Source of the DNA: an uncultured delta proteobacterium
GTDB taxonomy: Bacteria > Desulfobacterota > Desulfobacteria > Desulfobacterales > UBA11574
Assembly (NCBI GenBank): GCA_963752565.1
Contig: CAVVZC010000021.1
Span: 64,934-128,933, forward strand
Length of the DNA stretch: 64,000 bases
Direction: 5' to 3'
Shown: one piece after another, positions 1 through 64,000 of the stretch
How the letters are laid out: every line of letters starts with the position of its first letter
Position numbering within the stretch: the stretch's first letter is position 1
Program-made: the position numbers and the translations under genes
Notes under the pieces: model-generated
Seen by the model: the letters and a program-made list of their open reading frames with translations, nothing else
What the model was told of the DNA's origin: nothing
Database searches by the model: none

Positions 1-114
1 GACAGAAAAGAAGCGGAAAAAGCCCTTTCAACGTTAAACGTAAAAAGTATTGGATCCAAAACGAGATCCAATCCGAAAGTCCTGTCCGATAATCCAAAAC
101 CTGTAAATTCCGAT
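1..114 (+). CDS. partial 3' end of an upstream reading frame (MurE-like C-terminus) that reads in-frame into murF without a stop
   Basis: Hand translation of frame 1 from nt 1 gives DRKEAEKALSTLNVKSIGSKTRSNPKVLSDNPKPVNSD, followed directly by LIPWRVAEII of murF. This frame has no stop. Frames 2 and 3 stop at 35-37 and 90-92. Confidence 0.3.
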
Positions 115-1521
115 TTGATCCCATGGCGTGTCGCTGAAATTATAGAGGCCACCGGAGGACAGTTGTTTTGCGGGAATTTGGCACGCACATTCACCGGAGT
201 TTCCATTGATTCTCGCAGGATATCTACGGACGATCTTTTTATCGCCATTAAAGGGGAGGTTCATGACGGCCACCGTTTTATCAGTCGTGTTATTGAACAA
301 GGTGTCAAAGGATGTATGATCGATCAAAAAAAAACCGACATGCTCTCTAAACCCGAATGGTCAGACACCGGTGTCGTTTGTATCACTGTAGATGATACAA
401 GCAAAGCTCTGGGTGATATGGCAGCGTTTAATAGAAGACGCACGCCAGTTTCGGTTATTGCCATCACAGGCTCGAACGGAAAAACCAGCACCCGTAAAAT
501 GACATCAGGCGTGATTTCCCGTCGGTTTTGCACATTGTCGACCCAGGGGAATTTAAACAATGACATCGGACTTCCCTTAACGCTGCTTAACCTGACCCGA
601 GACCACCAATGGGCTGTTGTGGAGCTGGGAATGAACAGACCCGGAGAGATCGAACGACTGGCTGAAATCTGTTTGCCGGATGTTGGCCTCATTACAAACA
701 TCGGTCCTGCTCACCTTGAAGGATTGGGTTCGGTGGAAGCGGTCATGAAGGCCAAAGGTGAACTGCTGGGAAACATCAAGCCGGACGGTACGGCGATTCT
801 CAATGCAGATGACCCGAGGCTGTTGACACTGGCAGATATCACACCCATAAACATTTTGTTTTTCGGCATGTCCAAAGATGCCGCAATCAGAGCTGAATCT
901 GTTGAGGAAAAAAGGGAAGGGCTCTCTTTCAGCCTGGAGCTGCCTGATGAAACAATTTCCGTTCATCTTAAAACCCCGGCAATGTTTATGATTTCAAATG
1001 CTCTGGCGGCCGCAGCGGCGGGCCATCTTTTGGGTTTAACAGCTGTTGAAATTAAGAACGGACTTGAAGCCTTCAAACCGGTTCAAGGTAGGATGAACAT
1101 CCATAAAACCGGTAAAGGAATCCATATCATCGACGATACGTACAATGCCAATCCAGGTTCAATGGAGGCTGCCATAATCACTCTTGCCTCGTTGAAGGGA
1201 AAGAACAAAGGATTTCTGATTGCCGGCGATATGCTTGAACTGGGAAAACACTCGGCGCCTATGCATCAACAGATAGGCGCTGTTGCCGCCAGATCAGAAA
1301 TTGCCGGTCTTTATGTGACCGGTAAATACGCTGAAGATGTTGCAACAGGTGCTTTGGAAGAACATATGAATCCAGACAATATTTTTAAAGGCACCCGGGA
1401 AGAGATCATAGAGGCTGTAACAGACCGGCTCGATGCTGGCGACTGGGTTCTGGTAAAGGGGTCCAGGGGGATGGCCATGGAAAAAGTTGTTCAAGGTCTG
1501 TTGGCGTGGGCTGATAATTAA
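115..1521 (+). CDS. murF: UDP-N-acetylmuramoyl-tripeptide--D-alanyl-D-alanine ligase
   Basis: 468 aa. Mur-ligase P-loop ITGSNGKTST and DDTYNANP motif. Sits immediately upstream of mraY. The listed start is TTG and the frame stays open to nt 1. Confidence 0.9.
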   Translation: MIPWRVAEIIEATGGQLFCGNLARTFTGVSIDSRRISTDDLFIAIKGEVHDGHRFISRVIEQGVKGCMIDQKKTDMLSKPEWSDTGVVCITVDDTSKALGDMAAFNRRRTPVSVIAITGSNGKTSTRKMTSGVISRRFCTLSTQGNLNNDIGLPLTLLNLTRDHQWAVVELGMNRPGEIERLAEICLPDVGLITNIGPAHLEGLGSVEAVMKAKGELLGNIKPDGTAILNADDPRLLTLADITPINILFFGMSKDAAIRAESVEEKREGLSFSLELPDETISVHLKTPAMFMISNALAAAAAGHLLGLTAVEIKNGLEAFKPVQGRMNIHKTGKGIHIIDDTYNANPGSMEAAIITLASLKGKNKGFLIAGDMLELGKHSAPMHQQIGAVAARSEIAGLYVTGKYAEDVATGALEEHMNPDNIFKGTREEIIEAVTDRLDAGDWVLVKGSRGMAMEKVVQGLLAWADN

Positions 1522-1610
1522 AATAGACATAAGTTTATCACAATTGAAGCAAAAATTTAAACGGGCGTTTAGAAAAATTTTAGCTTCCACCAGAAGAGTA
1601 AAACTAGAGC

Positions 1611-2690
1611 ATGCTGTATCATTTACTATATCCGCTTCATAAGACGCTGTCAGTTTTTAATGTATTCCGATACATTACGTTTAGGACCATCTATGCCAGT
1701 CTGACGGCGTTTTTAATCTGTTTTTTCCTGGGACCTTGGGTGATTCGAAAACTGAGCTATATGCAGATCGGTCAATATGTCAGAGATGACGGTCCGCAGA
1801 CACACCTTAAAAAGGCCGGGACACCGACCATGGGCGGAACGTTGATCATTTTTTCGATTACTGTTTCCACACTGTTGTGGACCAATTTGACCAATTATTA
1901 TGTGTGGATCGTGCTTTTGGTGACTGTTGGCTACGGAAGTATCGGTTTTATTGATGACTATCTCATGCAAATCAAAAAGCAAAGCAAGGGACTGACTGTT
2001 CGAAACAAATTTCTGCTTCAGGCGATTCTGGCTATGGTTACAGGGATTCTGGTCTATGTGAGTCCGGACTTTTCCACCCGTATAACCATTCCGTTTTTTA
2101 AAAACATTTCACCCGATCTTGGGTGGGGATATATACTGTTTGCAGCATTGGTCATTATCGGTACGTCGAATGCAGTCAATATCACTGACGGGCTGGATGG
2201 TCTTGCCATCGGACCGTTTATTATTGCTTCAGCCGCGTACATGGTTTTTGCATATGTGGCCGGGCACGCTAAGATCGCCAATTATTTACAGATCAATTAT
2301 GTGGCGGGAAGTGGGGAGATTGCAATTTTCTGTGGCGCCATGGCCGGTTCAGGTTTGGGATTTTTGTGGTTCAATTCGTATCCTGCACAAATTTTTATGG
2401 GGGATGTGGGTTCCCTATCTCTGGGCGCAGCCATTGGCACTGTGGCGGTGATCACCAAGCAGGAGATACTTCTGGCGCTGGTGGGAGGGCTATTTGTCAT
2501 TGAAACGCTGTCGGTTATTTTTCAGGTCGGTTTCTTCAAAATGACAAATGGTCGCAGAATTTTCCGAATGGCTCCCCTTCATCACCATTTTGAGCTCAAA
2601 GGATGGTCGGAGCCCAAAGTTATTGTTCGATTCTGGATCATCGCAATTGCACTGGCGTTGATTTCCATGAGCACGCTGAAATTAAGATAA
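1611..2690 (+). CDS. mraY: phospho-N-acetylmuramoyl-pentapeptide transferase
   Basis: 359-aa polytopic membrane protein with [13 protein letters not shown] and [11 protein letters not shown] motifs. dcw position between murF and murD. Confidence 0.95.
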
Positions 2691-2787
2691 TTAAATGGGG
2701 TGATGGGTAAGAGGTGATGGTCAACAGGTTAAGGGATAATAATAACAAAACTATAAACGGGAGCCTATTATTTATAACCTGTAACCC

Positions 2788-4227
2788 ATGACCTATTACC
2801 TGGTTGATTATATGGATCTTCATCAAAAAAACATTCTTATCGTCGGTCTTGGCATATCCGGTATGGCCACAGCACGATTCGCCAAAAACAAAGGAGGGAT
2901 CGTGACGATAACCGATATTGCCAAAGAAGACGCCCTGGCCGACTATTTACCTGAGGTGCGTAAAATAGATGTTAGGACCGAACTGGGAGATCATAACACA
3001 GAGACTTTTGAGAAAGCTGATCTTATCATTGTCAGTCCCGGGGTTCCCCATACCATTTTTCCCATTGAACGGGCCAAAGAAAAGGGCATTCCGGTATTAG
3101 GGGAAATAGAGCTTGCTTCACGATATATCCGGGAGCCTATTGTCGCCATATCCGGTACCAACGGTAAAACAACAACAACACGGCTTTTGGGCCATATGAT
3201 GGAAAATTCCGGGTTTAAGGTCTTTGTGGGCGGGAATATCGGCAACCCATTGATCGATTATGCCCGCAGGGGAAAAAAGGCAGACATTGTTGTGGCTGAA
3301 GTCAGCAGTTTTCAGCTCGACACCATCGATACGTTCAGACCCCGGGTCAGTGTCCTATTGAACATCAGTGCGGATCATCTTGATCGATATCCAGACTTTG
3401 AATCTTATGTAAGGTCCAAAGGCCGCATTTTTAAAAACCAGGCTGAAGGCGATACAGCAGTGATAAATGGTTCTGATCCCTCTATTTCCTTAATCAGCAA
3501 AACGCTTGGAACCCGTGTACTGCCCTTTTATCATCAGGACAATTTTCATACTAAAAACCGAGAATATGCCGTCATCAGCAGAAGAAATGGACAAAATGCA
3601 CCGATGATCAATATTTTTACAAAAGAAGACCCCGAAGGTGTTTTCGATCTTTCGCAGGTAGATCTTTTGGGACGGCACAATATGGAAAATGTCGCGGCAG
3701 CGGCTTTGGCAGCTCTGGCCGCCGGTGGGACCTCGGAAGGAATTCAATCCGCATTAAACGATTTTAAAGGGCTTTCCCATCGTCTGGAATTTGTCAAAAT
3801 CGTCAACGGTGTTCACTTTTACGATGATTCAAAGGGAACAAACATCGATGCAGTGGCCAGAGCGCTTGAAGTTTTCGATAAACCGGTGGTTCTAATTATG
3901 GGCGGGCGTGATAAAGGTGGAGACTTTAAACAACTGCAAGGGCTAGTGAAACAACATACGAAAAAACTGATTGTTATGGGCGAAGCAGGAAATGTCATCA
4001 AATCGGTTCTTGGAGGTTCGTGTCAGGAGGGGGCCCAAAATGCATCCACAATGGAGAATGCCGTGATTTTAGCGTATCTTGCGGCATCGCCCGGGGATGT
4101 GGTGCTCTTGTCTCCCGGTTGTTCCAGTTTTGACATGTACAGCAGTTATGCAGAGCGGGGGGAAGAATTTTGTAAGGCGGTTGAAAATCTTGAAAATTCA
4201 GATCGGAATATAACGCATGGCCAGTGA
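2788..4227 (+). CDS. murD: UDP-N-acetylmuramoylalanine--D-glutamate ligase
   Basis: 479 aa. N-terminal ILIVGLGISG and P-loop ISGTNGKTTT. An alternative ATG at 2812 (MDLHQKN) is plausible. Confidence 0.9.
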   Translation: MTYYLVDYMDLHQKNILIVGLGISGMATARFAKNKGGIVTITDIAKEDALADYLPEVRKIDVRTELGDHNTETFEKADLIIVSPGVPHTIFPIERAKEKGIPVLGEIELASRYIREPIVAISGTNGKTTTTRLLGHMMENSGFKVFVGGNIGNPLIDYARRGKKADIVVAEVSSFQLDTIDTFRPRVSVLLNISADHLDRYPDFESYVRSKGRIFKNQAEGDTAVINGSDPSISLISKTLGTRVLPFYHQDNFHTKNREYAVISRRNGQNAPMINIFTKEDPEGVFDLSQVDLLGRHNMENVAAAALAALAAGGTSEGIQSALNDFKGLSHRLEFVKIVNGVHFYDDSKGTNIDAVARALEVFDKPVVLIMGGRDKGGDFKQLQGLVKQHTKKLIVMGEAGNVIKSVLGGSCQEGAQNASTMENAVILAYLAASPGDVVLLSPGCSSFDMYSSYAERGEEFCKAVENLENSDRNITHGQ

Positions 4228-5371
4228 CAAACAAGAAAAACAAAACGTTCGCAAACAGCCCATGCAATACGATATTGCGCTATTATTCCCGGTATTGTTC
4301 CTGGTGGGAATCGGTATTGTCATGGTCTACAGCGCGAGCTCGGCACTGGCCCTGAAAAAGTTCGGAACGAGTTATTATTTTTTAAAAAAACAATCCATTT
4401 TTGCGTTGTTGGGTATTGTTGTACTGGTCATCAGTTGCCATATTCCATATCACATTTTTCGTTCTTTGACATATCCATTGCTTATCCTGGCCGCTATGCT
4501 TCTTTTTGCGATTCTTATTTCCGGATTCGGATATTCGGCAGGGGGGGCAAAACGGTGGTTTAGCATTGCCGGCTTTACGTTTCAGCCTTCTGAATTTGCC
4601 CGTTTTGTGCTGGTTATTTTTCTGGCGTATTCAATGAACAAAAAAATGAATCGAATTAAGGAGTTTAAGGTTGGTTTTTTGCCCCATGTATTGGTCCTGT
4701 GCATGTTTGCGGTTCTGATCATGTTACAGCCCGACTTCGGCTCTGTGGTTATTTTTGCTGCCATTACTTGGATCATGCTTTTTGTCGGTGGGGTTCGTAT
4801 CTCATATCTACTGGGATCGCTGGTCTTGGTCATCCCCATCATCTACTATTTAATGGTCAGTGCCGATTATCGGATAGAGCGCATCATGTCTTTTATGAAT
4901 CCGTGGCAATATTCTGCAGATAAAGGCTACCAGGTCGTCCATTCTCTATTGGCCTTCGGTACAGGGGGAATATGGGGCAGCGGCATCGGCAAGGGCTATC
5001 AGAAACTGTTTTATCTCCCTGAACCTCACACCGATTTTATATTTTCGGTCATTGGAGAAGAACTCGGCCTAATAGGGGTTTTGATTATTCTGGGACTTTA
5101 TACCGTGATTTTGTGGAGGGGAATATCCATTGCCAGAAACAGCAGAGATGTTTTCGGATCATTATTGGCCATCGGCCTTACAACGGCAATAGGTTTGCAG
5201 ATTTGTGTCAACATGGGGGTAGCTTTAGGACTCCTTCCGACCAAAGGGCTTACGCTGCCATTTTTAAGTTATGGCGGCACATCCCTTTTGATGAACATGG
5301 TGTCCATCGGGGTGCTGATGAACATCGGTGCAATGAAAAAGGTTCGTAAACGAGTGGCCAGTGACAGATAG
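4217..5371 (+). CDS. ftsW: SEDS-family peptidoglycan glycosyltransferase / lipid II flippase FtsW
   Basis: 384-aa multi-TM protein with FQPSEFARF and LPTKGLTLPFLSYGGTS motifs. Overlaps the murD stop by 11 nt. Confidence 0.9.
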   Translation: MASDKQEKQNVRKQPMQYDIALLFPVLFLVGIGIVMVYSASSALALKKFGTSYYFLKKQSIFALLGIVVLVISCHIPYHIFRSLTYPLLILAAMLLFAILISGFGYSAGGAKRWFSIAGFTFQPSEFARFVLVIFLAYSMNKKMNRIKEFKVGFLPHVLVLCMFAVLIMLQPDFGSVVIFAAITWIMLFVGGVRISYLLGSLVLVIPIIYYLMVSADYRIERIMSFMNPWQYSADKGYQVVHSLLAFGTGGIWGSGIGKGYQKLFYLPEPHTDFIFSVIGEELGLIGVLIILGLYTVILWRGISIARNSRDVFGSLLAIGLTTAIGLQICVNMGVALGLLPTKGLTLPFLSYGGTSLLMNMVSIGVLMNIGAMKKVRKRVASDR

Positions 5372-5383
5372 CAAACGGCAATT

Positions 5384-6547
5384 ATGGATCAAGACGATAA
5401 AAAAAGGAGGGCAAAAAAAACAGTTTGTCCGTTGCAAAAGGCACCGCAAACCCTTCGAGTCGTCATTGGAGGAGGTGGGACCGGCGGCCATCTTTTTCCT
5501 GGAATTGCCATTGCTCAGGAGTTTCTGGCAAAAAACGCTGAAAACACTGTCTTGTTTGTGGGTACAGGGAAGCCGTTTGAAATTTCGATTTTGTCGGAAA
5601 CCGGTTTTGCCCATAGGCGCATTACCGCCGAGGGTTTCAAGGGGCGAGGCGTTTGGAATCAGATTGTCTCGATCTCGAAAGTACCCAAAGGGGTCATTGA
5701 ATCGATTTTGATCCTTAAAGGCTTTAAACCGCATATAGTGATTGGCGTTGGTGGATACTCCGCAGGGCCTTTGGTCATGGGCGCCTGGCTTTTGGGAATT
5801 AAAATTGTTTTGCATGAGCAGAATATTCTGCCGGGGATCACCAATCGAATTCTTTCGCGCTTTGCAGACCGGATATATGTTTCGTTTGCAGAAACGATAA
5901 TGGGCGTGACACCTAAAAAAATCCGGTTTACCGGAAATCCGGTGAGAAAAGAAATTGTTCAATGCGCAGAGACGTTAAAAAATACAGGTATCAAGGCGTC
6001 GAAAAAAGAGAAAAAATTCACGATCCTGATACTGGGCGGAAGCCAGGGGGCTCACAGTATAAATATGGCGCTTTTGGAAGCTCTTGAATACCTTGAAAAT
6101 AGAGAAAATATATTCTTTGTTCACCAAACCGGCGCCCAGGATGAAACACAGGTAAAGCAAAGGTATGACGAACACGGCATTGAAAACGATACGCGGGCAT
6201 TTTTCAAGGACATGGCCCGTCAGTATCAAAGCGCCGATTTCATTATATGCCGTGCAGGGGCAACCACCGTGGCGGAAATCAAAGCCATTGGGAAGGGGGT
6301 TATTTTTATTCCGTTTCCTTTTGCGGCAGATAACCATCAGGTATTAAACGCCCGATCTCTTGAAAAGGCAGGGGCTGCCGAGATGATTCTTGAAAAAGAC
6401 CTCAGCGGTAAAATCCTTGGAGAACGAATCAATTATTATGTTCAACGGCCCGAAGCCCTGCAACAAATGTCGTCACGGTCCAGGGATCTTGGACGTGTCG
6501 ATGCGGCAGCGATGATTGTCGATGATTGTTATGAGTTGATTTCTTAA
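5384..6547 (+). CDS. murG: UDP-GlcNAc:undecaprenyl-PP-MurNAc-pentapeptide GlcNAc transferase
   Basis: 387 aa. GGGTGGHLFPG motif and dcw order. Confidence 0.9.
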   Translation: MDQDDKKRRAKKTVCPLQKAPQTLRVVIGGGGTGGHLFPGIAIAQEFLAKNAENTVLFVGTGKPFEISILSETGFAHRRITAEGFKGRGVWNQIVSISKVPKGVIESILILKGFKPHIVIGVGGYSAGPLVMGAWLLGIKIVLHEQNILPGITNRILSRFADRIYVSFAETIMGVTPKKIRFTGNPVRKEIVQCAETLKNTGIKASKKEKKFTILILGGSQGAHSINMALLEALEYLENRENIFFVHQTGAQDETQVKQRYDEHGIENDTRAFFKDMARQYQSADFIICRAGATTVAEIKAIGKGVIFIPFPFAADNHQVLNARSLEKAGAAEMILEKDLSGKILGERINYYVQRPEALQQMSSRSRDLGRVDAAAMIVDDCYELIS

Positions 6548-6635
6548 TTATGAATTTTGTGAATTCTTACTTGTAACTTTTTCGGCTTATCCGGATTAGG
6601 TTAGTCAAACCAATAAAACGAATTGAACCAAACAT

Positions 6636-8003
6636 ATGTTTCTTAAAAAATACCATATTCACTTTGTGGGAATCGGCGGTATCGGAATGAGCGGAATTGC
6701 CGAACTTCTGCTCAACCTCGGCTATAAAGTGTCCGGATCTGACATCAGTTCTTCAGACATTACCCGGCGCCTGGAAAGCCTTGGCGGTATCATATTTAAA
6801 GGTCATTCCGAAGCACAGATTCTCGGTGCTGACGTTGTTGTCATATCATCAGCCGTCGGCCCTGAAAATCCTGAAGTTGTTGCAGCAGGTAGAGCGTCAA
6901 TCCCGGTCATACCCAGAGCGGAGATGCTGGCGGAACTGATGCGTTTAAAATACAGTGTGGCCATTGCCGGTGCACACGGGAAAACATCCACCACGTCGAT
7001 TGTCGCCGCCGTGCTGGGTAAAGGAGGGCTTGATCCGACGATCGTTATTGGTGGGAAACTCAAAAGTATCGATTCCAATGCGTTGCTTGGAGAAGGGGAT
7101 TTCATCGTTGCAGAAGCAGATGAAAGTGACGGTTCTTTTCTGAAAATCTCCCCGACCATCGCTGTGGTAACCAATATTGATCGAGAGCATCTCGATTTTT
7201 ATCGGGATCTGGAACACATCAAGGACGTTTTTTTGAGCTTTATTGAAAAAATACCGTTCTATGGCCTGGCGGTTCTTTGTTTGGACAATGAGCCCATCCA
7301 GTCGCTTATCCCGAAAATTCATAAACGGTTTACAACCTATGGAATGAGTACACAGGCAGATCTTAAGGCAAGAGATGTGGTTTTTGAAGGGTTAAAAAGC
7401 AGGTTTAAGGTGGATCATCTTGGAACATCTTTGGGAGAGATCACCTTAAATCTTCCGGGGATCCATAATGTATACAACGCTCTGGCAAGCATCGCCGTAG
7501 GCATCGAACTCGATATACCCTTTGACGTGATAAAATCTGCGCTTCAAACTGCGGAAGGCGTTCAACGGCGACTGGAAATTAAAGGAGAGAAGAAGGGGAT
7601 TACTGTTGTTGATGATTACGGTCATCATCCCACGGAGATTAAGGCTACGCTTCAGGCCGCAAGGAAAAGCTGGCCGGACAGGCGTATTGTGGTGGTGTTC
7701 CAGCCACATCGCTATACCAGAACCCAGGCGCTGTTTGAAGACTTTACCCGTGCGTTCTACGAGTCGGACCTTCTCGTCGTTCTTCCCATTTATGCCGCCG
7801 GAGAAGAAAAGATAGATGGTGTCGAGGGGTTTGCATTGTTTGAAGAAATCCAGCGTCATGGGCATAAGGGTGTCGTCTATGTGGAAAATCTTGAAACAGC
7901 GGTTTCGCATCTGAAAACAATTTCAGCGTCGAATGATATTATCCTTACACTGGGGGCAGGAGATGTTTGGAAAGTTGGCGAAATGTTGTTGAAAGAGTTG
8001 TGA
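6636..8003 (+). CDS. murC: UDP-N-acetylmuramate--L-alanine ligase
   Basis: 455 aa. [14 protein letters not shown]-terminus and P-loop [11 protein letters not shown]. Confidence 0.9.
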
Positions 8004-8009
8004 AAGGAC

Positions 8010-8969
8010 ATGACGGTTGTGGCGCTTGACTCGGATTCAATCAAATGGCTTGAAAGCCGTTTTAAAAATAACGTCAAATTTGGTGAACCGATGTCCAGGC
8101 ACACATCGTTGCGCGTCGGCGGGCCGGCCGAGGCTTTTGTAACACCTGAAAATGTTGAAGATCTAGAAATGCTGGTCAAATGGTCGTGGGATAGAGGGCT
8201 TTCTTATCTGATCATCGGCAAGGGCACCAATCTTCTGGTCAAAGACAACGGCATCCATGGCATCGTCATTGTGTTGACAAAGTGTTTGAGGAAAATTGAT
8301 CAGACCGATACGAACACCGACGGGGTGATTGTTAGGGCTATGGCAGGCGCAAATCTGAAAACCCTGTGTGCTTATGCACTGAAACAAGGCCTGGAAGGCA
8401 TGAATTTTGCCCTTGGCATTCCCGGAACGGTTGGCGGAGGCATTATTATGAATGCCGGAACGTCTCATGGTTCCATGGAAAATGTGCTTAAATCCATAAA
8501 TGTTCTTTTGCCCACAGGCCATACACGCAGAATTAAAAAAGAAGCGCTCGATTTTAATTATCGGAAGCTTTCATGGAGACCAGAGTTGACGGATGGTTAT
8601 CGCGATCAAACGGTTATATTGAACGGTCGATTCTGTCTTTGTCCTTCGGATTCCGAAACACTCAGAAAAACGGCTCGAGAAATTATAAGAGCACGCAAGC
8701 AAAGGCAGCCCATTGGTTTACCGAGTGCGGGATGTTTTTTTAAAAATCCGGCATCCGGAGAAACCGCCGGAAAACTTATTGAGATGGCCGACCTGAAAGG
8801 AAAATCCGTTGGCGGCGCAGAAATTTCATCAAAACATGCCAACTTTTTTATCAACCGGCATAAAGCATCAGCCGCCGACTTTCTGGCGCTGATGGATCTA
8901 TCTGAAAAAGTTGTATTAAAAAAGTTCAATATTCATCTGGAAAGAGAGGTTAAGGTTGTTGGTGCGTAA
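8010..8969 (+). CDS. murB: UDP-N-acetylenolpyruvoylglucosamine reductase
   Basis: 319 aa. FAD-binding N-terminus (LRVGGPAEAF) and SAGCFFKNP motif. Confidence 0.9.
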   Translation: MTVVALDSDSIKWLESRFKNNVKFGEPMSRHTSLRVGGPAEAFVTPENVEDLEMLVKWSWDRGLSYLIIGKGTNLLVKDNGIHGIVIVLTKCLRKIDQTDTNTDGVIVRAMAGANLKTLCAYALKQGLEGMNFALGIPGTVGGGIIMNAGTSHGSMENVLKSINVLLPTGHTRRIKKEALDFNYRKLSWRPELTDGYRDQTVILNGRFCLCPSDSETLRKTAREIIRARKQRQPIGLPSAGCFFKNPASGETAGKLIEMADLKGKSVGGAEISSKHANFFINRHKASAADFLALMDLSEKVVLKKFNIHLEREVKVVGA

Positions 8970-9810
8970 ACGCATACGAAAAAATTATTATAAAAACAGC
9001 GGCGCTAGAAAACGCAATAAGATTCTAAAGCGTTTTGTCTTCGGTATAAAACTAACGGCTGTTGGAACAGCGTTGGTGTTTGTCAGCCTGCTTTTTGTTT
9101 TTAGTTACGACTTCTTAACCCAGTGCGATTATTTCAAGGCTCAAGGATTGATGGTTATCGGTACACACCGACTCACACAAAACCAGGTTTTGAAACAGGC
9201 CAATATCACGAACGGCGTCAATATTTTTTCAGTTAATCTCTCTAAGGTTCGAAAGCGACTGCTTGCGCATTCATGGATTGATGATGCAGAAGTCCGCAGA
9301 GAACTTCCTTCGGGAATCAATATCAGGATAAAGGAACAAAAGCCCCTTGCCGTTCTTGACCTTGGCCGAAAATTTATCATCAATACCCATGGTGAAATAT
9401 TCAAAGAAATGGATAAGGCAGACCAGTGTAATTTGCCCATGATCAGCGGGCTTGAATTTTCAGACATTAATGTGAAGGGCGAGTTAAGAAGCATTCCATT
9501 TGATGCTGTTATGAAGATATTAGGGCTTGGGCAAAAACCTGAAAGTGTTCTACCCCACAGCCTAATAAAGAGAATCCACGTGGATCGCGAAATGGGCCTT
9601 TCCATTTATGCCTTCGATCACATCAGAGAAATAAAAATCGGATACAATAATTACCCGGATAAGTATGCCATGCTAAAAGATGTTCTTTTTTATCTGAAAA
9701 AGAATGGTGGGTTTTCACGCCTCGAATCAATTGATCTTAATAATTTGAATCGTATCGTTGTCAATCCTGCGAAAATAGAATCCGCTGCCAAGGGTCATAA
9801 GGAGGTTTGA
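8956..9810 (+). CDS. ftsQ: cell division protein FtsQ/DivIB (POTRA domain)
   Basis: 284 aa. Basic N-tail and a single TM segment (LTAVGTALVFVSLLFVF). Lies between murB and ftsA. The start is ambiguous (TTG 8956, TTG 8959 or GTG 8962). Confidence 0.8.
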   Translation: MLVRKRIRKNYYKNSGARKRNKILKRFVFGIKLTAVGTALVFVSLLFVFSYDFLTQCDYFKAQGLMVIGTHRLTQNQVLKQANITNGVNIFSVNLSKVRKRLLAHSWIDDAEVRRELPSGINIRIKEQKPLAVLDLGRKFIINTHGEIFKEMDKADQCNLPMISGLEFSDINVKGELRSIPFDAVMKILGLGQKPESVLPHSLIKRIHVDREMGLSIYAFDHIREIKIGYNNYPDKYAMLKDVLFYLKKNGGFSRLESIDLNNLNRIVVNPAKIESAAKGHKEV

Positions 9811-9811
9811 A

Positions 9812-11038
9812 ATGCAGGGACAGGAAAATATTATTGTCGGGCTGGATATCGGAACGACGAAAATATGTGCCGTGGTCGGTGAAATAACAGGAGATAAAAT
9901 AAATATTATCGGTATTGGAACACATCCCTCCATCGGACTTCGAAAGGGTGTTGTCGTAAATATTGAGTCCACCGTAGAATCGATTCAAAAGGCGATTGAA
10001 GAGGCGGAACTTATGGCGGGCTGTGAAATTTCATCCGTATATGCCGGGATCGCAGGTGGTCATATCACCGGTTTTAACAGTCGCGGAATCGTAGCAATCA
10101 AGGGGCCGGAAGTGGGCCAGCAAGATGTAGACCGGGTCATAGATGCTGCACGTGCCGTTGCAATTCCCATGGATCGTGAGGTCATTCATGTGATTCCACA
10201 GGAATTCATGATCGACGAACAGGGTGGAATTCAGAATCCTGTGGGTATGTCCGGTGTGCGCCTGGAAGCCAAGATTCACATTGTGACCGGTGCGGTAACA
10301 TCTGCACACAACATTGTGAAAAGTGCCAATCGGTCAGGCCTTGATGTCTGTGATATCGTTCTGGAACCGCTTGCTTCAGGAGAAGCGGTATTGACCGGTG
10401 AGGAAAAAGATCTGGGTACGGCCCTTATGGACCTCGGCGGCGGCACGAGCGATCTCGCCATTTTTTCAGGAAAAAATATCAAACACACATTTGTTCTGTC
10501 ACTTGGCGGTAACAACCTGACAAACGATATCAGTATCGGTTTACGTGCATCCATGGCCGACGCTGAAAAGATCAAGAAAAAATACGGTACATGCATCCCC
10601 AGGAACGTCAGTGCCGACGAAACCGTCGATGTCCCCGGAATGGGTGGGCGTAAACCCAGAAAACTTCAACGGCAGATCCTCGGTGAAATACTTGAACCAC
10701 GTATGGAAGAGATCTTTTCGCTGATAAAAAGAGAAATCTCCAGGGCTGGAATGGAAAAAATTATTACTTCCGGTGTCGTTCTAACCGGTGGGACATCCCT
10801 TTTAGAGGGCGTAACGGATATTGCGGAGTCGGTTTTCGATCTGCCAACCCGACTGGGCACGCCCAGGGGGATTAGCGGTCTCACGGATGTCGTCAATAAT
10901 CCCATGTATGCCACAGGTGTCGGACTCGTATTATACGGCGCCAGAAATCAACCAAAAAAGAAATTTAGGATTCGTGACACAAATATTTTCAACCGTGTCA
11001 TGACCCGGATGAAAAGATGGTTTAAGGAGGTTATATGA
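9812..11038 (+). CDS. ftsA: cell division protein FtsA
   Basis: 408 aa. Actin-like ATPase motifs VGLDIGTTKICAVVGE and DLGGGTSD. Confidence 0.95.
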   Translation: MQGQENIIVGLDIGTTKICAVVGEITGDKINIIGIGTHPSIGLRKGVVVNIESTVESIQKAIEEAELMAGCEISSVYAGIAGGHITGFNSRGIVAIKGPEVGQQDVDRVIDAARAVAIPMDREVIHVIPQEFMIDEQGGIQNPVGMSGVRLEAKIHIVTGAVTSAHNIVKSANRSGLDVCDIVLEPLASGEAVLTGEEKDLGTALMDLGGGTSDLAIFSGKNIKHTFVLSLGGNNLTNDISIGLRASMADAEKIKKKYGTCIPRNVSADETVDVPGMGGRKPRKLQRQILGEILEPRMEEIFSLIKREISRAGMEKIITSGVVLTGGTSLLEGVTDIAESVFDLPTRLGTPRGISGLTDVVNNPMYATGVGLVLYGARNQPKKKFRIRDTNIFNRVMTRMKRWFKEVI

Positions 11039-11138
11039 AATGAGTGGGTATGGAATCAGCAGGTATGCATCGAAGCGGACAAGGGGATCGCTCGAAATTG
11101 AAAAATAAAAGCAAATTATTTTACAGGAGGTGGGGGAA

Positions 11139-12320
11139 ATGACGTTTACTTTGGTAGAAAATGAAAATTTTGCAAAGATCATGGTTATTGGTGTTGGTGG
11201 CGCCGGTGGAAACGCGATCAACAACATGATCGATTCCAAGCTTCAGGGCGTGAGGTTTATCGCCGCCAATACAGATGCCCAGGCCCTTGAGGTTTCCAAG
11301 GCAACTGTCAAGCTCCAGATCGGGGAACAGCTCACACAGGGGCTCGGGGCCGGCGCCAACCCTCAAATCGGACGGGAAGCGGCGCTGGAAAATGCCGAAA
11401 CCCTCAAAAACACACTTGATGGCAGTCATATGGTGTTCATTACGGCAGGATTCGGAGGCGGCACTGGAACAGGGGCTGCTCCGGTCATTGCTGAACTCTG
11501 CAAAGAAATTGATGTCTTGACGGTGGCGGTGGTCACAAAACCGTTTTCATTTGAAGGCCGAAAAAGGGCCAAACAGGCTGAAGAAGGGATTAATCTTCTC
11601 AAAAAAGTGGCAGATACGGTGATCACCATCCCCAACGACAGACTCAGGGGGCTTGCATCCAAAAATGCCAGAATGATCGATATGTTTAAGAAAGCGGATG
11701 AGGTGCTGCTTCATTCCGTTAAAGGGATTACGGATCTTATTATGATGCCGGGGCTTATCAATCTTGACTTTGCCGATGTTAAAACGATTATGTCCAAAGC
11801 AGGTATGGCCATCATGGGTATCGGCATCGCAAATGGAGAAAATCGTGCCCTGGAAGCTGCCGAGCAGGCGATATCCCACCCACTCTTGGAAGATATCGCC
11901 ATTTCCGGCGCAAGGGGTGTTTTAATGAACATCACCAGTAACAGCGATTTGACAATGGAAGAGATGACGGAAGCTTCCGATCGGATATATAATGAAGTCG
12001 GGGAGGATGCCGACATTATATGGGGAACCGCAGTAGATGACAGCGTTGGCAATGAAATGCGCGTCACTGTCATTGCCACCGGAATCGATTCGGGTCCTGA
12101 CACCAGCATAAAAAATGAACTCAGAGGCAAGGTCAGAGATATCACGTTGGACGATATAAACGATGCCGTAGATTATGACGAACCGACATTTATTCGTCGG
12201 AAGCACGCAGTGGGTGAATCGAGTGGCAGTACCTACAGAGGGTACAGGGGTATTGTCGTCGACAATGCCGACCTTGCGAGTCTAGATGTCCCGACATTTT
12301 TACGGAGAAAGGCGGATTAG
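11139..12320 (+). CDS. ftsZ: cell division GTPase FtsZ
   Basis: Tubulin signature GGGTGTGAAPVIA and C-terminal tail DVPTFLRRKAD. ATG 11139 is preceded by AGGAGGTG. The track ORF begins 9 nt earlier, at GTG 11130. Confidence 0.95.
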   Translation: MTFTLVENENFAKIMVIGVGGAGGNAINNMIDSKLQGVRFIAANTDAQALEVSKATVKLQIGEQLTQGLGAGANPQIGREAALENAETLKNTLDGSHMVFITAGFGGGTGTGAAPVIAELCKEIDVLTVAVVTKPFSFEGRKRAKQAEEGINLLKKVADTVITIPNDRLRGLASKNARMIDMFKKADEVLLHSVKGITDLIMMPGLINLDFADVKTIMSKAGMAIMGIGIANGENRALEAAEQAISHPLLEDIAISGARGVLMNITSNSDLTMEEMTEASDRIYNEVGEDADIIWGTAVDDSVGNEMRVTVIATGIDSGPDTSIKNELRGKVRDITLDDINDAVDYDEPTFIRRKHAVGESSGSTYRGYRGIVVDNADLASLDVPTFLRRKAD

Positions 12321-12493
12321 TCGCTCGTGTGCAATATTACTGCTTATTGTAACAAAAGATGCTAAAAATATGATTCCCTTATTGCAAATAATTGAATATT
12401 TTCAATTGCCAATCCTGTTTGGCTTATTCTGAGTCGAAAACAGTACAAGCAGGAGGCCGGTTTGCCCGGGTTAGATTTTACGAATGATCAACA

Positions 12494-14242
12494 ATGGCAT
12501 GGACAACCCATAAATTCCGTAAGAACATTACGGATTCCGAAACGGGCGTTATCCGTAAAAAATGGAACGGACGCATCAAGGTCGCGCTGGTGTATCCAAA
12601 CACGTATCACGTTGGAATGTCCAATCTCGGTTTTCAGGCAGTATATGAACTCATCAATACATTTGAGAATGTCGTATGTGAAAGGTCATTTCTTCCGGAC
12701 GATGGCGGTTCGGGTACAACAGATCGCATCACCACCCTGGAGTCCGGGAATCCCATTTCAGCATATGACCTTATCGCTTTTTCAGTTTCATATGAGAACG
12801 ACTACCCCAACCTCCTTACAATTCTTGAGAAAGCCAAACTCCCCCTGGGATTCAAAGACAGAGGAATCCCCCACCCTCTTGTTATTGCAGGGGGAGTCGC
12901 TTTTTTTTTAAACCCAGAACCATTGGCGCCGTTTATCGACTGTTTTCTTATCGGTGAAGCTGAAGCTATTTTGCCTCGATTTTTTGACACGGTCTCACAT
13001 GACCTACTGACCCAAGACAGAACATCGTGTTTAAATACACTTGCCCGTGAGGTTCCCGGCGTTTATGTTCCATTATTATACCGGGCTGCATACAATTCAG
13101 ATGGAACCCTTGGTTCATTTGAACCCATATCCGATGTACCGACCAGAGTTGAGCGCCAGTATGTGAAAGATCTTTCCCGGATTCCCACCTGTAGTCCGAT
13201 CATCACACCTGATACCATCTTTGACAGTACGTTTCTCATCGAAGTCAGCAGAGGCTGTCCGCATGGTTGCAGGTTCTGCGGCACAGGATTTGTGTACAGA
13301 CCGCCAAGATTCAGGTCCTTTTCTCTTTTAAAAGAATGTATGGAGCAGGGGGCTTCAAAGGCGGATAAAATAGGCCTTGTCGGCGCTGCCGTATCGGATC
13401 TTCCGGATCTCAATAAAATCTGCGGGCGGGAATTTGAAAAGGACGCCCGAATATCTTTCAGCTCTCTCAGGGCGGACGCATTGACGCCCGAACTCCTATC
13501 AACCCTCAAAAAGAGTAAAACCAAAACAGCCACCATTGCACCGGATGCCGGATCAGAACGGATGCGCAACGTCATTAACAAGGGCATCAGTGAAACCGAC
13601 ATCCTGAATGCCGCCGAACAGATTGTTGCCGCAGGAATCCCCAACCTAAAACTCTATTTTATGGTCGGTCTTCCCACGGAAACCATGGACGATGTTGAAG
13701 CCATTGTTACACTATGCAAGAAAATCAAGCATCAATTCCTCAAATCGAGCCGGGTCAAAAAACATATGGGTGAGATCACCGTAAGTCTAAACAGTTTTGT
13801 TCCCAAACCGTTCACCCCTTTTCAATGGGTTGAGATGGATGATGTTCATCTGCTTAAATCCAAGATTAAAAAAGTCAAGAACGGCCTGAAAAGGGTGGCA
13901 AACGTTCGTGTCCATGCGGATATTCCGAGATGGGCATACATTCAGGCACTGCTGTCACGAGGAGATCGAAAGGTTGCACAAATATTGTCCCTGGTGAACA
14001 CGAACCAGGGAAACTGGCCCAAAACCTTTAAATCTTCTCCCATAAACCCTGATTTTTATGTTCTCAGGGAGCGTTCTTTGGATGAATTGCTCCCCTGGGA
14101 CTTTATCGATCACGGCATCAAAAAGTCTTTTCTCAAAGCAGAGTACAAAAGAGCCCTTCAGGGTAAAACCTCGCCCCCTTGTCCCATGGAATCTTGCAAT
14201 ATTTGCGGTGTCTGCAAAGAAAAAGTCAAAAACAAAACTTGA
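12494..14242 (+). CDS. B12-binding-domain radical SAM protein
   Basis: 582 aa. Cx3Cx2C cluster motif in VSRGCPHGCRFCGTG. The N-terminal region resembles cobalamin-binding class B radical SAM enzymes. C-terminal Cys pair CPMESCNICGVC. Confidence 0.75.
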   Translation: MAWTTHKFRKNITDSETGVIRKKWNGRIKVALVYPNTYHVGMSNLGFQAVYELINTFENVVCERSFLPDDGGSGTTDRITTLESGNPISAYDLIAFSVSYENDYPNLLTILEKAKLPLGFKDRGIPHPLVIAGGVAFFLNPEPLAPFIDCFLIGEAEAILPRFFDTVSHDLLTQDRTSCLNTLAREVPGVYVPLLYRAAYNSDGTLGSFEPISDVPTRVERQYVKDLSRIPTCSPIITPDTIFDSTFLIEVSRGCPHGCRFCGTGFVYRPPRFRSFSLLKECMEQGASKADKIGLVGAAVSDLPDLNKICGREFEKDARISFSSLRADALTPELLSTLKKSKTKTATIAPDAGSERMRNVINKGISETDILNAAEQIVAAGIPNLKLYFMVGLPTETMDDVEAIVTLCKKIKHQFLKSSRVKKHMGEITVSLNSFVPKPFTPFQWVEMDDVHLLKSKIKKVKNGLKRVANVRVHADIPRWAYIQALLSRGDRKVAQILSLVNTNQGNWPKTFKSSPINPDFYVLRERSLDELLPWDFIDHGIKKSFLKAEYKRALQGKTSPPCPMESCNICGVCKEKVKNKT

Positions 14243-14246
14243 TTTT

Positions 14247-16418
14247 TCAGTGTTTCTTTTTTTCCTGCCATGGATATGTCACCCGGGAATGGAATGTAGC
14301 CTCTATGGAATGGGTCAGTACCTCAACAATCTTTGCTATATCGCTCGTAGAAACATTGCATTCGTCGAATTGACCATCAGCAATTCGTTTTACAATATTG
14401 AGGAGAATCATTTTCTCGATTTGTTCCTGTGTCGGCGCCTCCATGGATCTAAAGGTGGCCTCAACCGAATCCACTATCATCAATATTGCGGCTTCAAGGC
14501 TTTGGGGCTTTGGGCCTGGATACCGGAAATCTATTTTGCTGGGCTTGGACTTGTTATTTGCCTTGACGGCCTTGTTGTAAAAAAATTCAACAAACAGCGT
14601 CCCATGATGCTGCTTGATAAGGTCCAAAATAACTTCGGGGAGTCCATTCTCCCTTCCGATTTTTTCACCATTTCTTACATGATCGATAATGAGTTGGGCA
14701 CTCTCTAACGGGTCCAATTTATCATGAGGATTTTCGCCACTTGATTGGTTTTCAGAAAAAAACGTGGGATTTGCCATTTTTCCTATATCATGGTAGTAAG
14801 CAGCCGTTCTCAAAAGGAGGGTATTGACCCCAACGGCCTCTCCTGCCGCTTGAGCAAGGGATGCCATTGTCATGCTATGTTGATAAGTTGCCGGGATTTT
14901 AGAGAAGAGGTCTTTTAGAAGGGGATGTTGGAGGTCTGAGTACTTTGTGATTTTAAAGTTGGAGGTGGCATAACGGCCCGCTTCCAATATCGGCAATAGA
15001 CATAATGCAATGGGTCCTGATAGAATGCCGCCTGTAAAGGCCCAGCCCAGACTATCGGATAAACGCTTGTCAAAAACCATAGCCTTTAAAGACATCCAAA
15101 TTTCGTTTGATTTTCCCAGCAAAGGGGTGATGTTTTGCCACTTTATAGAAAACGCCAAAAGCACAGCCACGTTGATAATTCCAACGACAATGGAAGGGAG
15201 TAAAATATGGATGCGTTTTTTTATCTTAGAGGAGAACAAGATAGCAGCCAAACCAGCGAAAGTGAAAAAAAGGAATATCTGAAAGGATCGGGCTGAAAAT
15301 AGTGTTAGCAATATCGCTCCTATCACCGTAGACCAGGTGGCGGCGACCCTTCCATGATTTAAAAGAATGATTACAAGCGGGAGCATGGCGAAAGGAACAA
15401 AATACAGGGGAAAAGGAGTGAACAAGAGGCAAGACTTGAAAAGGAAAATACTTAATATCAACAGAGAGAGGATCGGACGGAAATGGATTGTTTTCCGCTG
15501 TCCAGAACCCAAAATTTTCAAAATAAACAAGTCATTAAATACTATTATCAGAAGTGTTACAATAAAAACAAAGGGAATTATGCTATAAAGATTTTTATTA
15601 GCAAACTCCAAATGAGATACAATCAGCAATAAATCCTCTTCATTGAGCACTTTGCGAAACGGTACGAGGACATCCCCTGGTTGGTAATGAATGACTTTGG
15701 AGGGATAACGCCTGACGATCTCTTCAATCCTTCTGTCGTTCTCATCGTTGTCATATTTCAGGGTTGGCAGGAGGGCGGATTGTAATATTTCTATAACAGG
15801 ATCCAAGACGCCTTTATCTACTTGCCAAAACAGTTTGGTGGCTTTGTCCTGCAGCACGAGACGGGCCTGTTTCAGGGTAAGGATTTCATCCGTTGGATGG
15901 GCCACAATCCCCTTTGGTTCTGGATAGAGCACCTCAACTGCGATTTTATCGTTGTATGGCTTCGAGTCTTCCACTATGATATTTTGCATGATGCTTTTTT
16001 CAACGGTCAAGATACCGTCCAAAAGGCTTGTCATATTTTGGTAGCGAAGAAATTTGTCTGCTTCATCCAGACCGAGTTTCAACCCGAACGCTTCATGAAG
16101 ATATTCTACCAGTTCATTCCCTGTAAAAGGTTTTTGTTCTTGAAGGAATGAGATTTCTTTTATTAGCTCCTCCATTCTTTTTCTTACTTTTTTGGCATTA
16201 CTTGGAAGATAGGTATACAAAGGGATATACCGGGAAAGAGCTATATCGCGTCTGCCGCCGAGAGCCTTGTCTTGGTCAAAAGTAAAAAACCCTTGGGACC
16301 GAACAGTGAAAGGGGCAGCCTTGCCCAGTTTAGGTGGAACGGCAGTGAAATAAACATACTCGACATAAGATGCAAGTATGGTTGCGATCACAAGTATGAT
16401 GTTGAGAAACAGTCTCAT
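14247..16418 (-). CDS. 7TM-HD membrane phosphohydrolase (PgpH/YqfF-like, HDIG domain)
   Basis: 723 aa. Extracellular N-domain, about 7 TM helices, and a C-terminal HD domain (AAYYHDIGKMANP, QHHGTLFVEFF). Confidence 0.8.
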   Translation of the reverse strand: MRLFLNIILVIATILASYVEYVYFTAVPPKLGKAAPFTVRSQGFFTFDQDKALGGRRDIALSRYIPLYTYLPSNAKKVRKRMEELIKEISFLQEQKPFTGNELVEYLHEAFGLKLGLDEADKFLRYQNMTSLLDGILTVEKSIMQNIIVEDSKPYNDKIAVEVLYPEPKGIVAHPTDEILTLKQARLVLQDKATKLFWQVDKGVLDPVIEILQSALLPTLKYDNDENDRRIEEIVRRYPSKVIHYQPGDVLVPFRKVLNEEDLLLIVSHLEFANKNLYSIIPFVFIVTLLIIVFNDLFILKILGSGQRKTIHFRPILSLLILSIFLFKSCLLFTPFPLYFVPFAMLPLVIILLNHGRVAATWSTVIGAILLTLFSARSFQIFLFFTFAGLAAILFSSKIKKRIHILLPSIVVGIINVAVLLAFSIKWQNITPLLGKSNEIWMSLKAMVFDKRLSDSLGWAFTGGILSGPIALCLLPILEAGRYATSNFKITKYSDLQHPLLKDLFSKIPATYQHSMTMASLAQAAGEAVGVNTLLLRTAAYYHDIGKMANPTFFSENQSSGENPHDKLDPLESAQLIIDHVRNGEKIGRENGLPEVILDLIKQHHGTLFVEFFYNKAVKANNKSKPSKIDFRYPGPKPQSLEAAILMIVDSVEATFRSMEAPTQEQIEKMILLNIVKRIADGQFDECNVSTSDIAKIVEVLTHSIEATFHSRVTYPWQEKKKH

Positions 16419-16778
16419 GTCGGTTTTATTAAAGGTTTAAAATTGAATTCCCCGCTGCTTGTTGGAGAAAAGCGAAAATCTCGCCTACCGGGATCGAATT
16501 GTAGTGGAGATTCCGTCTCTCGGAGCTGCGGGGATAAGAAATTTAGCCCGCTGGCGGCGAGTCAACCTTTCTAAAATTTAAGCGGCGTAGCCGATATCGA
16601 TAAAAATTACCATATATATATCAAAAACAATCCATTCAGTCAACCCGCCGAATTTGTATAATTATACAAAATTTAAAAGAGGTTACGTACTTGTTACAAT
16701 GGACATTGGAGGTTGGATTTAACCAACCTTTGGTTCGATCATTCATTTTGATGAAACCATTATTGATTAATTATGGTT

Positions 16779-17231
16779 TCATTTGTCGTTTTCAGGCGTG
16801 CATTCACGTGTCTCCCACCAATCTTTGCCATAATTGATAAACAGCTGTTCACCGGCAGAGACATCTTTTATTGTATGGAAAACGATCAGGTCCCGCTCCG
16901 TATCGTGCCAGTATTCGGTATTGTGTTCATCAGAGTGATTAAAAATACTTCCACATCCAAGCGGAAGCGAGTAGCATTCAGACGATTCTTTTGAATCATC
17001 ATCATCCGCAGCGACACTATAGACGTAGTCGTCTATAATACCCGAGCAGTCTTTCTTTCTAACACGCAAGTGATAGCATTCTTCCAGTGTTGTATCTGCC
17101 GGAATATATTCGGTAGCGAAAACGCCGTGGCCGAATTTACAAGGTGCCACAACCAGATCGGGGTGTCTAAATAATGGTTGAGATAAGTGTTTGTTCATGT
17201 TTCCTTTCCGGTGCTTCATCGTGATGATCAC
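16779..17231 (-). CDS. SET-domain protein (putative protein-lysine methyltransferase)
   Basis: 150 aa. SET-like motifs GSIFNHSDEHNTEY and GEQLFINYG. Confidence 0.65.
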   Translation of the reverse strand: MIITMKHRKGNMNKHLSQPLFRHPDLVVAPCKFGHGVFATEYIPADTTLEECYHLRVRKKDCSGIIDDYVYSVAADDDDSKESSECYSLPLGCGSIFNHSDEHNTEYWHDTERDLIVFHTIKDVSAGEQLFINYGKDWWETRECTPENDK

Positions 17232-17763
17232 CTAAATTGAGCGATTGCTGATATGCCCGAAATCATTGTCCAATTTTTTCATACATTCGACTTTTATCCC
17301 ATTGATACAGGCGTGGTCAATAAAAATAGAATCTATTTCAGTTGTTGGCCGATAAACTTTTCACTAAGAGATTTGCATCTATATTTTAAATATTATTGAA
17401 AATATATAATGTAAATATCATATAAGGGGATTTTGTAAAAATAGCCAAGGACCGCGGGTGTAAGTCTGTGGATGTTGAACGGTATATCATCGTCGTCCAT
17501 TGGCAAATCATTAAAACAATGATAAAAGGGTGTCGTATTTAACAATTATACGTGTTCACGAGGAAGCCCACCCCGTGCACGTACTAAGAATTTATATCCT
17601 TGAGTGGTAAATTTACAGAATCGTGATAGCGGAGTTTTAAGAAATGAAAAAAGGTTTTATGTTTAAATCCCTGCGGTGGTTGTTGTGCTAAATTGATATC
17701 CATTTTTTTTATGATAATGTACAAAATTTTAATTAAGAGAGAAATTTATAGATTTGAACAATA

Positions 17764-18387
17764 ATGATGAATTCTTATCAGAGAGAACAGATAGTAACAT
17801 TGAATATGGTATGCCGTCACCTAAAGACGATTTCCGTAACGGAAAAACAGCGACTTTTATCGCAAATTTCTGATTATCTGCTGTTTCGTGATGAAGTGGA
17901 CGCATTTCTTGGCGGTCATTTTGAAAACATCTGCACCCAAAAGTGTTATCAAAGCAAAATAAGTGCTTGTTGTTCCCGTGAAGGTATCATCACGTTTTTC
18001 GCAGATGTGGTGGTGAACTTACTGGTATCGAATGAAACGGAAATCAAAGCCTTGGCGAGGGTCCTTAGAAAGCCCAATGATGGATTTAAATGCATTTATC
18101 TGGGTGGTCATGGGTGCATGTGGCGAATCAAGCCTATCATCTGTGAGATGTTTCTTTGTGATCCGGCTAAAGATTCGGTATTCAAAGAAAAACCTTTGAC
18201 GAATAAATTATGGCTGGAATTGAAGCAGCGCGAGAAACATTACCGGTGGCCTGACCGACCGGTACTTTTTGATGATCTTGAAAAATATTTTATGACTGCG
18301 GGATATTCTTCCCCGCTCATGTATCTTAATAACAGCCCTGGACTTTTGCGCGTGAAAGAACTGGCCAAGAAAAGCAATCAGAAATAA
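17764..18387 (+). CDS. Cys-rich protein, YkgJ-type (CxxCxxCC-like zinc/iron-chelating domain) candidate
   Basis: 207 aa. Cys clusters CTQKCYQSKISACC and CIYLGGHGCMWRIKPIICEMFLC. The family assignment is tentative. Confidence 0.45.
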   Translation: MMNSYQREQIVTLNMVCRHLKTISVTEKQRLLSQISDYLLFRDEVDAFLGGHFENICTQKCYQSKISACCSREGIITFFADVVVNLLVSNETEIKALARVLRKPNDGFKCIYLGGHGCMWRIKPIICEMFLCDPAKDSVFKEKPLTNKLWLELKQREKHYRWPDRPVLFDDLEKYFMTAGYSSPLMYLNNSPGLLRVKELAKKSNQK

Positions 18388-18480
18388 TCGTAACATCCTA
18401 TTTGCCCATTATATAGGTTCATGCAGTTTTTTCTTTTGGGCAACTTTTTTTTAAAAAAGTGTTGCAATTTATAAAATTAT

Positions 18481-18500
18481 ATGTTTAGTAAAATAAACAT
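18481..18500. promoter_or_regulatory. candidate operator palindrome ATGTTTA-N6-TAAACAT upstream of the CI/LexA-like repressor
   Basis: 7-bp inverted arms read directly, about 30 nt upstream of the repressor start. The half-site TAAACAT recurs at about 19215-19221, upstream of the 54-aa ORF. Confidence 0.3.
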
Positions 18501-18527
18501 TTTGATTTCAACCTTTATGTTCAGGGA

Positions 18528-19187
18528 ATGAATATGGTCGCACATAGATTTGAATCCTTTTTACAACGGGTTTTTGAAGCCACCGGGATCGCTTCGCAAA
18601 CTGAATTGGCGTCTGCTCTGAATGTCAACCGATCAGCGATCACGCAAGCCCGGAAAAAGGATTCCATACCGGACAAATGGATATTGAAGCTGTATCGAAC
18701 CTTCGGTTTAAGCCCTGACTGGATAGAAACCGGCTATGGCCCGACCTTTCTGAAGCAATCTGATCCAAGCGACTCTCTTTTTAAAAATGTTCCAAAGGTT
18801 AAAGCCCGGTTGAGTGCGGGAGGCGGTTCTTTTGAAGTCGGATCTGAAATAAAAGGATATTACGGCTTCCGAAAGGACTGGCTGACAACCAAGGGAAACA
18901 TAAATAAGATGGTCTTAATGGATATTTTTGGCAATAGTATGGAACCTGAAATAAAGGATGGAGATACCGTACTTATCGATGAATCTCAAAAGGACATTTT
19001 AGCGGGCGCTATATATGCTGTTGGTATTGATGATACAATAATGGTCAAAAGGCTGGAAAAACATCCCAATAAATTGGTTTTACACAGTGATAACAAAGAA
19101 TATTCTCCGATTTATCTTCAGGGCAGTGAAATAAACAGCATCCGTATTATTGGAAAAGTCATCTGGACTTGCAGGGAATTCAGGTAA
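18528..19187 (+). CDS. CI/LexA-like repressor (phage-CI-type HTH + S24 peptidase domain)
   Basis: 219 aa. N-terminal HTH (QTELASALNVNRSAITQARKK, KWILKL). C-terminal S24 motifs GNSMEPEIKDGDTVLID and MVKRL (Ser/Lys dyad context). Confidence 0.8.
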   Translation: MNMVAHRFESFLQRVFEATGIASQTELASALNVNRSAITQARKKDSIPDKWILKLYRTFGLSPDWIETGYGPTFLKQSDPSDSLFKNVPKVKARLSAGGGSFEVGSEIKGYYGFRKDWLTTKGNINKMVLMDIFGNSMEPEIKDGDTVLIDESQKDILAGAIYAVGIDDTIMVKRLEKHPNKLVLHSDNKEYSPIYLQGSEINSIRIIGKVIWTCREFR

Positions 19188-19257
19188 TTTTTTTTGCTCT
19201 TGAAGTTAATAAATATAAACATTTGATTATAAATATAAACTCATGGGAGGGTGAAAA

Positions 19258-19422
19258 ATGACGATCCAAAACTATTATTCAGATTATCATGAAAGCTATG
19301 AATATCATGGAAACACTGCGGTTGAAATAACCCTTACAGAGAAGGGAGTTACAATCAAACGAGATTGGATATTTTTTGATTCTGTTAAGGAAGCCCAAGC
19401 TTTTTTTTATGAAAACAATTAG
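19258..19422 (+). CDS. unlisted 54-aa ORF (MTIQNYYSDYHESYEYHGNTAVEITLTEKGVTIKRDWIFFDSVKEAQAFFYENN)
   Basis: Hand-translated and below the track cutoff. The SD-like GGGAGGGTG ends about 5 nt before the ATG. Confidence 0.4.
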   Translation: MTIQNYYSDYHESYEYHGNTAVEITLTEKGVTIKRDWIFFDSVKEAQAFFYENN

Positions 19423-19525
19423 GTTGATTTTCTATAGTGATTCTAAAAATTAAGCCGTTGGTCAACCCCCCAAAGTCGGATAAATGCTTCAGGAAACATC
19501 CGGGTTGGTGATTATGGAGGATACC

Positions 19526-19621
19526 ATGTTCGATAGAATTATTGATGGTTTGTTGGATTTTGTTTTTATGGTTATGATTTTAATACTGTCAATCTTGGGA
19601 ACGTTGGTTGTGGGCATGTAA
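19526..19621 (+). CDS. unlisted 31-aa hydrophobic peptide (MFDRIIDGLLDFVFMVMILILSILGTLVVGM)
   Basis: Hand-translated. GGAGG lies 5 nt upstream of the ATG. One predicted TM helix. An in-frame ATG at 19514 would give 35 aa. Confidence 0.4.
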   Translation: MFDRIIDGLLDFVFMVMILILSILGTLVVGM

Positions 19622-19641
19622 TTTAATGCAATGTTCTCTGG

Positions 19642-21225
19642 TTAATTATGATTTGTTAACCGGATTTCAACTTTGTCTTTCAGATAATCTTTTACAGCCG
19701 CTATGGGCACTTCTTTTCTGTGAAAGATTCCGGCTGCTAATGCGGATTCTGCTTTTGTTATTGTAAACACATCATAAAAATGCTCTACACATCCAGCACC
19801 GCTGGATGCAATGACCGGGATGGTTACGGCGTTTTTGACCGCATTGACAAGCTCAATATCATAACCCGAATTCGTACCGTCTTTATCGATACAGTTTAAC
19901 AGTATTTCTCCGGCTCCCAGCTTTTCACATACCTGTGCAAGGGTTACGGCATCCAGATCTCTGCCCTCCCTACCGCCATTGATGGTACACTGATACCAGC
20001 AATACCCTTCTCCATTGGGCCCCTTGATATCTGTTTCAATCACATGATGGCCGACGTTATTCGGTGACGATAGATAGACTCTTCGGGGGTCGATGGATAC
20101 AACAACGGCCTGGGCACCATAGACTTCGGATATTTGTTCGATGGAACTTTTGCCGGTTATTTTGCCTGTCTTTACATATTCTTCAGCAATTAAGACCGCA
20201 TCACTTCCAATGGAAATTTTATCTGCACCTGACCGAAAATAGGCTGAAGCAACCTCCAGAGCGGTATATGTCCTTCCCTTTAGATCGTTATAATCTCGAA
20301 TACCACCACCGATGGTTAATGGGACAAAGACGTGTTCGGACGTCCGTTTTAATACCGATAACATGGGGATGTCTTCCAAAGGGAAATCCCTGAACCCTGT
20401 AATGTTCAGAAAAGTAATCTCATCGGCCCCTTCTTTGTAATACCTTTCGGCAAGTTCAACCGGATTACCGAGGTTTCTGACATCGCTGTTTTCTCTGACA
20501 TCGTATTGATCACCCTTTGTCACCACCAGATCTCCCTGGTCGTTGGATCGGACATCCAAGCAGGCGATGATCCTTTTGGCCAGCCGGGTTTCACGGGAAA
20601 CATAACTCAATGCTATTTGTTCACGGGGAGATTGGATAAAATTTTTTAGCAGTTTTATCCCTGCATTTCCACTCTTTTCCGGGTGGTACTGTGTTGCCGT
20701 GATGTTTTCTATTTGAATACTGCTTACAAACTCTAGACCATAGTTGGTTGTGGTCAAAACAACAGGGTCGTCTTCGGGTTCAACGTAGAATGAATGCACA
20801 AAATAAAACTTTTCATCACCCCGCAGCCCGTTGAAGATCTGGCTCGGTTTTTTTATGTTAACGCCATTCCATCCAATATGTGGAACTGAAAGATCGATGT
20901 CGAATTTTTTTACCCGTCCTGAAAAAAAGCCCAAACCGCTTGTATCCGGAGCTTCTTCACTTTTTTCAAACAGAGCATGCAATCCCAAACATATGCCAAA
21001 GAACGGCCTGCCGGAGCGCAGGTAATCTTTTAATGGATTCACATATTGTTTTTGATACAGGATCCGCATCATACTGCCGAAATTACCGACACCAGGGAAA
21101 ACCAATTTTTCAGCGGACAAAATATCATCCACATCAGAGACAACTTTAACGTTGTCCCCAATACTTTCAATGGCATTGATGACGCTTCGAACATTGCCCG
21201 CGCCGTAATCTAATAGTGTAATCAT
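19642..21225 (-). CDS. hisHF: fused imidazole glycerol phosphate synthase (HisH glutaminase + HisF cyclase in one polypeptide, HIS7-like)
   Basis: 527 aa. The N-terminal class-I amidotransferase region has GICLGLHAL and HSF...ATQYHPEKS. The C-terminal HisF barrel has RIIACLDVRSNDQGDLVVTKGDQYDVRE, FVPLTIGGGIRD and LLNCIDKDGTNSGYD, which closely resembles the fungal/plant fused enzyme as I remember it. Confidence 0.85.
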   Translation of the reverse strand: MITLLDYGAGNVRSVINAIESIGDNVKVVSDVDDILSAEKLVFPGVGNFGSMMRILYQKQYVNPLKDYLRSGRPFFGICLGLHALFEKSEEAPDTSGLGFFSGRVKKFDIDLSVPHIGWNGVNIKKPSQIFNGLRGDEKFYFVHSFYVEPEDDPVVLTTTNYGLEFVSSIQIENITATQYHPEKSGNAGIKLLKNFIQSPREQIALSYVSRETRLAKRIIACLDVRSNDQGDLVVTKGDQYDVRENSDVRNLGNPVELAERYYKEGADEITFLNITGFRDFPLEDIPMLSVLKRTSEHVFVPLTIGGGIRDYNDLKGRTYTALEVASAYFRSGADKISIGSDAVLIAEEYVKTGKITGKSSIEQISEVYGAQAVVVSIDPRRVYLSSPNNVGHHVIETDIKGPNGEGYCWYQCTINGGREGRDLDAVTLAQVCEKLGAGEILLNCIDKDGTNSGYDIELVNAVKNAVTIPVIASSGAGCVEHFYDVFTITKAESALAAGIFHRKEVPIAAVKDYLKDKVEIRLTNHN

Positions 21226-21236
21226 GGGAAATTCCT

Positions 21237-21446
21237 ACCTAAGCTGAGCGTTTCAAATTTTTGAAATGGGTAATTTAACAATATTTTTAAGGTATTCTGA
21301 CATTTTGAATTTCAATAATTTGAAACCCTTTGGGATTTCCAATTTCACCGCATTTACTGCGTCAGATGCCGTTCCGCATAGACGACTATAGCGAAACAAC
21401 ATCTTCCTTGTATCTGCGACAAACTTGAAAATCGCTCAACTTAGGT
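21237..21446 (-). promoter_or_regulatory. 5' leader of hisHF bounded by a roughly 20-bp imperfect inverted repeat (alternatively a MITE-like insert)
   Basis: The plus strand has ACCTAAGCTGAGCGTTTCAA (21237-21256) and TTGAAAATCGCTCAACTTAGGT (21425-21446). The proximal arm abuts and overlaps the SD-like AGGTAGGA before the start codon at 21225. Confidence 0.3.
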
Positions 21447-21944
21447 CTTATATTTTTTTTGGATTCGGTCACAAAATCTATTCTGCTTTAACTTAAAATA
21501 ACTGTGGCCAATGATCAAGCATCATTTTAACCTCTTTCGCTCGATTGAGGTTTAAAACATCACGTGCATCAATTCAGTCCTTTAAAAAAATTGGCGCACT
21601 TAAAGCTTACTTTAACAAATAATCTATTATTGCAAAAATAATTCCAATTGATGACCCAAAAAATGTGTCTTGAAGAATCATTAAATGAAATCATATTAAC
21701 AGATTATAGGACCTCAGAGCCTCCATTATTGACATTTTTCCTTAAGTGAGCATTTTATTACTACATGGTGGTATTTTCTGTTGGGTTCAATTGTGCCTTT
21801 TTAATTCGGTTTCAGATATTTTTTCAAAATACAACTGCTCATAGGAGGGGAAAAACGTTTTCTTTACGTCGTATTTAAGGATAAGATTGTTGAAAACCGG
21901 ATTAGGGATTTAAATGAATATATTTATCATTATAGGTACTTAAA

Positions 21945-23249
21945 ATGTACTCAAAAATAAAAACATCCAGCCATCAACGGGTTGAATTAAATGAAGAGAT
22001 ATTAAAAAAAATTCTTAAAAGAATTTCCAGTGGCAGGGTATCAAAGGTGGCTGATGATATCGGTCTGCCATACGATTTGGTATATAATCTGGTGCACGGA
22101 AGGATTAACTCTCTTTCAGCAGAGAATTATAAATTGATTTTTGGTGAAGAGCCGCCGAAACAGGCTGTAAAAAGAGTTAATGGCAAATATTTTAGAGAAA
22201 TGGTCCAGTTGTGGTTGTTTTTGAATGGCGATGTGTCAGAAGCGGATCTTTACAGGGAATTCTACCGAGATAAAAAAGTTAAGAAGGTCGACTATAGAAT
22301 TTTCAGTGAGGTGACCCAGACCGTTGAGAAAAAAATAGAACACGCCATGGAACAAAAATTTATCGATCAGGGATTTGACGGGTTTGACATAATAGAACTG
22401 ATAAGAGAACTTTATTTAATTGAGAAACAAGAGCGCGTCCTTTATAAAGATATAAAGCCGATTTTAAAATTTTTAGCAGAGACTTTGAAAATAAATCCGA
22501 CACGCATATTAAATCAGTGGTTTGTTCGCTATGAAGACGGTGAATTAAAAACGGTAAGTAAAAAGGTATGTGATAATGCGCTGGAACTTAAAAAAAGAAC
22601 AGAGAGTGCCCTGCGTTCAGGTTCAAAATACGAGGTTGAAAAAATCCGGGAAGAAATCTATGGGAAAAAAACGGGGTATACATTGTTTTCCGAGATTGAA
22701 GAGGAACTGGAATTTTTAAGAAAAATTGGAGGGAAAAACCCCAGACAATATTTGGGAAGAAGTGTCAGTCATTATAAAAAATCAAGACTTAAAAGAATCG
22801 CTTCCTGGAGGGCTTTGAAAATTAAAGACGCGTGTTTTGACCTCATTGATGATCATCCCGAACTCGCTCTTAAATCTCTTCCAAATTATCATCGAAGAGC
22901 AAAGCTAAAAAAACTGATGACGGTTTTAAAATCGTATTCCATTTCGAAGGTAATAAAAAACGATGAGGACATAGAAAGATCTATTTTAATGCCCGCATAT
23001 GATCATGAACAATACAATACGGATGAGTATGGATTGATAAGTCTAAATAAAGCAGGATATTTTTTGGGGATGAGTAAAACCGCCTTCGACTTGTTGGTTT
23101 CAGAACATCTTGATGTATTCAGAAGAATTGGGACATATAATAAAGAATGGTACCTACCATATCTATATCTAAAAAAAATCAAAGAAAAAAATGGATTTGA
23201 TATCGTAAAAGCGAAATATGAAATGCTGGCAAAAAAATATAAAACCTGA
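21945..23249 (+). CDS. hypothetical Lys-rich protein with HTH-like segments at both ends
   Basis: 434-aa long ORF in an AT-rich region. HTH-like stretches VSKVADDIGLPYDLVYNLVHGR and LNKAGYFLGMSKTAFDLLVSE. No family recognised and no obvious SD. Confidence 0.55.
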   Translation: MYSKIKTSSHQRVELNEEILKKILKRISSGRVSKVADDIGLPYDLVYNLVHGRINSLSAENYKLIFGEEPPKQAVKRVNGKYFREMVQLWLFLNGDVSEADLYREFYRDKKVKKVDYRIFSEVTQTVEKKIEHAMEQKFIDQGFDGFDIIELIRELYLIEKQERVLYKDIKPILKFLAETLKINPTRILNQWFVRYEDGELKTVSKKVCDNALELKKRTESALRSGSKYEVEKIREEIYGKKTGYTLFSEIEEELEFLRKIGGKNPRQYLGRSVSHYKKSRLKRIASWRALKIKDACFDLIDDHPELALKSLPNYHRRAKLKKLMTVLKSYSISKVIKNDEDIERSILMPAYDHEQYNTDEYGLISLNKAGYFLGMSKTAFDLLVSEHLDVFRRIGTYNKEWYLPYLYLKKIKEKNGFDIVKAKYEMLAKKYKT

Positions 23250-23277
23250 ATTTTAAAAGCGTCGGGTTTGCCTTTTA

Positions 23278-23320
23278 TGCAAGTTGAGTTTGCGAATTCC
23301 CGCTTGCGGGGGCGCAGGGC
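23278..23320. repeat. 43-nt double-hairpin repeat, copy 1 (TGCAAGTTGAGTTTGCGAATTCCCGCTTGCGGGGGCGCAGGGC)
   Basis: Matches 43844-43886 at 41 of 43 positions by hand alignment. Contains the GCAA(G)-loop-(T)TTGC and CCCGC-TT-GCGGG hairpins. Starts about 30 nt after the stop of the 434-aa ORF. Confidence 0.8.
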
Positions 23321-23422
23321 ATACAGCCTTGCTATATAAAGCGGAATAAACTTCCGTATACTACCGAAGCTGCCATGCAATCCTTTGATTATAACTGAAA
23401 CACCAGACAATCACAACTTTGC

Positions 23423-23710
23423 TTAAGCCGAACCTTCAACCATTTCCATAAACTTCTGCTGCATTTTTTGGGCAACCTGTATTCGATCATGTCCTTCACC
23501 CAGCCGTTGTCCCAGAAGTTTTCCTGCATCCACCGCAGCCTTCATCACTTCCGGTTGTTTGGTTACGTTGGGAATCATTTCCTCTGTGATCTTTACGCCG
23601 ACTCCGTAAAGCATATGGGGAACACCCACCTTTATGAGTCGGAGGCTTTCATATGCCCCGATAGCGGGATTTCCACTTCGCTCCAACAAGGCACTCAAGG
23701 GCGAAGCCAT
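23423..23710 (-). CDS. hypothetical protein, possibly a gene remnant; the N-terminal 17 codons are repeat-derived
   Basis: 95-aa ORF. Residues ALLERSGNPAIG are translated from the GTTGGAGCGAAG-type repeat at 23656-23690. The internal Met at 23614 would give 63 aa. Confidence 0.3.
   Translation of the reverse strand: MASPLSALLERSGNPAIGAYESLRLIKVGVPHMLYGVGVKITEEMIPNVTKQPEVMKAAVDAGKLLGQRLGEGHDRIQVAQKMQQKFMEMVEGSA
23656..23690 (-). repeat. copy of the GTTGGAGCGAAG(C/T)GGAAATCCCG... hairpin repeat (inverted orientation)
   Basis: The reverse complement reads GTTGGAGCGAAGTGGAAATCCCGCTATCGGGG. Compare the copies at 52741-52800 and 55676-56190. Confidence 0.7.
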
Positions 23711-24255
23711 CCCGCCAAGGCGGGATTACGAGTCCTTAATAACAAAATAGATGGAAGCGCCAGGCTCGCCCTTTGGAGTGAACATTGATGAGAAACAAAG
23801 AAAATGCCCCGATTTACCATTTGGGTAAAATGTATGATGATAGGATGTTGTTTAAACCCGCTTCAATTAAGGATGTTAAAGACTCTCATCAATTTTCATG
23901 CAAGATTCAGGGAGAATATGTCAGAAACACATGCTGCTGTCAAATGTGCTGTCAAAAATATGTTATGCACGTTAATTTAATATTCAATAAAAACAAGCAA
24001 TTGAATCTCAAAAAAAGAACTTGAATTATAGTTATTTTTTACATCACCCAAAAAACATTAATAACATGATATTTGACTTTTGAGGCCGATATTAATGATA
24101 AAATCGGCCCTGTTTTTTCCATTGATGGTAGGTTTTAACTGTTATGGATTGATATTTATTATCGTATTGACCATTGGATTTTCACGCTTATATTTAAGAT
24201 GAAGAAAAAAATAAGCATCAAAAGCCCTTGCGCTTAAAAAAACTTACGGGCTGAA

Positions 24256-24642
24256 ATGGAGATTGATATGGATTTAAAAGAATACTTTGAAAATACAAAG
24301 GGTCTTGGCGTGATGGCCACTGCTGACTCAGACGGCCGAGTCAATGCGGCGGTTTACGCGAGACCCCACATTATGGAAGATGGATTGCTGGCATTTATCA
24401 TGCGGGATCGAACTACCCACGACAACACCCAGGCCAATCCCCGTGCAACGTTTCTCTTTAAAGAAGAAGGTCCCGGATACAAGGGAAAGCGTCTGTATTT
24501 GACCAAAGTCAGAGAGGAACAAGACGCTGAACTCATTAAACACCTTAGTCGAAGAAATTATCCGTCGGATAAAAACAGCAAAGAAGCAAAGTTTCTGGTC
24601 TATTTTAAAGTGGAGAAAGAGCGCCCTTTGATCGGTGATTGA
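24256..24642 (+). CDS. pyridoxamine 5'-phosphate oxidase-like (FMN-binding split-barrel) family protein
   Basis: 128 aa. GVMATADSDGRVNAAVYARP and RATFLF pattern typical of the small PNPOx-like fold. Alternative start at 24268. Confidence 0.55.
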   Translation: MEIDMDLKEYFENTKGLGVMATADSDGRVNAAVYARPHIMEDGLLAFIMRDRTTHDNTQANPRATFLFKEEGPGYKGKRLYLTKVREEQDAELIKHLSRRNYPSDKNSKEAKFLVYFKVEKERPLIGD

Positions 24643-24727
24643 AGTATCAGCCAAAATAGATCATATGTGGCAGAGTCAAAACCGGTTATCAGACGCAGCC
24701 GCATAAAAACCCGTTGTTGAAATTTCG

Positions 24728-25699
24728 TTATATGTGTGATTGTTTTTTTAAGGCAGCATAAATTGCTTCGTAAGTGGGCGCGGATAAACCATGCTTCCCG
24801 GCTTCACGGACGATATATCCGGTGAAGGTCTCTATTTCCGTCTTGTTGCCTTTTTCAAAATCCATCTGCATTGAGGTTTTGATTTCAGGGGGGAAGGTAC
24901 TGACTTTCGCGATGATTTCTTTTCTGATATTTTTCGGAAGTTCAATCCGTTTTGCGTCGCAGACACGAAATACTTCTGTAAGAAGATCATCCAAGAGCTC
25001 TTTTCCTTTTTTACTATCGATAACGCTGCGCATTGTCTTATCCAGAAAAGTGGTTGCAGTAGCAAATGCAGAGATGAGAACGTACTTTTCCCAGACAATT
25101 TTATTAATATTTGTTCTGTATTGTGCATCGATATTTGCTTCTTTTAAAATATTTTCTATATTTTTTGCTTTTATTTTATCATCGGATTCATTTCCGAAGA
25201 TCAGTTTGTTTAGCGAACCTGCTTGTTGAACCACACCCGGGCGGACGATGTGAGCGCCGATATATACACATCCGTTAAATATTTTTCCTTTATTCAAAAC
25301 AGCACTCAACCGGTCGGCATTGTCGACGCCGTTGAGCAAAGAGATCACAACGGTATTCTCATCAATGAAAGGCGAAAGCAGTTTAGCGCTTTCTTCGAGA
25401 TCATATGCTTTCACACAAAAAATGACACAATCAAAAATTCCGCAGCCGGATGGATTGTCGGTGGCCAATTCGGGCCAGACGGTAAACGTCCCTAATTCCG
25501 TAATAAGGTTCAACCCATTTTTCTTTATTTGTTCGAGATGATCTCCCCGGGCGATGAATACAATCTCAACATCCTCATCATCAAAATACCGTTTTGCCAA
25601 CAGTCCGCCATAGTATCCACCCACACCACCGATTCCTACGATTGCTGTTTTCATTTGTTGTTTCTCCGATACATATTTAACGGTTCCTTTCTTCTTCAA
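24728..25699 (-). CDS. 2-dehydropantoate 2-reductase family (ApbA/PanE-like) oxidoreductase
   Basis: Rossmann N-terminus MKTAIVGIGGVGGYYG (likely true start at 25654). C-terminal KTSMQMDFEKGNKTEIETFTGYIV resembles the ketopantoate reductase signature. Confidence 0.7.
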   Translation of the reverse strand: MKKKGTVKYVSEKQQMKTAIVGIGGVGGYYGGLLAKRYFDDEDVEIVFIARGDHLEQIKKNGLNLITELGTFTVWPELATDNPSGCGIFDCVIFCVKAYDLEESAKLLSPFIDENTVVISLLNGVDNADRLSAVLNKGKIFNGCVYIGAHIVRPGVVQQAGSLNKLIFGNESDDKIKAKNIENILKEANIDAQYRTNINKIVWEKYVLISAFATATTFLDKTMRSVIDSKKGKELLDDLLTEVFRVCDAKRIELPKNIRKEIIAKVSTFPPEIKTSMQMDFEKGNKTEIETFTGYIVREAGKHGLSAPTYEAIYAALKKQSHI

Positions 25700-26255
25700 A
25701 GAGCTTCAGGTTCGTCTTGAGCATGGTTCCTTGCATCAGATCCTTTATGGCTTCTTTGTAGTGATCTATTTTAATACCGGGAATGAGGTTGTATCGGTCG
25801 ATGTTGGCCAGCACGACCATATTCTGCATGCGGGCGTCTTTGAGATCGGCTTTGAATACGGATATTTCTCTGATGTTTCGTTTCCGGCATGTGTGGCGGA
25901 TCATTTCCTTGGTGACCGGATCGGCAGAGTCAATTCGGATTTCAAGGGGCTGCCATGCGGTGTCATAATAGATCAGGGTGCCTTTATCCTTTAAAGCCGA
26001 ATTCATGGCCCGAAGTGCCTCATGACGCTCAAGGGCCACCACCAGATCGGCCTGGTTCTGGAAAATTAGAGGAGAGAAGACATTTTCGCCAAACCTCAAA
26101 TGTGAAATCACAATGCCGCCTCTTTGGGCCAGGCCATGTGTATCCACAGCTTTTACCTTAAGCTTGGCATGATCCGCACTCCTTAAAAGGGTTTCGCTTA
26201 AAAGGCCGATTCCCTGCCCGCCGACGCCGATGATATATATATTGAATGACTTCAT
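25677..26255 (-). CDS. iorB: indolepyruvate/2-oxoacid:ferredoxin oxidoreductase beta subunit (IorB family)
   Basis: 192 aa. IIGVGGQGIGLLSETL and THGLAQRGG motifs. Downstream of iorA on the same strand. Confidence 0.75.
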   Translation of the reverse strand: MKSFNIYIIGVGGQGIGLLSETLLRSADHAKLKVKAVDTHGLAQRGGIVISHLRFGENVFSPLIFQNQADLVVALERHEALRAMNSALKDKGTLIYYDTAWQPLEIRIDSADPVTKEMIRHTCRKRNIREISVFKADLKDARMQNMVVLANIDRYNLIPGIKIDHYKEAIKDLMQGTMLKTNLKLFEEERNR

Positions 26256-26327
26256 GAATCACCTTGATTGTTTTGATGTTAAACGACAAAATTGACCATA
26301 CAATTTTGTTAAATATTTGGGACAAGG

Positions 26328-28205
26328 TTATACTATCTTGGGCATTGAAATCGCCTCGGACGGGCACGTCTGGACACAGGACCCGTCACCGATACAAAGA
26401 TCCGGGTTGATTTCGATGCGTCCGTCCTCCATTTGCGTAAATGTGGGACAGCCGAATTCCCGGATGCATTCATATAAACGTTGGCATTTCTGCTGATCAA
26501 TGTCGACCCTCCTTGGCTGATATCCGGGCTTGCGACGCTGTTCTCTGGTGAATTTGAGCATGCACGGATGTCGGGCGATAATCGCACTGAATTCATTGAT
26601 GTTAACGGCGTCCTTGACCATCTCGGTCAGTTTGGCCTGTTGGTATGTATCGATTTCATAAATGTGTTTGACACCAAGGCCTTCCAGAACCTGTCGCAGC
26701 GGAATTTTATCCGTCAGTTCATTAAAGTTTTGACCCGAAGCCGCGTGATCCTGGTGTCCGGTCATGGCGGTGGTCCCGTTTTCCATCAGGATTAGGGTGA
26801 CGTTGTGATTGTTGAACAAGGCATTGATAATTCCAGGCAAACCGGCATGGAAAAAGGTTGAATCTCCCAAAAACACCACCACTTTACGGGTATTGTTAAA
26901 TAGTGACAATCCTGAACCCATGGCGGTTGAGGCCCCCATGCACATCATTAGTTCTCCCACCTGATACGGCGGGAGAAATCCAAGGGTATGACAGCCGATG
27001 TCTGCCACCGTAATATCGGTATCATTGAGAGCTTTTTTGATGGCGTGAAATGCACTTCGATGCCCGCATCCCGGACACATTTGGGGCGGACGTTTGGGAA
27101 CAGAAGGAAAAGCGTCTTTTGGTGCTTCCATGGCCGCAAGAAGATCGGGCCAGGTTTTTTTGAGAATTTCAAACACCTTGTCCGGTGTATATTCTCCGAC
27201 CCAGTCTTCAAGATCCATTTTTCCAAAAATTTTGGTGGATAACTGCCGGTCATAGGCCAGCTTTTTGATTTCTTTTTCGATGACGTTGTCAAGTTCCTCT
27301 ACGATTTTGACTTCGGTATGGGCCTTGAGAAAATCTTCGACCACTTTTAAAGGAAGCGGATAAACAATACCCAGTTTTAATATATCGGGTTTGTTGTCTG
27401 CATGTTCAAGGACATCCATGACGGATAAAAACGGCAGCCCCATGGTGATGACGCCACGGGCACTGTTTCCCTGATCAAAGATTTGATTTAAAGACGATTG
27501 GTTTGCATATTTTTCCACTGCTTCAAGGCGTTGCAATGCTTTTCGCTTCAATGGGAACACATCCTCAGCAATGGGAACATAGGGGCCGTTTTTGGTATCA
27601 AAGCGTGGGGTTTTGTCCAAGTCTTTTGGATGCCAGCCTTTAAAATCGATCTTCTCCTTGGCATGGCAGACATGGGTGGTCAGACGTAAAATAACCGGCA
27701 TACCCTTGTCTTTCGAAAGTTTTGCAGCGGCTTTATAGAATGTGTAGATCTCCGTCGGTGACGCCGGTTCAAAAACCGGTGTGTAACTCAAGCAGGCGTA
27801 ATGCCGGTTATCCTGTTCATTTTGTGACGAGTTGGCTCCCGGGTCATCTCCCAAAACGATGACCATTCCGCCGATGATGTTCATCAGACTCAGCTGCACG
27901 AACGTATCCGCCGCAACGTTGAGCCCAACGCTTTTAAAAAACACCGTGGACAGATGTCCGTTGACGGCAGCACCGTAGGCGACTTCAGTGGCCACCTTCT
28001 CATTGACCGAAAATTCAAAATAAAACGGTCGTTTTTCCTTTGGAATGGCCCGAATGGCTTCTGCGATTTCCGGGGTCGGTGAACCCGGATACGAGGTGAC
28101 CACAAGGGTATGTGATTCAATCATGGCCCGAACAAGGGCAGTATTTCCCATTACGATTTCCGAGAAAGGTGATTGTTTCAACAGTACTTCTCCAAGTATT
28201 TTCAT
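26328..28205 (-). CDS. iorA: indolepyruvate/2-oxoacid:ferredoxin oxidoreductase alpha subunit (IorA family, TPP + 2x[4Fe-4S])
   Basis: 625 aa. SYPGSPTPEI N-terminus, TPP-binding GDSTFFHAG, and C-terminal ferredoxin-type Cys motifs (CIGDGSCVQTCP). Confidence 0.8.
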   Translation of the reverse strand: MKILGEVLLKQSPFSEIVMGNTALVRAMIESHTLVVTSYPGSPTPEIAEAIRAIPKEKRPFYFEFSVNEKVATEVAYGAAVNGHLSTVFFKSVGLNVAADTFVQLSLMNIIGGMVIVLGDDPGANSSQNEQDNRHYACLSYTPVFEPASPTEIYTFYKAAAKLSKDKGMPVILRLTTHVCHAKEKIDFKGWHPKDLDKTPRFDTKNGPYVPIAEDVFPLKRKALQRLEAVEKYANQSSLNQIFDQGNSARGVITMGLPFLSVMDVLEHADNKPDILKLGIVYPLPLKVVEDFLKAHTEVKIVEELDNVIEKEIKKLAYDRQLSTKIFGKMDLEDWVGEYTPDKVFEILKKTWPDLLAAMEAPKDAFPSVPKRPPQMCPGCGHRSAFHAIKKALNDTDITVADIGCHTLGFLPPYQVGELMMCMGASTAMGSGLSLFNNTRKVVVFLGDSTFFHAGLPGIINALFNNHNVTLILMENGTTAMTGHQDHAASGQNFNELTDKIPLRQVLEGLGVKHIYEIDTYQQAKLTEMVKDAVNINEFSAIIARHPCMLKFTREQRRKPGYQPRRVDIDQQKCQRLYECIREFGCPTFTQMEDGRIEINPDLCIGDGSCVQTCPSEAISMPKIV

Positions 28206-28250
28206 GAGGCTGCTCCTTGTCTATTCAAGAATGACCCGAAAGCGTTCAGG

Positions 28251-28772
28251 TTATCTCAGTTCGATCGTTTCAAGGTATTCTTTAACTTGGCCGGTGGTTG
28301 AAAGGAACATTTTTGAGCCGGTCATAAATGTGGAGATATCGTCTTCATTCCCGCAGGTCCTGGCAAACTCCGGGCCGATGACGGTGGAAGGCTCCGGTGC
28401 CTCTGGTTTTTGGGTCATGGCATCCACATACATGTCGAGCCGTTCCTTTAAAATTTGAAAATAATCGATATCTTGACCGATCATAAGTTCGGTTGTTGTT
28501 GACAGATGCTGTGAAAATTCATAAATCGCCATCCAGAAAAGCTCTAAAAGCGGGTTCTTATGGGGATTGTTTTCCAGATAATACGATATACTCCACCCTA
28601 CACTGATAATCTTTAATATCTGAAGTTCGTATTCAACCGTGTTGCGCTTGATGTTTGCCTCTTTTGGGAGCCGTTCCATCAGCCATTTGATATCTTCCCG
28701 GTCAATGGCGAAATTGAACAGATCATCTCTTACTTTTTCAATTTCTGATTTTTTCTCTTCTGAATGTTCCAT
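28251..28772 (-). CDS. hypothetical protein
   Basis: 173-aa ORF tightly packed in the minus-strand operon upstream of iorA. No family recognised. Confidence 0.5.
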   Translation of the reverse strand: MEHSEEKKSEIEKVRDDLFNFAIDREDIKWLMERLPKEANIKRNTVEYELQILKIISVGWSISYYLENNPHKNPLLELFWMAIYEFSQHLSTTTELMIGQDIDYFQILKERLDMYVDAMTQKPEAPEPSTVIGPEFARTCGNEDDISTFMTGSKMFLSTTGQVKEYLETIELR

Positions 28773-28812
28773 GGATTACCTAACCTGGTTCTGGGTTGGC
28801 AAAGGATGTCAT

Positions 28813-29061
28813 CTACTCGATGGAAATGATGATTTTTCTGTTTTTTTTGTGTTCCTCGATCTCGGCAAGGGTTCCCAATGGTTCTTCGGTTTTTGAGATT
28901 TCAATGATTTGATCAAGGTCGATACCCAAATCGTCAAGAACCTTTACGGCTTTACGCGGCACCAATTTTGACGCCACCTTAATGACCGCAAGGGGAACCG
29001 TCATGGTTGTGTCTGGTGCTGTATCACTGTTTTTAAAAATCCTTATTTTCAGCTTTAGCAT
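28813..29061 (-). CDS. small hypothetical protein
   Basis: 82-aa ORF in operon context. Overlaps the GNAT gene end by 29 nt, so the internal Met (MTVPLAVIKV, start 29004) may be the true start. Confidence 0.4.
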   Translation of the reverse strand: MLKLKIRIFKNSDTAPDTTMTVPLAVIKVASKLVPRKAVKVLDDLGIDLDQIIEISKTEEPLGTLAEIEEHKKNRKIIISIE

Positions 29062-29587
29062 GGATGCGTTCCTTCTTTTTTATATTCAATTCAAAGAAAG
29101 TTGCGCCTTCAATGGGATTGAACCGATATGGCGCTACTTCCTTGAACCCCAAAGCCTTGTATAACATATTTGCCTGTTTCATTGAGGGAATCGTATCGAG
29201 TCTCATCAAATCATACCCCATATCCCTGGCGGCTTTGATAACAACTTCAGCCAATAATTTTCCGACCTTTTGTCCTCTGAAATACGGTTTTACGTAAAGA
29301 CGCTTCATTTCACAAATACCTTGACCTAAATCTCGAAGAGCCACACAGCCGATGGGCTGATTTGCATCCAGCGCAACATATAAACAGCCCCGAGGGAAAG
29401 CGTATTGTCCAGGAAAATTCTCCATCTCTTTATCAAAGTCCTGAAAGCCCAAATCAAATTCCAGAGATTCAGCATATTCCCGAATCAATTCCTTTGCTTT
29501 TTCAACAAATTCTTTTGTATTTGCTTCAACAATTTTTATCATGGTTACGTAAAAACTAAGAACTTCAGAAAGGGTTGTCAATGACAT
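29033..29587 (-). CDS. GNAT-family N-acetyltransferase
   Basis: 184 aa. Acetyl-CoA binding motif RGQKVGKLLAEVVIKAARDMGY after CEMKRLYVKP. Confidence 0.8.
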   Translation of the reverse strand: MSLTTLSEVLSFYVTMIKIVEANTKEFVEKAKELIREYAESLEFDLGFQDFDKEMENFPGQYAFPRGCLYVALDANQPIGCVALRDLGQGICEMKRLYVKPYFRGQKVGKLLAEVVIKAARDMGYDLMRLDTIPSMKQANMLYKALGFKEVAPYRFNPIEGATFFELNIKKKERIHAKAENKDF

Positions 29588-30294
29588 TCGGTGCCGGATT
29601 GGATGACCCTATTTATAGGCAATGCCTTTAAAGAATGTATAACAAAAAGTTGGCGACCGATAAGAGAATTGGCCTTCACTTTGGCCTGTAGATCAATCAG
29701 ACATTGTATCGTCTGCCATGCTTCCTTACTGTCCGGATGAAAAAAAGTAGAACCGTGGTCTCCTTCAATTACCGTAATGGTTCCATTATTTTTCAATTTT
29801 GCTTTTAGATGAAATAATGCCCCGATCGGGTTTTTTAGATGCTCCAGCACAAAACATACAAATATGTGATCAAAACTGCTGTCTAAAAAAGGCAAATCGA
29901 AAATGTCGGCATTAAGAAAAGCTGCATTCTCATATCCTGATGATTCTATTCGAGCTTTTGCGGTATTAAGAGACGTTTCTGTTATATCCATACATGTAAA
30001 GCGAGTATCAGGACTATGGGTTACCAGCGTGATCGTTTGAGCGCCAACGCCGCACCCGACCTCTAATACAAAAGCCCCGGGTGGATACGTTGTGTCTTTA
30101 TGCAGCAATTCCGTCAGGGTGGTCGCCTGATCAACAAGCCTTTCATTCTCTCTTTCTGAATATCCATGAACGTATTTATGTCCACAAGTTCTCATGGGGT
30201 TTCCTTCGTTAGTCTTTACAGTTTTATTCAAAATGAGCGCTATTGTGCCACAAACATACCGCTTTATAGTATTTCGTCGATCAAGGTTTGACAA
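29578..30294 (-). CDS. class I SAM-dependent methyltransferase
   Basis: 238 aa. Motif I VLEVGCGVGAQT and the post-I/II pattern DHIFVCFVLEHL. Confidence 0.8.
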   Translation of the reverse strand: MSNLDRRNTIKRYVCGTIALILNKTVKTNEGNPMRTCGHKYVHGYSERENERLVDQATTLTELLHKDTTYPPGAFVLEVGCGVGAQTITLVTHSPDTRFTCMDITETSLNTAKARIESSGYENAAFLNADIFDLPFLDSSFDHIFVCFVLEHLKNPIGALFHLKAKLKNNGTITVIEGDHGSTFFHPDSKEAWQTIQCLIDLQAKVKANSLIGRQLFVIHSLKALPINRVIQSGTECH

Positions 30295-30595
30295 GAAAAA
30301 GCTGCGGTAATTAACAAAAGAAGGGCTTTTGGTGGAGTAGTATCCTGTTTTTAGTTGATCACATCATCGGGAATTCGTAAAAGCCAACTTTCAGTGATTC
30401 AACGGAGCTGTATAATAGAGGTTTTGAAGCTGTTGTGTGAATATGAAAAAGAAGTGGAGGATACAAATTGGAGGATTTGGTTCATGGCTTCCGTGTGTTG
30501 CGCAAGGATGGATCGTTCGGATTTTTGGAGTAAATAAGTTTTGGTGTGTTATTGAAAAAGCTAAACACTCTTAAGGCTACAAACATAGACGAGAA

Positions 30596-31151
30596 TTAAC
30601 TCCAGTTCTCGTCGCCATCTTTGCCGGTTAAAATCACAGAGATGCCGCCGGCAGTATTCACATTAACACCCATAATAAGACCGGTTGGATTTGTCAAACT
30701 GACTTGGCCTTGGGCAAGAGCCGGGACGACACCGGTGGGTAAAAGTCCCCTATTGTTGAATCCACAGGTATTTGACCGTTAATGTCGTACCTGTAATATC
30801 TACGCCGTTTTCCAAAGTAACGGGGCCCTTTATAAGGGTGTCGACACCTGGCGCATAGCCCGCATTTCCATCTACTTCAAAAAATACGGTATAAGTCTCA
30901 GCTACCGTGTCAAATTCGATACAGGCATCTGTGTTGCTTCTCACGGCCCTAAATTTCGCTAAATTCATGTCATCGTATATCTGCCTTACCGATGTTTGGA
31001 GTCTGTGTCTGGGTAACCAGGAAATATAGCTGGGTACTGAAATGGCCGTCATTATACCAAGAATGCTAAAAGCAACGAGGATTTCAGTTAACGTGAAACC
31101 TTTCGGATTCTTCAGTTTTTTCCAACAACAAAACGATCTTTTTTTATACAT
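30596..31151 (-). pseudogene. GspH/FimT-like minor (pseudo)pilin, interrupted by a 1-nt frameshift
   Basis: Prepilin N-terminus KGFTLTEILVAFSILGIMTAISVP. The track ORF stops at 30750. A second frame, open from about 30778 to the stop at 30596-30598, encodes RSNTCGFNNRGLLPTGVVPALAQGQVSLTNPTGLIMGVNVNTAGGISVILTGKDGDENWS, a typical C-terminus for this family. Confidence 0.6.
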
Positions 31152-31545
31152 CAGTATCTCCCAAGAACAAAGCGATCTGTGTTTTTCCGCCGTTAACCGG
31201 CGTATATGTATCAATCATTAAGCCTTCACTGCCTTTAAAAAGAGCCAAGAATGCGGTGGCTTCCGGGTCATTCATTCGCGACGGCTCAAATCCTCGTTCA
31301 ACCCGAATCGACCAACCTGTCCGGACCAAATTATTTTTATAATATTTTAAGACTTTTTTCGCTGAATCGATGGTTTCGAGCTCGGCATAGCACCCGCCAT
31401 TCAGCCGCATGATGTTCACAATTTTAGAGTTTGGATAGCGGGATATCTTTCCATTGAAATTGTATGGCATTTTATCCATGCATCCTGAAACAATGCACAC
31501 GAATGCCATCAACAGCAGAGATAACACGAAAGTCTTGGATTTCAT
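31144..31545 (-). CDS. putative lipoprotein
   Basis: Signal peptide plus lipobox MKSKTFVLSLLLMAFVCIVSGC. The start is taken at the internal Met (31545) of track ORF 31144-31665. Confidence 0.45.
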   Translation of the reverse strand: MKSKTFVLSLLLMAFVCIVSGCMDKMPYNFNGKISRYPNSKIVNIMRLNGGCYAELETIDSAKKVLKYYKNNLVRTGWSIRVERGFEPSRMNDPEATAFLALFKGSEGLMIDTYTPVNGGKTQIALFLGDTDV

Positions 31546-32003
31546 AAGCCGTCCCTTTATATTAACTATCGGAACTTTTTCGGTAAAGTTTATGCAAAAA
31601 TTATGCAAAAAAAGTGGGAAGGCTATAAAAAATAAAGATATCGATGAGTTAGCTTGGATGGACACATCGCCGAATCAAGAGCTTGAGACAATATTCGGCA
31701 ATTTTTGTGTCGTTTTTTGGCAGTTTTCACCTGTATAATTCATTGTTTCGCACTCATATTTTTTATGTAAACCAATTGAATGGTTATACATCTAAAAAAG
31801 TGTCACAGTTTAAAATCCTTTTGGCTCACTCGCTATAGCAGGGTTTTGAAAGTTCAAATTGCATCTTTATTAAAAATTCGACAATCATTTAACTTAGCAC
31901 ATTATTTCTTGATATTTGAACCTATAAATCGTAGTTTGTGTCCATCCATAAATATTTATTGGGCACAAATTAAGTTTCAAAAATATAACACCGATATCGG
32001 CCT

Positions 32004-33398
32004 ATGAAGAATCATGTAAATAGGTTTGTATTGACCATCATTCTGTTGCTGGTCGCATCTTGCGCTCCGTTCAAACCCCAGGAGAGGCAGGCACCGGAAG
32101 GTGAATTGCCGCGCTCTTTTTCGCTCTATACGTCAGAATCCAAACCAGAATCACGGTGGTGGGAAGAATTTAATGATCCTGATCTCAACGTGCTTATCAC
32201 TGAAGCGCTCTCCGACAACTTAACTTTGAAAGAGGCCTGGTTCCGACTCGTTCAAACCCGGGCTTTGGCCGTTCAGGCCGGTGCAGCACTTTATCCGGAT
32301 CTGGCAGGAACCGCCGAGGCTTATTATGCGCGTCAGCGGTTAGACAACGGTTCCCGGAAAACCATATCCAATGAAGACTATTCCCTGGGAGTAATAAGCA
32401 GCTACGAACTGGATCTCTGGGGGCGTATTCAGGCCGGGCGCGAATCCGCTTTGCTTGAAGTGACCGCCGCCCGGGAAGACTTAAACACAGCGGCAATGAC
32501 CCTGGCGGCTGAAGTGGCCAATCGCTGGGTTAACATTATATCCCAGCGGATGCAAAAACGGCTTCTGGAACGTCAACTTCAAACCAACTTGACATTACTG
32601 GAGCTCATTGAACTCAGATTTCGAATGTCTATGGTATCGGCGGTGGATGTTTATCAACAAAAACAAATTGTTGAAGACACCATGGCTGAAATTCCTCTGG
32701 TTGAGGGCGAAGAACAGGTGCTGAGGCATGAACTGGCTCTGTTGCTGGGAAAGCCTCCGGGAACATTATTAACGATCAGCCGGGAAGATTTTCCGCAACC
32801 GGCCGAAATTCCGGCAACCGGACTGCCGGCTGATCTTCTTGCATCACGTCCGGATTTGCGAAGGGCTGGAATGCTTTTGCAGGCTGCGGACTGGCAAGTG
32901 GCAGCCGCTCGGGCAAATCGTTTGCCGGCAATTCGCCTGACTGCCGGGGCCCAATATGAAAAAGGCAATATAAATGTACTTTTTGACAACTGGCTGCTCA
33001 ACCTGGCGGGCAATTTGACTGCACCAATATTCGATGGGGGCCGACGGGCGGCAGAAGTGGACCGCAGAAAGGCTCTCGTGGATGAAAATTTGTCTGCATA
33101 CCGGCAAGCGGTTTTAACGGCCATCAGAGAAGTTGAAGATGCGCTGGTCAGTGAGGTCAAGCAGCGGGAACACATCAGGGCCCTCGAAAATGTAATGGTT
33201 ACTGCCCGCAAGGCATTAGAGGAGGCAGGGATTCGGTATCGTAACGGGCTTACCGATTACCTGCCGGTGCTGACCCAATTGTTGGCGGTTCAAGGACTCG
33301 AAAGGAACTTAATTCGACAGCGGGCGATCCTGCTTAATGCACGCGTCCGTCTCTATCGCTCGCTGGGCGGAACATGGACGGACTCGCTAACCCCTTGA
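32004..33398 (+). CDS. RND efflux outer-membrane factor lipoprotein (NodT/TolC family)
   Basis: 464 aa. Lipobox LLLVASC, two OEP-type repeats, and first position in an OMF-MFP-RND operon. Confidence 0.8.
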   Translation: MKNHVNRFVLTIILLLVASCAPFKPQERQAPEGELPRSFSLYTSESKPESRWWEEFNDPDLNVLITEALSDNLTLKEAWFRLVQTRALAVQAGAALYPDLAGTAEAYYARQRLDNGSRKTISNEDYSLGVISSYELDLWGRIQAGRESALLEVTAAREDLNTAAMTLAAEVANRWVNIISQRMQKRLLERQLQTNLTLLELIELRFRMSMVSAVDVYQQKQIVEDTMAEIPLVEGEEQVLRHELALLLGKPPGTLLTISREDFPQPAEIPATGLPADLLASRPDLRRAGMLLQAADWQVAAARANRLPAIRLTAGAQYEKGNINVLFDNWLLNLAGNLTAPIFDGGRRAAEVDRRKALVDENLSAYRQAVLTAIREVEDALVSEVKQREHIRALENVMVTARKALEEAGIRYRNGLTDYLPVLTQLLAVQGLERNLIRQRAILLNARVRLYRSLGGTWTDSLTP

Positions 33399-33410
33399 GC
33401 AATAAAGCTT

Positions 33411-33562
33411 GATGATCTCGTAAAAAGTCGAAAACGACGACAAAGTAAAAAGCTTCAAATTCAAGGCGCGCAAATCCTGAGGAATGAGGCGTACTTATGG
33501 TACGTCGCAGTGACGAAGGATGCAGCGCAACACAGAAGTTGGACTTTTTACGAAGTCGTAAA
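33411..33562. mobile_element. MITE-like intergenic element with 12-bp terminal inverted repeats (TCGTAAAAAGTC ... GACTTTTTACGA)
   Basis: Arms at 33418-33429 and 33542-33553 read directly, with an internal hairpin CGTAC-TTATG-GTACG. Its translation (WTFYEVVKF) inflates the 5' end of track ORF 33510. Only one copy lies in this window. Confidence 0.45.
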
Positions 33563-33587
33563 GTTTAAAAACCTAATAGGAATAAAA

Positions 33588-34865
33588 ATGGGAGATAATA
33601 AGCAAAAAAATATGTTGCCGGAGAAACAGCCGGACTCTGCCAGAAGTCCACGACCCATCATCAGAATTGTTCTATCGCTTGTTATACTCGGTGCCGGTAT
33701 CGGCGCAGCATTTTACATTAAAAATAGTGCGCCCCGAGCCAAAAAGCGGCCGCCGGTTAAGCTGAGTCCGACGGTTCTGATTCAAACGGTACAACCTTCC
33801 AGCTATCAGATTATCGTAACAGCCATGGGAACCGTTATTCCTGACCGGGAAGTGGTGCTAAAATCCCGTGTGTCCGGAGAAATTGTGGAGATCCATCCTG
33901 AATTCACGGAAGGCGGGTTTTTAAAAAAAGACATGAGAATTATCCAGATCGATCCTCAAGATTACGAGCTGGCTCTGGTTCGAAAGCGAAGTACGGTGAC
34001 CGATGCCGAGTATGCCCTGAAACTGGAGTTGGGGCGTCAAGCAGTGGCCAAGCGAGAATGGGAGATTTTAGACCAGGGCAAGAAAGCGCAAGATATGGAA
34101 AAAGAACTGGCGCTACGCCAGCCCCACCTAAACAAGGTCAGAGCAGAGCTATCGGCAGCTGAGGCCGAACTAGAAGCGGCAATGCTCAATCTTGAGCGAA
34201 CCCACATCACGGTGCCATTCAATGCCATGGTGCGTTCAAAGTCAGTGGATCGCGGCTCCCAGGTAACACCCCAGGACTCGCTGGCCGAACTGGTGGGCAC
34301 CGATGCTTACAGAGTCCAGGCATCCTTGCCGGTGGATCGCCTCGAATGGATTGACGTTCCGGTTCGAGCCGGCGATCACGGTTCCAAGGCCCGAATCATT
34401 TATGGCCAGGGTAATGAATACAGCGGGACGGTTATCCGGTTGATGGGAGATCTGTCAACCGAAGGGCGCATGGCTCGGATCCTGTTGGAGGTTGCTGATC
34501 CGCTTGGCTTGAACGCTTCCAATCAGGATCACACACCCCTTTTAATCGGCGAGTACGTCAGGGCGAAAATCCTGGGCCGCAAACTTGACAACGTATTTCA
34601 AATTCCGCGTACGGCCTTGAAAGATAATTCAAGTATCTGGATCGTAAGTGAAAACCAAACATTGGAAATTCGAAAGGTACGTCCGGTCTGGCGTGATGCC
34701 GACGTCGTCCTGCTGAAGGACGGCCTGAAACCTGGAGAACAGTTGATCGTTTCGGATTTGCCTGCACCTGTGGAAGGAATGAGAGTGCGAGTCGAACCAT
34801 TGAAATCTGAAATGAAAAGAGACCAACCCGTGAAAGAAAAAGCAGCAAAGGATGGAAATTCTTAG
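33588..34865 (+). CDS. efflux RND periplasmic adaptor (membrane fusion protein)
   Basis: N-terminal TM segment, coiled-coil segment (LNKVRAELSAAEAELEAAMLNLERT), and a beta-barrel C-terminus. The start is taken at ATG 33588, after the repeat. Confidence 0.75.
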   Translation: MGDNKQKNMLPEKQPDSARSPRPIIRIVLSLVILGAGIGAAFYIKNSAPRAKKRPPVKLSPTVLIQTVQPSSYQIIVTAMGTVIPDREVVLKSRVSGEIVEIHPEFTEGGFLKKDMRIIQIDPQDYELALVRKRSTVTDAEYALKLELGRQAVAKREWEILDQGKKAQDMEKELALRQPHLNKVRAELSAAEAELEAAMLNLERTHITVPFNAMVRSKSVDRGSQVTPQDSLAELVGTDAYRVQASLPVDRLEWIDVPVRAGDHGSKARIIYGQGNEYSGTVIRLMGDLSTEGRMARILLEVADPLGLNASNQDHTPLLIGEYVRAKILGRKLDNVFQIPRTALKDNSSIWIVSENQTLEIRKVRPVWRDADVVLLKDGLKPGEQLIVSDLPAPVEGMRVRVEPLKSEMKRDQPVKEKAAKDGNS

Positions 34866-37800
34866 TATGAAAAGCCTTTTGCAAGATGATTCCAAAAAAA
34901 AGGGACCCATTGCCTGGATGGCCGGTCATTCCGTGACGGCCAACCTTCTCATGCTGGTGCTTCTTGTGGGAGGATTCTTTATGGGCTTTCGCATCAAGAA
35001 GGAAGTATTTCCTTACTTTGAACTGGATCGGGTCCAAATCACCGTTCCCTATCCCGGTGCCAGCCCCCAGGAAGTGGAGAGGGGCATCATATTGGCCATA
35101 GAAGAGGCCGTGCAAGGCTTGGAAGGTGTCAATGAAGTTCGGGCATCTGCCAGAGAAGGGGTTGGTACGGTCACCGTGGAGATGATAGAAGGCGAAAATC
35201 TGCAAAAGCTGGGTCAGGACATCCAGAGTGAAGTGGATCGGATTACGTCTTTTCCCGAAGAAGCAGAAGAGCCCCGGGTGGTAATAGTTTCCAGAAAGCG
35301 TTTTGTTGTTTCTCTGGCGCTTTACGGCGATCAAAGCGAAGGGGTGCTACGTGAATATGCTGAGTATTTGCGGGACCGATTGCTTCAGGATCCGGATATT
35401 ACCCAGGTGGAACTGGTTGGGGTGCGTAACTATGAAATCAGCGTTGAGATTTCCCAGGACAAATTAAGAACTTATAACCTTACCATAGAGGAGGTTGCCC
35501 AGCGGATCGGCAGGACGTCCGTTGAACTTCCCGGCGGCGCCGTCAAAACTCCCGGAGGCGATATCCTGGTTCGCGTGAAGGAACGCAAGGATTACGGACG
35601 CGAATTCGGAAAGATTCCGATTATTACGGCCAACGATGGAACCCAGGTTCTGCTCGAAGATATCGCCGATATTAAGGACGGATTTGAAGAAACCGACCAT
35701 GCCGCCACGTATAACGGAAAACCCTCCGTAATGATCGAGGTCTATCGGGTCGGCGATCAAACCCCTGTTTCAGTATCCAATGCCGCCAAACAGGTGGTGG
35801 AGGCGGTAAACCAGGAACTGCCTCCGGGCCTGGTGGTTGTTCTTCGCAATGACCGGTCGGAAATCTACCGGCAGCGCATGGAACTTATGGTTAAAAACGG
35901 AATTATAGGGTTGGGTCTGGTGTTTATTTTGCTGGCATTGTTTCTGGAAGCTCGGCTGGCTTTCTGGGTGGCTCTGGGGATTCCCATCTCTTTTATGGGT
36001 TCTCTTTTCTTTTTGCCGGCACTGGGTGTCAGCATTAATATGGTCTCCATGTTCGCGTTTATCGTCACCCTCGGCATCGTGGTGGATGATGCCATTGTTG
36101 TTGGAGAAAACGTCTACCACCATCGCCAGCGAGGCGTTCCCTGGTTTAAAGCTTCTGTTTCGGGGACTCGAGAGATCGCCATGCCGGTAACTTTCAGCGT
36201 TTTGACCAACATGATTGCTTTCGCACCCATGTTTTTCGTTCCCGGTATCATGGGGAAGGTTTTTAAACAAATTCCCGTGGTCGTGATCAGTGTGTTTGCG
36301 ATTTCGCTGATTGAGTGTTTTTTGATTCTTCCTGCCCACGTTGGCCATCAGAAACAGTTTCGTAAGGGGTTTTTCAGCAGGATCAACGATCGGCAGCAAA
36401 GATTCAGCAAGGCCTTTGTTCGTTTTGTTAAGCGGAGATACGGCCCATTGTTGGGATTGGCCCTACGCTGGAGATATGTGACGATGTCTTTGGGTGTTGC
36501 TGTTTTGCTGATTGTGGCCGGCTATGTGAAGAGCGGGCGCATGGGATTTGAGCTTTTTCCAAAGATCGAATCCGATTATGCCAAAGTGACGGCCACACTG
36601 CCGTTCGGGACTGCGTTTCAAAAAACCGAAAAAGTACAGCAGATGCTGGTCAAGGCGGCCCAGGAAGTTGTCGATGAAAACGGTGGAAAAACACTCATGG
36701 AAGGAATTTTCGCCAGGATCAATGGCAACCAGGCCGATGTTCGTATTTACTTGACGCCGCCGGATAAGCGCCCGATGTCGACTGCGCAAATAACGGAACG
36801 CTGGCGGGAACGGGTGGGGGCTATTCCGGGATTGGAATCCATTTTATTTGAATCCGATGCCGGTGGACCCGGGCGCGGACCCGCAATTTCAGTAGAACTC
36901 AGTCACAAAGATATTGGTCTGCTGGAAAAGGCTGCGGCCGAGGTTGCAGATGCCCTGGGTTTTTATCCGATTGTAAAAGATATCGATGACGGTTTTTCAC
37001 CTGGCAAACAACAGATCGATTTTCAGATCAAACCGGAAGCCCGCAGTCTTGGATTAAGGTCCAAGGAGGTGGCCAGGCAAGTCCGGCATGCTTATTATGG
37101 CGCCGAAGCCCTACGACAACAGCGGGGTCGTAATGAGGTCAAAGTCATGGTCAGGCTCCCCAAGATCGAACGGATTTCCGAGTATAATCTTGAAGAAATG
37201 ATATTGCGGACGCCAAACGGTAGTGAGATTCCCTTGCGTTATGCCGTGACCATACACCGGGGGCGCGCCTATACCGATATCAATCGTCGGGACGGTCACC
37301 GGATCGTGACAGTGACGGCCGATGCCCGGCCCCGAAGTAAGGCGGGCGAGATGTCGGAGTCGCTTAAATCTGAAACCCTGCCGGAATTGAAAAACAAATA
37401 TCCCGGTTTGACCTATAGTTTTGAGGGCCGGCAGGCTGACCGACGGGAAAGCATGCAGAGCCTGATGCGAGGACTTTTGGCGGCCCTTGTGGTCATTTTT
37501 GTCATGCTGGCCATTCCACTGAACAGCTATATTCAGCCTTTGATCATTATGGCGGCCATTCCCTTTGGCATCGTGGGAGCCGTACTCGGTCATCTGATCA
37601 TGGGCTACAGCCTGAGCGTACTCAGCATGTTCGGCGTGGTGGCGCTGAGCGGGGTGGTGGTCAACGATTCGCTGGTGCTGATCGATTTTGCCAACCGCAA
37701 GGAGCGGGCCGGAATGAGTCGGCGTGACGCGATTCATCAGGCGGGTATTCACCGTTTTCGGCCGATTATTTTAACTTCCCTGACCACTTTCGGCGGCCTG

Positions 37801-38001
37801 TCACCGATGATTTTTGAAACGTCCCGCCAGGCCCGGTTTTTGATTCCCATGGCCCTTTCTTTGGGATACGGCATTTTGTTCGCGACCGTGATTACGCTCG
37901 TTCTGGTGCCGTCCTTTTATCTTATTATTGAAGATATCCGTCAATTGATCAGAATGAGATTCTCGTTTGATATCAAGGCCGGGCAAGAAGATGGACCCTA
38001 A
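34852..38001 (+). CDS. RND efflux transporter permease (AcrB/AcrD/AcrF family)
   Basis: 1049 aa with a 12-TM pattern and two large periplasmic loops. An alternative start at 34867 avoids overlap with the adaptor stop. Confidence 0.9.
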   Translation: MEILSMKSLLQDDSKKKGPIAWMAGHSVTANLLMLVLLVGGFFMGFRIKKEVFPYFELDRVQITVPYPGASPQEVERGIILAIEEAVQGLEGVNEVRASAREGVGTVTVEMIEGENLQKLGQDIQSEVDRITSFPEEAEEPRVVIVSRKRFVVSLALYGDQSEGVLREYAEYLRDRLLQDPDITQVELVGVRNYEISVEISQDKLRTYNLTIEEVAQRIGRTSVELPGGAVKTPGGDILVRVKERKDYGREFGKIPIITANDGTQVLLEDIADIKDGFEETDHAATYNGKPSVMIEVYRVGDQTPVSVSNAAKQVVEAVNQELPPGLVVVLRNDRSEIYRQRMELMVKNGIIGLGLVFILLALFLEARLAFWVALGIPISFMGSLFFLPALGVSINMVSMFAFIVTLGIVVDDAIVVGENVYHHRQRGVPWFKASVSGTREIAMPVTFSVLTNMIAFAPMFFVPGIMGKVFKQIPVVVISVFAISLIECFLILPAHVGHQKQFRKGFFSRINDRQQRFSKAFVRFVKRRYGPLLGLALRWRYVTMSLGVAVLLIVAGYVKSGRMGFELFPKIESDYAKVTATLPFGTAFQKTEKVQQMLVKAAQEVVDENGGKTLMEGIFARINGNQADVRIYLTPPDKRPMSTAQITERWRERVGAIPGLESILFESDAGGPGRGPAISVELSHKDIGLLEKAAAEVADALGFYPIVKDIDDGFSPGKQQIDFQIKPEARSLGLRSKEVARQVRHAYYGAEALRQQRGRNEVKVMVRLPKIERISEYNLEEMILRTPNGSEIPLRYAVTIHRGRAYTDINRRDGHRIVTVTADARPRSKAGEMSESLKSETLPELKNKYPGLTYSFEGRQADRRESMQSLMRGLLAALVVIFVMLAIPLNSYIQPLIIMAAIPFGIVGAVLGHLIMGYSLSVLSMFGVVALSGVVVNDSLVLIDFANRKERAGMSRRDAIHQAGIHRFRPIILTSLTTFGGLSPMIFETSRQARFLIPMALSLGYGILFATVITLVLVPSFYLIIEDIRQLIRMRFSFDIKAGQEDGP

Positions 38002-38225
38002 TTTTAGAACGTCTCGGCCAATATCTCCAACCACCTAATCTTATTACAACTTCTTACTTGACTGACGGATACCTTTAGCCGTATATAGAGTGGGATAGCA
38101 ATTATTGAATAATGTTCCCATAATTTACAGACCGCATCCAATCAAATTAAATTTCAAGTTAAAAAATGGACAGACCTTGCCATCAATTGAGTATTGTCGC
38201 TCAACTGGCGTTTAAGGAGGACTTT

Positions 38226-39419
38226 ATGTTAAAAAAACTTGTACGGGGAGTAACCGCAGTGTTTTTTTTCTTTTCCTTGTCATTTTTAACTTCTCAAACA
38301 GTCATGGGGGTTGATAAGACGTTTACGTTTGGTTTGCTTTTAGTCGGCCCCTATAATGATCACGGATGGAGCCAGGCCCATTTTGAAGGGGGAAAATATG
38401 TTGAAAAAATGATTCCTAATGCCAAAATGATATATATCGACAAGGTCAACCCGGCCGATCGTCCCGGCATTACGATTCCCCAGCTCGTAGATGATATGGT
38501 GGAAAAAGGGGCTAAATTAATCATCGCAAATTCTGATGACATGAAAGACGGAACCAGAGAAGCAGCCCGGATGCATCCTGAGATACATTTTCTTCATATT
38601 TCCGGTGACGATGTTCTCACCGCAAAGGCGCCTAAGAATCTTAGCAACCTCATGGGGCGAATGGAATACGGAAAAATGATGGCCGGATTTGCCGCGGCAA
38701 TGACCACAAAAACCGGTAAAATTGGATATCTTGGTCCTCTTATAAATGATGAAACCCGGCGATTGGCAGCATCTTGTTATCTGGGCGCTAAATATGCCTG
38801 GGAAAAGGTTCTGAAAAAAGATCCGGCAAAGTTGAAGTTTCAGGTCACCTGGATCGGCTTTTGGTTCAACATTCCCGGTGTAACCGCTGATCCCACTCAA
38901 GTTGCCCTGAACTTTTTCAACTCCGGATATGATGTTGTTCTTTCCGGGATAGACACCACTGAAGCTGTCGTTGTTGCGACGCAAAAACGGAAGGAAGGAA
39001 AAGAAGTCTGGGCAGTACCCTATGATTATATCGGGGCGTGCGAAGGCGGGACTGATGTATGCTTGGGGGTCTCCTATTTCAATTGGGGTCCGGGATACGT
39101 TTCTTTTGTAAAAGCATCAATGGCAGGAAAATGGACGTCCAAATGGGTCTGGTTGGGGCCTGACTGGAAGGATATCAACAATTCTGATACCAGTGCAGTT
39201 GGTTTTATGGCCGGGTCTGCATTGTCTTCATCAGCCAAAGCAGCTTTAAATATATTTATCAAGGATCTCGGAACAGGCAAAGCAGAACTTTTCAAAGGTC
39301 CCCTTTACTATCAGGACGGCAATTTATTTCTTAAAGACGGTGAAGTTGCGACGGATAAAAAGGTTTGGTACATGAAACAGCTTTTAAAGGGGATGACCGG
39401 GCAAAGCGGCGCTAAATAG
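38226..39419 (+). CDS. BMP-family (PnrA-like) ABC transporter substrate-binding protein
   Basis: Signal peptide, then FTFGLLLVGPYNDHGWSQAH. AAGGAGG lies 6 nt upstream of ATG 38226. Followed by a two-domain ATPase and two permeases. Confidence 0.7.
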   Translation: MLKKLVRGVTAVFFFFSLSFLTSQTVMGVDKTFTFGLLLVGPYNDHGWSQAHFEGGKYVEKMIPNAKMIYIDKVNPADRPGITIPQLVDDMVEKGAKLIIANSDDMKDGTREAARMHPEIHFLHISGDDVLTAKAPKNLSNLMGRMEYGKMMAGFAAAMTTKTGKIGYLGPLINDETRRLAASCYLGAKYAWEKVLKKDPAKLKFQVTWIGFWFNIPGVTADPTQVALNFFNSGYDVVLSGIDTTEAVVVATQKRKEGKEVWAVPYDYIGACEGGTDVCLGVSYFNWGPGYVSFVKASMAGKWTSKWVWLGPDWKDINNSDTSAVGFMAGSALSSSAKAALNIFIKDLGTGKAELFKGPLYYQDGNLFLKDGEVATDKKVWYMKQLLKGMTGQSGAK

Positions 39420-39459
39420 TTCAAATAGTTCTAATGAATCTTTTTGGGTATTCTCTAAG

Positions 39460-40920
39460 ATGTGGGTAGAACTCCGGAAAATCCACAAATATTATGGGCC
39501 GGTAAAGGCCAATTACGGAGTTAATCTTACCATTGAGCCAGGCACTATCCATGGCATTCTCGGTGAGAATGGTGCGGGCAAGACCACATTAATGAAAATA
39601 CTTGCAGGTTACAGCGAGAAAACCAGTGGCACTATTCTTGTTGATAATTCCCCTGTAAATTACAAGACCCCTGCCCAAGCCTCGGAACTGGGTATCGGTA
39701 TGCTTTACCAGGACCCTCTCGATTTTCCCCTTCTGTCGGTGTTGGACAACTTCATGTTGGGACAAACCACCGGAATAGCAGACAAGAAAAAAACATTTAG
39801 AAAGATTTTTGAAAAGACTTCAGATTCATTTAATTTTTCTCTTCAACCGGATACTTTTGTTAAACGTCTTACCATTGGTGAAAGACAGCAACTTGAGATT
39901 CTGAGGCTTTTGGCCCGGGGAATTCAGGTCCTGATTCTTGATGAACCCACCACCGGCATATCCAGTTTGCAGAAAAAGACCCTTTTTCAGGCCCTTAAAA
40001 AACTCGCTTCAGAGGGTAAAAGCGTCATCCTGGTGTCTCACAAGCTGGAAGATGTACAAGCCTTGTGCGATAAAATAACCGTGCTGCGACAGGGAGCCGT
40101 AGCGGGGCAAATGGAAAGACCTTTTAGTATAAACATTTTGTTGGAAATGATGTTCGGTTCACCCCCTCTCCCACCCACACGTGCGCAATTAAAAACCGGG
40201 GAAATCATCCTTGAGATGAATCAGGTATCTGCTCCAGGGGGTCGCACAGGTTTAAGAAACTGTGACATCACCGTTCGCCACGGAGAGGTGATCGGTTTGG
40301 CCGGCCTTGAAGGAAGCGGCCAGGACGTTTTCCTCAGAATCGCAGCAGGTCTGAAGCAACCGTCCAAAGGATCCATACATCTTCAGGGCGTGAAAATGAA
40401 CGGCAAGGATTATCATACATACAAAAACCGGGGCGTAACCTACTTGCCGGGCTCTCGCCTTGAAGAGGGATTGATATCAGGATTGAGCATCGCCCAGCAT
40501 CTTTTACTTCAGGACAAACAAAAAGGGGTTTTTGTAAAAAGTGTTCACGCCTTTCGAAAAGCGCAAAAGAGCATCGCCCAGTTTCGAATCAAGGCCGAAC
40601 CGGAATCTTTTGTAGAATCTCTTTCCGGAGGGAATCAACAACGCCTGCTTCTTTCTTTCCTGCCCGCCGATCCGATTTTGCTTCTATTGGGGAACCCAAC
40701 AAGAGGGTTAGACATGGAATCTGTTCTCTGGGTTTGGCAGCACCTCCATCAATATTGTGCACACAAGGCATGTATTGTTTTTTCATCTTCAGAACTCGAT
40801 GAAATCCTGATGAATGCAGATCGAGTGCTGGTCTTTTTTGATGGCACTATAATTAAAGATGCACGGACAGAACAAACAGATGTCCATGAACTTGGACGGG
40901 CTATTGCAGGCAAAACTTAA
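39460..40920 (+). CDS. ABC transporter ATP-binding protein with duplicated ATPase domains
   Basis: 486 aa. Walker A GENGAGKTTLMKIL, signature-like LTIGERQQ, Walker B LILDEPT, and second-domain LSGGNQQR. Confidence 0.85.
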   Translation: MWVELRKIHKYYGPVKANYGVNLTIEPGTIHGILGENGAGKTTLMKILAGYSEKTSGTILVDNSPVNYKTPAQASELGIGMLYQDPLDFPLLSVLDNFMLGQTTGIADKKKTFRKIFEKTSDSFNFSLQPDTFVKRLTIGERQQLEILRLLARGIQVLILDEPTTGISSLQKKTLFQALKKLASEGKSVILVSHKLEDVQALCDKITVLRQGAVAGQMERPFSINILLEMMFGSPPLPPTRAQLKTGEIILEMNQVSAPGGRTGLRNCDITVRHGEVIGLAGLEGSGQDVFLRIAAGLKQPSKGSIHLQGVKMNGKDYHTYKNRGVTYLPGSRLEEGLISGLSIAQHLLLQDKQKGVFVKSVHAFRKAQKSIAQFRIKAEPESFVESLSGGNQQRLLLSFLPADPILLLLGNPTRGLDMESVLWVWQHLHQYCAHKACIVFSSSELDEILMNADRVLVFFDGTIIKDARTEQTDVHELGRAIAGKT

Positions 40921-40946
40921 CCCAGATATTTCATGAACAACATAAT

Positions 40947-41993
40947 ATGAGGATATTTTTTAGATACATACTTGAAGGTATGCTGACACTGTTTGCGGTG
41001 TTTTTTTTCACCACAATAATTCTACTTGTTTCCGGCGCCCCGCCTTTTGCTGCCTATTATCATATTTTCAAAGGATCACTGGGATCCTGGATAAAATTGG
41101 GACAGGTGATACAAGTCTGGATACCGCTGACGCTTTGCGCTGCAGGCCTTTTATATACATTCAGAATCGGTCTCTGGAACATCGGTGTTGAAGGGCAGGT
41201 CATGCTGGGCGCCGTGTTCACGACAGCAGTTCTTAGGATTGACGCGGCAAAGAGCATGCCGATGCTTTTTATTGGCCTGTCGTTTCTGGCCGGCATCTCA
41301 GGTGGTGCGATATGGGCGATCGTTGCAGGGGTTTTAAAAACAAAAGGGGGAGTTAATGAAATTTTTGCAGGACTGGGGCTTAACTTTGTCGGTCAGGGGG
41401 TTATCCTTTGGCTGATATTCGGACCTTGGCGGCGTCCCGGAATCGCTTCCATGAGCGGAACCGAACTATTTCCTCAGGAGTTGTGGCTTCCCTTTTTTCC
41501 GACCTTACGGCTTTCCCCTGTGGGGCTGGTTCTCGCTTTGTCAGCCCTGGTTTTAACAGCACTGTTACTGCGTTATACTCATATAGGATTAAACTTGAAA
41601 GCCATCGGAAACAATCGCGATGCAGCCTATCTGTTCGGTCTGAGACCCGACCGATATATGATCATTGCCATGATTTTCGCCGGAGGGTTTGCGGGTCTGA
41701 CCGGGAGTATTCAGGTTACCGGCGTGTATCATCGTCTTTTGCCGGCCATTTCCAGTAACTACGGTTACCTGGCCCTTTTGGTAGTGATGCTTGCAAACTA
41801 CAATGTGTGGATAACTCCCTTAGTGGCTTTCTTTTTTGCGTGCTTAAACGTCGGCAGTATCCAACTTCCCATGATGCTTGAACTCGATTCGTCATTAAGC
41901 GGAGTGATTCAGGGCTCGCTGGTTTTGGCAACGCTGGCCGTATATTCATGGCGAATCCACGGGAAAATGTCCGGAGGAACCGCTGCGACATGA
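40947..41993 (+). CDS. ABC transporter permease (BMP/nucleoside type)
   Basis: 348-aa polytopic protein in operon position. Confidence 0.75.
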   Translation: MRIFFRYILEGMLTLFAVFFFTTIILLVSGAPPFAAYYHIFKGSLGSWIKLGQVIQVWIPLTLCAAGLLYTFRIGLWNIGVEGQVMLGAVFTTAVLRIDAAKSMPMLFIGLSFLAGISGGAIWAIVAGVLKTKGGVNEIFAGLGLNFVGQGVILWLIFGPWRRPGIASMSGTELFPQELWLPFFPTLRLSPVGLVLALSALVLTALLLRYTHIGLNLKAIGNNRDAAYLFGLRPDRYMIIAMIFAGGFAGLTGSIQVTGVYHRLLPAISSNYGYLALLVVMLANYNVWITPLVAFFFACLNVGSIQLPMMLELDSSLSGVIQGSLVLATLAVYSWRIHGKMSGGTAAT

Positions 41994-42970
41994 CTGAGCT
42001 TGATTTAACCATATTATTTGCCGGCGTAGTGGCTGGAGCAGCGCCCATCGTCCTGGCGACGCTGGGGGAAACGATTACGGAAAAAGCAGGAATTATCAAC
42101 CTCTCCCTGGACGGAACCATACTCTTGAGTGCCATGGCTGCCTTTGTTGTTGCCTTTGAAACCAACAATATTTTATTGGGCTTTGCTTTTGCTGCCGTCG
42201 TGGGGGGCATTGTTGCGGCAATCGTAGCGTTTTTCAGCATCTACCTTAACCAATCACAGGTGGCGGTGGGATTCGTTCTAACACTCATGACCCGTGACCT
42301 TGCCTATTTCCTCGGCAACTCTTATTCCCGTCTGCAGGGTCCCCAAGTTGATCCTCTTCCGGTTCCGCTTTTAAAAGATATACCCTTTCTTGGACAGATA
42401 TTTTTTAATCAAAACCTATTGGTTTATTTCAGCCTGGCCATGATCGTATTTTGCTGGTGGTACATGTATAGAACTCCGCTTGGGTTGCAGCTCAGATCTG
42501 TGGGGGAAAACCCCCGGGCATCCTATGCCAGAGGGATAAATCCTAAAAAGCAGCAGATGATCTATTCAATTTGTGGCGGTCTGCTTGTGGGGCTTGCCGG
42601 GGCAACGTTTTCTCTGTCTGTGAAGCCGGGCTGGGGACGACCCCAGGGAGCTGAGGGAGTTGGATGGATTGCCCTTGTACTGGTTATTTTCGGCGGGTGG
42701 AATCCGATAAAGGCCGCTATGGGTGCCTATCTTTTTTCATTTTTGCAGGTCATTGGAATATACTGTCAGGGATGGTTGCCGTCCGTTCCGGCCCAGGTAT
42801 TCCAGGTGGCGCCTTTTCCATTGATGATTTTTGCCCTTCTGGTCATGTCTTTGGCCCAGAAAGAGTCTGTGCTAAACTGGGCTGAAGATAACATCCGAAT
42901 AAAATCAATATTGGCGTTTTTTTCCGGCAGCGTTCCAACCTCCTTGGGCAAACCTTTCAGACAGGACTGA
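41990..42970 (+). CDS. ABC transporter permease (second subunit)
   Basis: Polytopic protein. ATG 41990 overlaps the previous stop (ATGA). The track ORF begins earlier, at 41948. Confidence 0.75.
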   Translation: MTELDLTILFAGVVAGAAPIVLATLGETITEKAGIINLSLDGTILLSAMAAFVVAFETNNILLGFAFAAVVGGIVAAIVAFFSIYLNQSQVAVGFVLTLMTRDLAYFLGNSYSRLQGPQVDPLPVPLLKDIPFLGQIFFNQNLLVYFSLAMIVFCWWYMYRTPLGLQLRSVGENPRASYARGINPKKQQMIYSICGGLLVGLAGATFSLSVKPGWGRPQGAEGVGWIALVLVIFGGWNPIKAAMGAYLFSFLQVIGIYCQGWLPSVPAQVFQVAPFPLMIFALLVMSLAQKESVLNWAEDNIRIKSILAFFSGSVPTSLGKPFRQD

Positions 42971-43068
42971 TTGACAACTTTTTTAATCTATTATATAAAT
43001 CGCAATACATTTTTCAATATCATATATAAGTCCAACCTCAACGAGGTCCAACCAGTGGAGCAACAACG

Positions 43069-43815
43069 ATGGTAAAGGTCGGAATTATCGGAGGTTCCGG
43101 ACTGGATGATCCCGGAATACTCAGCAATCCAGAGGTTATACAAGCAGACACCCCTTATGGAAAACCGTCTTCTGCATTATCTGTGGGCCAGATTAACGGG
43201 GTCGATGTTGTTCTTATTGCAAGGCACGGGGAAAAGCACAAGTTGAGTCCGAGCCAGGTCAACTACAGGGCAAATATTTACGCTTTAAAGGACCAGGGCG
43301 CGACTCATATCCTTGCAACAACGGCCTGCGGAAGTCTTAAAGAGGACATAGAAAGAGGACATTTTGTCATTGTTGATCAGTTTATTGATTTTACAAAACA
43401 CCGAAAAATAACATTTCATGATTCCTTTGAAAACGGGGCTGTGCATACGGCCATGGCCGAACCTTTTGACATCGACCTGCGAAAGACGCTTTATAAAGCA
43501 GCAAAAGATTTAAATTATGAAACCCACTACGGTGGAACAGTGATAACCATCGAGGGGCCGAGGTTTTCAACCAAAGCAGAGTCAAAGATGTTTAAGATGT
43601 GGGGAGGGGATGTTATCAACATGTCGATAGCGACCGAGGCGGTTCTGTCAAATGAAGTAAAGATACCGTATGCGGTGGTCGCCATGTCTACCGATTACGA
43701 CTGCTGGAAGGAAGATGAGGAGCCGGTTTCATGGGAAGAAATCCTGGAAGTATTCAACCAGAATGCTGATCGAGTTAAAAAGCTTCTAGTGAATGCTGTT
43801 TCAAACATCGCCTAA
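43069..43815 (+). CDS. mtnP: S-methyl-5'-thioadenosine phosphorylase (purine nucleoside phosphorylase family 2)
   Basis: 248 aa. VGIIGGSGL N-terminus and the TIEGPRFST and NMS...EA motifs typical of MTAP. Confidence 0.75.
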   Translation: MVKVGIIGGSGLDDPGILSNPEVIQADTPYGKPSSALSVGQINGVDVVLIARHGEKHKLSPSQVNYRANIYALKDQGATHILATTACGSLKEDIERGHFVIVDQFIDFTKHRKITFHDSFENGAVHTAMAEPFDIDLRKTLYKAAKDLNYETHYGGTVITIEGPRFSTKAESKMFKMWGGDVINMSIATEAVLSNEVKIPYAVVAMSTDYDCWKEDEEPVSWEEILEVFNQNADRVKKLLVNAVSNIA

Positions 43816-43843
43816 AATCTGCAATTGCCGATTTCGCTGCAGT

Positions 43844-43886
43844 TGCAAGTTGAGCTTGCGAAATCCCGCTTGCGGGGGCGCAGGGC
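43844..43886. repeat. 43-nt double-hairpin repeat, copy 2 (TGCAAGTTGAGCTTGCGAAATCCCGCTTGCGGGGGCGCAGGGC)
   Basis: 41/43 identical to 23278-23320. Starts 29 nt after the mtnP stop. Followed by the further hairpins GCAGGGCG...CGCCCTGC and CCCGCC-ATA-GGCGGG. Confidence 0.8.
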
Positions 43887-44121
43887 GTGAAGCTGTAATA
43901 AGCTACCGCGAACGCCCTGCAACACAGTCCCGCCATAGGCGGGATGAAAGGGGTGATCCTGAAGGGTGAAAAATTTTGAAAAATTCGTAAAAGTCAATCC
44001 ACAGTAATAAAGTAAGTCAGGATCTACTTCAAGAAGGGGTTTATCTGTTTAGAAATATTGTTTATATTTTCCTTTTCAAAAATTTTCATGCAGTTTTTAG
44101 GTATTAAGTGAGGGAGTTAAT

Positions 44122-44643
44122 ATGAATCTTAAAGAAAAGATCAGAACCGTGCCACACTGGCCCATTGAAGGGGTGATGTTCCGGGATATTACGACCCTTT
44201 TGCAGGACCCCGCGGCATTCAAAGAAACGTGTGACATGCTTTATCATCGTTACCGGGACATGGAGGTTGAGAAGGTGGTCGCCATTGATGCAAGGGGATT
44301 CATTTTCGGTGCAGTGCTGGCCTATAAACTTAACGTCGGGTTCGTTCCTGTAAGGAAAGCAGGGAAACTGCCCTATAAAACCATCAGCGAGTCTTACACC
44401 CTTGAATACGGTGAGAGTATGGTAGAGATGCATGTAGATGCCATTCAAAAGGGTGAAAGGGTCCTGGTAGTAGATGATCTGATCGCTACGGGCGGAACGA
44501 TATCCGCAGCAACAAGGCTGGTCGAAAAACTGGAAGGTGAAATCGTTGAGTGCGTATTTATCATAGAACTTCCTGACCTTAATGGTATGGAAAAGATAAA
44601 AAAATATAAAGCGTTTACTTTAACCGAGTTTGAAGGAGAGTGA
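44122..44643 (+). CDS. apt: adenine phosphoribosyltransferase
   Basis: 173 aa. FRDITTLLQDP and PRPP-binding VLVVDDLIATGGT. Confidence 0.9.
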   Translation: MNLKEKIRTVPHWPIEGVMFRDITTLLQDPAAFKETCDMLYHRYRDMEVEKVVAIDARGFIFGAVLAYKLNVGFVPVRKAGKLPYKTISESYTLEYGESMVEMHVDAIQKGERVLVVDDLIATGGTISAATRLVEKLEGEIVECVFIIELPDLNGMEKIKKYKAFTLTEFEGE

Positions 44644-45422
44644 TTGATCTGGATTATACCTAAACCGAACATTCAATAGTTCTCTCGGCCTGCAATCCAT
44701 CGGATAAAAGGTTTAAACGGAGTCAAGTCTTCCAAAAATCAGCGGTTTACCAACATTTCTTACGAAATTGCCTATAAGTTCGAAACCCTTCAAAAAATTA
44801 TTCCTCATGATACCGGAAGAAACAATGCTTTTGAGATTATGTCGAGCGTTGATCAATTGCCATATACAATAAAGGCCAAACTTGAATCTGTCAGACATAT
44901 CACAGGTTTTTGAGATGGATGATATTTTTGTCTTTTGGATGGCTATCTGAATATTCATCAGGGTGAAAAGGAACTCGGATCATCATCCTGACTGAATTAA
45001 ATGAAGAACTGATAAAGACAAAGCATCATAAATTTAAAACCGGCCTGGATCTAAACAAAATTATACAAGATGTTGTGTTGACGGGATGACCAGGTTTTCA
45101 TTAAAATATTGAATCTGAGCGACAGATAGGTTATTAGTATCACATCGGATTGGAATCATTAGATATCTGGACTTTTTGCAGGATATCTCAAACTGGGAAT
45201 CAATTTGAATAACAAAAAGGCAAATCTTAAATCCTACTTTTTAGCAATCCATTAGTACCTGTTTTGAATGGACAGTTTACAAAAAAAATAGTGTTGATTT
45301 TATTGGTCTTTTCTCATACTCAATAACAAACAGGAAAGAATTCCATTCCTTTTCCATTGAAATCTCCAATTAATTTCACACTCCCTTATTACGATAATGG
45401 GTTTAGGCGGGAAATACTTGAT

Positions 45423-48029
45423 ATGATAAGATTAATAAGCATTTTTTTATACTTGATCTTCTATGCATGTTCCCCATATTTCGCATTTGCCGTCACCTCG
45501 GATGAAAAAGACAAAAAGCAGGTGCTGGTGGTTCACTCCTATCATATTGGATATGCATGGACGGGCGAAGTGATGAATGGATTCCGCGATGTACTGAACA
45601 AACATAGCGATCTGGAAGTCTTCATCGAATATCTGGACGCCAAAAGGTATTTTGGAAAAGCTTATTTTGAAAATATGAAACAGATATATCGAGACAAATA
45701 TAAGAACAGAGGCATCGATGTAATCATCATATCCGATGACGAAGCTTTCGATCTGGTGTTGGAAATCAGAGCAGAATGTTTTCCCAATGTCCCTATTGTT
45801 GTCTGCGGTTTGAACCAGGATCTTAAAATTATTTCCAATATCAACTTCGCGTATGCGGTGAAAGGAGGTCATGATGGTATCAGAACCACTATAGACTTAA
45901 TTCTATCGCTTCAGCCCGATATTGAGACCGTTTTCTTTGTCAGCGATGATTCAAAAACTGGAAAGTCTAAACTGGAAACTGTTCGTCAATTGCAGCCGGC
46001 TTATAAAGAAAAAGTCGGGTTTAAATATCTGTCAGAGATGCGTATGGATGAACTCCAAGCAGCTTTAAAGAGACTTCCTAAAAAATCAGCAGTCTTTAAC
46101 TTAATATTTATTAGAGATTCCTCAGGGAAGGTCTTTTCCATAAAGGAAAGTTCGCAGATGATTGGAAATAGTGCTGGGGTGCCTGTGTATCGCTCATGGG
46201 GCTTTCAGCCCGATACAAGTATTATGGGGGGTCATATTAATACCGGTTTCGTCCATGGTAAAAAGACAGCGCAGATCGCGTTGAAACTGCTTAACAATGA
46301 AGAGAAATTAAAAATACCTTCCATTCAGAAAGTAGACCTATTGTATATGTTCGATTACAGGGTAATGAAACGCTTTAATATTGGAATCAAAGATATTCCT
46401 GAAAACAGTGTCGTATATAACAAACCATTTTCCATATATGAAAAATACCGATGGCATATTGTTGGTATTGTCGTCTTTGTTATTTTACAGACAATACTAA
46501 TCTTGTTTTTGGTGTTAAACCGTTCAATGCGAAGAAGGTCTGAGCAGGAGCTGAAAAAAAGCGAAGTGAAGTACCGCAATCTGGTTGATAATTCCATTGT
46601 CGGAGTCTTCCATTCTCGTCTCAATGGTGAATTGATTTTTTCTAACGACGCCCTGGCTCAGATACTCGATTTCGACAGCCCCGAACAGATGGTGGCCGAG
46701 GGGACTCTTCCTCGCTGGAGTAATCCAAACCAGCGCGAACAATGGCTGGCCGCACTTCAGGAGCAAGGCAGCGTGAGAAATTTCGAAATGGAAGCCATCA
46801 CTCATACCGGTCGAAAAATCCACTGTCTCTTCTCGGCGAATCTGAATGCGGACAATATCTTGGGCATGGTGATGGACATCACCAAACGCAAGCAGACAGA
46901 AGAGGCGCTAAAAGACAGTGAAGAAAAATTCCGGAACTTGATGGAACAATCTCCGTTTTCTATACAGATTATAAAACCTGATGGGCGAGTAGATCAGTTC
47001 AATAAAGCGTTCATGGAGCTCTGGGGTATATCTGAGGAAACATTGCCGGAGGTTCTTGAAAAGTATAACGTTCTCGAAGACGAAGAGGCCAGGAAACTGG
47101 GCGTTATTCCACTTATTGAAAAGGCTATAAGGGGAGAGGCCGTGATACTGCCGGAGATAGAATATGATGCATCCAGAACGATGGAGAACCTCGATATCGT
47201 CGGTACTGACAGCAAAAAACTATGGATTCAGGCCCGATTGTATCCGGTCAAGAACAAAAAAGGCGAGGTTACGAATGTTGTTTTTATAGAGGAAGACATC
47301 ACCGATCGCAAGCAGGCGGAAGAAAAGATTAACAACTATCAGGAACGTCTCAAGGCGCTGGCGTCTCAGTTGACCGTCACCGAGGAAAAAGAGCGCCGCC
47401 GCATTGCTGTTGACCTGCATGATCAGATCGGCCAGTCCCTGGCCCTGGCGCGCATACAGATAGCTGCGGCGAAAAAGTCTGCCGTTGACGACGGGCTGGC
47501 GGCCAAGCTTGACGACGTCTCGGAAATTCTGCGTGAGGCTGTCCAAGACACGCGGCACCTCATTTTTGATTTGAGTCCTCCGGTGATGCATGAAATCGGC
47601 CTGGGTGCAGCCATATCCGAATGGATCGATGATCAGATAGGAAAACGTTACGGTCTAAAGACAGAGTTTTTCGACAACATCGATCAAAGCTATAGAAAAA
47701 CGCTGGATGAAAACGTGCGGGCCATTTTGTTTCGAAATGTGCGCGAACTGCTCATCAACACGGTTAAACATGCTCAGGCCAATCAGGTGAGTGTATCGAT
47801 GGAAATTACCAATGGCCTTCTAAAAATCGTTGTCCGGGATGACGGTGTTGGGTTTAAATTTAGATCGGAATTGCAAAGTGTGAAACTTGATGGCAGTTTC
47901 GGTCTGTTCAGTATCAAAGAACGCATGGCCGATCTGGGCGGCACATTGGAAATCGAGTCCGAACCCGGCAAGGGGTGTACGGTCATCCTCAGCATGCCCT
48001 TGGATAGCGGATTGGCCTCCGGCTCGTAA
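45423..48029 (+). CDS. sensor histidine kinase: periplasmic ABC-substrate-binding-like domain, TM, 2 PAS, HisKA_3 + HATPase (NarL-type)
   Basis: Signal/TM start MIRLISIFLYLIF. The sensor begins KKQVLVVHSYHIGYAWTG. H-box ERRRIAVDLHDQIGQSL. G-box GFGLFSIKERMADLGGTLEIESEPGKGC. Confidence 0.85.
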   Translation: MIRLISIFLYLIFYACSPYFAFAVTSDEKDKKQVLVVHSYHIGYAWTGEVMNGFRDVLNKHSDLEVFIEYLDAKRYFGKAYFENMKQIYRDKYKNRGIDVIIISDDEAFDLVLEIRAECFPNVPIVVCGLNQDLKIISNINFAYAVKGGHDGIRTTIDLILSLQPDIETVFFVSDDSKTGKSKLETVRQLQPAYKEKVGFKYLSEMRMDELQAALKRLPKKSAVFNLIFIRDSSGKVFSIKESSQMIGNSAGVPVYRSWGFQPDTSIMGGHINTGFVHGKKTAQIALKLLNNEEKLKIPSIQKVDLLYMFDYRVMKRFNIGIKDIPENSVVYNKPFSIYEKYRWHIVGIVVFVILQTILILFLVLNRSMRRRSEQELKKSEVKYRNLVDNSIVGVFHSRLNGELIFSNDALAQILDFDSPEQMVAEGTLPRWSNPNQREQWLAALQEQGSVRNFEMEAITHTGRKIHCLFSANLNADNILGMVMDITKRKQTEEALKDSEEKFRNLMEQSPFSIQIIKPDGRVDQFNKAFMELWGISEETLPEVLEKYNVLEDEEARKLGVIPLIEKAIRGEAVILPEIEYDASRTMENLDIVGTDSKKLWIQARLYPVKNKKGEVTNVVFIEEDITDRKQAEEKINNYQERLKALASQLTVTEEKERRRIAVDLHDQIGQSLALARIQIAAAKKSAVDDGLAAKLDDVSEILREAVQDTRHLIFDLSPPVMHEIGLGAAISEWIDDQIGKRYGLKTEFFDNIDQSYRKTLDENVRAILFRNVRELLINTVKHAQANQVSVSMEITNGLLKIVVRDDGVGFKFRSELQSVKLDGSFGLFSIKERMADLGGTLEIESEPGKGCTVILSMPLDSGLASGS

Positions 48030-48050
48030 AGAGTAATGGAAGAAAGCAAA

Positions 48051-48178
48051 GGTTTCAGGTGTCAGGTGTCAGGAAAATAGAGGTTTCAGTATTCAGTGTT
48101 CAGGTTTCAGCGGTTCCCTTTTTCTTTCCCGACACCTGACACCTGACACCTGACACCTGGTATCTGACACCTGAAACC
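48051..48178. repeat. long hairpin built from 7-nt tandem repeats, (GGTGTCA/GGTTTCA)n ... (TGACACC)n
   Basis: Left arm GGTTTCAGGTGTCAGGTGTCAGG. Right arm CGACACCTGACACCTGACACCTGACACCTGGTATCTGACACCTGAAACC. Starts 22 nt after the kinase stop. Confidence 0.85.
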
Positions 48179-48228
48179 TACATGTGCCTGAACTCAGAAC
48201 TCAGAACACCTCAAAGAGGAAATGACTA

Positions 48229-48286
48229 TTGACAAACCGAGTGCATCAGAATAGCATGACCATATAATATGTTAATAAAATATGGT
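48229..48286 (+). promoter_or_regulatory. candidate sigma70-type promoter (TTGACA-17-TAGCAT) and operator-like inverted repeat ACCATAT-N14-ATATGGT upstream of the antitoxin gene
   Basis: Hexamers at 48229-48234 and 48252-48257. Inverted-repeat arms at 48259-48265 and 48280-48286. Confidence 0.4.
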
Positions 48287-48309
48287 TTAACCATGCAAGG
48301 GGGTTCCTG

Positions 48310-48501
48310 ATGGCATTAGTAAAAAAAACCATAGAGTTGGACCAGGATGCAATCAACAGGATTAAAATAGCGTTGAATGCCAAAACAGAAAAAGAAGCGA
48401 TCAACACGGTATTGAAGCAATTCGACACCGATATTCGATTGGCGGAGATTACGTTTCAAAATGCCGGTTCCTATGATTATGAATCGGTATTCGAGGACTG
48501 A
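48310..48501 (+). CDS. type II antitoxin (VapB-like)
   Basis: 63 aa. TIELDQDAINRIKIALNAKTEKEAINTVLKQF matches the small antitoxin pattern. The stop lies 2 nt before the PIN gene start. Confidence 0.65.
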   Translation: MALVKKTIELDQDAINRIKIALNAKTEKEAINTVLKQFDTDIRLAEITFQNAGSYDYESVFED

Positions 48502-48503
48502 TT

Positions 48504-48923
48504 TTGCAGCAAAAAATTATCATTGATACAAATATTTACATCGATATTTTCAATAGGGGGCTGCAAAAAAATCTGAACAATCCGCTTAAGTATGTCGTTT
48601 TTTTAGCCCATCCGGTTCTTCATGAACTGTGGATGGGGGCAAAAGGGAAACGCGAAATCAAACACCTCTCTGAATTTCAGAACCGGTTTGTTCAGTTGAA
48701 GCGTATCGTTGTTCCCACGGTTTCCACTTTGATTGTTATCGGGCAGGCCTGTCAAAAACTCCGAAGCTCCGGCAGGCTTGACCCCACGCATCCAAAGCAT
48801 TACAACGATATATCTATTGCAGCCCTGGCGCGTCAGGTCGGGGCCACCGTGATCACTCAAAATATTCGCGATTTTAAGACGATTCAAAAAGTTATCGACT
48901 TTGAGTTCGAACGACAACCCTAA
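48504..48923 (+). CDS. PIN-domain toxin (VapC-like ribonuclease)
   Basis: 139 aa. N-terminal IIIDTNIYIDIF acidic motif, later D-containing segments (HYNDISIAALA), TTG start. Confidence 0.7.
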   Translation: MQQKIIIDTNIYIDIFNRGLQKNLNNPLKYVVFLAHPVLHELWMGAKGKREIKHLSEFQNRFVQLKRIVVPTVSTLIVIGQACQKLRSSGRLDPTHPKHYNDISIAALARQVGATVITQNIRDFKTIQKVIDFEFERQP

Positions 48924-48929
48924 AAAGGA

Positions 48930-49388
48930 ATGGAGTATTGGAGTGATGGAGTGGTGAGAAAGAACCGAAACCGCGGATACCAAAAGTTAACGGTGTGGAA
49001 AGATGCCATCGAATACTATGTGCTGACGTGTGATGTCTTTCGGTCTTTTCCTTTCGAGTTGAAGCGGGTGTCCTCACAACAGATAGCATCATCCGATTCT
49101 GTTCACCGAAATATCGCGGAGGGATACTGCCGACGTTCGATCAAGGAATACCTCAATTTCCTGAACATTTCTCTGGGTTCTTTGGGTGAGTCCGTATCAG
49201 GGCTCTTCGGTTATGTTAATGCAAAACAAATATCCAAGGCACATTTTGAGAAACTCGATTCCTTAGCCTATAAACTTGAAAATGGGCTTTTGAAGCTTGT
49301 TGAAAGCCTGGAGCGAAAGCGAGACAAAGGAGAATGGATTGACCATTTGGTTGTCAAGGAAAGCAATGCCGTTTATGGAAAAGAGTAA
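48930..49388 (+). CDS. four-helix-bundle protein (23S rRNA intervening-sequence protein family)
   Basis: 152 aa. YQKLTVWKDAIEYYVLTCDV, SVHRNIAEGYCR and EYLNFLNISLGSLGES are characteristic of the family. The first about 9 codons are encoded by the (GGAGTNNN)3 repeat. Confidence 0.75.
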   Translation: MEYWSDGVVRKNRNRGYQKLTVWKDAIEYYVLTCDVFRSFPFELKRVSSQQIASSDSVHRNIAEGYCRRSIKEYLNFLNISLGSLGESVSGLFGYVNAKQISKAHFEKLDSLAYKLENGLLKLVESLERKRDKGEWIDHLVVKESNAVYGKE

Positions 49389-49390
49389 CC

Positions 49391-49447
49391 CAATACTCCA
49401 TCACGCCAGCACTCCAGTACTCCAGTACTCCAACTCTCCAGTTCTCC
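49391..49447. repeat. 8-nt-periodic (ACTCCNNN)n block, inverted partner of (GGAGTNNN)3 at 48927-48958
   Basis: CAATACTCCATCACGCCAGCACTCCAGTACTCCAGTACTCCAACTCTCCAGTTCTCC on the right versus GGAATGGAGTATTGGAGTGATGGAGTGGTGAG on the left. CCAATACTCC and ACTCCATCAC are exact complements of left-arm strings. Confidence 0.8.
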
Positions 49448-49508
49448 GTGGAAACGTGAGCGGGATGCCCGTACCACCCACAGATTGTGACGAGGAGATT
49501 ACGTAACC

Positions 49509-52500
49509 ATGCCTACCACCATCCTTTTGGTCGATGATCATCCGGTTTTTCGAAAAGGACTGCGCCAGCTTTTAGAAGAAGAACAGGATTTTAAAGTGGT
49601 GGGCGAGGCCGGTGACGGGAAAGAGGCAATAGCACTTGTCGGAAAACTATCGCCGGATGTGGTGGTCATGGACATCAACATGCCGAATTTCAACGGCATC
49701 GAGGCCACCCGGCAAATTGTTTCCGATTTTCCTGAAACCAAAATCGTGGCCCTGTCCATTCACTCCGGGAAACGTTTTATCGAAGATATGCTGCGAGCCG
49801 GTGCCGCTGGCTACATCCTGAAGGAATGCGCTCCCGAAGAGCTGACAAACGGCATGCGCGCCGTAATACGCGGCGAGATTTACCTGAGTCCTTCAGTCAC
49901 TGGAATTGTCGTTTCGGAGTTTGTGAAGGCAGAGACAAGCTTGCAGGATTCCGGAGATTATGATATGTGGACGGCCGGCAAGACGACCTCAATCATACAC
50001 ACCAAACTCCACCGGCCTCCGATTCCCCAAAACCATGTTCATCGTTCTCGGCTGCTTGAACAGCTTGAAAAGGGCCTCCGGAAACAACTCACACTGGTAT
50101 CGGCCCCTGCCGGATATGGCAAGAGCATCCTCTTGAGCTGTTGGCTGGAAAACTGTGATTGCCCCAATGCCTGGTATTCAGCGGATGAGAGCGATAACAA
50201 CCTACGTCAGTTTTTGATTTACTTTTTGACCGCTTTCCAGACCATGTTTCCCGACGCCGTGGAAAAGACCTTGGCCTTGGCAAACAGTGGAAATCTGCCT
50301 CCGATGAAGGTATTGCTGGCCAGCTTGATCAACGAAATGAACCTTGTTGATCAGGACTATATCCTGGTAATTGATGACATTCACCTGGTCCAGGAGAAAC
50401 AGATATACGACCTGTTAACTGAACTGCTGCGACATCCGCCGCAACGCATGCACCTGGTGCTGATCGGACGGCGGGATCCGTTTTTGCCCATATCTTCCTT
50501 CCGAGCCCAGGGACTGATGACTGAGATCCGCTTGCAGGATCTGTGCTTTACATCGGCAGAGACAAAGGCCTACCTGGAACAGGTGCTTGGGGAGCAAATC
50601 GAGGATGCCGTCGCCGAAAAATGGACGGAAATAACTGAAGGCTGGATAGCCGGATTACTCTGGCGGGACTTTCCATGCACCACAGGGGCGATGCAGCCGG
50701 CATTTTGTCCGAACTGCCTGAAGACATTCAATATGTGACAGAATATCTTTTCAATGAGGTTTTTAAGAGTCAATCTCCGGAAATTCGCCATTTTCTTTTG
50801 AGTACGGCCATTTTGGATCGATTCTGTGCGCCGTTGTGCAAGGTGTTGGTCGGCCTGGATGCAGAGTTAAGGCCGGATGACATAAATTCCTGGGATATTC
50901 TTGATTTGGTTAAAAATCAAAACCTGTTCGTCGTCAACCTGGACGCGGAAAACCGCTGGTTCCGATACCATCACCTGTTTCAGCAACTTCTGAAAAACCA
51001 GTTGATGCTGCATCGGAGCTCCGATGAGATTGTCGCCCTCCATTCCCGGGCAGGCAATTGGTTTGCCGAAAACAATCTTATCGATGAAGCGATCCGGCAT
51101 TTGCTGGCCGCTGGTGACGTGATCGGAGCGGCACAACTGGTTGAGAAAAATCGACAGGCCATGCTCGATAGTGATAGATGGTACGTCTTTGAAAAATGGC
51201 TGTCCATGTTGCCTGATACCGTTATTCAACAGCGGCCTATACTTCTCATGGCTCGAGTCTGGACACTCTATCATCAATTTGACATTCCGGCAATTCCATC
51301 GGTTGTTGATGCTGTGGAAGCGCTTTTAAAAGACGATCCTATGGAGCAGCATCTGCGTGGAGAAATCGATTTTTTTCGCGGGTATATTTACTATTTTCAG
51401 AATAAAGGTTCACACAGCCTGAAGCACCTTCAAGAGGCCCTGAAATTGGTTCCCGAGAAATATCATGAAATTCGAGGCCAGATCGAAATACTATATGGAT
51501 TGGCCAGGCAAATGCAAGGTCAGAAAGAAGACGCCGTTAAAACTCTGACTGACTTGCTGAATCATAAACAGCCGCCATTTAGCGTAAGGAAGACCCGTCT
51601 GTTGGTGACGCTTGTCTATATCCACATTATCTCGGGAGATCTGTACAAGGCATTCGTTGCAAACCAACAACTCTTTGACTTCGCAACAAAAAACAACTAC
51701 ATCTATGCGAAAGTGTGGAGTGTGTATCTTAAGGGACTGATCCACTTTTACCGTAATGAACTTGGAATGGCCATCGATCATTTCGGTCAAGCAATAGAAC
51801 AAAAATACATCTTTCACACTCGAGCTGTGGTTGACAGCATGGCCGGACTTATTTTTTCGTATCAAGCCGAAGGACAACCCGACCGGGCCGGCGAAACCAT
51901 GCAAAGCCTTTTTAAGTATGTTGCTTCCCAAAATGATCCGACCTATTTAATGATTGCTGACTCATGTAACGTACGGTTGTCGATCATGCAAGGAGAACTG
52001 ATATCAGCGATGGGTTGGCTTCGAGAAAGTTCTCCGCCCGTTGAGAACATGGTCTGGTGGCTGGAAATACCCGCTGTCACCCATTGCAAGGCACTTCTTG
52101 CTGAAGGATCGGACGAGAGCCTCGAGAAAGCCGAAATAAAGCTTCGGGAACTTTTGCAGCTGAATCAGGACAATCACAATACCTGTCATACGATTCACAT
52201 TATGCCTTTGCTGGCCATGGTGTATCATAAGCAGGGGCGGGATGATGAGGCGCTCACCATTCTGGAACAGGCCGTCGACCTTGCAAAACCCGGCGGATGG
52301 ATTCGGCCATTCGTTGAATTGGGTTCTCCCATGGTCGACTTGCTGAAACGATTGCCCAGGCAAAACGTCCACACGGAATTTGTCGAGAAACTCCTCGCTG
52401 CTTTCAGCGATAAGCAAACAGATCCTCCCGGTTTCCCAGTTCCCCCCTCTCCAAGTCCCCAAGTCTCCCCATCTCCAAGTCATCCCACTCCCCAGCCCCT

Positions 52501-52702
52501 GGTCGAGCCCCTGACCAACCGCGAGCTCGATATCCTGGATCTGCTGGCACAGCGTCTCCAAAACAAGGAAATTGCAGAGGAACTGTTCATTTCAAAGGAA
52601 ACCGTCAAAACACACCTGAACAACATCTACCAGAAGCTCAACGTCACCAATCGACGGAATGCGGTTGAAAAGGCCAAAAATCTGGGAATCCTTTCCCCTT
52701 AG
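49509..52702 (+). pseudogene. REC - STAND/MalT-like ATPase - TPR - LuxR HTH regulator, split by a 1-nt frameshift near 50652-50656
   Basis: ORF 49509-50738 carries the REC domain (ILLVDDHPVFRKGL, VVVMDINMP) and a P-loop (SAPAGYGKS). ORF 50675-52702 continues with MalT-like helical repeats and ends in LTNRELDILDLLAQRLQNKEIAEELFISKETVKTHLNNIYQKL. Frame 2 is open from 50639 and reads ...ITLAGLSMHHRGD, which continues ...TEGWIAG of frame 0. Confidence 0.7.
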
Positions 52703-52740
52703 CCCGGAGATTTCACGCCCCTGAGGTGTTCACTTGCCTT

Positions 52741-52800
52741 GATAGCGGGATTTCCGCCACACTGCACAGGCGGACAAGTCCGCTTCGCTCCAACAAGGGC
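52741..52800 (-). repeat. GTTGGAGCGAAGCGGA-type repeat, long form with nested 26-nt hairpin insert (inverted orientation)
   Basis: The reverse complement GCCCTTGTTGGAGCGAAGCGGACTTGTCCGCCTGTGCAGTGTGGCGGAAATCCCG matches copy d at 56130-56190. Confidence 0.8.
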
Positions 52801-52952
52801 ATTTATAGCGGTTATCAAAATAACGTTCCGTTTCGGCGGCCTACTTCAAACTGGTAAAGTAAACGATTCAATCCGCCAAAGGCGGACAAGTCGGAATGTA
52901 TTTATGACAACAGCTATAGAACACCTGAATCCACAATTTTGATGCGATACGA

Positions 52953-54209
52953 TTATATGATGGAGGTTTGACGCAGCAGTTCATGAACCGGCAGAAAAGA
53001 AAGCGCTGTTCCGCTTAGATCAAGTGTTTTATTGAGGTTCAGATTAATGATGTAGGCCCGCTCCGGATTGTATCTGTGGATGAAGCGGCGTAAAGATGCC
53101 GGCACTTTATCCTGTTTAAGGTGTTGGTATTTGACCTCCACCGGAATCAGACGTTGGCCGGCTTCAATCACGAAATCCACTTCGGCCTTATCCTTTGTCC
53201 GCCAGAAATTCAGTTTGGCAGCCTTGAACCTAAGTTTTTGTCTTAATAATAAAAAAACAAGATTTTCAAAAACAAATCCCCCTTCAGTCGGGCTTTCAAG
53301 GTGCCCGAAAAGCCCCAGGGAGTAGTTCCTGAAACCCAAATCCCAAAAATAGGGCACGGGTGATTTGCTGATTTCTTTTCGTACGTTGCGTGCATAAGGT
53401 GCCATGAGTTCGACAATAAATATCTTTTGAGCGTACCATAAATACTTTTTAACGGTAGGAAACGAAACATTCAACGTCGAAGCAAGCTCAGAGTAGTTCA
53501 TTAACTGTCCGACCTGGCCGGCAAGAATTTTAATCATAGCGCTGAAGGCATCGGGCTTGTCCAATTTTAGAAGATAAGCAATATCCTTTTCCAGGATGCT
53601 ACGGTAGATCTCATCGATGAGACGAAGTTTTTCGCCTTGTTCAACCGCCATGACGACTCTGGGGTATCCGCCGAATGTCATATATTCGATCAGCAACTGC
53701 TGTGCCCTGCCTTTTTCTATTGCCATAAAATCTGCAAGGTTTTCTTCATACCTGTAATCTGTCCGATGGTTGATAAATTCTTCCAAGGTTATGGTGGATA
53801 ATTCAAATAGTCGTTTTCGGCCAACAAGCGATTCATGTATCTTTTGTTTCAACTCCAGACTTCCGGAGCCGGAAAGGATAAACTTATAGGGCAACTTAAG
53901 ATCATAAAGGCCCTTCAAAAACAGGCCGGCATCATCTTTACGCTGGATCTCATCGATGAAAACATAACCGTGCTGCTGACCCAATTCCAGTTCGACTTTT
54001 CTAAGCAGTGCAGCCTGAGACTCAAAATGAGGTCTGTCCCATTCAATGTCGAGATTTAAAAACAGTGTCCGCTCACCGCGATTGTCCAGATGCTCCTGCA
54101 ACATCTCCATCAGTGTCGTTTTGCCGGCCTGCCGGGGTCCGATGATAAGACTCATCTCCTTCTGCGGAAGATGATCAACCAATTCCGAAAACAACTTTCG
54201 CTTAATCAT
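52953..54209 (-). CDS. AAA-type ATPase with DUF4143-like C-terminal region
   Basis: 418 aa. Walker A IGPRQAGKTTL and Walker B VFIDEIQ. The overall pattern is that of the AAA_14/DUF4143 'ATP-binding protein' family. Confidence 0.7.
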   Translation of the reverse strand: MIKRKLFSELVDHLPQKEMSLIIGPRQAGKTTLMEMLQEHLDNRGERTLFLNLDIEWDRPHFESQAALLRKVELELGQQHGYVFIDEIQRKDDAGLFLKGLYDLKLPYKFILSGSGSLELKQKIHESLVGRKRLFELSTITLEEFINHRTDYRYEENLADFMAIEKGRAQQLLIEYMTFGGYPRVVMAVEQGEKLRLIDEIYRSILEKDIAYLLKLDKPDAFSAMIKILAGQVGQLMNYSELASTLNVSFPTVKKYLWYAQKIFIVELMAPYARNVRKEISKSPVPYFWDLGFRNYSLGLFGHLESPTEGGFVFENLVFLLLRQKLRFKAAKLNFWRTKDKAEVDFVIEAGQRLIPVEVKYQHLKQDKVPASLRRFIHRYNPERAYIINLNLNKTLDLSGTALSFLPVHELLRQTSII

Positions 54210-54318
54210 GATTTAATGATAGCACGAGAATTTATAAAGTCAATATGAATTATTTGCGCCCATAGCCCATACCCCCAACCTTCGTTTCATTATCCCCTGT
54301 CCCCTGCCCCATTTTTTT

Positions 54319-54365
54319 CAACCCAGAACCCGGAACCTTGAACCTTGAAACCTGAACCCGAAATC
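54319..54365. repeat. 7-nt-periodic (GAACCNN)n block
   Basis: CAACCCAGAACCCGGAACCTTGAACCTTGAAACCTGAACCCGAAATC. Related blocks lie at 57667-57696, about 58590-58615 and about 62009-62037. Confidence 0.7.
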
Positions 54366-55523
54366 TCAAGGTTTTGAAAGCAACAATTTTTCTCCATGGA
54401 TGACACTAATTTCTTCTGTAACCGGAAAATTTCTTTCTCCCATATACACCACAAATCCTTTGTGAATGACGCCTTCGTCGATGCCGGCTTGTAAATTGGC
54501 CCAGTCACTTTTACCAATGGATACCGAACACTTGAATTCAAATCCAATTCTCTCGGAGCCCCGGTCAATGATCAGATCGATCTCGGCACCGGCATGCGTT
54601 CTGTAAAAATAAAAAAGACTGCCGGCGTTTTGCAGCATTTCCAGGCTAATGAGTTGCTCAATCATAAAACCTTCCCAACTGCTTCCCCTTTTGGGCGATT
54701 CCAGCAGGGATCTTTCACTGGTAATTCCCAAAAGGTAATGCAATATCCCTGAATCCCGCATGTATATTTTTGCCGATTTTACGATTCTTTTTTTTATGTT
54801 CGGAAAATACGGGGATAAGCGTCGAACAATAAAATGACCTTCCATTAGATCCAGATAATTTTGAATTGTGTGATAGGAAACCCCCAGAGACCGTCCAAGG
54901 TCAGAAGCATTAAATAGGCCACCGTGCTGGTGAGCGAGCATAACCATCAACCGTCTGATCTGTATTGGAGATATCTTTACGCCATACCGCGGAATGTCAC
55001 GTTCAACAAACGTGCGGAGATAGTTTTCCTGCCAATTTTGCCATTTGGATTCTGTTTTTTCTCTTAATGCATCTGGAAACCCGCCCTTCAACCAAAAATT
55101 ATGAATGTCAATCTTCAGAGCGGTTATTTCCGAAAAGAGAAATGGCGTCAATTCAACAATACCGACCCTTCCGGCAAGGCTTTCTGAAATATGTTTCACC
55201 AGAACAGGATTCACAGACCCCAATAGGGTGTAGCTTCCGGTCTGTTGTCTGTCCAGATCAATCATAGATCTGAGAACAGGAAATAATTCCGGCAATGTCT
55301 GAGCCTCATCGATAATGAGAGGCGGTTCAAATCTTTTAAGTGCAAACTCAATGTCGTCTACAAACACTTGCTGATCAGACGGCCTTTCGAGATCAAAATA
55401 TTCACCCTCAAGAAAGTGCTTGGCCAGCGTGGTTTTACCGCACTGCCTCGGACCCAGGATAAGGACCGCCGGGAACTGTTGTGATAATTCTCGCACCATG
55501 ATTTCGGCTTGTCGTTTAATCAT
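54366..55523 (-). CDS. AAA-type ATPase with DUF4143-like C-terminal region (second paralog)
   Basis: 385 aa. Walker A LGPRQCGKTTL and Walker B IIDEAQ. Same architecture as the neighbour. Confidence 0.7.
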   Translation of the reverse strand: MIKRQAEIMVRELSQQFPAVLILGPRQCGKTTLAKHFLEGEYFDLERPSDQQVFVDDIEFALKRFEPPLIIDEAQTLPELFPVLRSMIDLDRQQTGSYTLLGSVNPVLVKHISESLAGRVGIVELTPFLFSEITALKIDIHNFWLKGGFPDALREKTESKWQNWQENYLRTFVERDIPRYGVKISPIQIRRLMVMLAHQHGGLFNASDLGRSLGVSYHTIQNYLDLMEGHFIVRRLSPYFPNIKKRIVKSAKIYMRDSGILHYLLGITSERSLLESPKRGSSWEGFMIEQLISLEMLQNAGSLFYFYRTHAGAEIDLIIDRGSERIGFEFKCSVSIGKSDWANLQAGIDEGVIHKGFVVYMGERNFPVTEEISVIHGEKLLLSKP

Positions 55524-55587
55524 GGTTGAATATTAGCACTACAACTTCTATATTTCAAGTGTTTTTTAATCACTTCCGTCAAAATAT

Positions 55588-56262
55588 CCCGTCCCCCAGT
55601 TTCTCCATCTCCCCATCTCCAAGTCTCCAAGTCTCTCCTTCCCCTTATCTTCCTGACCTCTGACCTCCGACACCTGTTGGAGCGAAGCGGAAATCCCGAT
55701 TTATCGGGGATCCCCTATGACCTGTTCCCTGACACCTTTCCCCATCACTCCAGCACTCCAACACTCCATTTCTTTTCCCCCATCCCCCCGTCTCCCCGTC
55801 TCCCGTCTCCAGTCTCCCTCCCTGACCTCCGACACCTGTTGGAGCGAAGCGGAAATCCCGATTTATCGGGACCTATGACCTGTTCCCTGACACCTTTCCC
55901 CATCACTCCAGCACTCCAACACTCCATTTCTTTACCCCCATCTCCCCGTCTCCAAGTCTCTCCTCCCCATCTCCTGACCTGACCTCTGACACCTGTTGGA
56001 GCGAAGCGGAAATCCCGATTTATCGGGGATCCCTGACACCTTTCCCCATCACTCCAGCACTCCAACACTCCATTTCTTTTCCCCCATCTCCCCGTCCCCC
56101 CGTCTCCCCGTCTCCCGACCCTGACACCTGTTGGAGCGAAGCGGACTTGTCCGCCTGTGCAGTGTGGCGGAAATCCCGATTTATCGGGGACACCCGAAAC
56201 CTGACACCTTTCCCCCATCACTCCAGCACTCCAACACTCCATTTCTTTACCCCCTCCCCCAT
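55588..56262. repeat. tandem array of four 135-160-bp composite repeat units
   Basis: Each unit is (CTGACC/CTGACACC)n, then GTTGGAGCGAAGCGGAAATCCCGATTTATCGGGGA, then CTGACACC, then CATCACTCCAGCACTCCAACACTCCATTTCTT, then (CCCCGTCT)n. Core copies lie at 55676-55710, 55838-55871, 55995-56029 and 56130-56190; the last carries a 26-nt insert. Confidence 0.85.
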
Positions 56263-56376
56263 TCCTAGCCCTTTTTTAGCCCTTTTTGGGGGATGTAAAG
56301 CCCCTTGGCGTAGACTAATCTAAAATTGCAATTATCCACCAGACCCATCTTTCTATAAAGATAAGGAACAAGAATC

Positions 56377-56712
56377 ATGCCGTATAAGATTAAAGATAGG
56401 TATCTGAAACTTGGGACGCCGGCTATCTATCGCATCGACGTCGAGGGGCCTCTGGATGAAAGCTGGTCCGACCGCCTTGCCGGTATGTGTATCAACCCAC
56501 ACAAAAGAACGGATCAATCAACGGTAACGACTCTGATTGGAAAAGTGATGGATCAGGCTGAGCTGACGGGAGTGCTCAACAGCCTCTATGAATTGCACCT
56601 GCCGATCTTAGCGGTGAAAGTTCTCAACGAAAAAAATGGCGATCGTGAAGATGAACTGAAGCCTGACCAGCCATCTCTATTGGAATCTGATGGGTCAGAT
56701 CGTACGAAATGA
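56377..56712 (+). CDS. small hypothetical protein
   Basis: 111 aa. The pattern YRIDVEGPLDESWSDRLAGM...TTLIGKVMDQAELTGVLNSLYELHLPILAV recalls a widespread small uncharacterised family. Confidence 0.5.
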   Translation: MPYKIKDRYLKLGTPAIYRIDVEGPLDESWSDRLAGMCINPHKRTDQSTVTTLIGKVMDQAELTGVLNSLYELHLPILAVKVLNEKNGDREDELKPDQPSLLESDGSDRTK

Positions 56713-56760
56713 TGGGCATCATGAATGGTAAATCAATTTGCCGCAAAGGAGCTATGAATA

Positions 56761-57583
56761 ATGAAACAATTTAGAATCATTACACTTTTATTTGCAGCAC
56801 TCAGCCTGTTCAATATCGCAGCCTTCACTCATACCGTTCGGGGGGAAGACAAAGGCACACAGGATCTGGCCAAGGCCGCCCAGAATCCGGTGGCCAACAT
56901 GATCAGCCTGCCGCTCCAGAACAATACCAATTTCGGTGTCGGGCCGGGGGACGACACACAGAACATGCTCAATATTCAGCCGGTGATTCCCGTCAAGCTG
57001 AGCGAGAACTGGAACCTGATCACCCGCACCATTGCACCGGTGATCTATCAGCCGGAACTGGTCCCGGGAACCGGCAGCGAGTTCGGCCTCGGGGATATCA
57101 ACACGACCCTGTTTCTCTCACCCGCCAAGCCGGGGAAACTCATTTGGGGTCTTGGACCGGTGCTCTCCTTCCCCACGGCCACTGACGACGTTCTGGGCAA
57201 CCGACAAATGGAGCGCAGGACCCTCGGTCGTGGCACTGACGATACAGGGCCCATGGGTCGTCGGTGGGCTCGCCAGCAATCTGTGGTCCTTTGCGGGTGA
57301 CGATGATCGACCGGATGTCAATCAGTTCCTGTTTCAATACTTTATCAACTACAACCTGCCCAAGGGCTGGTATGTCTCGTCCGCACCCATCATCACAGCC
57401 AACTGGGAGGCGGACAGCGGCAACCAGTGGACGGTGCCCTTCGGAGGGGGTGTCGGAAAGATTTTCAAGATCGGAAAGCAGCCCATAAACGCCCAGGTAC
57501 AGGCCTTTTACAATGTGGAAAAGCCGGACAACGGACCCGACTGGACCCTGCGGCTGCAATTGCAGTTTCTGTTTCCGAAGTGA
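56761..57583 (+). pseudogene. outer-membrane beta-barrel protein (MetA-pathway/phenol-degradation-like transporter family), split by a 1-nt frameshift near 57196-57200
   Basis: ORF 56761-57300 has a signal peptide and runs to ...GLGPVLSFPTATDDVLGN. ORF 57152-57583 in the next frame continues DKWSAGPSVVALTIQGPW...ITANWEADSGNQWTVPFGGGVGKIFK...LQLQFLFPK, ending in an aromatic-rich C-terminal strand. Confidence 0.65.
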
Positions 57584-57589
57584 ATAAAA

Positions 57590-57658
57590 GGTGTCAGGTG
57601 TCGGGTTTCAGATGTCAGCGGTTTACTTTGCCTTTCCTGACACCCGACACCTGACACC
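57590..57658. repeat. (GGTGTCA)n / (TGACACC)n hairpin followed by TTTT (terminator-like)
   Basis: GGTGTCAGGTGTCGGGTTTCAGATGTCAGCGG...CCTGACACCCGACACCTGACACC, then TTTTAA. Confidence 0.8.
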
Positions 57659-57719
57659 TTTTAACCCCTGAACGTTGAACCCTTGAACTTAGAACCTAAA
57701 GTCAATAAAGGAATGAATA

Positions 57720-58457
57720 ATGAAAAGTTTGGTTAGAAACAGCATTTGGATCGCAGCGATTCTGGTTTGGGTCTTTTGCTCGACCGGCATCCTTTATGCC
57801 GAAGAATCCGCCATGGACGACGGCTGGAAGTTCGGTGCCGAGCTCTACTTCTGGGGTGCTTCAATTGGCGGAAAATCGGCTTCCGGCAGTGACATCGATA
57901 TCGATCTCGACGACATTCTCGACAGCTTGGAATTCGCTTTCATGGGATCGGCCGGGATGCGCAAGGGCAAGTGGTCGCTGGTTGCGGATGTGATCTATCT
58001 GGACGCAGAGAATAGCGCCACCATCGCGCCCGGCCTGAACGCCAACGTGGAACTTACCAACTGGATCATCACGCCGCTGGTCGGCTACAACCTCGTCGAC
58101 ACGGGAAAGAGTCGCCTCGATATCGTGGGGGGTGCACGTTATCTCTACATGAAGGCCGATCTGCGGGTGGATGCTTTGGGTGCGCGTGCGGAAGATTCCG
58201 GATCGAATTGGGACGCTATTATCGGCGCAAGAGGTGCCGTGGACCTGGCGGAAAAGTGGTATCTGTTCGGCTATCTGGATATCGGCACCGGGGAGTCGGA
58301 TTTGACCTGGCAGGCCTTTGGCGGAGTGGGCTACCGGTTCAAGTGGTTCGATGTGGTCGCAGCCTATCGCTATCTGCGCTGGGATTTCGACGACAATCAG
58401 GCATTGGACGATTTATACCTCCACGGTCCTGGAGTCGGGATCAGGTTCGCGTTTTGA
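57720..58457 (+). CDS. outer-membrane beta-barrel protein
   Basis: 245 aa. Signal peptide, alternating amphipathic strands, and a terminal ...GVGIRFAF aromatic residue. Confidence 0.65.
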   Translation: MKSLVRNSIWIAAILVWVFCSTGILYAEESAMDDGWKFGAELYFWGASIGGKSASGSDIDIDLDDILDSLEFAFMGSAGMRKGKWSLVADVIYLDAENSATIAPGLNANVELTNWIITPLVGYNLVDTGKSRLDIVGGARYLYMKADLRVDALGARAEDSGSNWDAIIGARGAVDLAEKWYLFGYLDIGTGESDLTWQAFGGVGYRFKWFDVVAAYRYLRWDFDDNQALDDLYLHGPGVGIRFAF

Positions 58458-58492
58458 TGGTCTTGCCGCGAAAACACCGATCGCAAGACACC

Positions 58493-58554
58493 GGTGTCAG
58501 GTTTCAATGGTCCTTTTGTATTTTCCTGACACCTGACACCCGACACCCGAAACC
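58493..58554. repeat. (GGTGTCA)n / (TGACACC)n hairpin
   Basis: GGTGTCAGGTTTCA ... CCTGACACCTGACACCCGACACCCGAAACC. Confidence 0.8.
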
Positions 58555-58558
58555 TAAA

Positions 58559-58585
58559 AAGGTGGAACCTGACACCTTGTTTTTT
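58559..58585 (+). terminator. rho-independent terminator candidate
   Basis: AAGGTG-GAACCTGA-CACCTT stem-loop followed by GTTTTTT. Confidence 0.55.
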
Positions 58586-58642
58586 AGCCCTGAGCCCAGA
58601 ACGGTGAACCCGGAATTTAAAGTTAATAAAGGAGATAACAAA

Positions 58643-60193
58643 ATGAAAACGAAAACATTAACACTCATGGCCTTTACCATACTGCTGGCGTCCAGCCTAA
58701 TTACTCCGGCTTCCGCCCAGCAGGAAAAGAGCATCTTCGAGCAGGCTGGCAGTCGAAGCCAAATACACTACCGGAGACTTCAAGCCTGCGCCCGGCAGAA
58801 GATTGAAACCCGGTTCGGAACCTGGAACTTCCCCGGCGGCTACCCCACGGAAGAGACCACGCAGAAGGTCTACGACGAGCTGGATCTGCAGCGCGCCACC
58901 CAGTTGTATCTCGATATGTATCCCGCCCTGTCCATGCGTGGAATGATGCTCGGAACGGCGCGTGATTACGGCGCAAAGAACAGTTCGGATATCTCGGTTA
59001 CTGCCGACCGACTGGATTCCAGCGCATTGTTCCTGACCGGTAATACGGAGAGTATCTATGCCATGATCGTGTTTGACCTTAAAGTAGATGGCCCTACGGT
59101 TTTTGAAGCGCCCGCCGGATTGATGGGCCCTGTGGATGACGCGAACTTCCTGTTTGCTTTCGATATTGGCCCCACCGGCATGGACAAAGGCAAGGGCGGA
59201 AAATACCTGATTCTTCCTCCTGGTTACAAAGGTGATGTGCCGGACGGCTATTTTGTATTTAAATCGCCGACCAATCGTCTCTTTTCGTTTGTCCGCGCCA
59301 ACGCGGCGGTGGTCGGAACCGGCGAAAAAGCGATGGAATTCTTTCGCAAGAACGCCAAGGTCTATCCATTAAAAACCGGACCGAGGAAAGGCAAGTTTAC
59401 CAATGTGTCAGGGGTGCCGATCAATACATTGGTTCCCGAAGATGCCACCGCTTTCGAATGGATGCATGACATCATCAACTATGAACCGGCCGAAGCCTTC
59501 GGCAAAGAGAAGCTGGGACGTCTCGCATCCATCGGTATTGTACAAGGCAAGCCGTTCAACCCCGACGCCCGCATGAAGAAGATCCTGGACCAGGCCGCTA
59601 AAGAAGGCGTGGCGATGTCCCGCGTGATCGCGTTCGACAGTCGTCAGTCCATGGCGAAGGTCTATCCGAATCGTATGTGGGAGAGCCCCTACATCGGCGA
59701 CAGCTCAAGCTTCGATCCGGATGGCTACTTTAATCTGGAGTCGCGGACGACGTTCCACTTCACCGCTGATGGTATCACGCCAGCCATGGCGGCCCAAATG
59801 CCGGATGGATTGGGTTCCAGATACCAGACTACTTACAAAGATAAGAATGGCAACTCGCTTGACGGCAATAAGACCTATAAGCTGCACATGCCGCCGAATG
59901 TTCCGGTTAAACTGTTTTGGGCTGTGACGGTCTACGATCCATGGAACCGTTGCACAATCCAGACTCAGCCGTACCCAAGCATCAGCAGCCAGCAGAAGCC
60001 GGCACCAACCACCAATGGTGATGGTTCCATCGACATCTATTTCTCGGTCGAGAAACCAGCCGATGTTTCGAAAGCGAACTGGGTCAAAACCCTGCCGGAC
60101 CAGGGATTCTTTGTCTACATGCGCTACTACGGTCCGCTCAAGGCGTTCAACGAAAAGACCTGGATCCCCAATGATGTGGAACTGGTGAAGTAA
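58643..60193 (+). CDS. secreted DUF1254/DUF1214 two-domain protein (paralog A, GC-rich)
   Basis: Start at ATG 58643 (SD GGAGA upstream). Signal peptide MKTKTLTLMAFTILLASSLITPASA. GPTGMDKGKGGKYLILPPGYKGDVPDGY and C-terminal PPNVPVKLFWAVTVYD...DGSIDIYF...NWVKT...FFVYMRYYGPL. The track ORF start at 58208 runs through the repeats and is not credible. Confidence 0.75.
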   Translation: MKTKTLTLMAFTILLASSLITPASAQQEKSIFEQAGSRSQIHYRRLQACARQKIETRFGTWNFPGGYPTEETTQKVYDELDLQRATQLYLDMYPALSMRGMMLGTARDYGAKNSSDISVTADRLDSSALFLTGNTESIYAMIVFDLKVDGPTVFEAPAGLMGPVDDANFLFAFDIGPTGMDKGKGGKYLILPPGYKGDVPDGYFVFKSPTNRLFSFVRANAAVVGTGEKAMEFFRKNAKVYPLKTGPRKGKFTNVSGVPINTLVPEDATAFEWMHDIINYEPAEAFGKEKLGRLASIGIVQGKPFNPDARMKKILDQAAKEGVAMSRVIAFDSRQSMAKVYPNRMWESPYIGDSSSFDPDGYFNLESRTTFHFTADGITPAMAAQMPDGLGSRYQTTYKDKNGNSLDGNKTYKLHMPPNVPVKLFWAVTVYDPWNRCTIQTQPYPSISSQQKPAPTTNGDGSIDIYFSVEKPADVSKANWVKTLPDQGFFVYMRYYGPLKAFNEKTWIPNDVELVK

Positions 60194-60204
60194 CGTTAAA
60201 AAAA

Positions 60205-60274
60205 GGTGTCAGGTGTCAGTGTTCAGGTGTCAGTATTTTCAACGCCTGACACCTGACACCCGACACCTGAAACC
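60205..60274. repeat. (GGTGTCA)n / (TGACACC)n hairpin
   Basis: GGTGTCAGGTGTCAGTGTTCAGGTGTCAG ... CCTGACACCTGACACCCGACACCTGAAACC. Confidence 0.8.
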
Positions 60275-60299
60275 TTTATCTTGTAGAGGAGGAAACACA

Positions 60300-61853
60300 A
60301 TGAAAACAAATCACTTTTTCACATTGGCAATAGCCATGATTATGGTGAGCAGCCTGACATCTCCAGTCTGGGCCAAATCCCATAAAACAAAGATGATTAC
60401 CCAGACGCCGAAAATGAAAATGACGACCCCAATTCCGGTAAATATAACTACACCGGATAAAATAGAGTCACCGATCGGAACATTGGAGTTTTTCGATGGT
60501 GTACCCAATCGTAAAACAATAGATGCAGTATATGATTATGTTGACCGTGCAAGGGCAGTAGAGGCTTTTATTAATATGACGCCAGCCGTTTCGTTATACA
60601 ATCTACGTAAAGGGAATCGTGATATGGAAATGGGTAATTGTAACCAAATATTAATTTGGGAGCAGTTAGGCGATTCTAAGTCACTTGCACTTACCTATAA
60701 CAACACGTCTTTATATACTTGGGGATTTCTTGATCTTAAGAAAGACGGCCCTACGGTAATAGAAATTCCTCCCGGTGTACTCGGTATTTTAGATGATGCA
60801 GCCTTTAGATATATTACCGATATGGGAGCAGCCGGTCCTGATAAAGGAAAAGGCGGGAAGTACCTGGTTTTACCTCCGGGATACAAAGGTGATGTGCCGG
60901 ATGGATATTATGTATATAGATCAAACACCTATAATGTTTGGAATTTTATGCGAGGTTACACCAAAACCGGTGTTGAAGCAGCTGCAACTAGAATTAAAAA
61001 AAACCTGAAAGTGTATCCATTATCGGAAAAAGACAATCCTCCTAAAATGGAATTCAAAAATATGTCGGGTGTGTATTACAACACTGTTGCCCCGAATGAC
61101 TATACTTTCTTTGAAGACCTGAACCAAATCATTCAGGAAGAGCCGGAAGGTTTTTATGATGCTGAAAACTTAGGTATCTTAAGATCATTGGGTATAGTAA
61201 AAGGTCAGCCTTTTAACCCGGATGAACGCATGAAAAAATTATTAACAGAAGGTGTAAATATAGGAAATGCTTACGCGCGTGCAAATACCATTGAACCACG
61301 CGATCCGGGTCACTACTACTATCCTGGCACCAAAAGCGAATGGGTAATGGCTTTCGCCGATAACGACACTTACTTCTTAAAAGATGGTGCACGTCGTATG
61401 GATTCACGTTTGTGGATGCATTTTAATGCAGTGTGTGTAACTCCAGCCATGGCATTAACCAAACCAGGGGCTGGTTCACAATATGGCATTGCAGGTATGG
61501 ACTCAGAACATAGAGCTTTAGATGGCGCCAAGACTTATAAAATGCACTTACCACCGAAGTTTCCAGTTAAAGATAATTGGTCTGTAACAATTTACGATCC
61601 GCAAACAAGATGTATGCTTCAAACCGATCAGAAGTTTGCCGGTATCAACAGCTTAAGCGGAAAAGTAAAAGAAAATAAGGATGGATCTATTGATGTTGTT
61701 TTTGCCCCTACTTTACCTAAAGGAGTTAATGAAGGCAATTGGGTGCAATCTATTCCAGGCAAGAGCTGGTTCATCATCTTACGGGCATACGGGCCTTTGG
61801 CACCATGGATCGACAAGACCTGGCGGCCGGGTGAGCTTGAGATGGTGAAGTAG
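60300..61853 (+). CDS. secreted DUF1254/DUF1214 two-domain protein (paralog B, AT-richer)
   Basis: ATG 60300 is preceded by GGAGGAAAC. Signal peptide MKTNHFFTLAIAMIMVSSLTSPVWA. GAAGPDKGKGGKYLVLPPGYKGDVPDGY and C-terminal PPKFPVKDNWSVTIYD...DGSIDVVF...NWVQS...WFIILRAYGPL. Confidence 0.75.
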   Translation: MKTNHFFTLAIAMIMVSSLTSPVWAKSHKTKMITQTPKMKMTTPIPVNITTPDKIESPIGTLEFFDGVPNRKTIDAVYDYVDRARAVEAFINMTPAVSLYNLRKGNRDMEMGNCNQILIWEQLGDSKSLALTYNNTSLYTWGFLDLKKDGPTVIEIPPGVLGILDDAAFRYITDMGAAGPDKGKGGKYLVLPPGYKGDVPDGYYVYRSNTYNVWNFMRGYTKTGVEAAATRIKKNLKVYPLSEKDNPPKMEFKNMSGVYYNTVAPNDYTFFEDLNQIIQEEPEGFYDAENLGILRSLGIVKGQPFNPDERMKKLLTEGVNIGNAYARANTIEPRDPGHYYYPGTKSEWVMAFADNDTYFLKDGARRMDSRLWMHFNAVCVTPAMALTKPGAGSQYGIAGMDSEHRALDGAKTYKMHLPPKFPVKDNWSVTIYDPQTRCMLQTDQKFAGINSLSGKVKENKDGSIDVVFAPTLPKGVNEGNWVQSIPGKSWFIILRAYGPLAPWIDKTWRPGELEMVK

Positions 61854-61862
61854 GAGATAAGT

Positions 61863-61980
61863 ATTCAGGTGTCAGGTGTCAGTGTTCAGGAAAATGAAGG
61901 TGTCAGTGCTTGTCAGCCTCTGGCTGATTCAGGTTTCAGGAAATACAAACCACGATCTGACACCTGACACCTGAAACCTA
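61863..61980. repeat. (GGTGTCA)n / (TGACACC)n hairpin region
   Basis: ATTCAGGTGTCAGGTGTCAGTGTTCAGG...GGTGTCAGTG...TCTGACACCTGACACCTGAAACC. Confidence 0.8.
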
Positions 61981-61987
61981 AAAAGGT

Positions 61988-62010
61988 GGAACCTGAAACC
62001 GGTTCCTTTT
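61988..62010 (+). terminator. rho-independent terminator candidate
   Basis: GGAACC-TGAAACC-GGTTCC stem-loop followed by TTTT. Confidence 0.55.
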
Positions 62011-62049
62011 ATAAAGCCAGAACCCTGAACCCTGAAATGGAGGTATAAA

Positions 62050-63033
62050 GTGAGCAAGAATCGGGGGTTAGCAAAGACTGTGATAACGATATTGGCGCTG
62101 GTGCTGTTGAGCAGTGCCGGCGCGCTTGTTACTCCATTAGCAAACGCCGATGAAGGCGGTGCGAGCTTCTGGCTTCCCGGGCAATATGGTAGTCTGGCAG
62201 CGACGCCGGCCGAACCCGGATGGTCCATGCCGTTGATCTACTACCACAGCTCTACGGACGCCAGTGGCAGCAAAAACTTTACGATAGGCGGCAGCCTCAC
62301 CGCGGGTATCGATGTCGACGTAGACTTACTACTCGTTGTACCGACCTATGTTTTCGCCAAGCCCGTCTTCGGTGGCCAAGCGACTCTCAGCGTTGCCGCA
62401 GACTACGGACGTGCGGAAGTTGATGTGGATGCCACACTGACGGGACCGGGCGGGGGCGTCCTGTCCGGCAGTGAAAGCGACTCAAACACCGCTTTCGGGG
62501 ACCTTTTTCCCTCTGCTTCCCTTCGCTGGAATCATGGCGATCACAACACCATGATCTACACCATGCTGGGTGTGCCTGTAGGCAGTTATGACGTTGAACG
62601 CCTGGCCAATATCGGTCTCAATCACTGGTCGGTTGATGCAGGCGGCGGCTACACCTACCTCAACACGAAGACCGGCCGTGAGTTCTCTGCGACGGCAGGC
62701 CTCACCTACAACTTCGAAAATCCGGATACCGACTACCAGAACGGTATCGATGCCCACCTGGATTGGGGTGCCTCGCAATTCCTGTCCGAGCAGGTGCATG
62801 TTGGCCTGGTCGGTTATTTTTACTATCAGATCACCGGTGACAGCGGTGACGGCGCCGTACTGGGAGACTTCAAATCCCGCGTCAACGGCATCGGGCCGCA
62901 GGTGGGATACATCTTCAAAATGGGCGGAAAAGATGCCTATCTGAACCTCAAAGGGTATTGGGAATTCGGCGCTAAGCATCGGCCGGAAGGCTGGAATGCT
63001 TGGCTCACCCTGGTGCTGCCCCTTGGCGGATGA
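62050..63033 (+). CDS. outer-membrane beta-barrel transporter (MetA-pathway/phenol-degradation-like family)
   Basis: 327 aa. GTG start 6 nt after GGAGG, signal peptide ending ANA, EGGASFWLPGQYGS, and strands rich in G/Y/F. Family assignment is by pattern only. Confidence 0.6.
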   Translation: MSKNRGLAKTVITILALVLLSSAGALVTPLANADEGGASFWLPGQYGSLAATPAEPGWSMPLIYYHSSTDASGSKNFTIGGSLTAGIDVDVDLLLVVPTYVFAKPVFGGQATLSVAADYGRAEVDVDATLTGPGGGVLSGSESDSNTAFGDLFPSASLRWNHGDHNTMIYTMLGVPVGSYDVERLANIGLNHWSVDAGGGYTYLNTKTGREFSATAGLTYNFENPDTDYQNGIDAHLDWGASQFLSEQVHVGLVGYFYYQITGDSGDGAVLGDFKSRVNGIGPQVGYIFKMGGKDAYLNLKGYWEFGAKHRPEGWNAWLTLVLPLGG

Positions 63034-63119
63034 AGCAAGTAACGTTGAAAAGATCCGGGGCAAAGCAGGTGGATCCAGACGCGGCCGGGTGATCCGGAGC
63101 TGGTCAAGTAGCAGGAATA

Positions 63120-63163
63120 GGTTTCAGGTGTCAGGTGTCAGCGAAACACAAATCCTGAAACCT
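63120..63163. repeat. (GGTGTCA)n hairpin
   Basis: GGTTTCAGGTGTCAGGTGTCAGCG...CCTGAAACC, followed by TTTAAA. Confidence 0.75.
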
Positions 63164-63217
63164 TTAAATCTCATAACACATAACTCTTAACCCTAATTTA
63201 ATAAGGAGAAATACAAA

Positions 63218-64000
63218 ATGAAAACAAAACAGTTATTTACACTGGCTATGACATTATTGATCGCCACCTGTCTGGTGACCACCGTCTGGGCAAAACCGCC
63301 CAAATTTAAAATGACCACCCAAATTCCGGAAAATGTTTTAATTCCGGATAAGGTAAAAACGCGTTTGGGTACACTGGAATTTTTTGATGGCGTACCTACA
63401 GCTGAAACCGCCCAACTCATCTGGGATAATCAGGACTTTTCTCGTGCTGTAGAGTCCATGATCATGTGTACGCCGGCCGCTTCACTTGCAGGTTTCAGAA
63501 GAGGAATCCGTGAATATGGCCCCGATAATGAAACCGCCATTATCTGGGAAAGTCGTCTAGATTCTAAAGGACTTCTGTTAACCGGTAATACGACGGTGAT
63601 CTACCTGTTCATGTGGATTGACACGAAAAAAGGGCCGGTTGTTATGGAAACACCCCCCAATGTATTGGCCATATTAGACAACTTCTGGTTCCACTATGTC
63701 ACCGATATTGGAAATGCAGGGCCCGATAAAGGTAAAGGTGGGAAATACATCATTCTTCCACCTGATTATAAAGGAGACCTGAAAGAAGGCCCCTTTGTTA
63801 AACGATCAGACACCTATGGTAACTGGTTAGCTGTAAGAGGTTTTCCTAAGGGCGATGACAACGCAGCGGTCGTGAAAAATATTAAGGATCATTTGAAAGT
63901 ATATCCTTTGGCGGAAGCTAAAAATCCGAAACCTGTAAAGTTTTATGACGTATCGAACAAGTATATCAACACCTTGCATGCACAGGATATAACATTCTTC
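63218..64000 (+). CDS. secreted DUF1254/DUF1214-type protein (paralog C), 5' partial, runs off the window end
   Basis: Absent from the ORF track because no stop falls inside the window. Hand translation from ATG 63218 (AAGGAG upstream) gives MKTKQLFTLAMTLLIATCLVTTVWAKPPKFKMTTQIP...GNAGPDKGKGGKYIILPPDYKGDL...KVYPLAEAKNPKPVKFYD, open through nt 64000. Confidence 0.75.
   Translation, partial: MKTKQLFTLAMTLLIATCLVTTVWAKPPKFKMTTQIPENVLIPDKVKTRLGTLEFFDGVPTAETAQLIWDNQDFSRAVESMIMCTPAASLAGFRRGIREYGPDNETAIIWESRLDSKGLLLTGNTTVIYLFMWIDTKKGPVVMETPPNVLAILDNFWFHYVTDIGNAGPDKGKGGKYIILPPDYKGDLKEGPFVKRSDTYGNWLAVRGFPKGDDNAAVVKNIKDHLKVYPLAEAKNPKPVKFYDVSNKYINTLHAQDITFF

Follow-up and report, generated by a model that had tools for sequence, protein, structure and literature searches.

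The locus lies in a 64,000-nt stretch of DNA (the window) from a metagenome-assembled genome of 4.05 Mb, which we call G000; coordinates with the prefixes C2, C4, C6, C13 and C21 refer to contigs of this genome, and those without a prefix are window positions. Two divergent genes, a leftward AAA_14 and DUF4143 ATPase gene and a rightward gene for a 111-amino-acid protein that opens a DUF1254/DUF1214 cluster, are separated by a gap of 853 nt (55524-56376). The initial annotation placed the array, at about 850 nt, between convergent and divergent genes, whereas the arrangement is divergent only. An orthologue search with the 111-amino-acid gene returned a single weak match within the genus, which suggests that the right flank is accessory. 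Within the gap, positions 55588-56262 (675 nt) hold a lead tract followed by four tandem units of 162, 157, 135 and approximately 130 nt, and the array is internal to its 131-kb contig. The features are as follows.

52746-52795, minus strand: inverted long-form hairpin copy, 3.4 kb away from the unit 4 copy and 100% identical to it over 50 nt (insert and flanks)
54366-55523, minus strand: left flanking gene, AAA_14 and DUF4143 ATPase (Pfam), with a promoter-like site at 55558-55530
55588-55670, plus strand: lead tract (83 nt), made up of a C-rich run of octamers (CCCCATCT/CCAAGTCT) followed by TCCTTCCCCTTATCTTC and three heptamers of the CTGACCT type
55671-55832, plus strand: unit 1 (162 nt)
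55677-55709, plus strand: hairpin element copy 1 (33 nt), TTGGA-GCGAAGC-GGAAAT-CCCGATTTATCGGGG
55833-55989, plus strand: unit 2 (157 nt)
55839-55870 and 55996-56028, plus strand: hairpin element copies 2 and 3, in units 2 and 3
55990-56124, plus strand: unit 3 (135 nt), without the two-heptamer segment CTATGACCTGTTCC
56125 to approximately 56254, plus strand: unit 4, with a truncated tail and a nested insert; 99% identical to unit 3 once the insert is removed
56131-56189, plus strand: hairpin element copy 4, long form (59 nt), in unit 4
56145-56170, plus strand: nested insert ACTTGTCCGCCTGTGCAGTGTGGCGG (26 nt), flanked by GCGAAGCGG and AAATCCCG; its ends carry a duplication of GCGGA
55743-55774, 55901-55932, 56047-56078 and 56216-56247, plus strand: CACT octamer blocks, solo arms of an ACTCC-type four-helix-bundle cassette
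55777-55804 and 56096-56121, minus strand (the G-rich one): G-quadruplex-type motifs, two of 48 such motifs genome-wide
56255-56295, plus strand: closing boundary TCCCCCATTCCTAGCCCTTTTTTAGCCCTTTTTGGGGGATG, single-copy in the genome, which ends the array
56377-56712, plus strand: right flanking gene, 111-amino-acid protein, no Pfam family

Each unit consists of a CTGACAC-type heptamer tract interrupted in phase by a 33-nt hairpin element, then a (CACTCCAN)3 octamer block and then a (CCCCGTCT)n octamer block, with unit borders set by anchoring on CACCTGTTGGAGCG. Tandem Repeats Finder detected a period of 158 nt at 55660-56115 (2.9 copies, 88% matches, score 697), with many 7- and 8-nt micro-repeats beneath it. 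The 32-mer CATCACTCCAGCACTCCAACACTCCATTTCTT is present in exactly four copies (55743, 55901, 56047 and 56216), all in the array, and was absent from 100 shuffles; the 20-mer GGAAATCCCGATTTATCGGG likewise has exactly four copies and is confined to the array. When the units were aligned, pairwise identity was 93-99% with indels left out, and the linkers unique to the array were common to the units. The 158-nt period, the four exact 32-mer copies and this alignment bear out the four-unit composite tandem array of the initial annotation, which had rightly described it as composite, nested and non-coding. Its claim that every small repeat family of the window is assembled here was overstated, as the (GAACC)n family (54319-54365 and 57663-57696) is absent from the array. 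Within the window, the full hairpin module is found outside the array at two places only, 52741-52800 and approximately 23656-23690.

The units differ in small and regular ways. A CCTATGACCTGTTC segment is found in units 1 and 2 only and a 26-nt insert in unit 4, both as previously reported. The 14-nt indel of units 1 and 2 amounts to exactly two heptamers, CTATGAC and CTGTTCC, which suggests that it arose by slippage. The unit tails alternate, with one type shared by the lead tract and unit 2 and the other by units 1 and 3, and a T/A site alternates likewise; this pattern suggests that a block of two units was duplicated. The small hairpin is the only inverted symmetry inside the units.

The plus strand of the array is 43% C and 14% G. 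Long open frames are expected of a strand so poor in the letters of stop codons, and the two found here, of 165 amino acids on the minus strand (P0001) and 101 amino acids on the plus strand (P0002), matched no Pfam family. Unit 2 (157 nt) is the one of three full units whose length is not a multiple of three. A protein-coding tandem repeat was rejected because the frames belong to no Pfam family and the unit lengths shift (162, 157, 135). For annotators, the array is a warning against calling the long open frames on its G-rich strand.

The hairpin element and its nested insert

The 33-nt hairpin element has the layout TTGGA-GCGAAGC-GGAAAT-CCCG(loop)CGGGG and combines a GCGAAGC mini-hairpin with a CCCG-loop-CGGG stem. 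GCGAAGC is a classic, very stable DNA mini-hairpin, and the variants GTGAAAC and GTGCAAC keep the hairpin. A covariance model built from 19 copies found 37 copies in the source genome, and BLAST found the element in all 15 genomes of the same genus. An exact 20-mer of the element occurs in more than 118 contigs of a species-level genome collection, in Desulfobacterota, Bacteroidota, Ignavibacteriota, Zixibacteria, Calditrichota, Cloacimonadota, Stahlbacteria and Poribacteria. The CGGG partner is present in 109 of 118 cross-phylum copies, and the fifth pair of the stem covaries (CG 38, TG 20, AT 19, GC 7, GT 4, TA 1). Within the phylum the distribution is patchy: among 150 evenly sampled genomes five were positive, four of them with 13-24 copies.

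Of 33 distinct copies that lie in period-7 tracts, in silico excision of the element brings the two flanks exactly into phase for 23, compared to a chance expectation of about one in seven, and a further six are off by a single ambiguous boundary base. In units 2-4 of the array the heptamer flanks are likewise in phase after removal. In 97 of 142 copies the last bases to the left of the element are CTTG or CCTG, and the element keeps one fixed orientation relative to the heptamer. The in-phase flanks, the fixed orientation and the family evidence together argue that the element is an inserted entity and not a diverged heptamer. Rfam returned no match for a 300-nt element carrying the hairpin, and a full-text literature search for GGAGCGAAGCGG retrieved only an unrelated primer. 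No enzyme was identified as its mover, the sole Y1 transposase gene of the genome being degraded, and we know of no transposase that accounts for it. The interest of the element lies in this combination of features: a 24-nt head conserved across many phyla, insertion in phase and in one orientation, and the ability to take a second, nested insert.

The nested insert of unit 4 comprises 21 nt plus the 5-nt GCGGA duplication. It is found at the same host position in all eight sites of the source genome that retain the left part GCGAAGCGG; two more insert sites (C2:168517 and C13:173939) lack this left part, and the insert is also present in genomes of the same genus. Units 3 and 4 thus constitute near-identical empty and filled sites, which makes them useful for studying the mechanism of insertion. 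The insert in unit 4 could be explained by a new insertion or by gene conversion with the inverted copy at 52746-52795, and that inverted copy is its likely donor.

Octamer blocks and the same site in relatives

Runs of ACTCC octamers occur at three loci of the source genome, all on one contig. At two of them, window positions 48930-49388 and C21:5428-5709, they form both arms of a gene of PF05635, the four-helix-bundle '23S rRNA IVS protein' family; the third locus is the array, with four solo copies in direct orientation. Most intact PF05635 genes of this genome are bracketed in the same manner by inverted arrays of a 7-8-nt word, each gene having its own word. The 3' flank of the gene at C21:5428 continues with the tail of an array unit (TTTCTTTATCCCCC...CCAAGTC). 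The gap at 55524-56376 contains no PF05635 open reading frame, and the array arms have no inverted partner. No exact match to the CACT block turned up in the metagenome contigs searched, and a literature search for PF05635 genes linked to flanking repeats yielded nothing useful.

The same site was compared in two relatives, the same-genus genome G002 and the syntenic metagenome contig L138 (to which L149 is identical). In G002, where the flanking ATPase gene is 91% identical at the nucleotide level, the site comprises a repeat of the GAACC type, a single CACT block whose C-rich tail is short, and the closing motif ...TTTTTGGGGGATG; it has neither a hairpin element nor an array. L138 is syntenic on the left side, where its LuxR-type regulator is 87% identical at the amino acid level. 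This regulator is followed by an intact PF05635 gene (L138 9086-9520) bracketed by (GGGGAGAC)n and (GTCTCCCC)n, and L138 9590-9690 is the inverted complement of the G-rich arm upstream of that gene. The 3' arm, a linker (TCCTTCCCATTATCTTC) and CTGACCT heptamers of L138 align with the lead tract of the array. The lead tract, which aligns with L138 9590-9690 directly 3' of the PF05635 gene, is an orphaned 3' arm that belonged to a cassette with a four-helix-bundle gene. The suggestion of cassette scars in the initial annotation holds to this extent, as the C-rich tract corresponds to the 3' arm of a gene that is present in L138 and absent here, and the CACT octamers are arms.

Further along, L138 has a single hairpin element, then heptamers, then a 62-nt unit of another kind (heptamer plus CACT) in two copies, and after these a closing boundary (L138 10020-10062) nearly identical to that of the source genome, with related versions in G002 and L147. 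A homologue of the 111-amino-acid gene, 50% identical, follows the closing motif. Elsewhere, L138 carries a 31/55-nt higher-order heptamer array at the position where the source genome has a toxin-antitoxin and four-helix-bundle cassette. Several short non-coding motifs, among them the closing boundary and TCCTTCCC.TTATCTTCCTGACCT, are better conserved between the source genome and L138 than are the adjacent right-hand genes (37-50% amino acid identity), and this could reflect constraint rather than junk.

A search for similar arrays found the whole composite unit only at this locus within the source genome, with a partial paralogue at C4:60964-61130; similar module orders were seen at that paralogue, in the genome G012 (L002) and in L138, but the array itself was not found in 15 genomes of the same genus. 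Given these recurring module orders, the composite itself may be a dispersed element with some role. Since the relatives have other repeat states at this site, the array is best read as a lineage-specific amplification in a slippage-prone spacer, and the four-unit form is specific to the lineage of the source genome. The earlier suggestion of a recombination hotspot was partly right, in that one site is found in three repeat states (the source genome, G002 and L138). Judged from the sequences compared, the spacer would change by slippage, higher-order duplication, insertion of small elements and gain or loss of cassettes.

Origin of the array and alternative readings

Taken together, these results make it probable that the array arose by recent, lineage-specific tandem amplification of one composite, non-coding block of the spacer and that it serves no dedicated function. 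We infer the following order of events. The spacer upstream of the 111-amino-acid gene would have held heptamers of the CTGACAC type together with octamer runs of two kinds, the latter being arms of PF05635 cassettes whose genes were lost, leaving solo arms. The 33-nt hairpin element would then have inserted into the heptamer tract in a site- and orientation-specific manner (after YTG), keeping the phase. Unequal recombination or replication slippage between short repeats would have raised a block of approximately 158 nt to four copies, probably including one duplication of a two-unit block, with heptamer-sized slippage indels arising later. Finally, unit 4 would have gained its 26-nt insert, either as a new insertion or through gene conversion with the inverted copy that lies 3.4 kb away. 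If the array affects the neighboring genes at all, whether through the spacing of promoters, through hairpins that form in a long leader or through its potential for G-quadruplexes, this would be incidental.

It is unlikely that the array is instead transcribed and acts as RNA, either as a long repetitive leader or as a separate non-coding RNA. In one form of this reading a minus transcript rich in GGA/GGAG could titrate an RNA-binding protein such as CsrA, and in another a CUCC-rich plus transcript could pair with Shine-Dalgarno sequences. On the minus strand GGA occurs 53 times in 675 nt, a density fivefold above the average of the genome, which also has a csrA gene (C6:15112-15270); however, so many GGA motifs are an automatic consequence of the octamer arms, which are based on GGAG and are found around four-helix-bundle genes. 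Rfam gave no match in the window at gathering thresholds and, at E <= 1, only two weak matches to RsmY, both on the minus strand and scoring 17.2 and 14 bits (E of 0.12 and 0.97), which were rejected as compositional and fall far under the 57-bit gathering score. Promoter-like sites face the array from both sides, at 55526-55554 (plus) and 56359-56331 (minus), but no promoter-like or terminator-like site (a stem and a T-run) lies inside it, and a reading of the hairpins as terminators was rejected because no stem is followed by a T-run. Unit 4, with its insert, folds with a z-score of -3.4, whereas units 1-3 fold like shuffled sequences (-0.6 to -1.1). Nor do G002 and L138 have the same array at this site, where it is missing or takes another form. 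The proposal of the initial annotation that the array is a source of structured RNAs thus has no support: there is no Rfam family and no promoter or terminator per unit, fold z-scores are mostly unremarkable, and the array is not conserved in relatives.

A second alternative, which we consider improbable, is that the units are docking or attachment sites, empty landing pads for four-helix-bundle cassettes or for the toxin-antitoxin and four-helix-bundle cassette. Both octamer blocks are indeed cassette arms, and L138 has an intact cassette exactly where the source genome has only the arm; conversely, the source genome has a cassette between the kinase and the regulator where L138 has only repeats. 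Against this, all four array arms are direct and partnerless, and because cassette arms are inverted repeats, recombination between them would invert the gene and not delete it. The surrounding genes encode no recombinase domain, and no attachment-site logic was found for the empty junctions proposed in the initial annotation. The identity of the units also runs through the unique linkers (93-99%), as duplication predicts, which argues that the fourfold repeat arose by tandem duplication of one block and not as four independent junctions.

That the copy number is an assembly artefact, by over-expansion of a repeat or a chimeric join of population variants, is very improbable: the units are about as long as a short read and 93-99% alike, and estimated contamination is 2.3%, but they differ diagnostically (the 14- and 26-nt indels, the alternating tails and SNPs), the array is internal to a 131-kb contig, and tandem arrays of 1-2 kb with 198-285-nt repeats were resolved elsewhere in the same assembly. 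The array is real as assembled, non-coding and lineage-specific, and it most probably has no function.

A broader idea concerns the building blocks. The arms, the Avd-like PF05635 genes and the 33-nt hairpin might belong to one cross-phylum mobile system, in which the PF05635 protein, which is related to the DGR accessory protein bAvd, would help to copy or insert hairpins into heptamer tracts. All four multi-copy hairpin genomes fall among the 14 genomes with at least eight PF05635 genes in the even phylum sample of 150 (an uncontrolled association). We regard this idea as doubtful; if it were true, arrays such as the one described here would be stacks of the footprints of such a system.

Comparison with known repeat systems

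Two familiar types of array were set aside. A CRISPR array was rejected because the DNA that separates the hairpins does not consist of unique spacers but is repeated too, with 93-99% identity, and an integron cassette array or a set of integron attachment sites because the Pfam domains of the ten surrounding open reading frames include no recombinase.

REP, BIME and REPIN elements are mobilized by RAYT transposases, and REPs are species-specific (Bertels & Rainey 2011, PMC3116915). Like them, the elements described here are short hairpin repeats of intergenic regions that have a conserved head, occur in many clustered copies and sometimes form tandem mosaics. They differ in that the array copies are all direct and not inverted doublets, and in that the element sequence is common to several phyla; the array region contains a single pair of inverted repeats, which is incidental. 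Mobilization of the REP/RAYT type is unlikely, as the sole PF01797 (Y1) match in the genome has three TAA stops.

Intervening sequences of 23S rRNA bracketed by a stem can contain a four-helix-bundle open reading frame (S23p/PF05635). The array resembles these in that its octamers are the word-repeat arms that bracket PF05635 genes in the source genome and in L138, but it has no gene and no inverted partner arm and lies outside an rRNA operon. The NsiR1 tandem sRNA array was reportedly described in Anabaena/Nostoc by Ionescu and colleagues in 2010. The present array shares with it head-to-tail non-coding units of roughly 100-160 nt upstream of a gene; unlike NsiR1, it has no promoter or terminator per unit and no Rfam match, and it is not conserved in relatives.

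TAACTGA heptamers form intergenic direct repeats in marine Beggiatoaceae (MacGregor 2015, PMC4679880). The two cases are alike in that intergenic heptamers are abundant in a sediment bacterium and shared with distant lineages. The heptamer here is a different one, and hairpin inserts are not mentioned in PMC4679880. A further difference is that heptamers in the source genome mostly form inverted hairpins after genes, the array holding a direct tract.

The closest parallel is with the STRR heptamer repeats of Nostocaceae cyanobacteria, which, according to what Elhai and colleagues are said to have described in 2008, carry nested small dispersed repeats (SDR). These SDR are reportedly 21-27 nt long, fall into families SDR1-8 and are confined to one cyanobacterial subgroup. 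A passage of PMC5861425 also mentions STRR heptamer repeats together with SDR of Nostocaceae. In both systems tiny hairpin elements sit within tandem heptamer tracts and within miniature transposon-like elements, the elements nest, compensatory changes preserve the stem, and copies with and without an insert are otherwise near-identical. The element studied here accordingly has the clean insertion into heptamers, the hairpin with compensatory changes and the nested insertion that characterize SDR, but at 33 nt it exceeds 21-27 nt (the nested insert, at 26 nt, does not) and, in a host that is not a cyanobacterium, it probably falls outside SDR1-8. Its 24-nt head is conserved across many phyla, as opposed to one subgroup for SDR, and the composite is here also amplified as a 158-nt higher-order tandem repeat.

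The array itself is ordinary, and its building blocks vary a known theme. It exemplifies how repeat-rich bacterial spacers grow, through nested tiny inserts, slippage, duplication of a higher order and the loss of genes from cassettes, of which only solo arms remain. The conservation of the 33-nt element across phyla, its in-phase insertion and its nesting suggest that the STRR/SDR type of phenomenon is much wider than the Nostoc-type cyanobacteria.

Repeats carrying or adjoining the hairpin element

A dispersed element of ~300 nt, in which CCTGAATCTTGCA...TGCAAGATTCAGG pair as a long closing stem, contains the 33-nt hairpin element. About 11 copies of this larger element occur in the source genome, and near-identical copies are held by Desulfobacteraceae MAGs including Eth-SRB2 (contigs L015, L049 and L051); the ~300-nt element had no match in Rfam. 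The source genome also has clusters in which two to four variants of the hairpin element follow one another head to tail with no spacer between them, as in GTTGGAGCG..CGGG GTCGGAGCG..CGGG GTTGGAGTG..CGGG, with compensatory changes in the GCGAAGC mini-hairpin seen across the clusters. Several unrelated genes of this genome share the terminal sequence ...AAACCCTAA; next come CCCGGACAAGCC and, after it, a copy of the hairpin element. The last codons and stop codon of these genes seem to be supplied by a repeat.

Features in the window and on source-genome contigs (C numbers)
Window 23600-23900, minus strand: ~300-nt stem-closed element
C3:62277, C3:68571, C3:645753, C3:700945, C13:28248, C22:35040, C23:14294, C25:110758, C26:59723: copies of the ~300-nt element
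C2:48003-48104, C1:11641-11723, C6:385201-385282: head-to-tail hairpin-element clusters
C28:27520-27600, C2:55990-56070, C13:173890-173975: unrelated genes with the common AAACCCTAA end

Comparison with a syntenic contig and the motif closing the array

Between the kinase and the regulator, the source genome carries a toxin-antitoxin and four-helix-bundle cassette (window 48030-49508). At its place, the syntenic metagenome contig L138 has only a higher-order heptamer array of 31/55 nt (5738-5871), which gives an empty-site comparison for the cassette. The response-regulator/AAA/MalT-TPR/LuxR protein is unbroken in L138, as one ORF of 1079 aa (5850-9089), whereas in the window it is divided between two overlapping ORFs, the cause being a frameshift or else an indel introduced in assembly; the LuxR half is 87% identical to the L138 protein.

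Window 49509-50738 and 50675-52702: split response-regulator/AAA/MalT-TPR/LuxR ORFs

The single-copy motif TCCCCCATTCCTAGCCCTTTTTTAGCCCTTTTTGGGGGATG (window 56255-56295) is kept in L138, in contig L147 and in the same-genus genome G002 despite differing downstream genes, which in G002 include an IS transposase. The motif may serve as a regulatory site or mark the end of an element.

The hairpin element in other genomes and a second long-period array

In a phylum sample of 150 genomes, four genomes from four different families (G117, G147, G179 and G186) hold 13-24 copies of the hairpin element and 8-13 PF05635 (four-helix-bundle) genes each; at least eight such genes are found in only 14 of the 150. 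The hairpin element also stands directly 3' of the conserved YYxFG(M) motif in RHS-type orphan cassettes of Prolixibacteraceae and Mariniphaga MAGs (L019 and L046). In L019, the element's 34 nt shift the cassette's frame, which precise excision would restore.

L019 832-851 and 2461-2480; L046 1407-1426: hairpin element in RHS-type orphan cassettes

Besides the window array, the only non-coding long-period tandem array in the source genome is at C24:23397-24051 (period 296 nt, 2.2 copies, 98% identity). It is made up of an inverted heptamer-word hairpin and of small hairpins, CCCGCAATGCGGG and ATCCCCAGAGGGGAT, other than that of the window array.

Follow-up and report, generated by a model that had tools for sequence, protein, structure and literature searches.

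Among the described relatives of the proteins considered here, VPA0735 of Vibrio parahaemolyticus (PDB 2p3y, 3vb9) has a DUF1254+DUF1214 'VPA0735-like' fold, and the COG4313/PF13557 channels (Pput2725, PDB 4rl8; TcpY; SphA) form a family of 12-stranded outer-membrane (OM) barrels. COG4313 channels have been linked to the import of hydrophobic molecules, e.g. trichlorophenol and sphingosine (PMC4493636). The known members are encoded in catabolic operons (trichlorophenol, sphingosine), and not, like the member M described below, beside DUF1254/DUF1214 genes; proteins of the VPA0735 type occur in the present locus as several diverged paralogs in a row, with OM barrels among them. The sequence-only reading of this DNA had held that such pairing is undescribed and that the DUF1254/DUF1214 family lacks an established function, and in the searchable literature we found neither an account of the pairing nor a function for the family.

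A conserved envelope gene cluster fills the end of the window (the whole stretch of DNA analysed, 64,000 nucleotides) at positions 56377-64000, where all genes are co-directional on the + strand in the order 's', B1, B2, paralog A, paralog B, M and partial paralog C. The module had earlier been delimited by these positions, but it is larger and starts near 45.3 kb with a sensor kinase; the region is the beginning of the cluster, located beside a two-component regulator pair. The gene order, strand and family calls proposed earlier hold in the ORF translations and Pfam matches, and the profile searches found DUF1254 in all three paralogs, DUF1214 in A and B, and PF13557 in M. The DUF1254/DUF1214 paralogs are referred to as D genes or D proteins. 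Signal peptides, called by eye from the translations, are present on B1, B2, A, B, M and C, and 's' has none. The features are the following, with palindrome energies and z-scores taken from RNA fold computations.

45357..48029, + strand: sensor histidine kinase (Pfam; N-terminal translation)
48048..48182, + strand: heptamer-repeat palindrome after the kinase gene, (GGTGTCA)n...(TGACACC)n; -59.7 kcal/mol, z = -7.3
48930..49388, + strand: 23S_rRNA_IVP-like four-helix-bundle protein (Pfam E = 4.2e-18)
49509..52702, + strand: REC-AAA(STAND)-TPR_MalT-GerE (LuxR-type) response regulator (Pfam), split by a frameshift
52953..55523, - strand: two AAA_14/DUF4143 ATPase genes (52953-54209 and 54366-55523; Pfam)
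55560..56290, no strand: tandem array upstream of 's', 4-5 units of ~158 bp (repeat families D1-D3)
56377..56712, + strand: 's', 111 aa, heading the structural block
56761..57583, + strand: B1, 273-aa exported protein, probably an OM barrel; one-base insertion at ~57199
57583..57666, + strand: heptamer-repeat palindrome after B1, then UUUU (inverted repeat I5); -48.6 kcal/mol, z = -10.1
57720..58457, + strand: B2, 245-aa exported protein, putative small OM beta-barrel
58490..58550, + strand: heptamer-repeat palindrome after B2, a weaker fold; -28.8 kcal/mol, z = -2.9
58643..60193, + strand: paralog A, 516 aa, exported; Pfam DUF1254 E = 1.7e-18, DUF1214 E = 1.4e-28
60198..60282, + strand: heptamer-repeat palindrome after A (inverted repeat I4); -44.5 kcal/mol, z = -9.0
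60300..61853, + strand: paralog B, 517 aa, exported; Pfam DUF1254 E = 1.5e-26, DUF1214 E = 1.1e-26
61860..61986, + strand: heptamer-repeat palindrome after B (inverted repeats I15, I17); -52.7 kcal/mol, z = -6.2
62050..63033, + strand: M, 327-aa OM channel, PF13557 (Phenol_MetA_deg / COG4313), E = 5e-49
63218..64000, + strand, running off the window: paralog C, exported, 261 aa visible; DUF1254 E = 1.4e-22

The three D proteins are mutually ~42% identical (42-43%), and all carry the signal peptides ascribed to them before (ending ...TPASA/QQ in A, ...SPVWA/KS in B and ...TTVWA/KP in C), and are exported rather than cytoplasmic. The GPDKGKGGKY motif described as common to them reads GMDKGKGGKY in paralog A, and the C-terminal motif claimed for all three is not checkable in paralog C, because the corresponding stretch extends past position 64000, outside the window. 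Paralog B matches VPA0735 in the PDB (E = 5e-71, over residues 55-517), the motif GPDKGKGGKY...LPPG is found in both, and the AlphaFold2 model of paralog B (pLDDT 84) has the same fold (TM-score 0.81/0.90 to 2p3y, rmsd 2.6 A); as VPA0735 itself is without an assigned function, this match names the fold only. The fold search with this model returned four uncharacterised structural-genomics entries and a weak jelly-roll/CBM likeness (TM-scores ~0.1-0.2) and no informative structural analogue, and papers and the PDB yielded no function. Among 72 diverse D proteins, the residues conserved in at least 90% are T, N, Y, R, Y, E, R and a glycine loop, and a classical His/Cys/Ser/Asp set is absent from them; this pattern fits binding better than a classical hydrolase.

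Of the two 'MetA-like' barrels proposed, M belongs to PF13557 over its full length (168 bits vs a cut-off of 22) and its sequence weakly matches the solved COG4313 channel 4rl8 (E = 0.013), and the other, B1, has no Pfam match even at E = 5 and no PDB match. Since, in addition, PF13557 is touched by only 6 of 37 B1 homologues (best 5e-6) and profile-profile comparison of B1 with the M family by hhalign gives E = 1.3e-3 at 18% probability, the term can denote only a remote kinship, and B1 is at most a distant relative of PF13557/COG4313, not a member. The frameshift reported in B1 is supported: its ORFs (56761-57300 and 57152-57583) merge into 273 aa upon deletion of one C at ~57199 ('ggc aaC c gac aaa tgg'), and the restored protein aligns over its full length to intact homologues (81% with L019 and L009, 92% with P0121; the L numbers denote loci from other genomes, see below). 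For B2, the ORF and the signal peptide stand, and its barrel nature is putative, being suggested by the signal peptide, the C-terminal ...GIRFAF and sub-threshold matches to TIGR04219 (E = 0.0018) and DUF481 (E = 0.034); it is 64% identical to the gene in the same position of L019.

Upstream, the kinase comprises a signal/TM segment, a ~330-aa periplasmic domain, a second TM segment, PAS domains, HisKA_3 and HATPase_c. Its C-terminal half is 50% identical to the L019 kinase in the same position, and the kinases of L019 and L086 have SBP_bac_3/NMT1 sensor domains in place of the periplasmic domain seen here. The IVP-like gene between the kinase and the regulator is 81% identical to that in the same position of L019 and is also found there in L086. 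The regulator is split into overlapping ORFs (49509-50738 and 50675-52702) with the frameshift near 50660-50735; in L019 it is a single 1074-aa ORF, and tblastn places both halves in one L019 frame. The regulator and B1 are thus the two module genes frameshifted in the window, and both frameshifts fall within the ~19 kb that separate the start of the kinase gene from the end of the window. The two ATPase genes are located between the regulator and 's', both matching the PADLOC candidate defence family PDC-S01 (E = 2e-83 and 4e-93); comparable genes occur in this place in L009, L084 and L085, and they are probably inserted passengers rather than parts of the module. The tandem array that follows has no Rfam match, and 's' has no match in Pfam, NCBIfam or PADLOC and 425 homologues, all without a name. 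The arms of the inverted repeat after B1 are 27 nt long with 96% complementarity. Given the frameshifts in B1 and the regulator, and the strong hairpins between nearly all genes, the locus in this genome may be inactive or not form one transcript.

We compared the cluster with 76 loci from other genomes (the L numbers), drawn from the 80 best matches to paralog A, and detected barrels by means of profiles for which those of the window served as seeds. Two to five D genes are present in 57 of these loci and at least one barrel in 30; homologues of B1, 's' and B2 occur in 18, 17 and 10 of the 76, respectively, with 's' mostly immediately 5' of the first barrel or D gene and 3' of the MalT-LuxR regulator. 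Up to 2 kb from a D gene there are 1.17 barrels per 10 kb, vs 0.24 at greater distances, an approximately five-fold difference (p = 2.5e-8) that applies to these 76 loci rather than genome-wide, as they are the best paralog A matches and the profiles were seeded on the window. A nearby barrel has the strand of the D gene in 39 of 42 cases. The pairing of barrels and D genes noted in the sequence-only reading is therefore not due to chance. In L001, M is followed by two D genes, an Omp85-like barrel, four D genes, AI-2E and B1 with gaps of 9-72 bp, and interleaving is also seen in L004, L017, L023 and L050. The order kinase, IVP, REC-MalT-LuxR, 's', B1 is common to the window, L019 and L086; this regulator type adjoins the cluster in 19 of the 76 loci, and in reciprocal look-ups both of two B1 relatives and one of two 's' relatives fell in the same cluster type.

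The commonest partners in the related loci are periplasmic sulfatases (23 of 76), none of which is encoded within the window; others are an anaerobic sulfatase maturase (492 bits on TIGR03942), a secreted HAD hydrolase, MscS, CorA, AI-2E and LolA-like DUF2092. Signal peptides are carried by the sulfatases, the HAD hydrolase and one amidohydrolase, and no dedicated inner-membrane importer is consistently present. For each of A, B and C, MAGs that bear the labels of other phyla contain orthologues with 80-90% identity. Those of A are 80-87% identical in L006, L007, L008, L010 and L019, and at the nucleotide level A and L006 agree at 86.7%, counted from 57 nt 5' of the start codon through the stop codon; for B the identity is 87-90%, in MAGs labelled as Bacteroidales and Ignavibacteria; and C, as far as visible, is 87% (amino acids) and 90% (nucleotides) identical to L004. 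The M gene has 79% nucleotide identity to that of L086, and GC3 varies across the module from 0.37 to 0.69 (0.66 in A, 0.37 in B). The cluster recurs in many bacteria and appears to be laterally mobile, and its genes bear signs of gene-by-gene exchange.

Our best guess, offered tentatively, is that the module serves to take up organic compounds, possibly sulfated ones, and to handle them in the periplasm. The kinase, through its periplasmic sensor domain, would signal to the REC-MalT-LuxR regulator, which would switch on the structural genes, presumably co-transcribed; the small OM barrels (the true COG4313 channel M, the remotely related B1 and the 245-aa B2) would admit small amphiphilic or anionic organic molecules to the periplasm; and the array of diverged D proteins would bind or handle them, each paralog possibly with its own ligand range. 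Periplasmic formylglycine sulfatases and the secreted HAD hydrolase of the related loci, here probably encoded past 64 kb, would strip ester groups, and inner-membrane AI-2E, MscS and CorA would deal with the products. The 'multi-specificity acquisition or processing' system suggested earlier stays conjectural, as the searches yielded neither a ligand or an activity nor an informative structural analogue.

The partner genes are a mixed set, and MscS, CorA, DUF2092, AsmA/YhdP, the EipA-like protein and CobW would suit envelope homeostasis and uptake about equally. The D proteins and barrels could have the envelope of the cell itself as their target instead of substrates from outside, in lipid or lipoprotein trafficking, OM homeostasis, or osmotic or low-oxygen adaptation. 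Such a maintenance or stress role would be consistent with the recurrence of LolA-like DUF2092 (L005, L007, L054, L081, S. meliloti pSymA), with MscS in 13 of 76 loci, with the recurrent AsmA/YhdP, EipA-like secreted protein, CorA, CsbD-like small protein and PGAP1/LCAT-like lipase, and with alphaproteobacterial D genes that belong to low-oxygen and FixK/NnrR-related regulons and adjoin fixNOQP. We consider it unlikely, since the commonest enzymatic partners (sulfatases and maturase, secreted HAD hydrolase, amidohydrolases) are more typical of substrate processing, a sensor kinase whose periplasmic domain is of solute-binding type suggests ligand sensing, and a distribution that is patchy, near-identity across phyla and a mosaic GC would be expected of accessory niche genes more than of a core envelope machinery. 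It is still less probable that the D proteins are a new enzyme class, e.g. hydrolases or lyases on sulfated or other polymers whose small products the barrels import, in a polysaccharide-utilisation-like locus without SusC/SusD. The top rank of sulfatases among neighbours, OprB carbohydrate porins in 4 of 76 loci, a C-terminal jelly-roll domain faintly resembling carbohydrate-binding modules and beta-galactosidase domains, and the glycosyl-hydrolase role proposed for a Malassezia homologue induced on nutrient deprivation (PMC4634964) point in this direction; however, those fold matches have the low TM-scores given above, neither an acidic pair nor any other catalytic set is conserved across the family, glycoside hydrolases do not usually come in arrays of 3-6 paralogs that diverged anciently and have 70-90% conserved orthologues, and COG4313 channels are tied to hydrophobic solutes, not sugars.

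Whether the locus is decaying in this genome is a separate matter, which can go together with whatever function is ascribed to the intact cluster elsewhere. Two frameshifts within ~19 kb, and the DUF4143 genes with a tandem-repeat stretch of 730 bp, which would uncouple the regulator from the operon, argue for decay, as do L084 and L085, where 's' is followed only by tiny ORFs in what may be a degraded cluster. Yet single-base indels often are assembly errors (though neither is in a long homopolymer), high conservation and intact reading frames are seen in A, B, M, B2 and what is visible of C, and no clear frameshift is seen elsewhere in the window, so that we regard real decay as somewhat doubtful. 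Finally, the mosaic GC3 and the orthologues of neighbouring genes in different donors would also be expected if barrels and D genes were functionally unlinked, often-transferred accessory genes landing in the same hot spot. This is very improbable given the local barrel enrichment and shared strand, the operon-like spacing in L001, and the order of regulator, 's' and barrel, kept across several loci despite regulators diverged to 50% identity.

The module favoured here, for uptake and periplasmic handling, can be compared with polysaccharide-utilisation-type loci and sulfatase operons, which combine an OM importer, binding proteins, periplasmic hydrolases and a dedicated sensor-regulator. It resembles them in the periplasm-sensing two-component regulator, the OM channels, the several exported proteins and, in relatives, the sulfatases and maturase. 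Unlike polysaccharide-utilisation loci, it has no SusC/TonB-dependent transporter, SusD or recognisable glycoside hydrolase; its channels are small passive barrels, and its multi-copy part is the DUF1254/DUF1214 family. Like the NarL/LuxR-type two-component systems with MalT-like STAND regulators, it pairs a HisKA_3 kinase with a REC-AAA/STAND-TPR_MalT-GerE protein, although the fusion of a receiver domain to the MalT-like STAND module is an uncommon architecture.

The structural genes at the end of the window run co-directionally on the forward strand from 56377 to the window end, in the order given by the sequence-only reading, whose observation as a whole holds with minor corrections. The module is larger than that reading stated, as it also includes a kinase, an IVP-like gene and a regulator upstream of the structural genes. 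The features of the region are as follows.

45357-48029: histidine kinase gene (TM-flanked periplasmic domain of ~330 aa, PAS domains, HisKA_3)
48930-49388: 23S_rRNA_IVP-like four-helix-bundle gene (IVP), between kinase and regulator
49509-52702: REC-AAA/TPR_MalT-GerE regulator, two overlapping ORFs
52953-54209 and 54366-55523, reverse strand: two AAA_14/DUF4143 ATPase genes, between regulator and structural genes
55560-56290: tandem array of 4-5 units of ~158 bp (~730 bp), just upstream of 's'
56377-56712, forward strand: 's', small protein of 111 aa
56761-57300 and 57152-57583, forward strand: B1, putative outer-membrane barrel, two overlapping ORFs
57720-58457, forward strand: B2, putative outer-membrane barrel, 245 aa
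58643-60193, forward strand: paralog A (DUF1254/DUF1214), 516 aa
60300-61853, forward strand: paralog B (DUF1254/DUF1214), 517 aa
62050-63033, forward strand: M, PF13557 outer-membrane barrel, 327 aa
63218 to window end, forward strand: paralog C (DUF1254/DUF1214), first 261 aa visible
48048-48182, 57583-57666, 58490-58550, 60198-60282 and 61860-61986: tandem-heptamer palindromes (GGTGTCA)n...(TGACACC)n, after the kinase, B1, B2, A and B, respectively
63118-63141: single heptamer arm, at the M-to-C junction

Typical Sec signal peptides, read by eye, are present on all three paralogs, as had been proposed, and also start B1, B2 and M; 's' has none. The motif G(P/M)DKGKGGKY(L/I)(I/V)LPP(G/D)YKGD is indeed common to A, B and C; the C-terminal motif ascribed to all three is found in A and B, the corresponding part of C being outside the window. 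The Pfam domains DUF1254 and DUF1214 occur in this order in paralog A (67.6 and 100 bits) and paralog B (93.6 and 93.9 bits), the gathering cut-offs being 22.2 and 25 bits; the visible part of paralog C matches DUF1254 (80.8 bits), the DUF1214 portion falling outside the window. Thus, A and B are members of the DUF1254/DUF1214 (VPA0735-like) family with both domains above the cut-off. Pairwise identity among the three paralogs is 42-43%.

For paralog B, AlphaFold2 run with an alignment gave a model (pLDDT 84, pTM 0.84) that matched 2p3y_A (VPA0735) in Foldseek with E = 7e-46 and TM-scores of 0.81/0.90, the predicted fold being that of VPA0735. The homologues found by this model in the PDB were 2p3y, 3vb9, 3u07 and 6ans, all uncharacterised; apart from VPA0735 itself, only VPA0106 and a Burkholderia protein genuinely share the fold. 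The remaining resemblances of the model (bicupin, CBM, SPRY, with a weak jelly-roll likeness and TM-scores of ~0.1-0.2) are not informative, and a profile search of the PDB with the alignment of the family yielded nothing further. Crystal structures of the family have existed since 2007. The claim that it has no established function stands: the family is large, with 9,684 clusters (50% identity, E <= 1e-3), four structures with its fold are solved, and no function was found in the searchable literature, where DUF1254, DUF1214, PF06863, PF06742, VPA0735 and COG5361 are mentioned only incidentally (a speculative Malassezia glycosyl-hydrolase model, regulon tables, a pANL plasmid gene).

Among 72 diverse DUF1254/DUF1214 proteins, the positions conserved in at least 90% are T132, N134, Y139, R218, Y239, E281 and R495 (paralog B numbering), as well as a glycine loop (G176-G186) and some prolines and glycines. 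As no obvious nucleophile or acid set is found among these positions, conservation lends mild support to a binding role rather than catalysis. The homologues P0015, P0032, P0046, P0361 and P0363 (850-1016 aa) are matched twice by the query and appear to be two DUF1254/DUF1214 units fused in tandem, which would fit paralogs acting together.

Of the two MetA-like barrels proposed earlier, one is upheld. M matches PF13557 (Phenol_MetA_deg) with 168 bits (E = 5e-49, cut-off 22) over profile positions 3-241 of 242, and hence is a full-length member of the PF13557/COG4313 channel family; its sequence match to the solved COG4313 channel 4rl8 is weak (E = 0.013). COG4313 channels are implicated in taking up hydrophobic molecules, e.g. 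trichlorophenol and sphingosine (PMC4493636). The other candidate, B1, fails a full-length match to PF13557. Dropping one C at ~57199 joins both its ORFs into a 273-aa protein, which aligns without gaps over the full length with intact genes in the loci L019 and L009 of other genomes (81% identity) and with the homologous protein P0121 (92%). Neither the reconstructed protein nor its halves matched Pfam up to E = 5, and comparison with the PDB, by single sequence and by profile, gave nothing credible. PF13557 is touched by 6 of 37 B1 homologues (best 5e-6), and hhalign of B1 against the M family gave E = 1.3e-3 with 18% probability over 147 columns; given these weak matches, B1 is related to the MetA/COG4313 barrels remotely at best and is not a demonstrable member. 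It belongs to a very large family without a Pfam model, with at least 7,999 homologues at E <= 1e-5, of which the best 120 are unnamed and have no precomputed Pfam domain.

Pfam matches are likewise absent for 's' and B2. The latter has a signal peptide and the C-terminal ...GIRFAF; it scores 17.5 bits with TIGR04219 (below the cut-off of 105), is sub-threshold for DUF481 (E = 0.034), and reaches E = 2.5e-3 in hhalign with DUF481-type neighbours. Export of the DUF1254/DUF1214 proteins by the barrels seems unlikely, as barrels of 245-330 aa would be too small for folded 55-kDa proteins.

The repeated pairing of barrels with DUF1254/DUF1214 proteins was examined in GTDB representatives (one genome per species) containing relatives of the paralogs, which gave 76 loci, each taken with at most 10 kb of flanking sequence per side. 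Profiles seeded from the proteins of the window served to assign their ORFs, and the remaining ORFs were clustered. Two to five DUF1254/DUF1214 genes were observed in 57 of the 76 loci, a minimum given the many short contigs, and 30 loci contained at least one barrel (B1, B2, M, DUF481, OprB or Omp85-like). Within 2 kb of a DUF1254/DUF1214 gene, the barrel density was 1.17 per 10 kb, compared with 0.24 per 10 kb in the remainder of these loci (binomial p = 2.5e-8), and 39 of 42 nearby barrels were on the same strand as that gene. Hence, there is strong evidence that the pairing exceeds chance within these loci. They were sampled as those matching paralog A best, with barrels detected from the window's own, so that the excess applies to this sample rather than genome-wide. 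In locus L001, M is followed by two DUF1254/DUF1214 genes, an Omp85-like barrel, three more such genes, a small ORF, another such gene, AI-2E and B1, with intergenic gaps of 9-72 bp; interleaving similar to that in the window is also seen in L004, L017, L023 and L050. In reverse look-ups, both B1 relatives (2/2) and one of two 's' relatives fall in the same clusters. The pairing is thus real, recurrent and exported, and no previous description of it was found in the searchable literature.

The kinase matches HisKA_3 (E = 1.6e-14) and HATPase_c in Pfam, and the regulator, Response_reg (E = 8e-31) and GerE (E = 1.4e-20). The order kinase, IVP, REC-MalT-LuxR regulator, 's' and B1 onward is common to the window, L019 and L086. 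The IVP-like gene, found at the same position in L019 (2499-2954, 81% amino acid identity with the window) and L086 (5071-5508), is apparently an odd yet stable member of the regulatory block in these three loci. As the L019 regulator is a single 1074-aa ORF, the window regulator carries a frameshift near 50660-50735, which together with that in B1 makes two indels in one cluster. This type of regulator adjoins the cluster in 19 of the 76 loci, and 's' occurs in 17 of them, usually directly after the regulator and directly before the first structural gene. In L009, L084 and L085, too, DUF4143 ATPase genes separate the regulator from 's'. In L084 (10001-11331) and L085 (1705-3035), an 's' homologue comes after genes for a GerE-domain regulator and a DUF4143 protein and is itself followed by only four tiny ORFs (50-84 aa) where barrels and DUF1254/DUF1214 genes would be expected; this arrangement may represent a copy of the cluster that has decayed or been deleted. 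Upstream of the kinase, the window contains an unrelated nucleoside-type ABC uptake operon (38166-44643; Bmp/PnrA-like binding protein, ATPase, two permeases), followed by a purine or uridine phosphorylase and a phosphoribosyltransferase.

The 158-bp units upstream of 's' are C-rich on the forward strand and share a conserved small hairpin (GGAAATCCCGATTTATCGGGGA); the array (55560-56290) has no Rfam match and no credible ORF, and an Rfam scan of the window from 45 to 64 kb revealed no credible RNA family. The gene junctions measure 106-196 bp, except for that of 's' and B1 (48 bp), and every junction but the latter has a heptamer palindrome, with one arm only between M and C. Four of the five complete palindromes yield RNA folds of -44 to -60 kcal/mol (z -6 to -10); the one after B2 folds more weakly (-28.8 kcal/mol, z = -2.9), and UUUU comes after the palindrome 3' of B1. 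All 20 matches of the heptamer motif in the 64-kb window lie within 48.0-63.2 kb. Homologous loci have their own palindromes made of other heptamers, and the window's motif is not kept. Since relatives use different heptamers, the palindromes look like genome-specific repeat elements, and they may be attenuators, terminators or mRNA stabilisers; a role as conserved LuxR-type operators was rejected, the exact motif being absent from 86 of 87 loci. Co-transcription in the window is unproven because of the long, hairpin-bearing junctions; the gene spacing in relatives looks operonic.

For each window paralog, orthologues elsewhere are far closer than its in-array paralogs. Those of A are 80-87% identical (L006, L007, L008, L010, L019), those of B are 87-90% identical and come from MAGs labelled Bacteroidales and Ignavibacteria, and those of C are 83-87% identical (L004, L006); more generally, neighbouring window genes have their nearest orthologues in MAGs labelled as different phyla, the labels being taken from record titles. 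Nucleotide identity is 86.7% between A and L006, where the match stops at the gene border, 82.7% between B and L020, and 90.2% between C and L004; for the regulators it is only 65-69%. GC3 varies gene by gene (B1 0.57, B2 0.69, A 0.66, B 0.37, M 0.65, C 0.44), the overall GC of the first 45 kb of the window being 0.446. Similar mosaics were observed in L029, L004, L019, L023 and L007; other arrays are homogeneous. We read this pattern as ancient paralog types that would have been individually exchanged between distant lineages. Identities of 80-90% with MAGs labelled as other phyla, together with the mosaic composition within arrays, point to unusually active lateral exchange, which in turn would suggest a niche-adaptive role. 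The mosaic GC and the palindrome after each gene made an integron cassette array worth considering. This was rejected, as no integrase is present among the annotated ORFs from 38 kb to the window end or among recurrent neighbours, and the palindromes, judged by motif, are tandem heptamers whose sequence is unconserved across loci, not attC-like elements (R''/R' core RYYYAAC...GTTRRRY). The cluster is, then, a conserved, apparently mobile envelope cluster with an adjoining regulator, built around a large orphan family.

Its commonest neighbour in the sampled loci is a sulfatase (23 of 76), often in several copies, accompanied in four loci by an anaerobic sulfatase maturase (TIGR03942, 492 bits, cut-off 349). 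Further partners are MscS (13 loci), a HAD hydrolase (8) and, in a separate subgroup, an AraC regulator (11), as well as DUF481 and OprB barrels, AI-2E transporters, CorA, LolA-like DUF2092, amidohydrolases with CobW, and AsmA/YhdP. Signal peptides are present on the HAD hydrolase, on the sulfatases and on one of the amidohydrolases, and the enzymatic partners are thus periplasmic, like the DUF1254/DUF1214 proteins. On plasmid pSymA of S. meliloti (L088, CP073679.1, 375978-379096), a hypothetical gene, DUF2092, a hypothetical gene and DUF1254 lie upstream of cbb3 ccoNOQP (fixNOQP), one small hypothetical ORF separating DUF2092 from DUF1254; this placement is consistent with the mentions of DUF1254 in tables of FixK/NnrR and iron or low-oxygen regulons.

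The association proposed by the sequence-only reading holds, and its acquisition or processing function is still an inference. The main rival is a role in envelope homeostasis, favoured by the partners DUF2092, AsmA, EipA-like, MscS and CorA and by the low-oxygen regulons. The joint occurrence of a two-component regulator that senses the periplasm, small passive channels in the outer membrane, several diverged periplasmic proteins and periplasmic ester hydrolases leads us to favour, tentatively and with somewhat less than even confidence, an accessory system that takes up and handles amphiphilic or anionic (e.g. sulfated) organic compounds. A wider version, which we consider rather unlikely, is a widespread, undescribed mode of organosulfate or amphiphile acquisition, in which ligands would enter through the small passive channels and be handled by the periplasmic DUF1254/DUF1214 array in concert with periplasmic sulfatases and phosphatases, and paralogs would be swapped cassette-like across phyla, retuning specificity; if true, it would provide the first function for a family comprising some 10,000 sequence clusters. 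Typically, the family is found as arrays of paralogs that diverged long ago and lie in physical linkage with outer-membrane channels, periplasmic sulfatases and a dedicated sensor-regulator pair, and so an orphan family becomes a testable system, with inducers to seek, partners to co-express and phenotypes to score.

Among known systems, a Bacteroidota-type PUL is defined by an adjacent pair of a SusC-like TonB-dependent transporter and a SusD-like lipoprotein; the stretch of the window from 38 kb onward has no such pair, nor does one appear in the annotated families that recur as neighbours in 81 loci, and the cluster is not assigned to this type. An anti-phage defence system was also rejected: 's', B2, A, B, M and the IVP-like protein have no match in PADLOC, and only the two intervening DUF4143 ATPases match a candidate defence family, PDC-S01 (E = 2e-83 and 4e-93). 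The known type to which a part of the module does belong is the NarL/LuxR-type two-component system, the kinase having HisKA_3 and the regulator, a receiver and GerE.

Follow-up and report, generated by a model that had tools for sequence, protein, structure and literature searches.

Heptamer-armed hairpins between genes of a delta proteobacterial cluster: probable gene-less relatives of rRNA intervening sequences

Introduction

What are the GGTGTCA-repeat hairpins that stand between consecutive genes of an uncultured delta proteobacterium (GCA_963752565.1), and do they punctuate those genes? A preliminary description had proposed that they form a systematic, genome-level gene punctuation, and had likened them to the heptanucleotide repeats (STRR) of heterocystous cyanobacteria, a comparison that proves apt. 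Here, we analyze a window of 64,000 nt (CAVVZC010000021.1:64934-128933) together with the 4.05-Mb genome and same-family hairpins from other genomes. We find that the hairpins between the cluster genes are real structures, and that the class to which we assign them is widespread and fast-changing. A dedicated gene-punctuation system of the source genome is not supported. Instead, the window hairpins probably fall, as members without a gene, into a broad class of repeat-armed palindromes that is related to the “intervening sequences” (IVSs) of rRNA.

Results

Six hairpins with GGTGTCA-type heptamer stems lie in the window, and two lie just outside it on the same contig. They occupy one gap after another in a cluster of co-oriented genes, which lines up four DUF1254/DUF1214 paralogues with three genes for outer-membrane proteins and whose G+C content jumps from gene to gene (41-57%). 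The preliminary description had every gap of the cluster filled, which holds from 57584 onward, and one-unit hairpins are found in two more gaps past the window (64743-64779 and 66337-66366 in extended window coordinates). It had also placed hairpin starts 7-90 nt past a stop codon; the measured distances for the six window hairpins are 7, 36, 12, 10, 87, and 22 nt. H1 starts 7 nt past the stop of a frameshifted porin-like gene, and H3 ends only 25 nt before the start of gene D2. The inflation of ORFs by hairpins is likewise real: ORFs 58208-60193 and 60213-61853 read through them, while the true ATGs (58643 and 60300) carry ribosome binding sites (RBSs).

Tandem-repeat arrays, the sequence itself, and RNA folds all bear out heptamer-armed hairpins at the sites described (Table 1). 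The free-energy calculations that had been suggested yield strong folds for H0, H1, H3, and H4, and weaker ones for H2 and H5. Outer stems are nearly all Watson-Crick (25 of 26 positions, 19 of 19, and 21 plus 3 G-U pairs). Both stem-plus-T-run terminators noticed earlier were recovered by a consensus scan (stem 58559-58578 followed by GTTTTTT; stem 61988-62006). The string reported to be shared after H2 and H4, the 19-nt CTAAAAAGGTGGAACCTGA, has just two copies genome-wide, at 58554 and 61978. Tracts of the (GAACC) type, described as frequent, lie 3' of four of the six window hairpins, at 48190-48207, 57663-57696, 58588-58619, and 62020-62036. In L174, an (AGGTTCA)n/(TGAACCC)n hairpin precedes the orthologue of gene D1, and its right arm is homologous to the window tract ahead of D1; window positions 58586-60192 align with L174 at 86.7% nucleotide identity. 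Searches against Rfam families returned microRNA-precursor matches at chance level only, far under gathering scores.

Table 1. Hairpins and associated features in the window. RNA folds give the folded segment, free energy in kcal/mol, and z score.
Feature	Position	Strand	Tandem array (TRF)	RNA fold	Description
H0	48051-48178	none	48050-48179	48042-48190; -60.1; z -5.2	Heptamer-armed hairpin 3' of histidine kinase gene; 24-bp outer stem; branched interior, likewise of heptamers
Tract after H0	48188-48211	none			(GAACTCA/GAACC)-type; TGANNCC-like units extending the right arm
PF05635 element	48925-49447	+			Gene 48930-49388 between inverted octamer arrays GGAGTRNT / ANYACTCC
H1	57586-57662	none	57589-57659	57584-57665; -48.6; z -10.6	AAAA-(GGTGTCA GGTGTCG GGTTTCA)...(TGACACC CGACACC TGACACC)-TTTT; stem of 26 positions, 1 mismatch
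Tract after H1	57663-57700	none			(TGAACNY)n; precedes RBS of gene 57720-58457
H2	58493-58554	none	58525-58555	108-nt context; z -2.4	Asymmetric, 2 left units versus 4 right units; 14-bp stem
Small terminator 1	58559-58585	+			Stem from one GGTG...CACC unit, then T-run
(GAACC)n tract and RBS ahead of D1	58586-58642	+			Homology to right arm of L174 hairpin
H3	60198-60278	none	60204-60275	60196-60282; -44.5; z -9.6	A7-(GGTGTCA)2 GTGTTCA GGTGTCA...(TGACACC)2 CGACACC TGAAACC-TTTA; between D1 and D2
H4	61863-61980	none	61865-61979	61860-62009; -63.7; z -5.9	Perfect 19-bp heptamer stem around 75-nt branched interior
Small terminator 2	61988-62010	+			GGAACC TGAAACC GGTTCC, then TTTTAT
Tract	62015-62040	none			(GAACCCT)n; upstream of Phenol_MetA_deg outer-membrane protein gene
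H5	63119-63163	none	63119-63141	63110-63170; -17.7; z -3.2	Left arm 3 units, right arm down to one unit; 10-bp stem

The hairpins of this word are confined to one part of the genome. All 17 perfect-stem (≥9 bp) GGTGTC...GACACC hairpins of the genome fall between window coordinates 48058 and 66366, whereas six control hexamers scanned in the same way gave 0-1 hairpin each. Because every copy falls inside 18 kb, the “system” is a local one. The claim of genome-level punctuation is thus not supported: restriction to a single locus is an outcome that the preliminary description had itself named as contrary to it. Inverted pairs of tandem 7-9-mer arrays are found 28 times genome-wide, in many different words.

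These array pairs share a design, in which a single 7-9-nt word is repeated in tandem along each arm. In the window hairpins, the word is GGNNTCA in the 5' arm and TGANNCC in the 3' arm. Pairs with a gap of 390-450 bp hold genes for the 23S rRNA IVS protein (PF05635), at C14:69718, C3:231801, C3:248531, C21:5271, and within the window itself (Table 1). This gene-carrying form, with a four-helix-bundle PF05635 gene in its loop, has the build of the ORF-bearing 23S rRNA IVSs. The two top-scoring PF05635 genes of the genome (C3:241151 and C3:248594) have arms of (GGGGTCA/GAGATCA/GGTTTCA)n and (TGANNCC)n, and their cassettes (C3:241071-241516 and C3:248534-248979) agree with the window hairpins in heptamer frame and in polarity. 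The window hairpins have two features of an IVS-like cassette: inverted arrays of one word with a long stem, in the word frame and polarity of gene cassettes from the same genome. The loops of H0 to H5 (12-75 nt) hold no ORF and no PF05635 gene or remnant; the remnant that was seen lies elsewhere in the genome (C6:380229-380345, E = 7e-4).

The same architecture recurs in other genomes. Most of the 18 PF05635 genes of G176 and G028 are flanked by inverted tandem arrays, and in a member of the Desulfobacteraceae (L065) a PF05635 gene (E = 1e-22) is flanked by GGTGTCA arms. The word also tracks the protein subfamily from genome to genome. Orthologous PF05635 proteins share their word (81% identity with AAATGCCTA, 78% identity with GGAGTRNT), and the best matches of the L065 protein are GGNNTCA-armed proteins. 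Neither G176, with 195 heptamer matches, nor G028 has a PF05635 gene with GGTGTCA arms, so a gene-carrying parent of the GGTGTCA word is not shown in these two genomes.

We find (GGTGTCA)2-N5-35-(TGACACC)2 in at least 120 contigs, from Desulfobacterota, Planctomycetota, Gemmatimonadota, Chloroflexota, Acidobacteriota, Cyanobacteria, and Bacteroidota. Polarity is strict, the flipped arm order occurring in a single contig. Among 182 non-redundant hairpins of the family from other genomes, both flanking genes could be called for 124, and these lie in co-directional (68%), convergent (17%), and divergent (15%) gaps alike. This split is close to a rough general estimate for intergenic gaps; hence, the family shows no tie to gene ends. 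There is no T-run enrichment past the 3' arm in 359 family flanks, and folding is better on the sense strand in 40 hairpins and on the antisense strand in 40. No -10 box enrichment is seen downstream of family hairpins. In co-directional gaps, 57 hairpins are closer to the upstream stop and 26 to the next start (medians 19 versus 45 nt). The hairpins show neither sharp ends nor target-site duplications; outer flanks fade to degenerate units, so growth in place fits better than discrete insertion. For the same features, with no linked transposase, MITEs were rejected as a candidate. The recurrence of an identical word in identical polarity across phyla is unexplained by the reading that we favor below and counts against it.

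Comparison among strains, another check that had been proposed, reveals rapid turnover. In L131 (95.7% nucleotide identity), window position 58512 is joined to 61860, placing the left arm of H2 straight onto H4, so that D1 and D2 are absent. The left arm of the joined hairpin is enlarged to three 21-mers while the right has two units; the two arms thus lengthen and shorten independently. Copies at the locus also swap parts among themselves: the H1 site of L143 holds an H5-like hairpin with a small nested element. The H2 site of L138 holds a different heptamer hairpin. In L132 (76% protein identity), the same gene pair stands 70 nt apart without a hairpin. Identity among the four DUF1254/DUF1214 paralogues is just 42-55% (41-54% G+C), yet the stems between them are near-identical, and the hairpins are therefore younger than the genes they separate.

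Discussion

Taken together, we consider it reasonably probable that the hairpins are selfish or neutral IVS-like palindromes, grown by slippage and locally homogenized via recombination. Replication slippage would lengthen the arrays, and one hairpin lineage might have spread and been homogenized along a putatively horizontally mobile cluster through recombination or gene conversion. Such elements may last mainly because intergenic gaps tolerate them. Transcribed copies would form perfect RNA helices of 19-26 bp, which are likely candidates for RNase III cleavage or termination; the helices could also block exonucleases. Where a T-run stands behind the hairpin (at H1, at H3, and, past the window, at H7, which has one unit), partial transcript termination is predicted. 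The predicted side effect of such cleavage or termination is an operon that is split or attenuated. A short G+C-rich stem directly before a T-run, the feature of an intrinsic (Rho-independent) terminator, is present in both small terminators (58559 and 61988) and in H7. H1 and H3 have TTTT and TTTATCTT, yet their stems are 22-26 bp long.

Several rival explanations share parts of this evidence. Host-selected RNA punctuation would make the hairpins intercistronic terminators or attenuators, RNase III sites, or 3'-end stabilizers that set expression ratios within the cluster, as REP/BIME elements do in E. coli operons and RNase III sites do between the early genes of phage T7. Every cluster hairpin does lie 3' of a stop codon in a co-oriented gap, six of them at 7-36 nt, and the lean of the wider family toward the upstream stop agrees. 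H1 and H3 have a 5' A-tract and a 3' T-tract, and small terminators stand behind H2 and H4. Stems of 19-26 bp suffice for RNase III, which the genome encodes (rnc), and the sense strand of H0 has three G-U pairs and no A-C pairs. However, divergent and convergent gaps have their ordinary share of the family, its sense strands fold no better than its antisense strands, T-runs are not enriched, the two arms frequently differ grossly in size (L131; H2), the site in L132 is empty, and the source genome confines its copies to one locus. We thus regard this explanation as unlikely. Local co-option in the cluster for termination or processing is possible, because placement there (7-36 nt past stops, T-runs adjacent) follows a more regular pattern than the wider family does. 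It is highly improbable that each heptamer serves as the target of a protein that binds DNA or RNA, the hairpin potential being incidental. IHF/HU-type global regulators were proposed for the paired octa-/heptanucleotide repeats of Geobacter metallireducens, which have the same layout of opposite-strand pairs (Aklujkar et al., PMC2700814), and the word co-varies with PF05635 subfamily as if each protein read its own. Against this, a polarity of at least 120 to 1 and near-perfect arm complementarity indicate that the palindrome, not a site array, is the conserved unit. Further, the cluster shows no linked candidate regulator, and the confinement to one locus again speaks against this explanation.

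An integron-like array, possibly without an integrase, in which the hairpins are attC-type sites 3' of each cassette, would suit co-oriented genes that each have a hairpin behind them and that differ so widely in G+C content. The L131 join falls inside hairpins, and D1 is 80-87% identical across phyla. This explanation is largely refuted and has hardly any probability left: no integron integrase turned up (the top TIGR02249 hit reaches 95 bits where the cut-off asks for 265, and the cluster contig has none), and R''/R' core sites (RYYYAAC / GTTRRRY) are not visible at stem bases. D1 and D2 are also kept together as a pair in many genomes, so these genes do not form independent cassettes; genes of the cluster have their own RBSs and 5' regions, and in other genomes the hairpin family is found in divergent gaps, too. 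Tandem duplication of a gene with its terminator, the hairpin being neither spread nor exchanged, accords with the rows of related genes and with the string and terminator that H2 and H4 have in common. It is nevertheless contradicted by the gap between gene and hairpin divergence, the paralogues being up to 13 points of G+C apart around near-identical stems. D1 alone has such close orthologues in other phyla, and strains show hairpin exchange between sites; we consider duplication scarcely credible.

IVS-like palindromes, the reading that we favor, have counterparts among known systems. The 23S rRNA IVSs (with an S23p/PF05635 ORF in Coxiella and Leptospira; ORF-less in the Salmonella type) have a long, near-perfect terminal-inverted-repeat stem, as do the window hairpins, whose gene-carrying relatives likewise enclose a PF05635 gene. 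The window hairpins differ in lying between protein genes rather than in helix 25 or 45, in lacking the ORF of the ORF-bearing IVSs, and in that RNase III excision is, for them, a prediction. In the Coxiella IVS, with its 28-bp stem, the stem region contains tandem heptamers (GACAGAT, two to three copies) in strain-variable number, and RNase III cuts at the first repeat (PMC4990558). The Geobacter metallireducens repeats (classes 1-3) are likewise intergenic inverted pairs, variably spaced, with 3-5 tandem 7-8-mers and several word families per genome, and the class 3 word MTYCTGA has a CTGA core in common with CACCTGA of the window (Aklujkar et al. 2009, PMC2700814). They differ in their words, and were read as putative IHF/HU-type sites with no PF05635 link made (PMC2700814). 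STRR and the TAACTGA repeats of Beggiatoaceae are also intergenic tandem heptamers, patchy across phyla in a way that suggests horizontal spread (PMC4679880). These are described mainly as direct arrays (in the Maribeggiatoa genome, 169 sets are direct and one is indirect; PMC4679880), whereas the unit of the window family is an inverted pair of fixed polarity. REP/BIME elements and REPINs of Enterobacteria and Pseudomonas are dispersed, selfish-looking extragenic palindromes within operons too, and can stabilize upstream mRNA or attenuate transcription. The window hairpins differ from them in having tandem-repeat arms and no GTAG head. A REP/REPIN origin was rejected; the sole RAYT-type gene (Y1_Tnp match) is a pseudogene with three stop codons on contig C28, with no flanking heptamers.

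The heptamer word could, in a distinctly speculative extension to which we give little weight, be a recognition code. Each PF05635 subfamily would recognize its own word in tandem copies and bind to it, and the gene-less hairpins would be trans targets of the GGNNTCA-type proteins (C3:241151 and C3:248594). Through such binding, hairpins might be copied, homogenized, or used as joints for swapping horizontally moving genes. If true, this would amount to integrase-free gene exchange, marked by fixed-polarity hairpins. PF05635 four-helix-bundle proteins form pentamers in solved relatives.

Hairpins of the gene cluster

We find period-7 arrays at all six sites (H0 to H5) where hairpins built from heptamer repeats had been reported, both in the sequence itself and with Tandem Repeats Finder (TRF). 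The arms are GGTGTCA, GGTTTCA and GGTGTCG arrays, each opposite a TGACACC, CGACACC or TGAAACC array. Outer stems are almost wholly Watson-Crick paired (25 of 26 pairs in H1 and 19 of 19 in H4), and that of H0 has 21 Watson-Crick and three G-U pairs. H5 and H2 are weak hairpins, the latter with two units in its left arm and four in its right.

Several further details of the preliminary description stand. Both small stem-plus-T-run terminators were recovered by a consensus scan, the string common to the surroundings of H2 and H4 is a 19-mer that occurs genome-wide only at those two places, and TRF recognizes the (GAACC)-type tracts. Translation of the hairpins does inflate open reading frames (ORFs); for annotation, the hairpins give false ORF extensions, yet they mark genuine gene boundaries. 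The (GAACC)n tracts are also compatible with the 3′-arm frame TGANNCC. The tract before D1, the first of four DUF1254/DUF1214 paralogues (D1 to D4), shares homology with the right arm of a complete (AGGTTCA)n/(TGAACCC)n hairpin before the D1 orthologue on another organism's contig, L174, whose alignment over 58586-60192 is 86.7% identical. The window's contig extends 2.5 kb further, and the following two gaps, after D3 and after D4, each contain a one-unit version of this stem; the sequence of the latter (H7) is that of a predicted textbook terminator.

Gene content was assigned by Pfam. The four paralogues are 42-55% identical, with G+C from 41 to 54%, and divergence is far greater among the cluster genes than among the hairpins that separate them. 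D1 appears to have spread between phyla strikingly recently; its orthologues occur at 80-87% amino acid identity in at least eight phyla. Tandem-armed hairpins with other words flank several of them (L179, L185, L196 and L203), and the orthologue of Planctomycetaceae SH139 has a one-unit GGTGTC hairpin on its 3′ side, resembling that after D3. DNA-level conservation of the orthologous cluster was found in none of 20 relatives, and an exact-protein look-up for strain variants gave no match.

D1 orthologues were observed in metagenome-assembled genomes (MAGs) of Acidobacteriota, Gammaproteobacteria, Planctomycetota, Verrucomicrobiota, Chloroflexota, Actinomycetota, and Campylobacterota, and D1 and D2 remain neighbours in many genomes with a D1 orthologue. 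Downstream of that in Rhodopirellula sp. SWK7 (L188), the 9-mer CAATGAAAC is repeated in tandem about seven times; this array enters the start of the next gene and gives its N-terminus a repeated MKP motif. The porin-like gene is probably a pseudogene: a frameshift near 57150-57300 splits it into ORFs 56761-57300 and 57152-57583.

Features of the cluster, the source genome and related contigs (window coordinates unless a contig is named; C, contigs of the source genome; L, contigs of other organisms; z, against shuffles)
Feature	Location	Detail
H0, RNA fold	48042-48190	-60.1 kcal/mol; z -5.2
H1, RNA fold	57584-57665	-48.6 kcal/mol; z -10.6
H3, RNA fold	60196-60282	-44.5 kcal/mol; z -9.6
H4, RNA fold	61860-62009	-63.7 kcal/mol; z -5.9
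H5, RNA fold	63110-63170	-17.7 kcal/mol; z -3.2
One-unit hairpin after D3	beyond window	TTCAGGTGTCAGTG...CACTGACACCTGAA
One-unit hairpin after D4 (H7)	66337-66366, beyond window	GGGTGTCCGTGTTT-ATT-AAACACGGACACC then TGGTTTTTC
Porin-like gene	56761-57583	frameshifted
Outer-membrane-like protein	57720-58457	245 aa
D1	58643-60193	DUF1254/DUF1214 protein
D2	60300-61853	DUF1254/DUF1214 protein
Phenol_MetA_deg outer-membrane protein	62050-63033	
D3	start 63218	third DUF1254 protein
PF05635 gene in window	48930-49388	octamer-armed
PF05635 genes within inverted pairs	C14:69718, C3:231801, C3:248531, C21:5271	
PF05635 proteins compared	C14 and L220	81% identical; word AAATGCCTA
PF05635 proteins compared	window gene and L226	78% identical; word GGAGTRNT
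PF05635 proteins compared	L227 and L228	75% identical; word GATTGCR
MITE-like families	e.g., C10:36204, C11:122142, C13:17460, C3:67621	
MITE-like repeat		TAGTGTCCATCCATAAATG; gap ~107 bp
MITE-like repeat		ACAAGCCATCTCAAAAAT; gap 105-155 bp
MITE-like repeat		TGAGACCTTTGAAAAA; gap ~108 bp
MITE-like repeat		TAGAACCTATCTCAAAAATAA; gap 102 bp

A local word and a general architecture

The source genome comprises 4.05 Mb in 28 contigs (43.7% G+C), and nearly all of its tandem GGTGTCA-type arrays are on the window's contig. A genome scan placed all perfect-stem GGTGTC...GACACC hairpins (≥9 bp) within window coordinates 48058-64747; the hairpin at 66337, with a 3-nt loop able to pair itself, falls outside this result. 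In the same scan, six control hexamers gave zero or one match and the flipped order (TGACACC...GGTGTCA) gave none. The GGTGTCA family is thus local to one stretch of one contig, an outcome named beforehand as refuting genome-wide gene punctuation, and that proposal is not supported.

Tandem repeats of period 7 outnumber those of any other class in the genome (583 of 2488 TRF rows) and comprise many words. Tandem 7-9-mer arrays form 28 clean inverted pairs, with a word of its own for each family; counting all words together, 24 of the 28 have their purine- or G-rich array on the 5′ side. Inverted pairs 390-450 bp apart surround genes of PF05635 (23S_rRNA_IVP), the four-helix-bundle family of 23S rRNA intervening sequences (IVSs); the octamer-armed gene of the window is among them. 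Of the PF05635 genes in this genome, the best two (C3:241151 and C3:248594), which are 83% identical to each other, have GGGGTCA/GAGATCA/GGTTTCA units opposite TGACCCC/TGATCCC units, and share with the window hairpins both the GGNNTCA frame of the 5′ arm and the arm order.

The window is not the sole place where a word clusters locally: a second one-word cluster (GAAAACAC/CACGAAAG) with three hairpins in 4 kb lies at C10:60544-64696; one of these hairpins surrounds a PF05635 remnant. Several unrelated MITE-like families, with terminal inverted repeats of ~19 bp and many copies each, also occur genome-wide.

Spread across genomes and polarity

More than 120 contigs from many phyla contain the exact 21-mer (GGTGTCA)3. 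The hairpin pattern (GGTGTCA)2-N5-35-(TGACACC)2 is found on at least 120 contigs, from Desulfobacterota, Planctomycetota, Gemmatimonadota, Chloroflexota, Acidobacteriota, Cyanobacteria, and Bacteroidota, so that the exact word is common to at least seven phyla. The flipped pattern is present on just one contig (at least 120 to 1 in the species collection). Thus, the unit is a palindrome in a single polarity.

Among 401 same-phylum genomes sampled, 15 have a GGTGTCA 14-mer, against single matches to the reversed control in four. Bursts are seen in G176, a genome of another family in the same phylum (195 matches to GGTGTCAGGTGTCA), and in G028 (39 matches). Both are rich in GGTGTCA hairpins, but neither is accepted as donor of the island, their cluster homologues being at most 68% identical or absent. 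Intergenic regions of G176 are also dense with other 7-8-mer words, which are identical to the arms of PF05635 genes in the same genome.

No paper on the word itself was found. A CTGA core occurs in several independently described heptamers (TAACTGA in Beggiatoaceae and cyanobacteria, MTYCTGA of Geobacter class 3) and in CACCTGA, AACCTGA, and CCCCTGA here; with at least three tandem copies of such a heptamer, TGA appears in all three frames of that strand. A universal three-frame stop module was rejected, as it is true of (TGANNCC)n but fails for other words of the class.

Gene ends and the nature of the hairpins

We sampled 182 non-redundant GGTGTCA-family hairpins from other genomes, using rough ORF calls. 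Both flanking genes were callable for 124, of which 84 are co-directional, 21 convergent, and 19 divergent; by our estimate, this is about the general expectation for intergenic gaps. In co-directional gaps, the hairpin is more often closer to the upstream stop than to the next start (57 versus 26; median distances 19 and 45 nt). Selection at the RNA level on the sense strand was rejected, because the better-folding strand is sense in 40 cases and antisense in 40 (13 against 15 in another comparison). The sequence 3′ of the 3′ arm consists of decaying TGANNCC units, and T-runs are not enriched there across 359 arm ends. An outward promoter finds a match in the right arm, where CTGACA is five-sixths of a −35 box, but TANNNT is unenriched at every offset from the same ends. 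Given the gap split, the balanced folding, and the lack of T-run or −10 enrichment, the family is neither a terminator nor a strand-specific RNA, and gene punctuation does not hold for it as a whole.

Punctuation selected by the host might still operate in this particular cluster, where the hairpins lie just 3′ of stop codons and T-runs follow three of them (H1, H3, and H7). We consider this unlikely, in view of the family in other genomes, which sits in all gap types and has neither strand bias nor T-run enrichment. An integron was rejected, no integrase being found, as was a RAYT/REP system, the sole Y1 transposase gene being a pseudogene on another contig. Rfam yielded no family match. We lean instead, with moderate confidence, toward gene-less, IVS-like palindromes with tandem-repeat arms. 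Arrays would grow by slippage, and one hairpin lineage would be copied and homogenized along a horizontally mobile cluster via recombination between copies. Effects on RNA, such as RNase III cleavage, 3′-end protection, and partial termination, would be real but secondary.

To our knowledge, tandem heptamer repeats (STRR, TAACTGA, and the Geobacter paired sites) have gone without explanation for decades; this locus offers a hairpin form, with strict polarity. The hairpins also make it possible to ask directly whether stems of the IVS type affect mRNA operons as they do 23S rRNA. RNase III is encoded in the source genome. The IVS of Coxiella has a 28-bp stem with heptamers that vary by strain, and RNase III cuts it at the first repeat (PMC4990558). 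The G. metallireducens genome contains tandem octa- and heptanucleotides in variably spaced pairs, which were described as putative regulator sites (PMC2700814), and intergenic direct TAACTGA heptamers are common to several phyla (PMC4679880).

Other genomes provide a link to four-helix-bundle genes. On contig L065 (Desulfobacteraceae), GGTGTCA arms surround a PF05635 gene (E 1e-22), and the best matches of the encoded protein are GGNNTCA-armed PF05635 proteins. In G176 and G028, which together have 18 PF05635 genes, inverted tandem arrays flank most of these genes, each with a word of its own; none with GGTGTCA arms was found in either genome. Arm words of the G176 genes recur elsewhere in G176 as gene-less arrays. 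Orthologous PF05635 proteins of different genomes retain their word, and the word is tied to the protein subfamily.

Turnover between strains

Metagenome contigs with orthologues of the gene at 57720-58457 present four states. On L131 (95.7% nucleotide identity), window position 58512 is joined directly to 61860; D1 and D2 are absent, the H2 left arm runs into H4, and another gene comes next. On this contig, the left arm has expanded to three 21-mer copies, and the right arm has two units. L138 (86%) has a different heptamer hairpin in the same place. On L143 (85%), the H1 site is occupied by a hairpin resembling H5, whose arm contains a small, unrelated hairpin element. On L132 (76% protein identity), the same gene pair lies 70 nt apart without a hairpin. 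This comparison identifies the hairpins as places of gene-content change.

The orthologue on L143 is interrupted (691-3356) by ~2.7 kb of foreign sequence absent from the source genome; this is a genuine insertion or else a chimera produced in assembly. The small hairpin element, GGAGCGAAGCGGAAATCCCGATTTATCGGG, has four copies in 158-bp composite repeats at window 55660-56240, and appears to be mobile, since on L143 (239-303) it lies within the H1-site heptamer arm.
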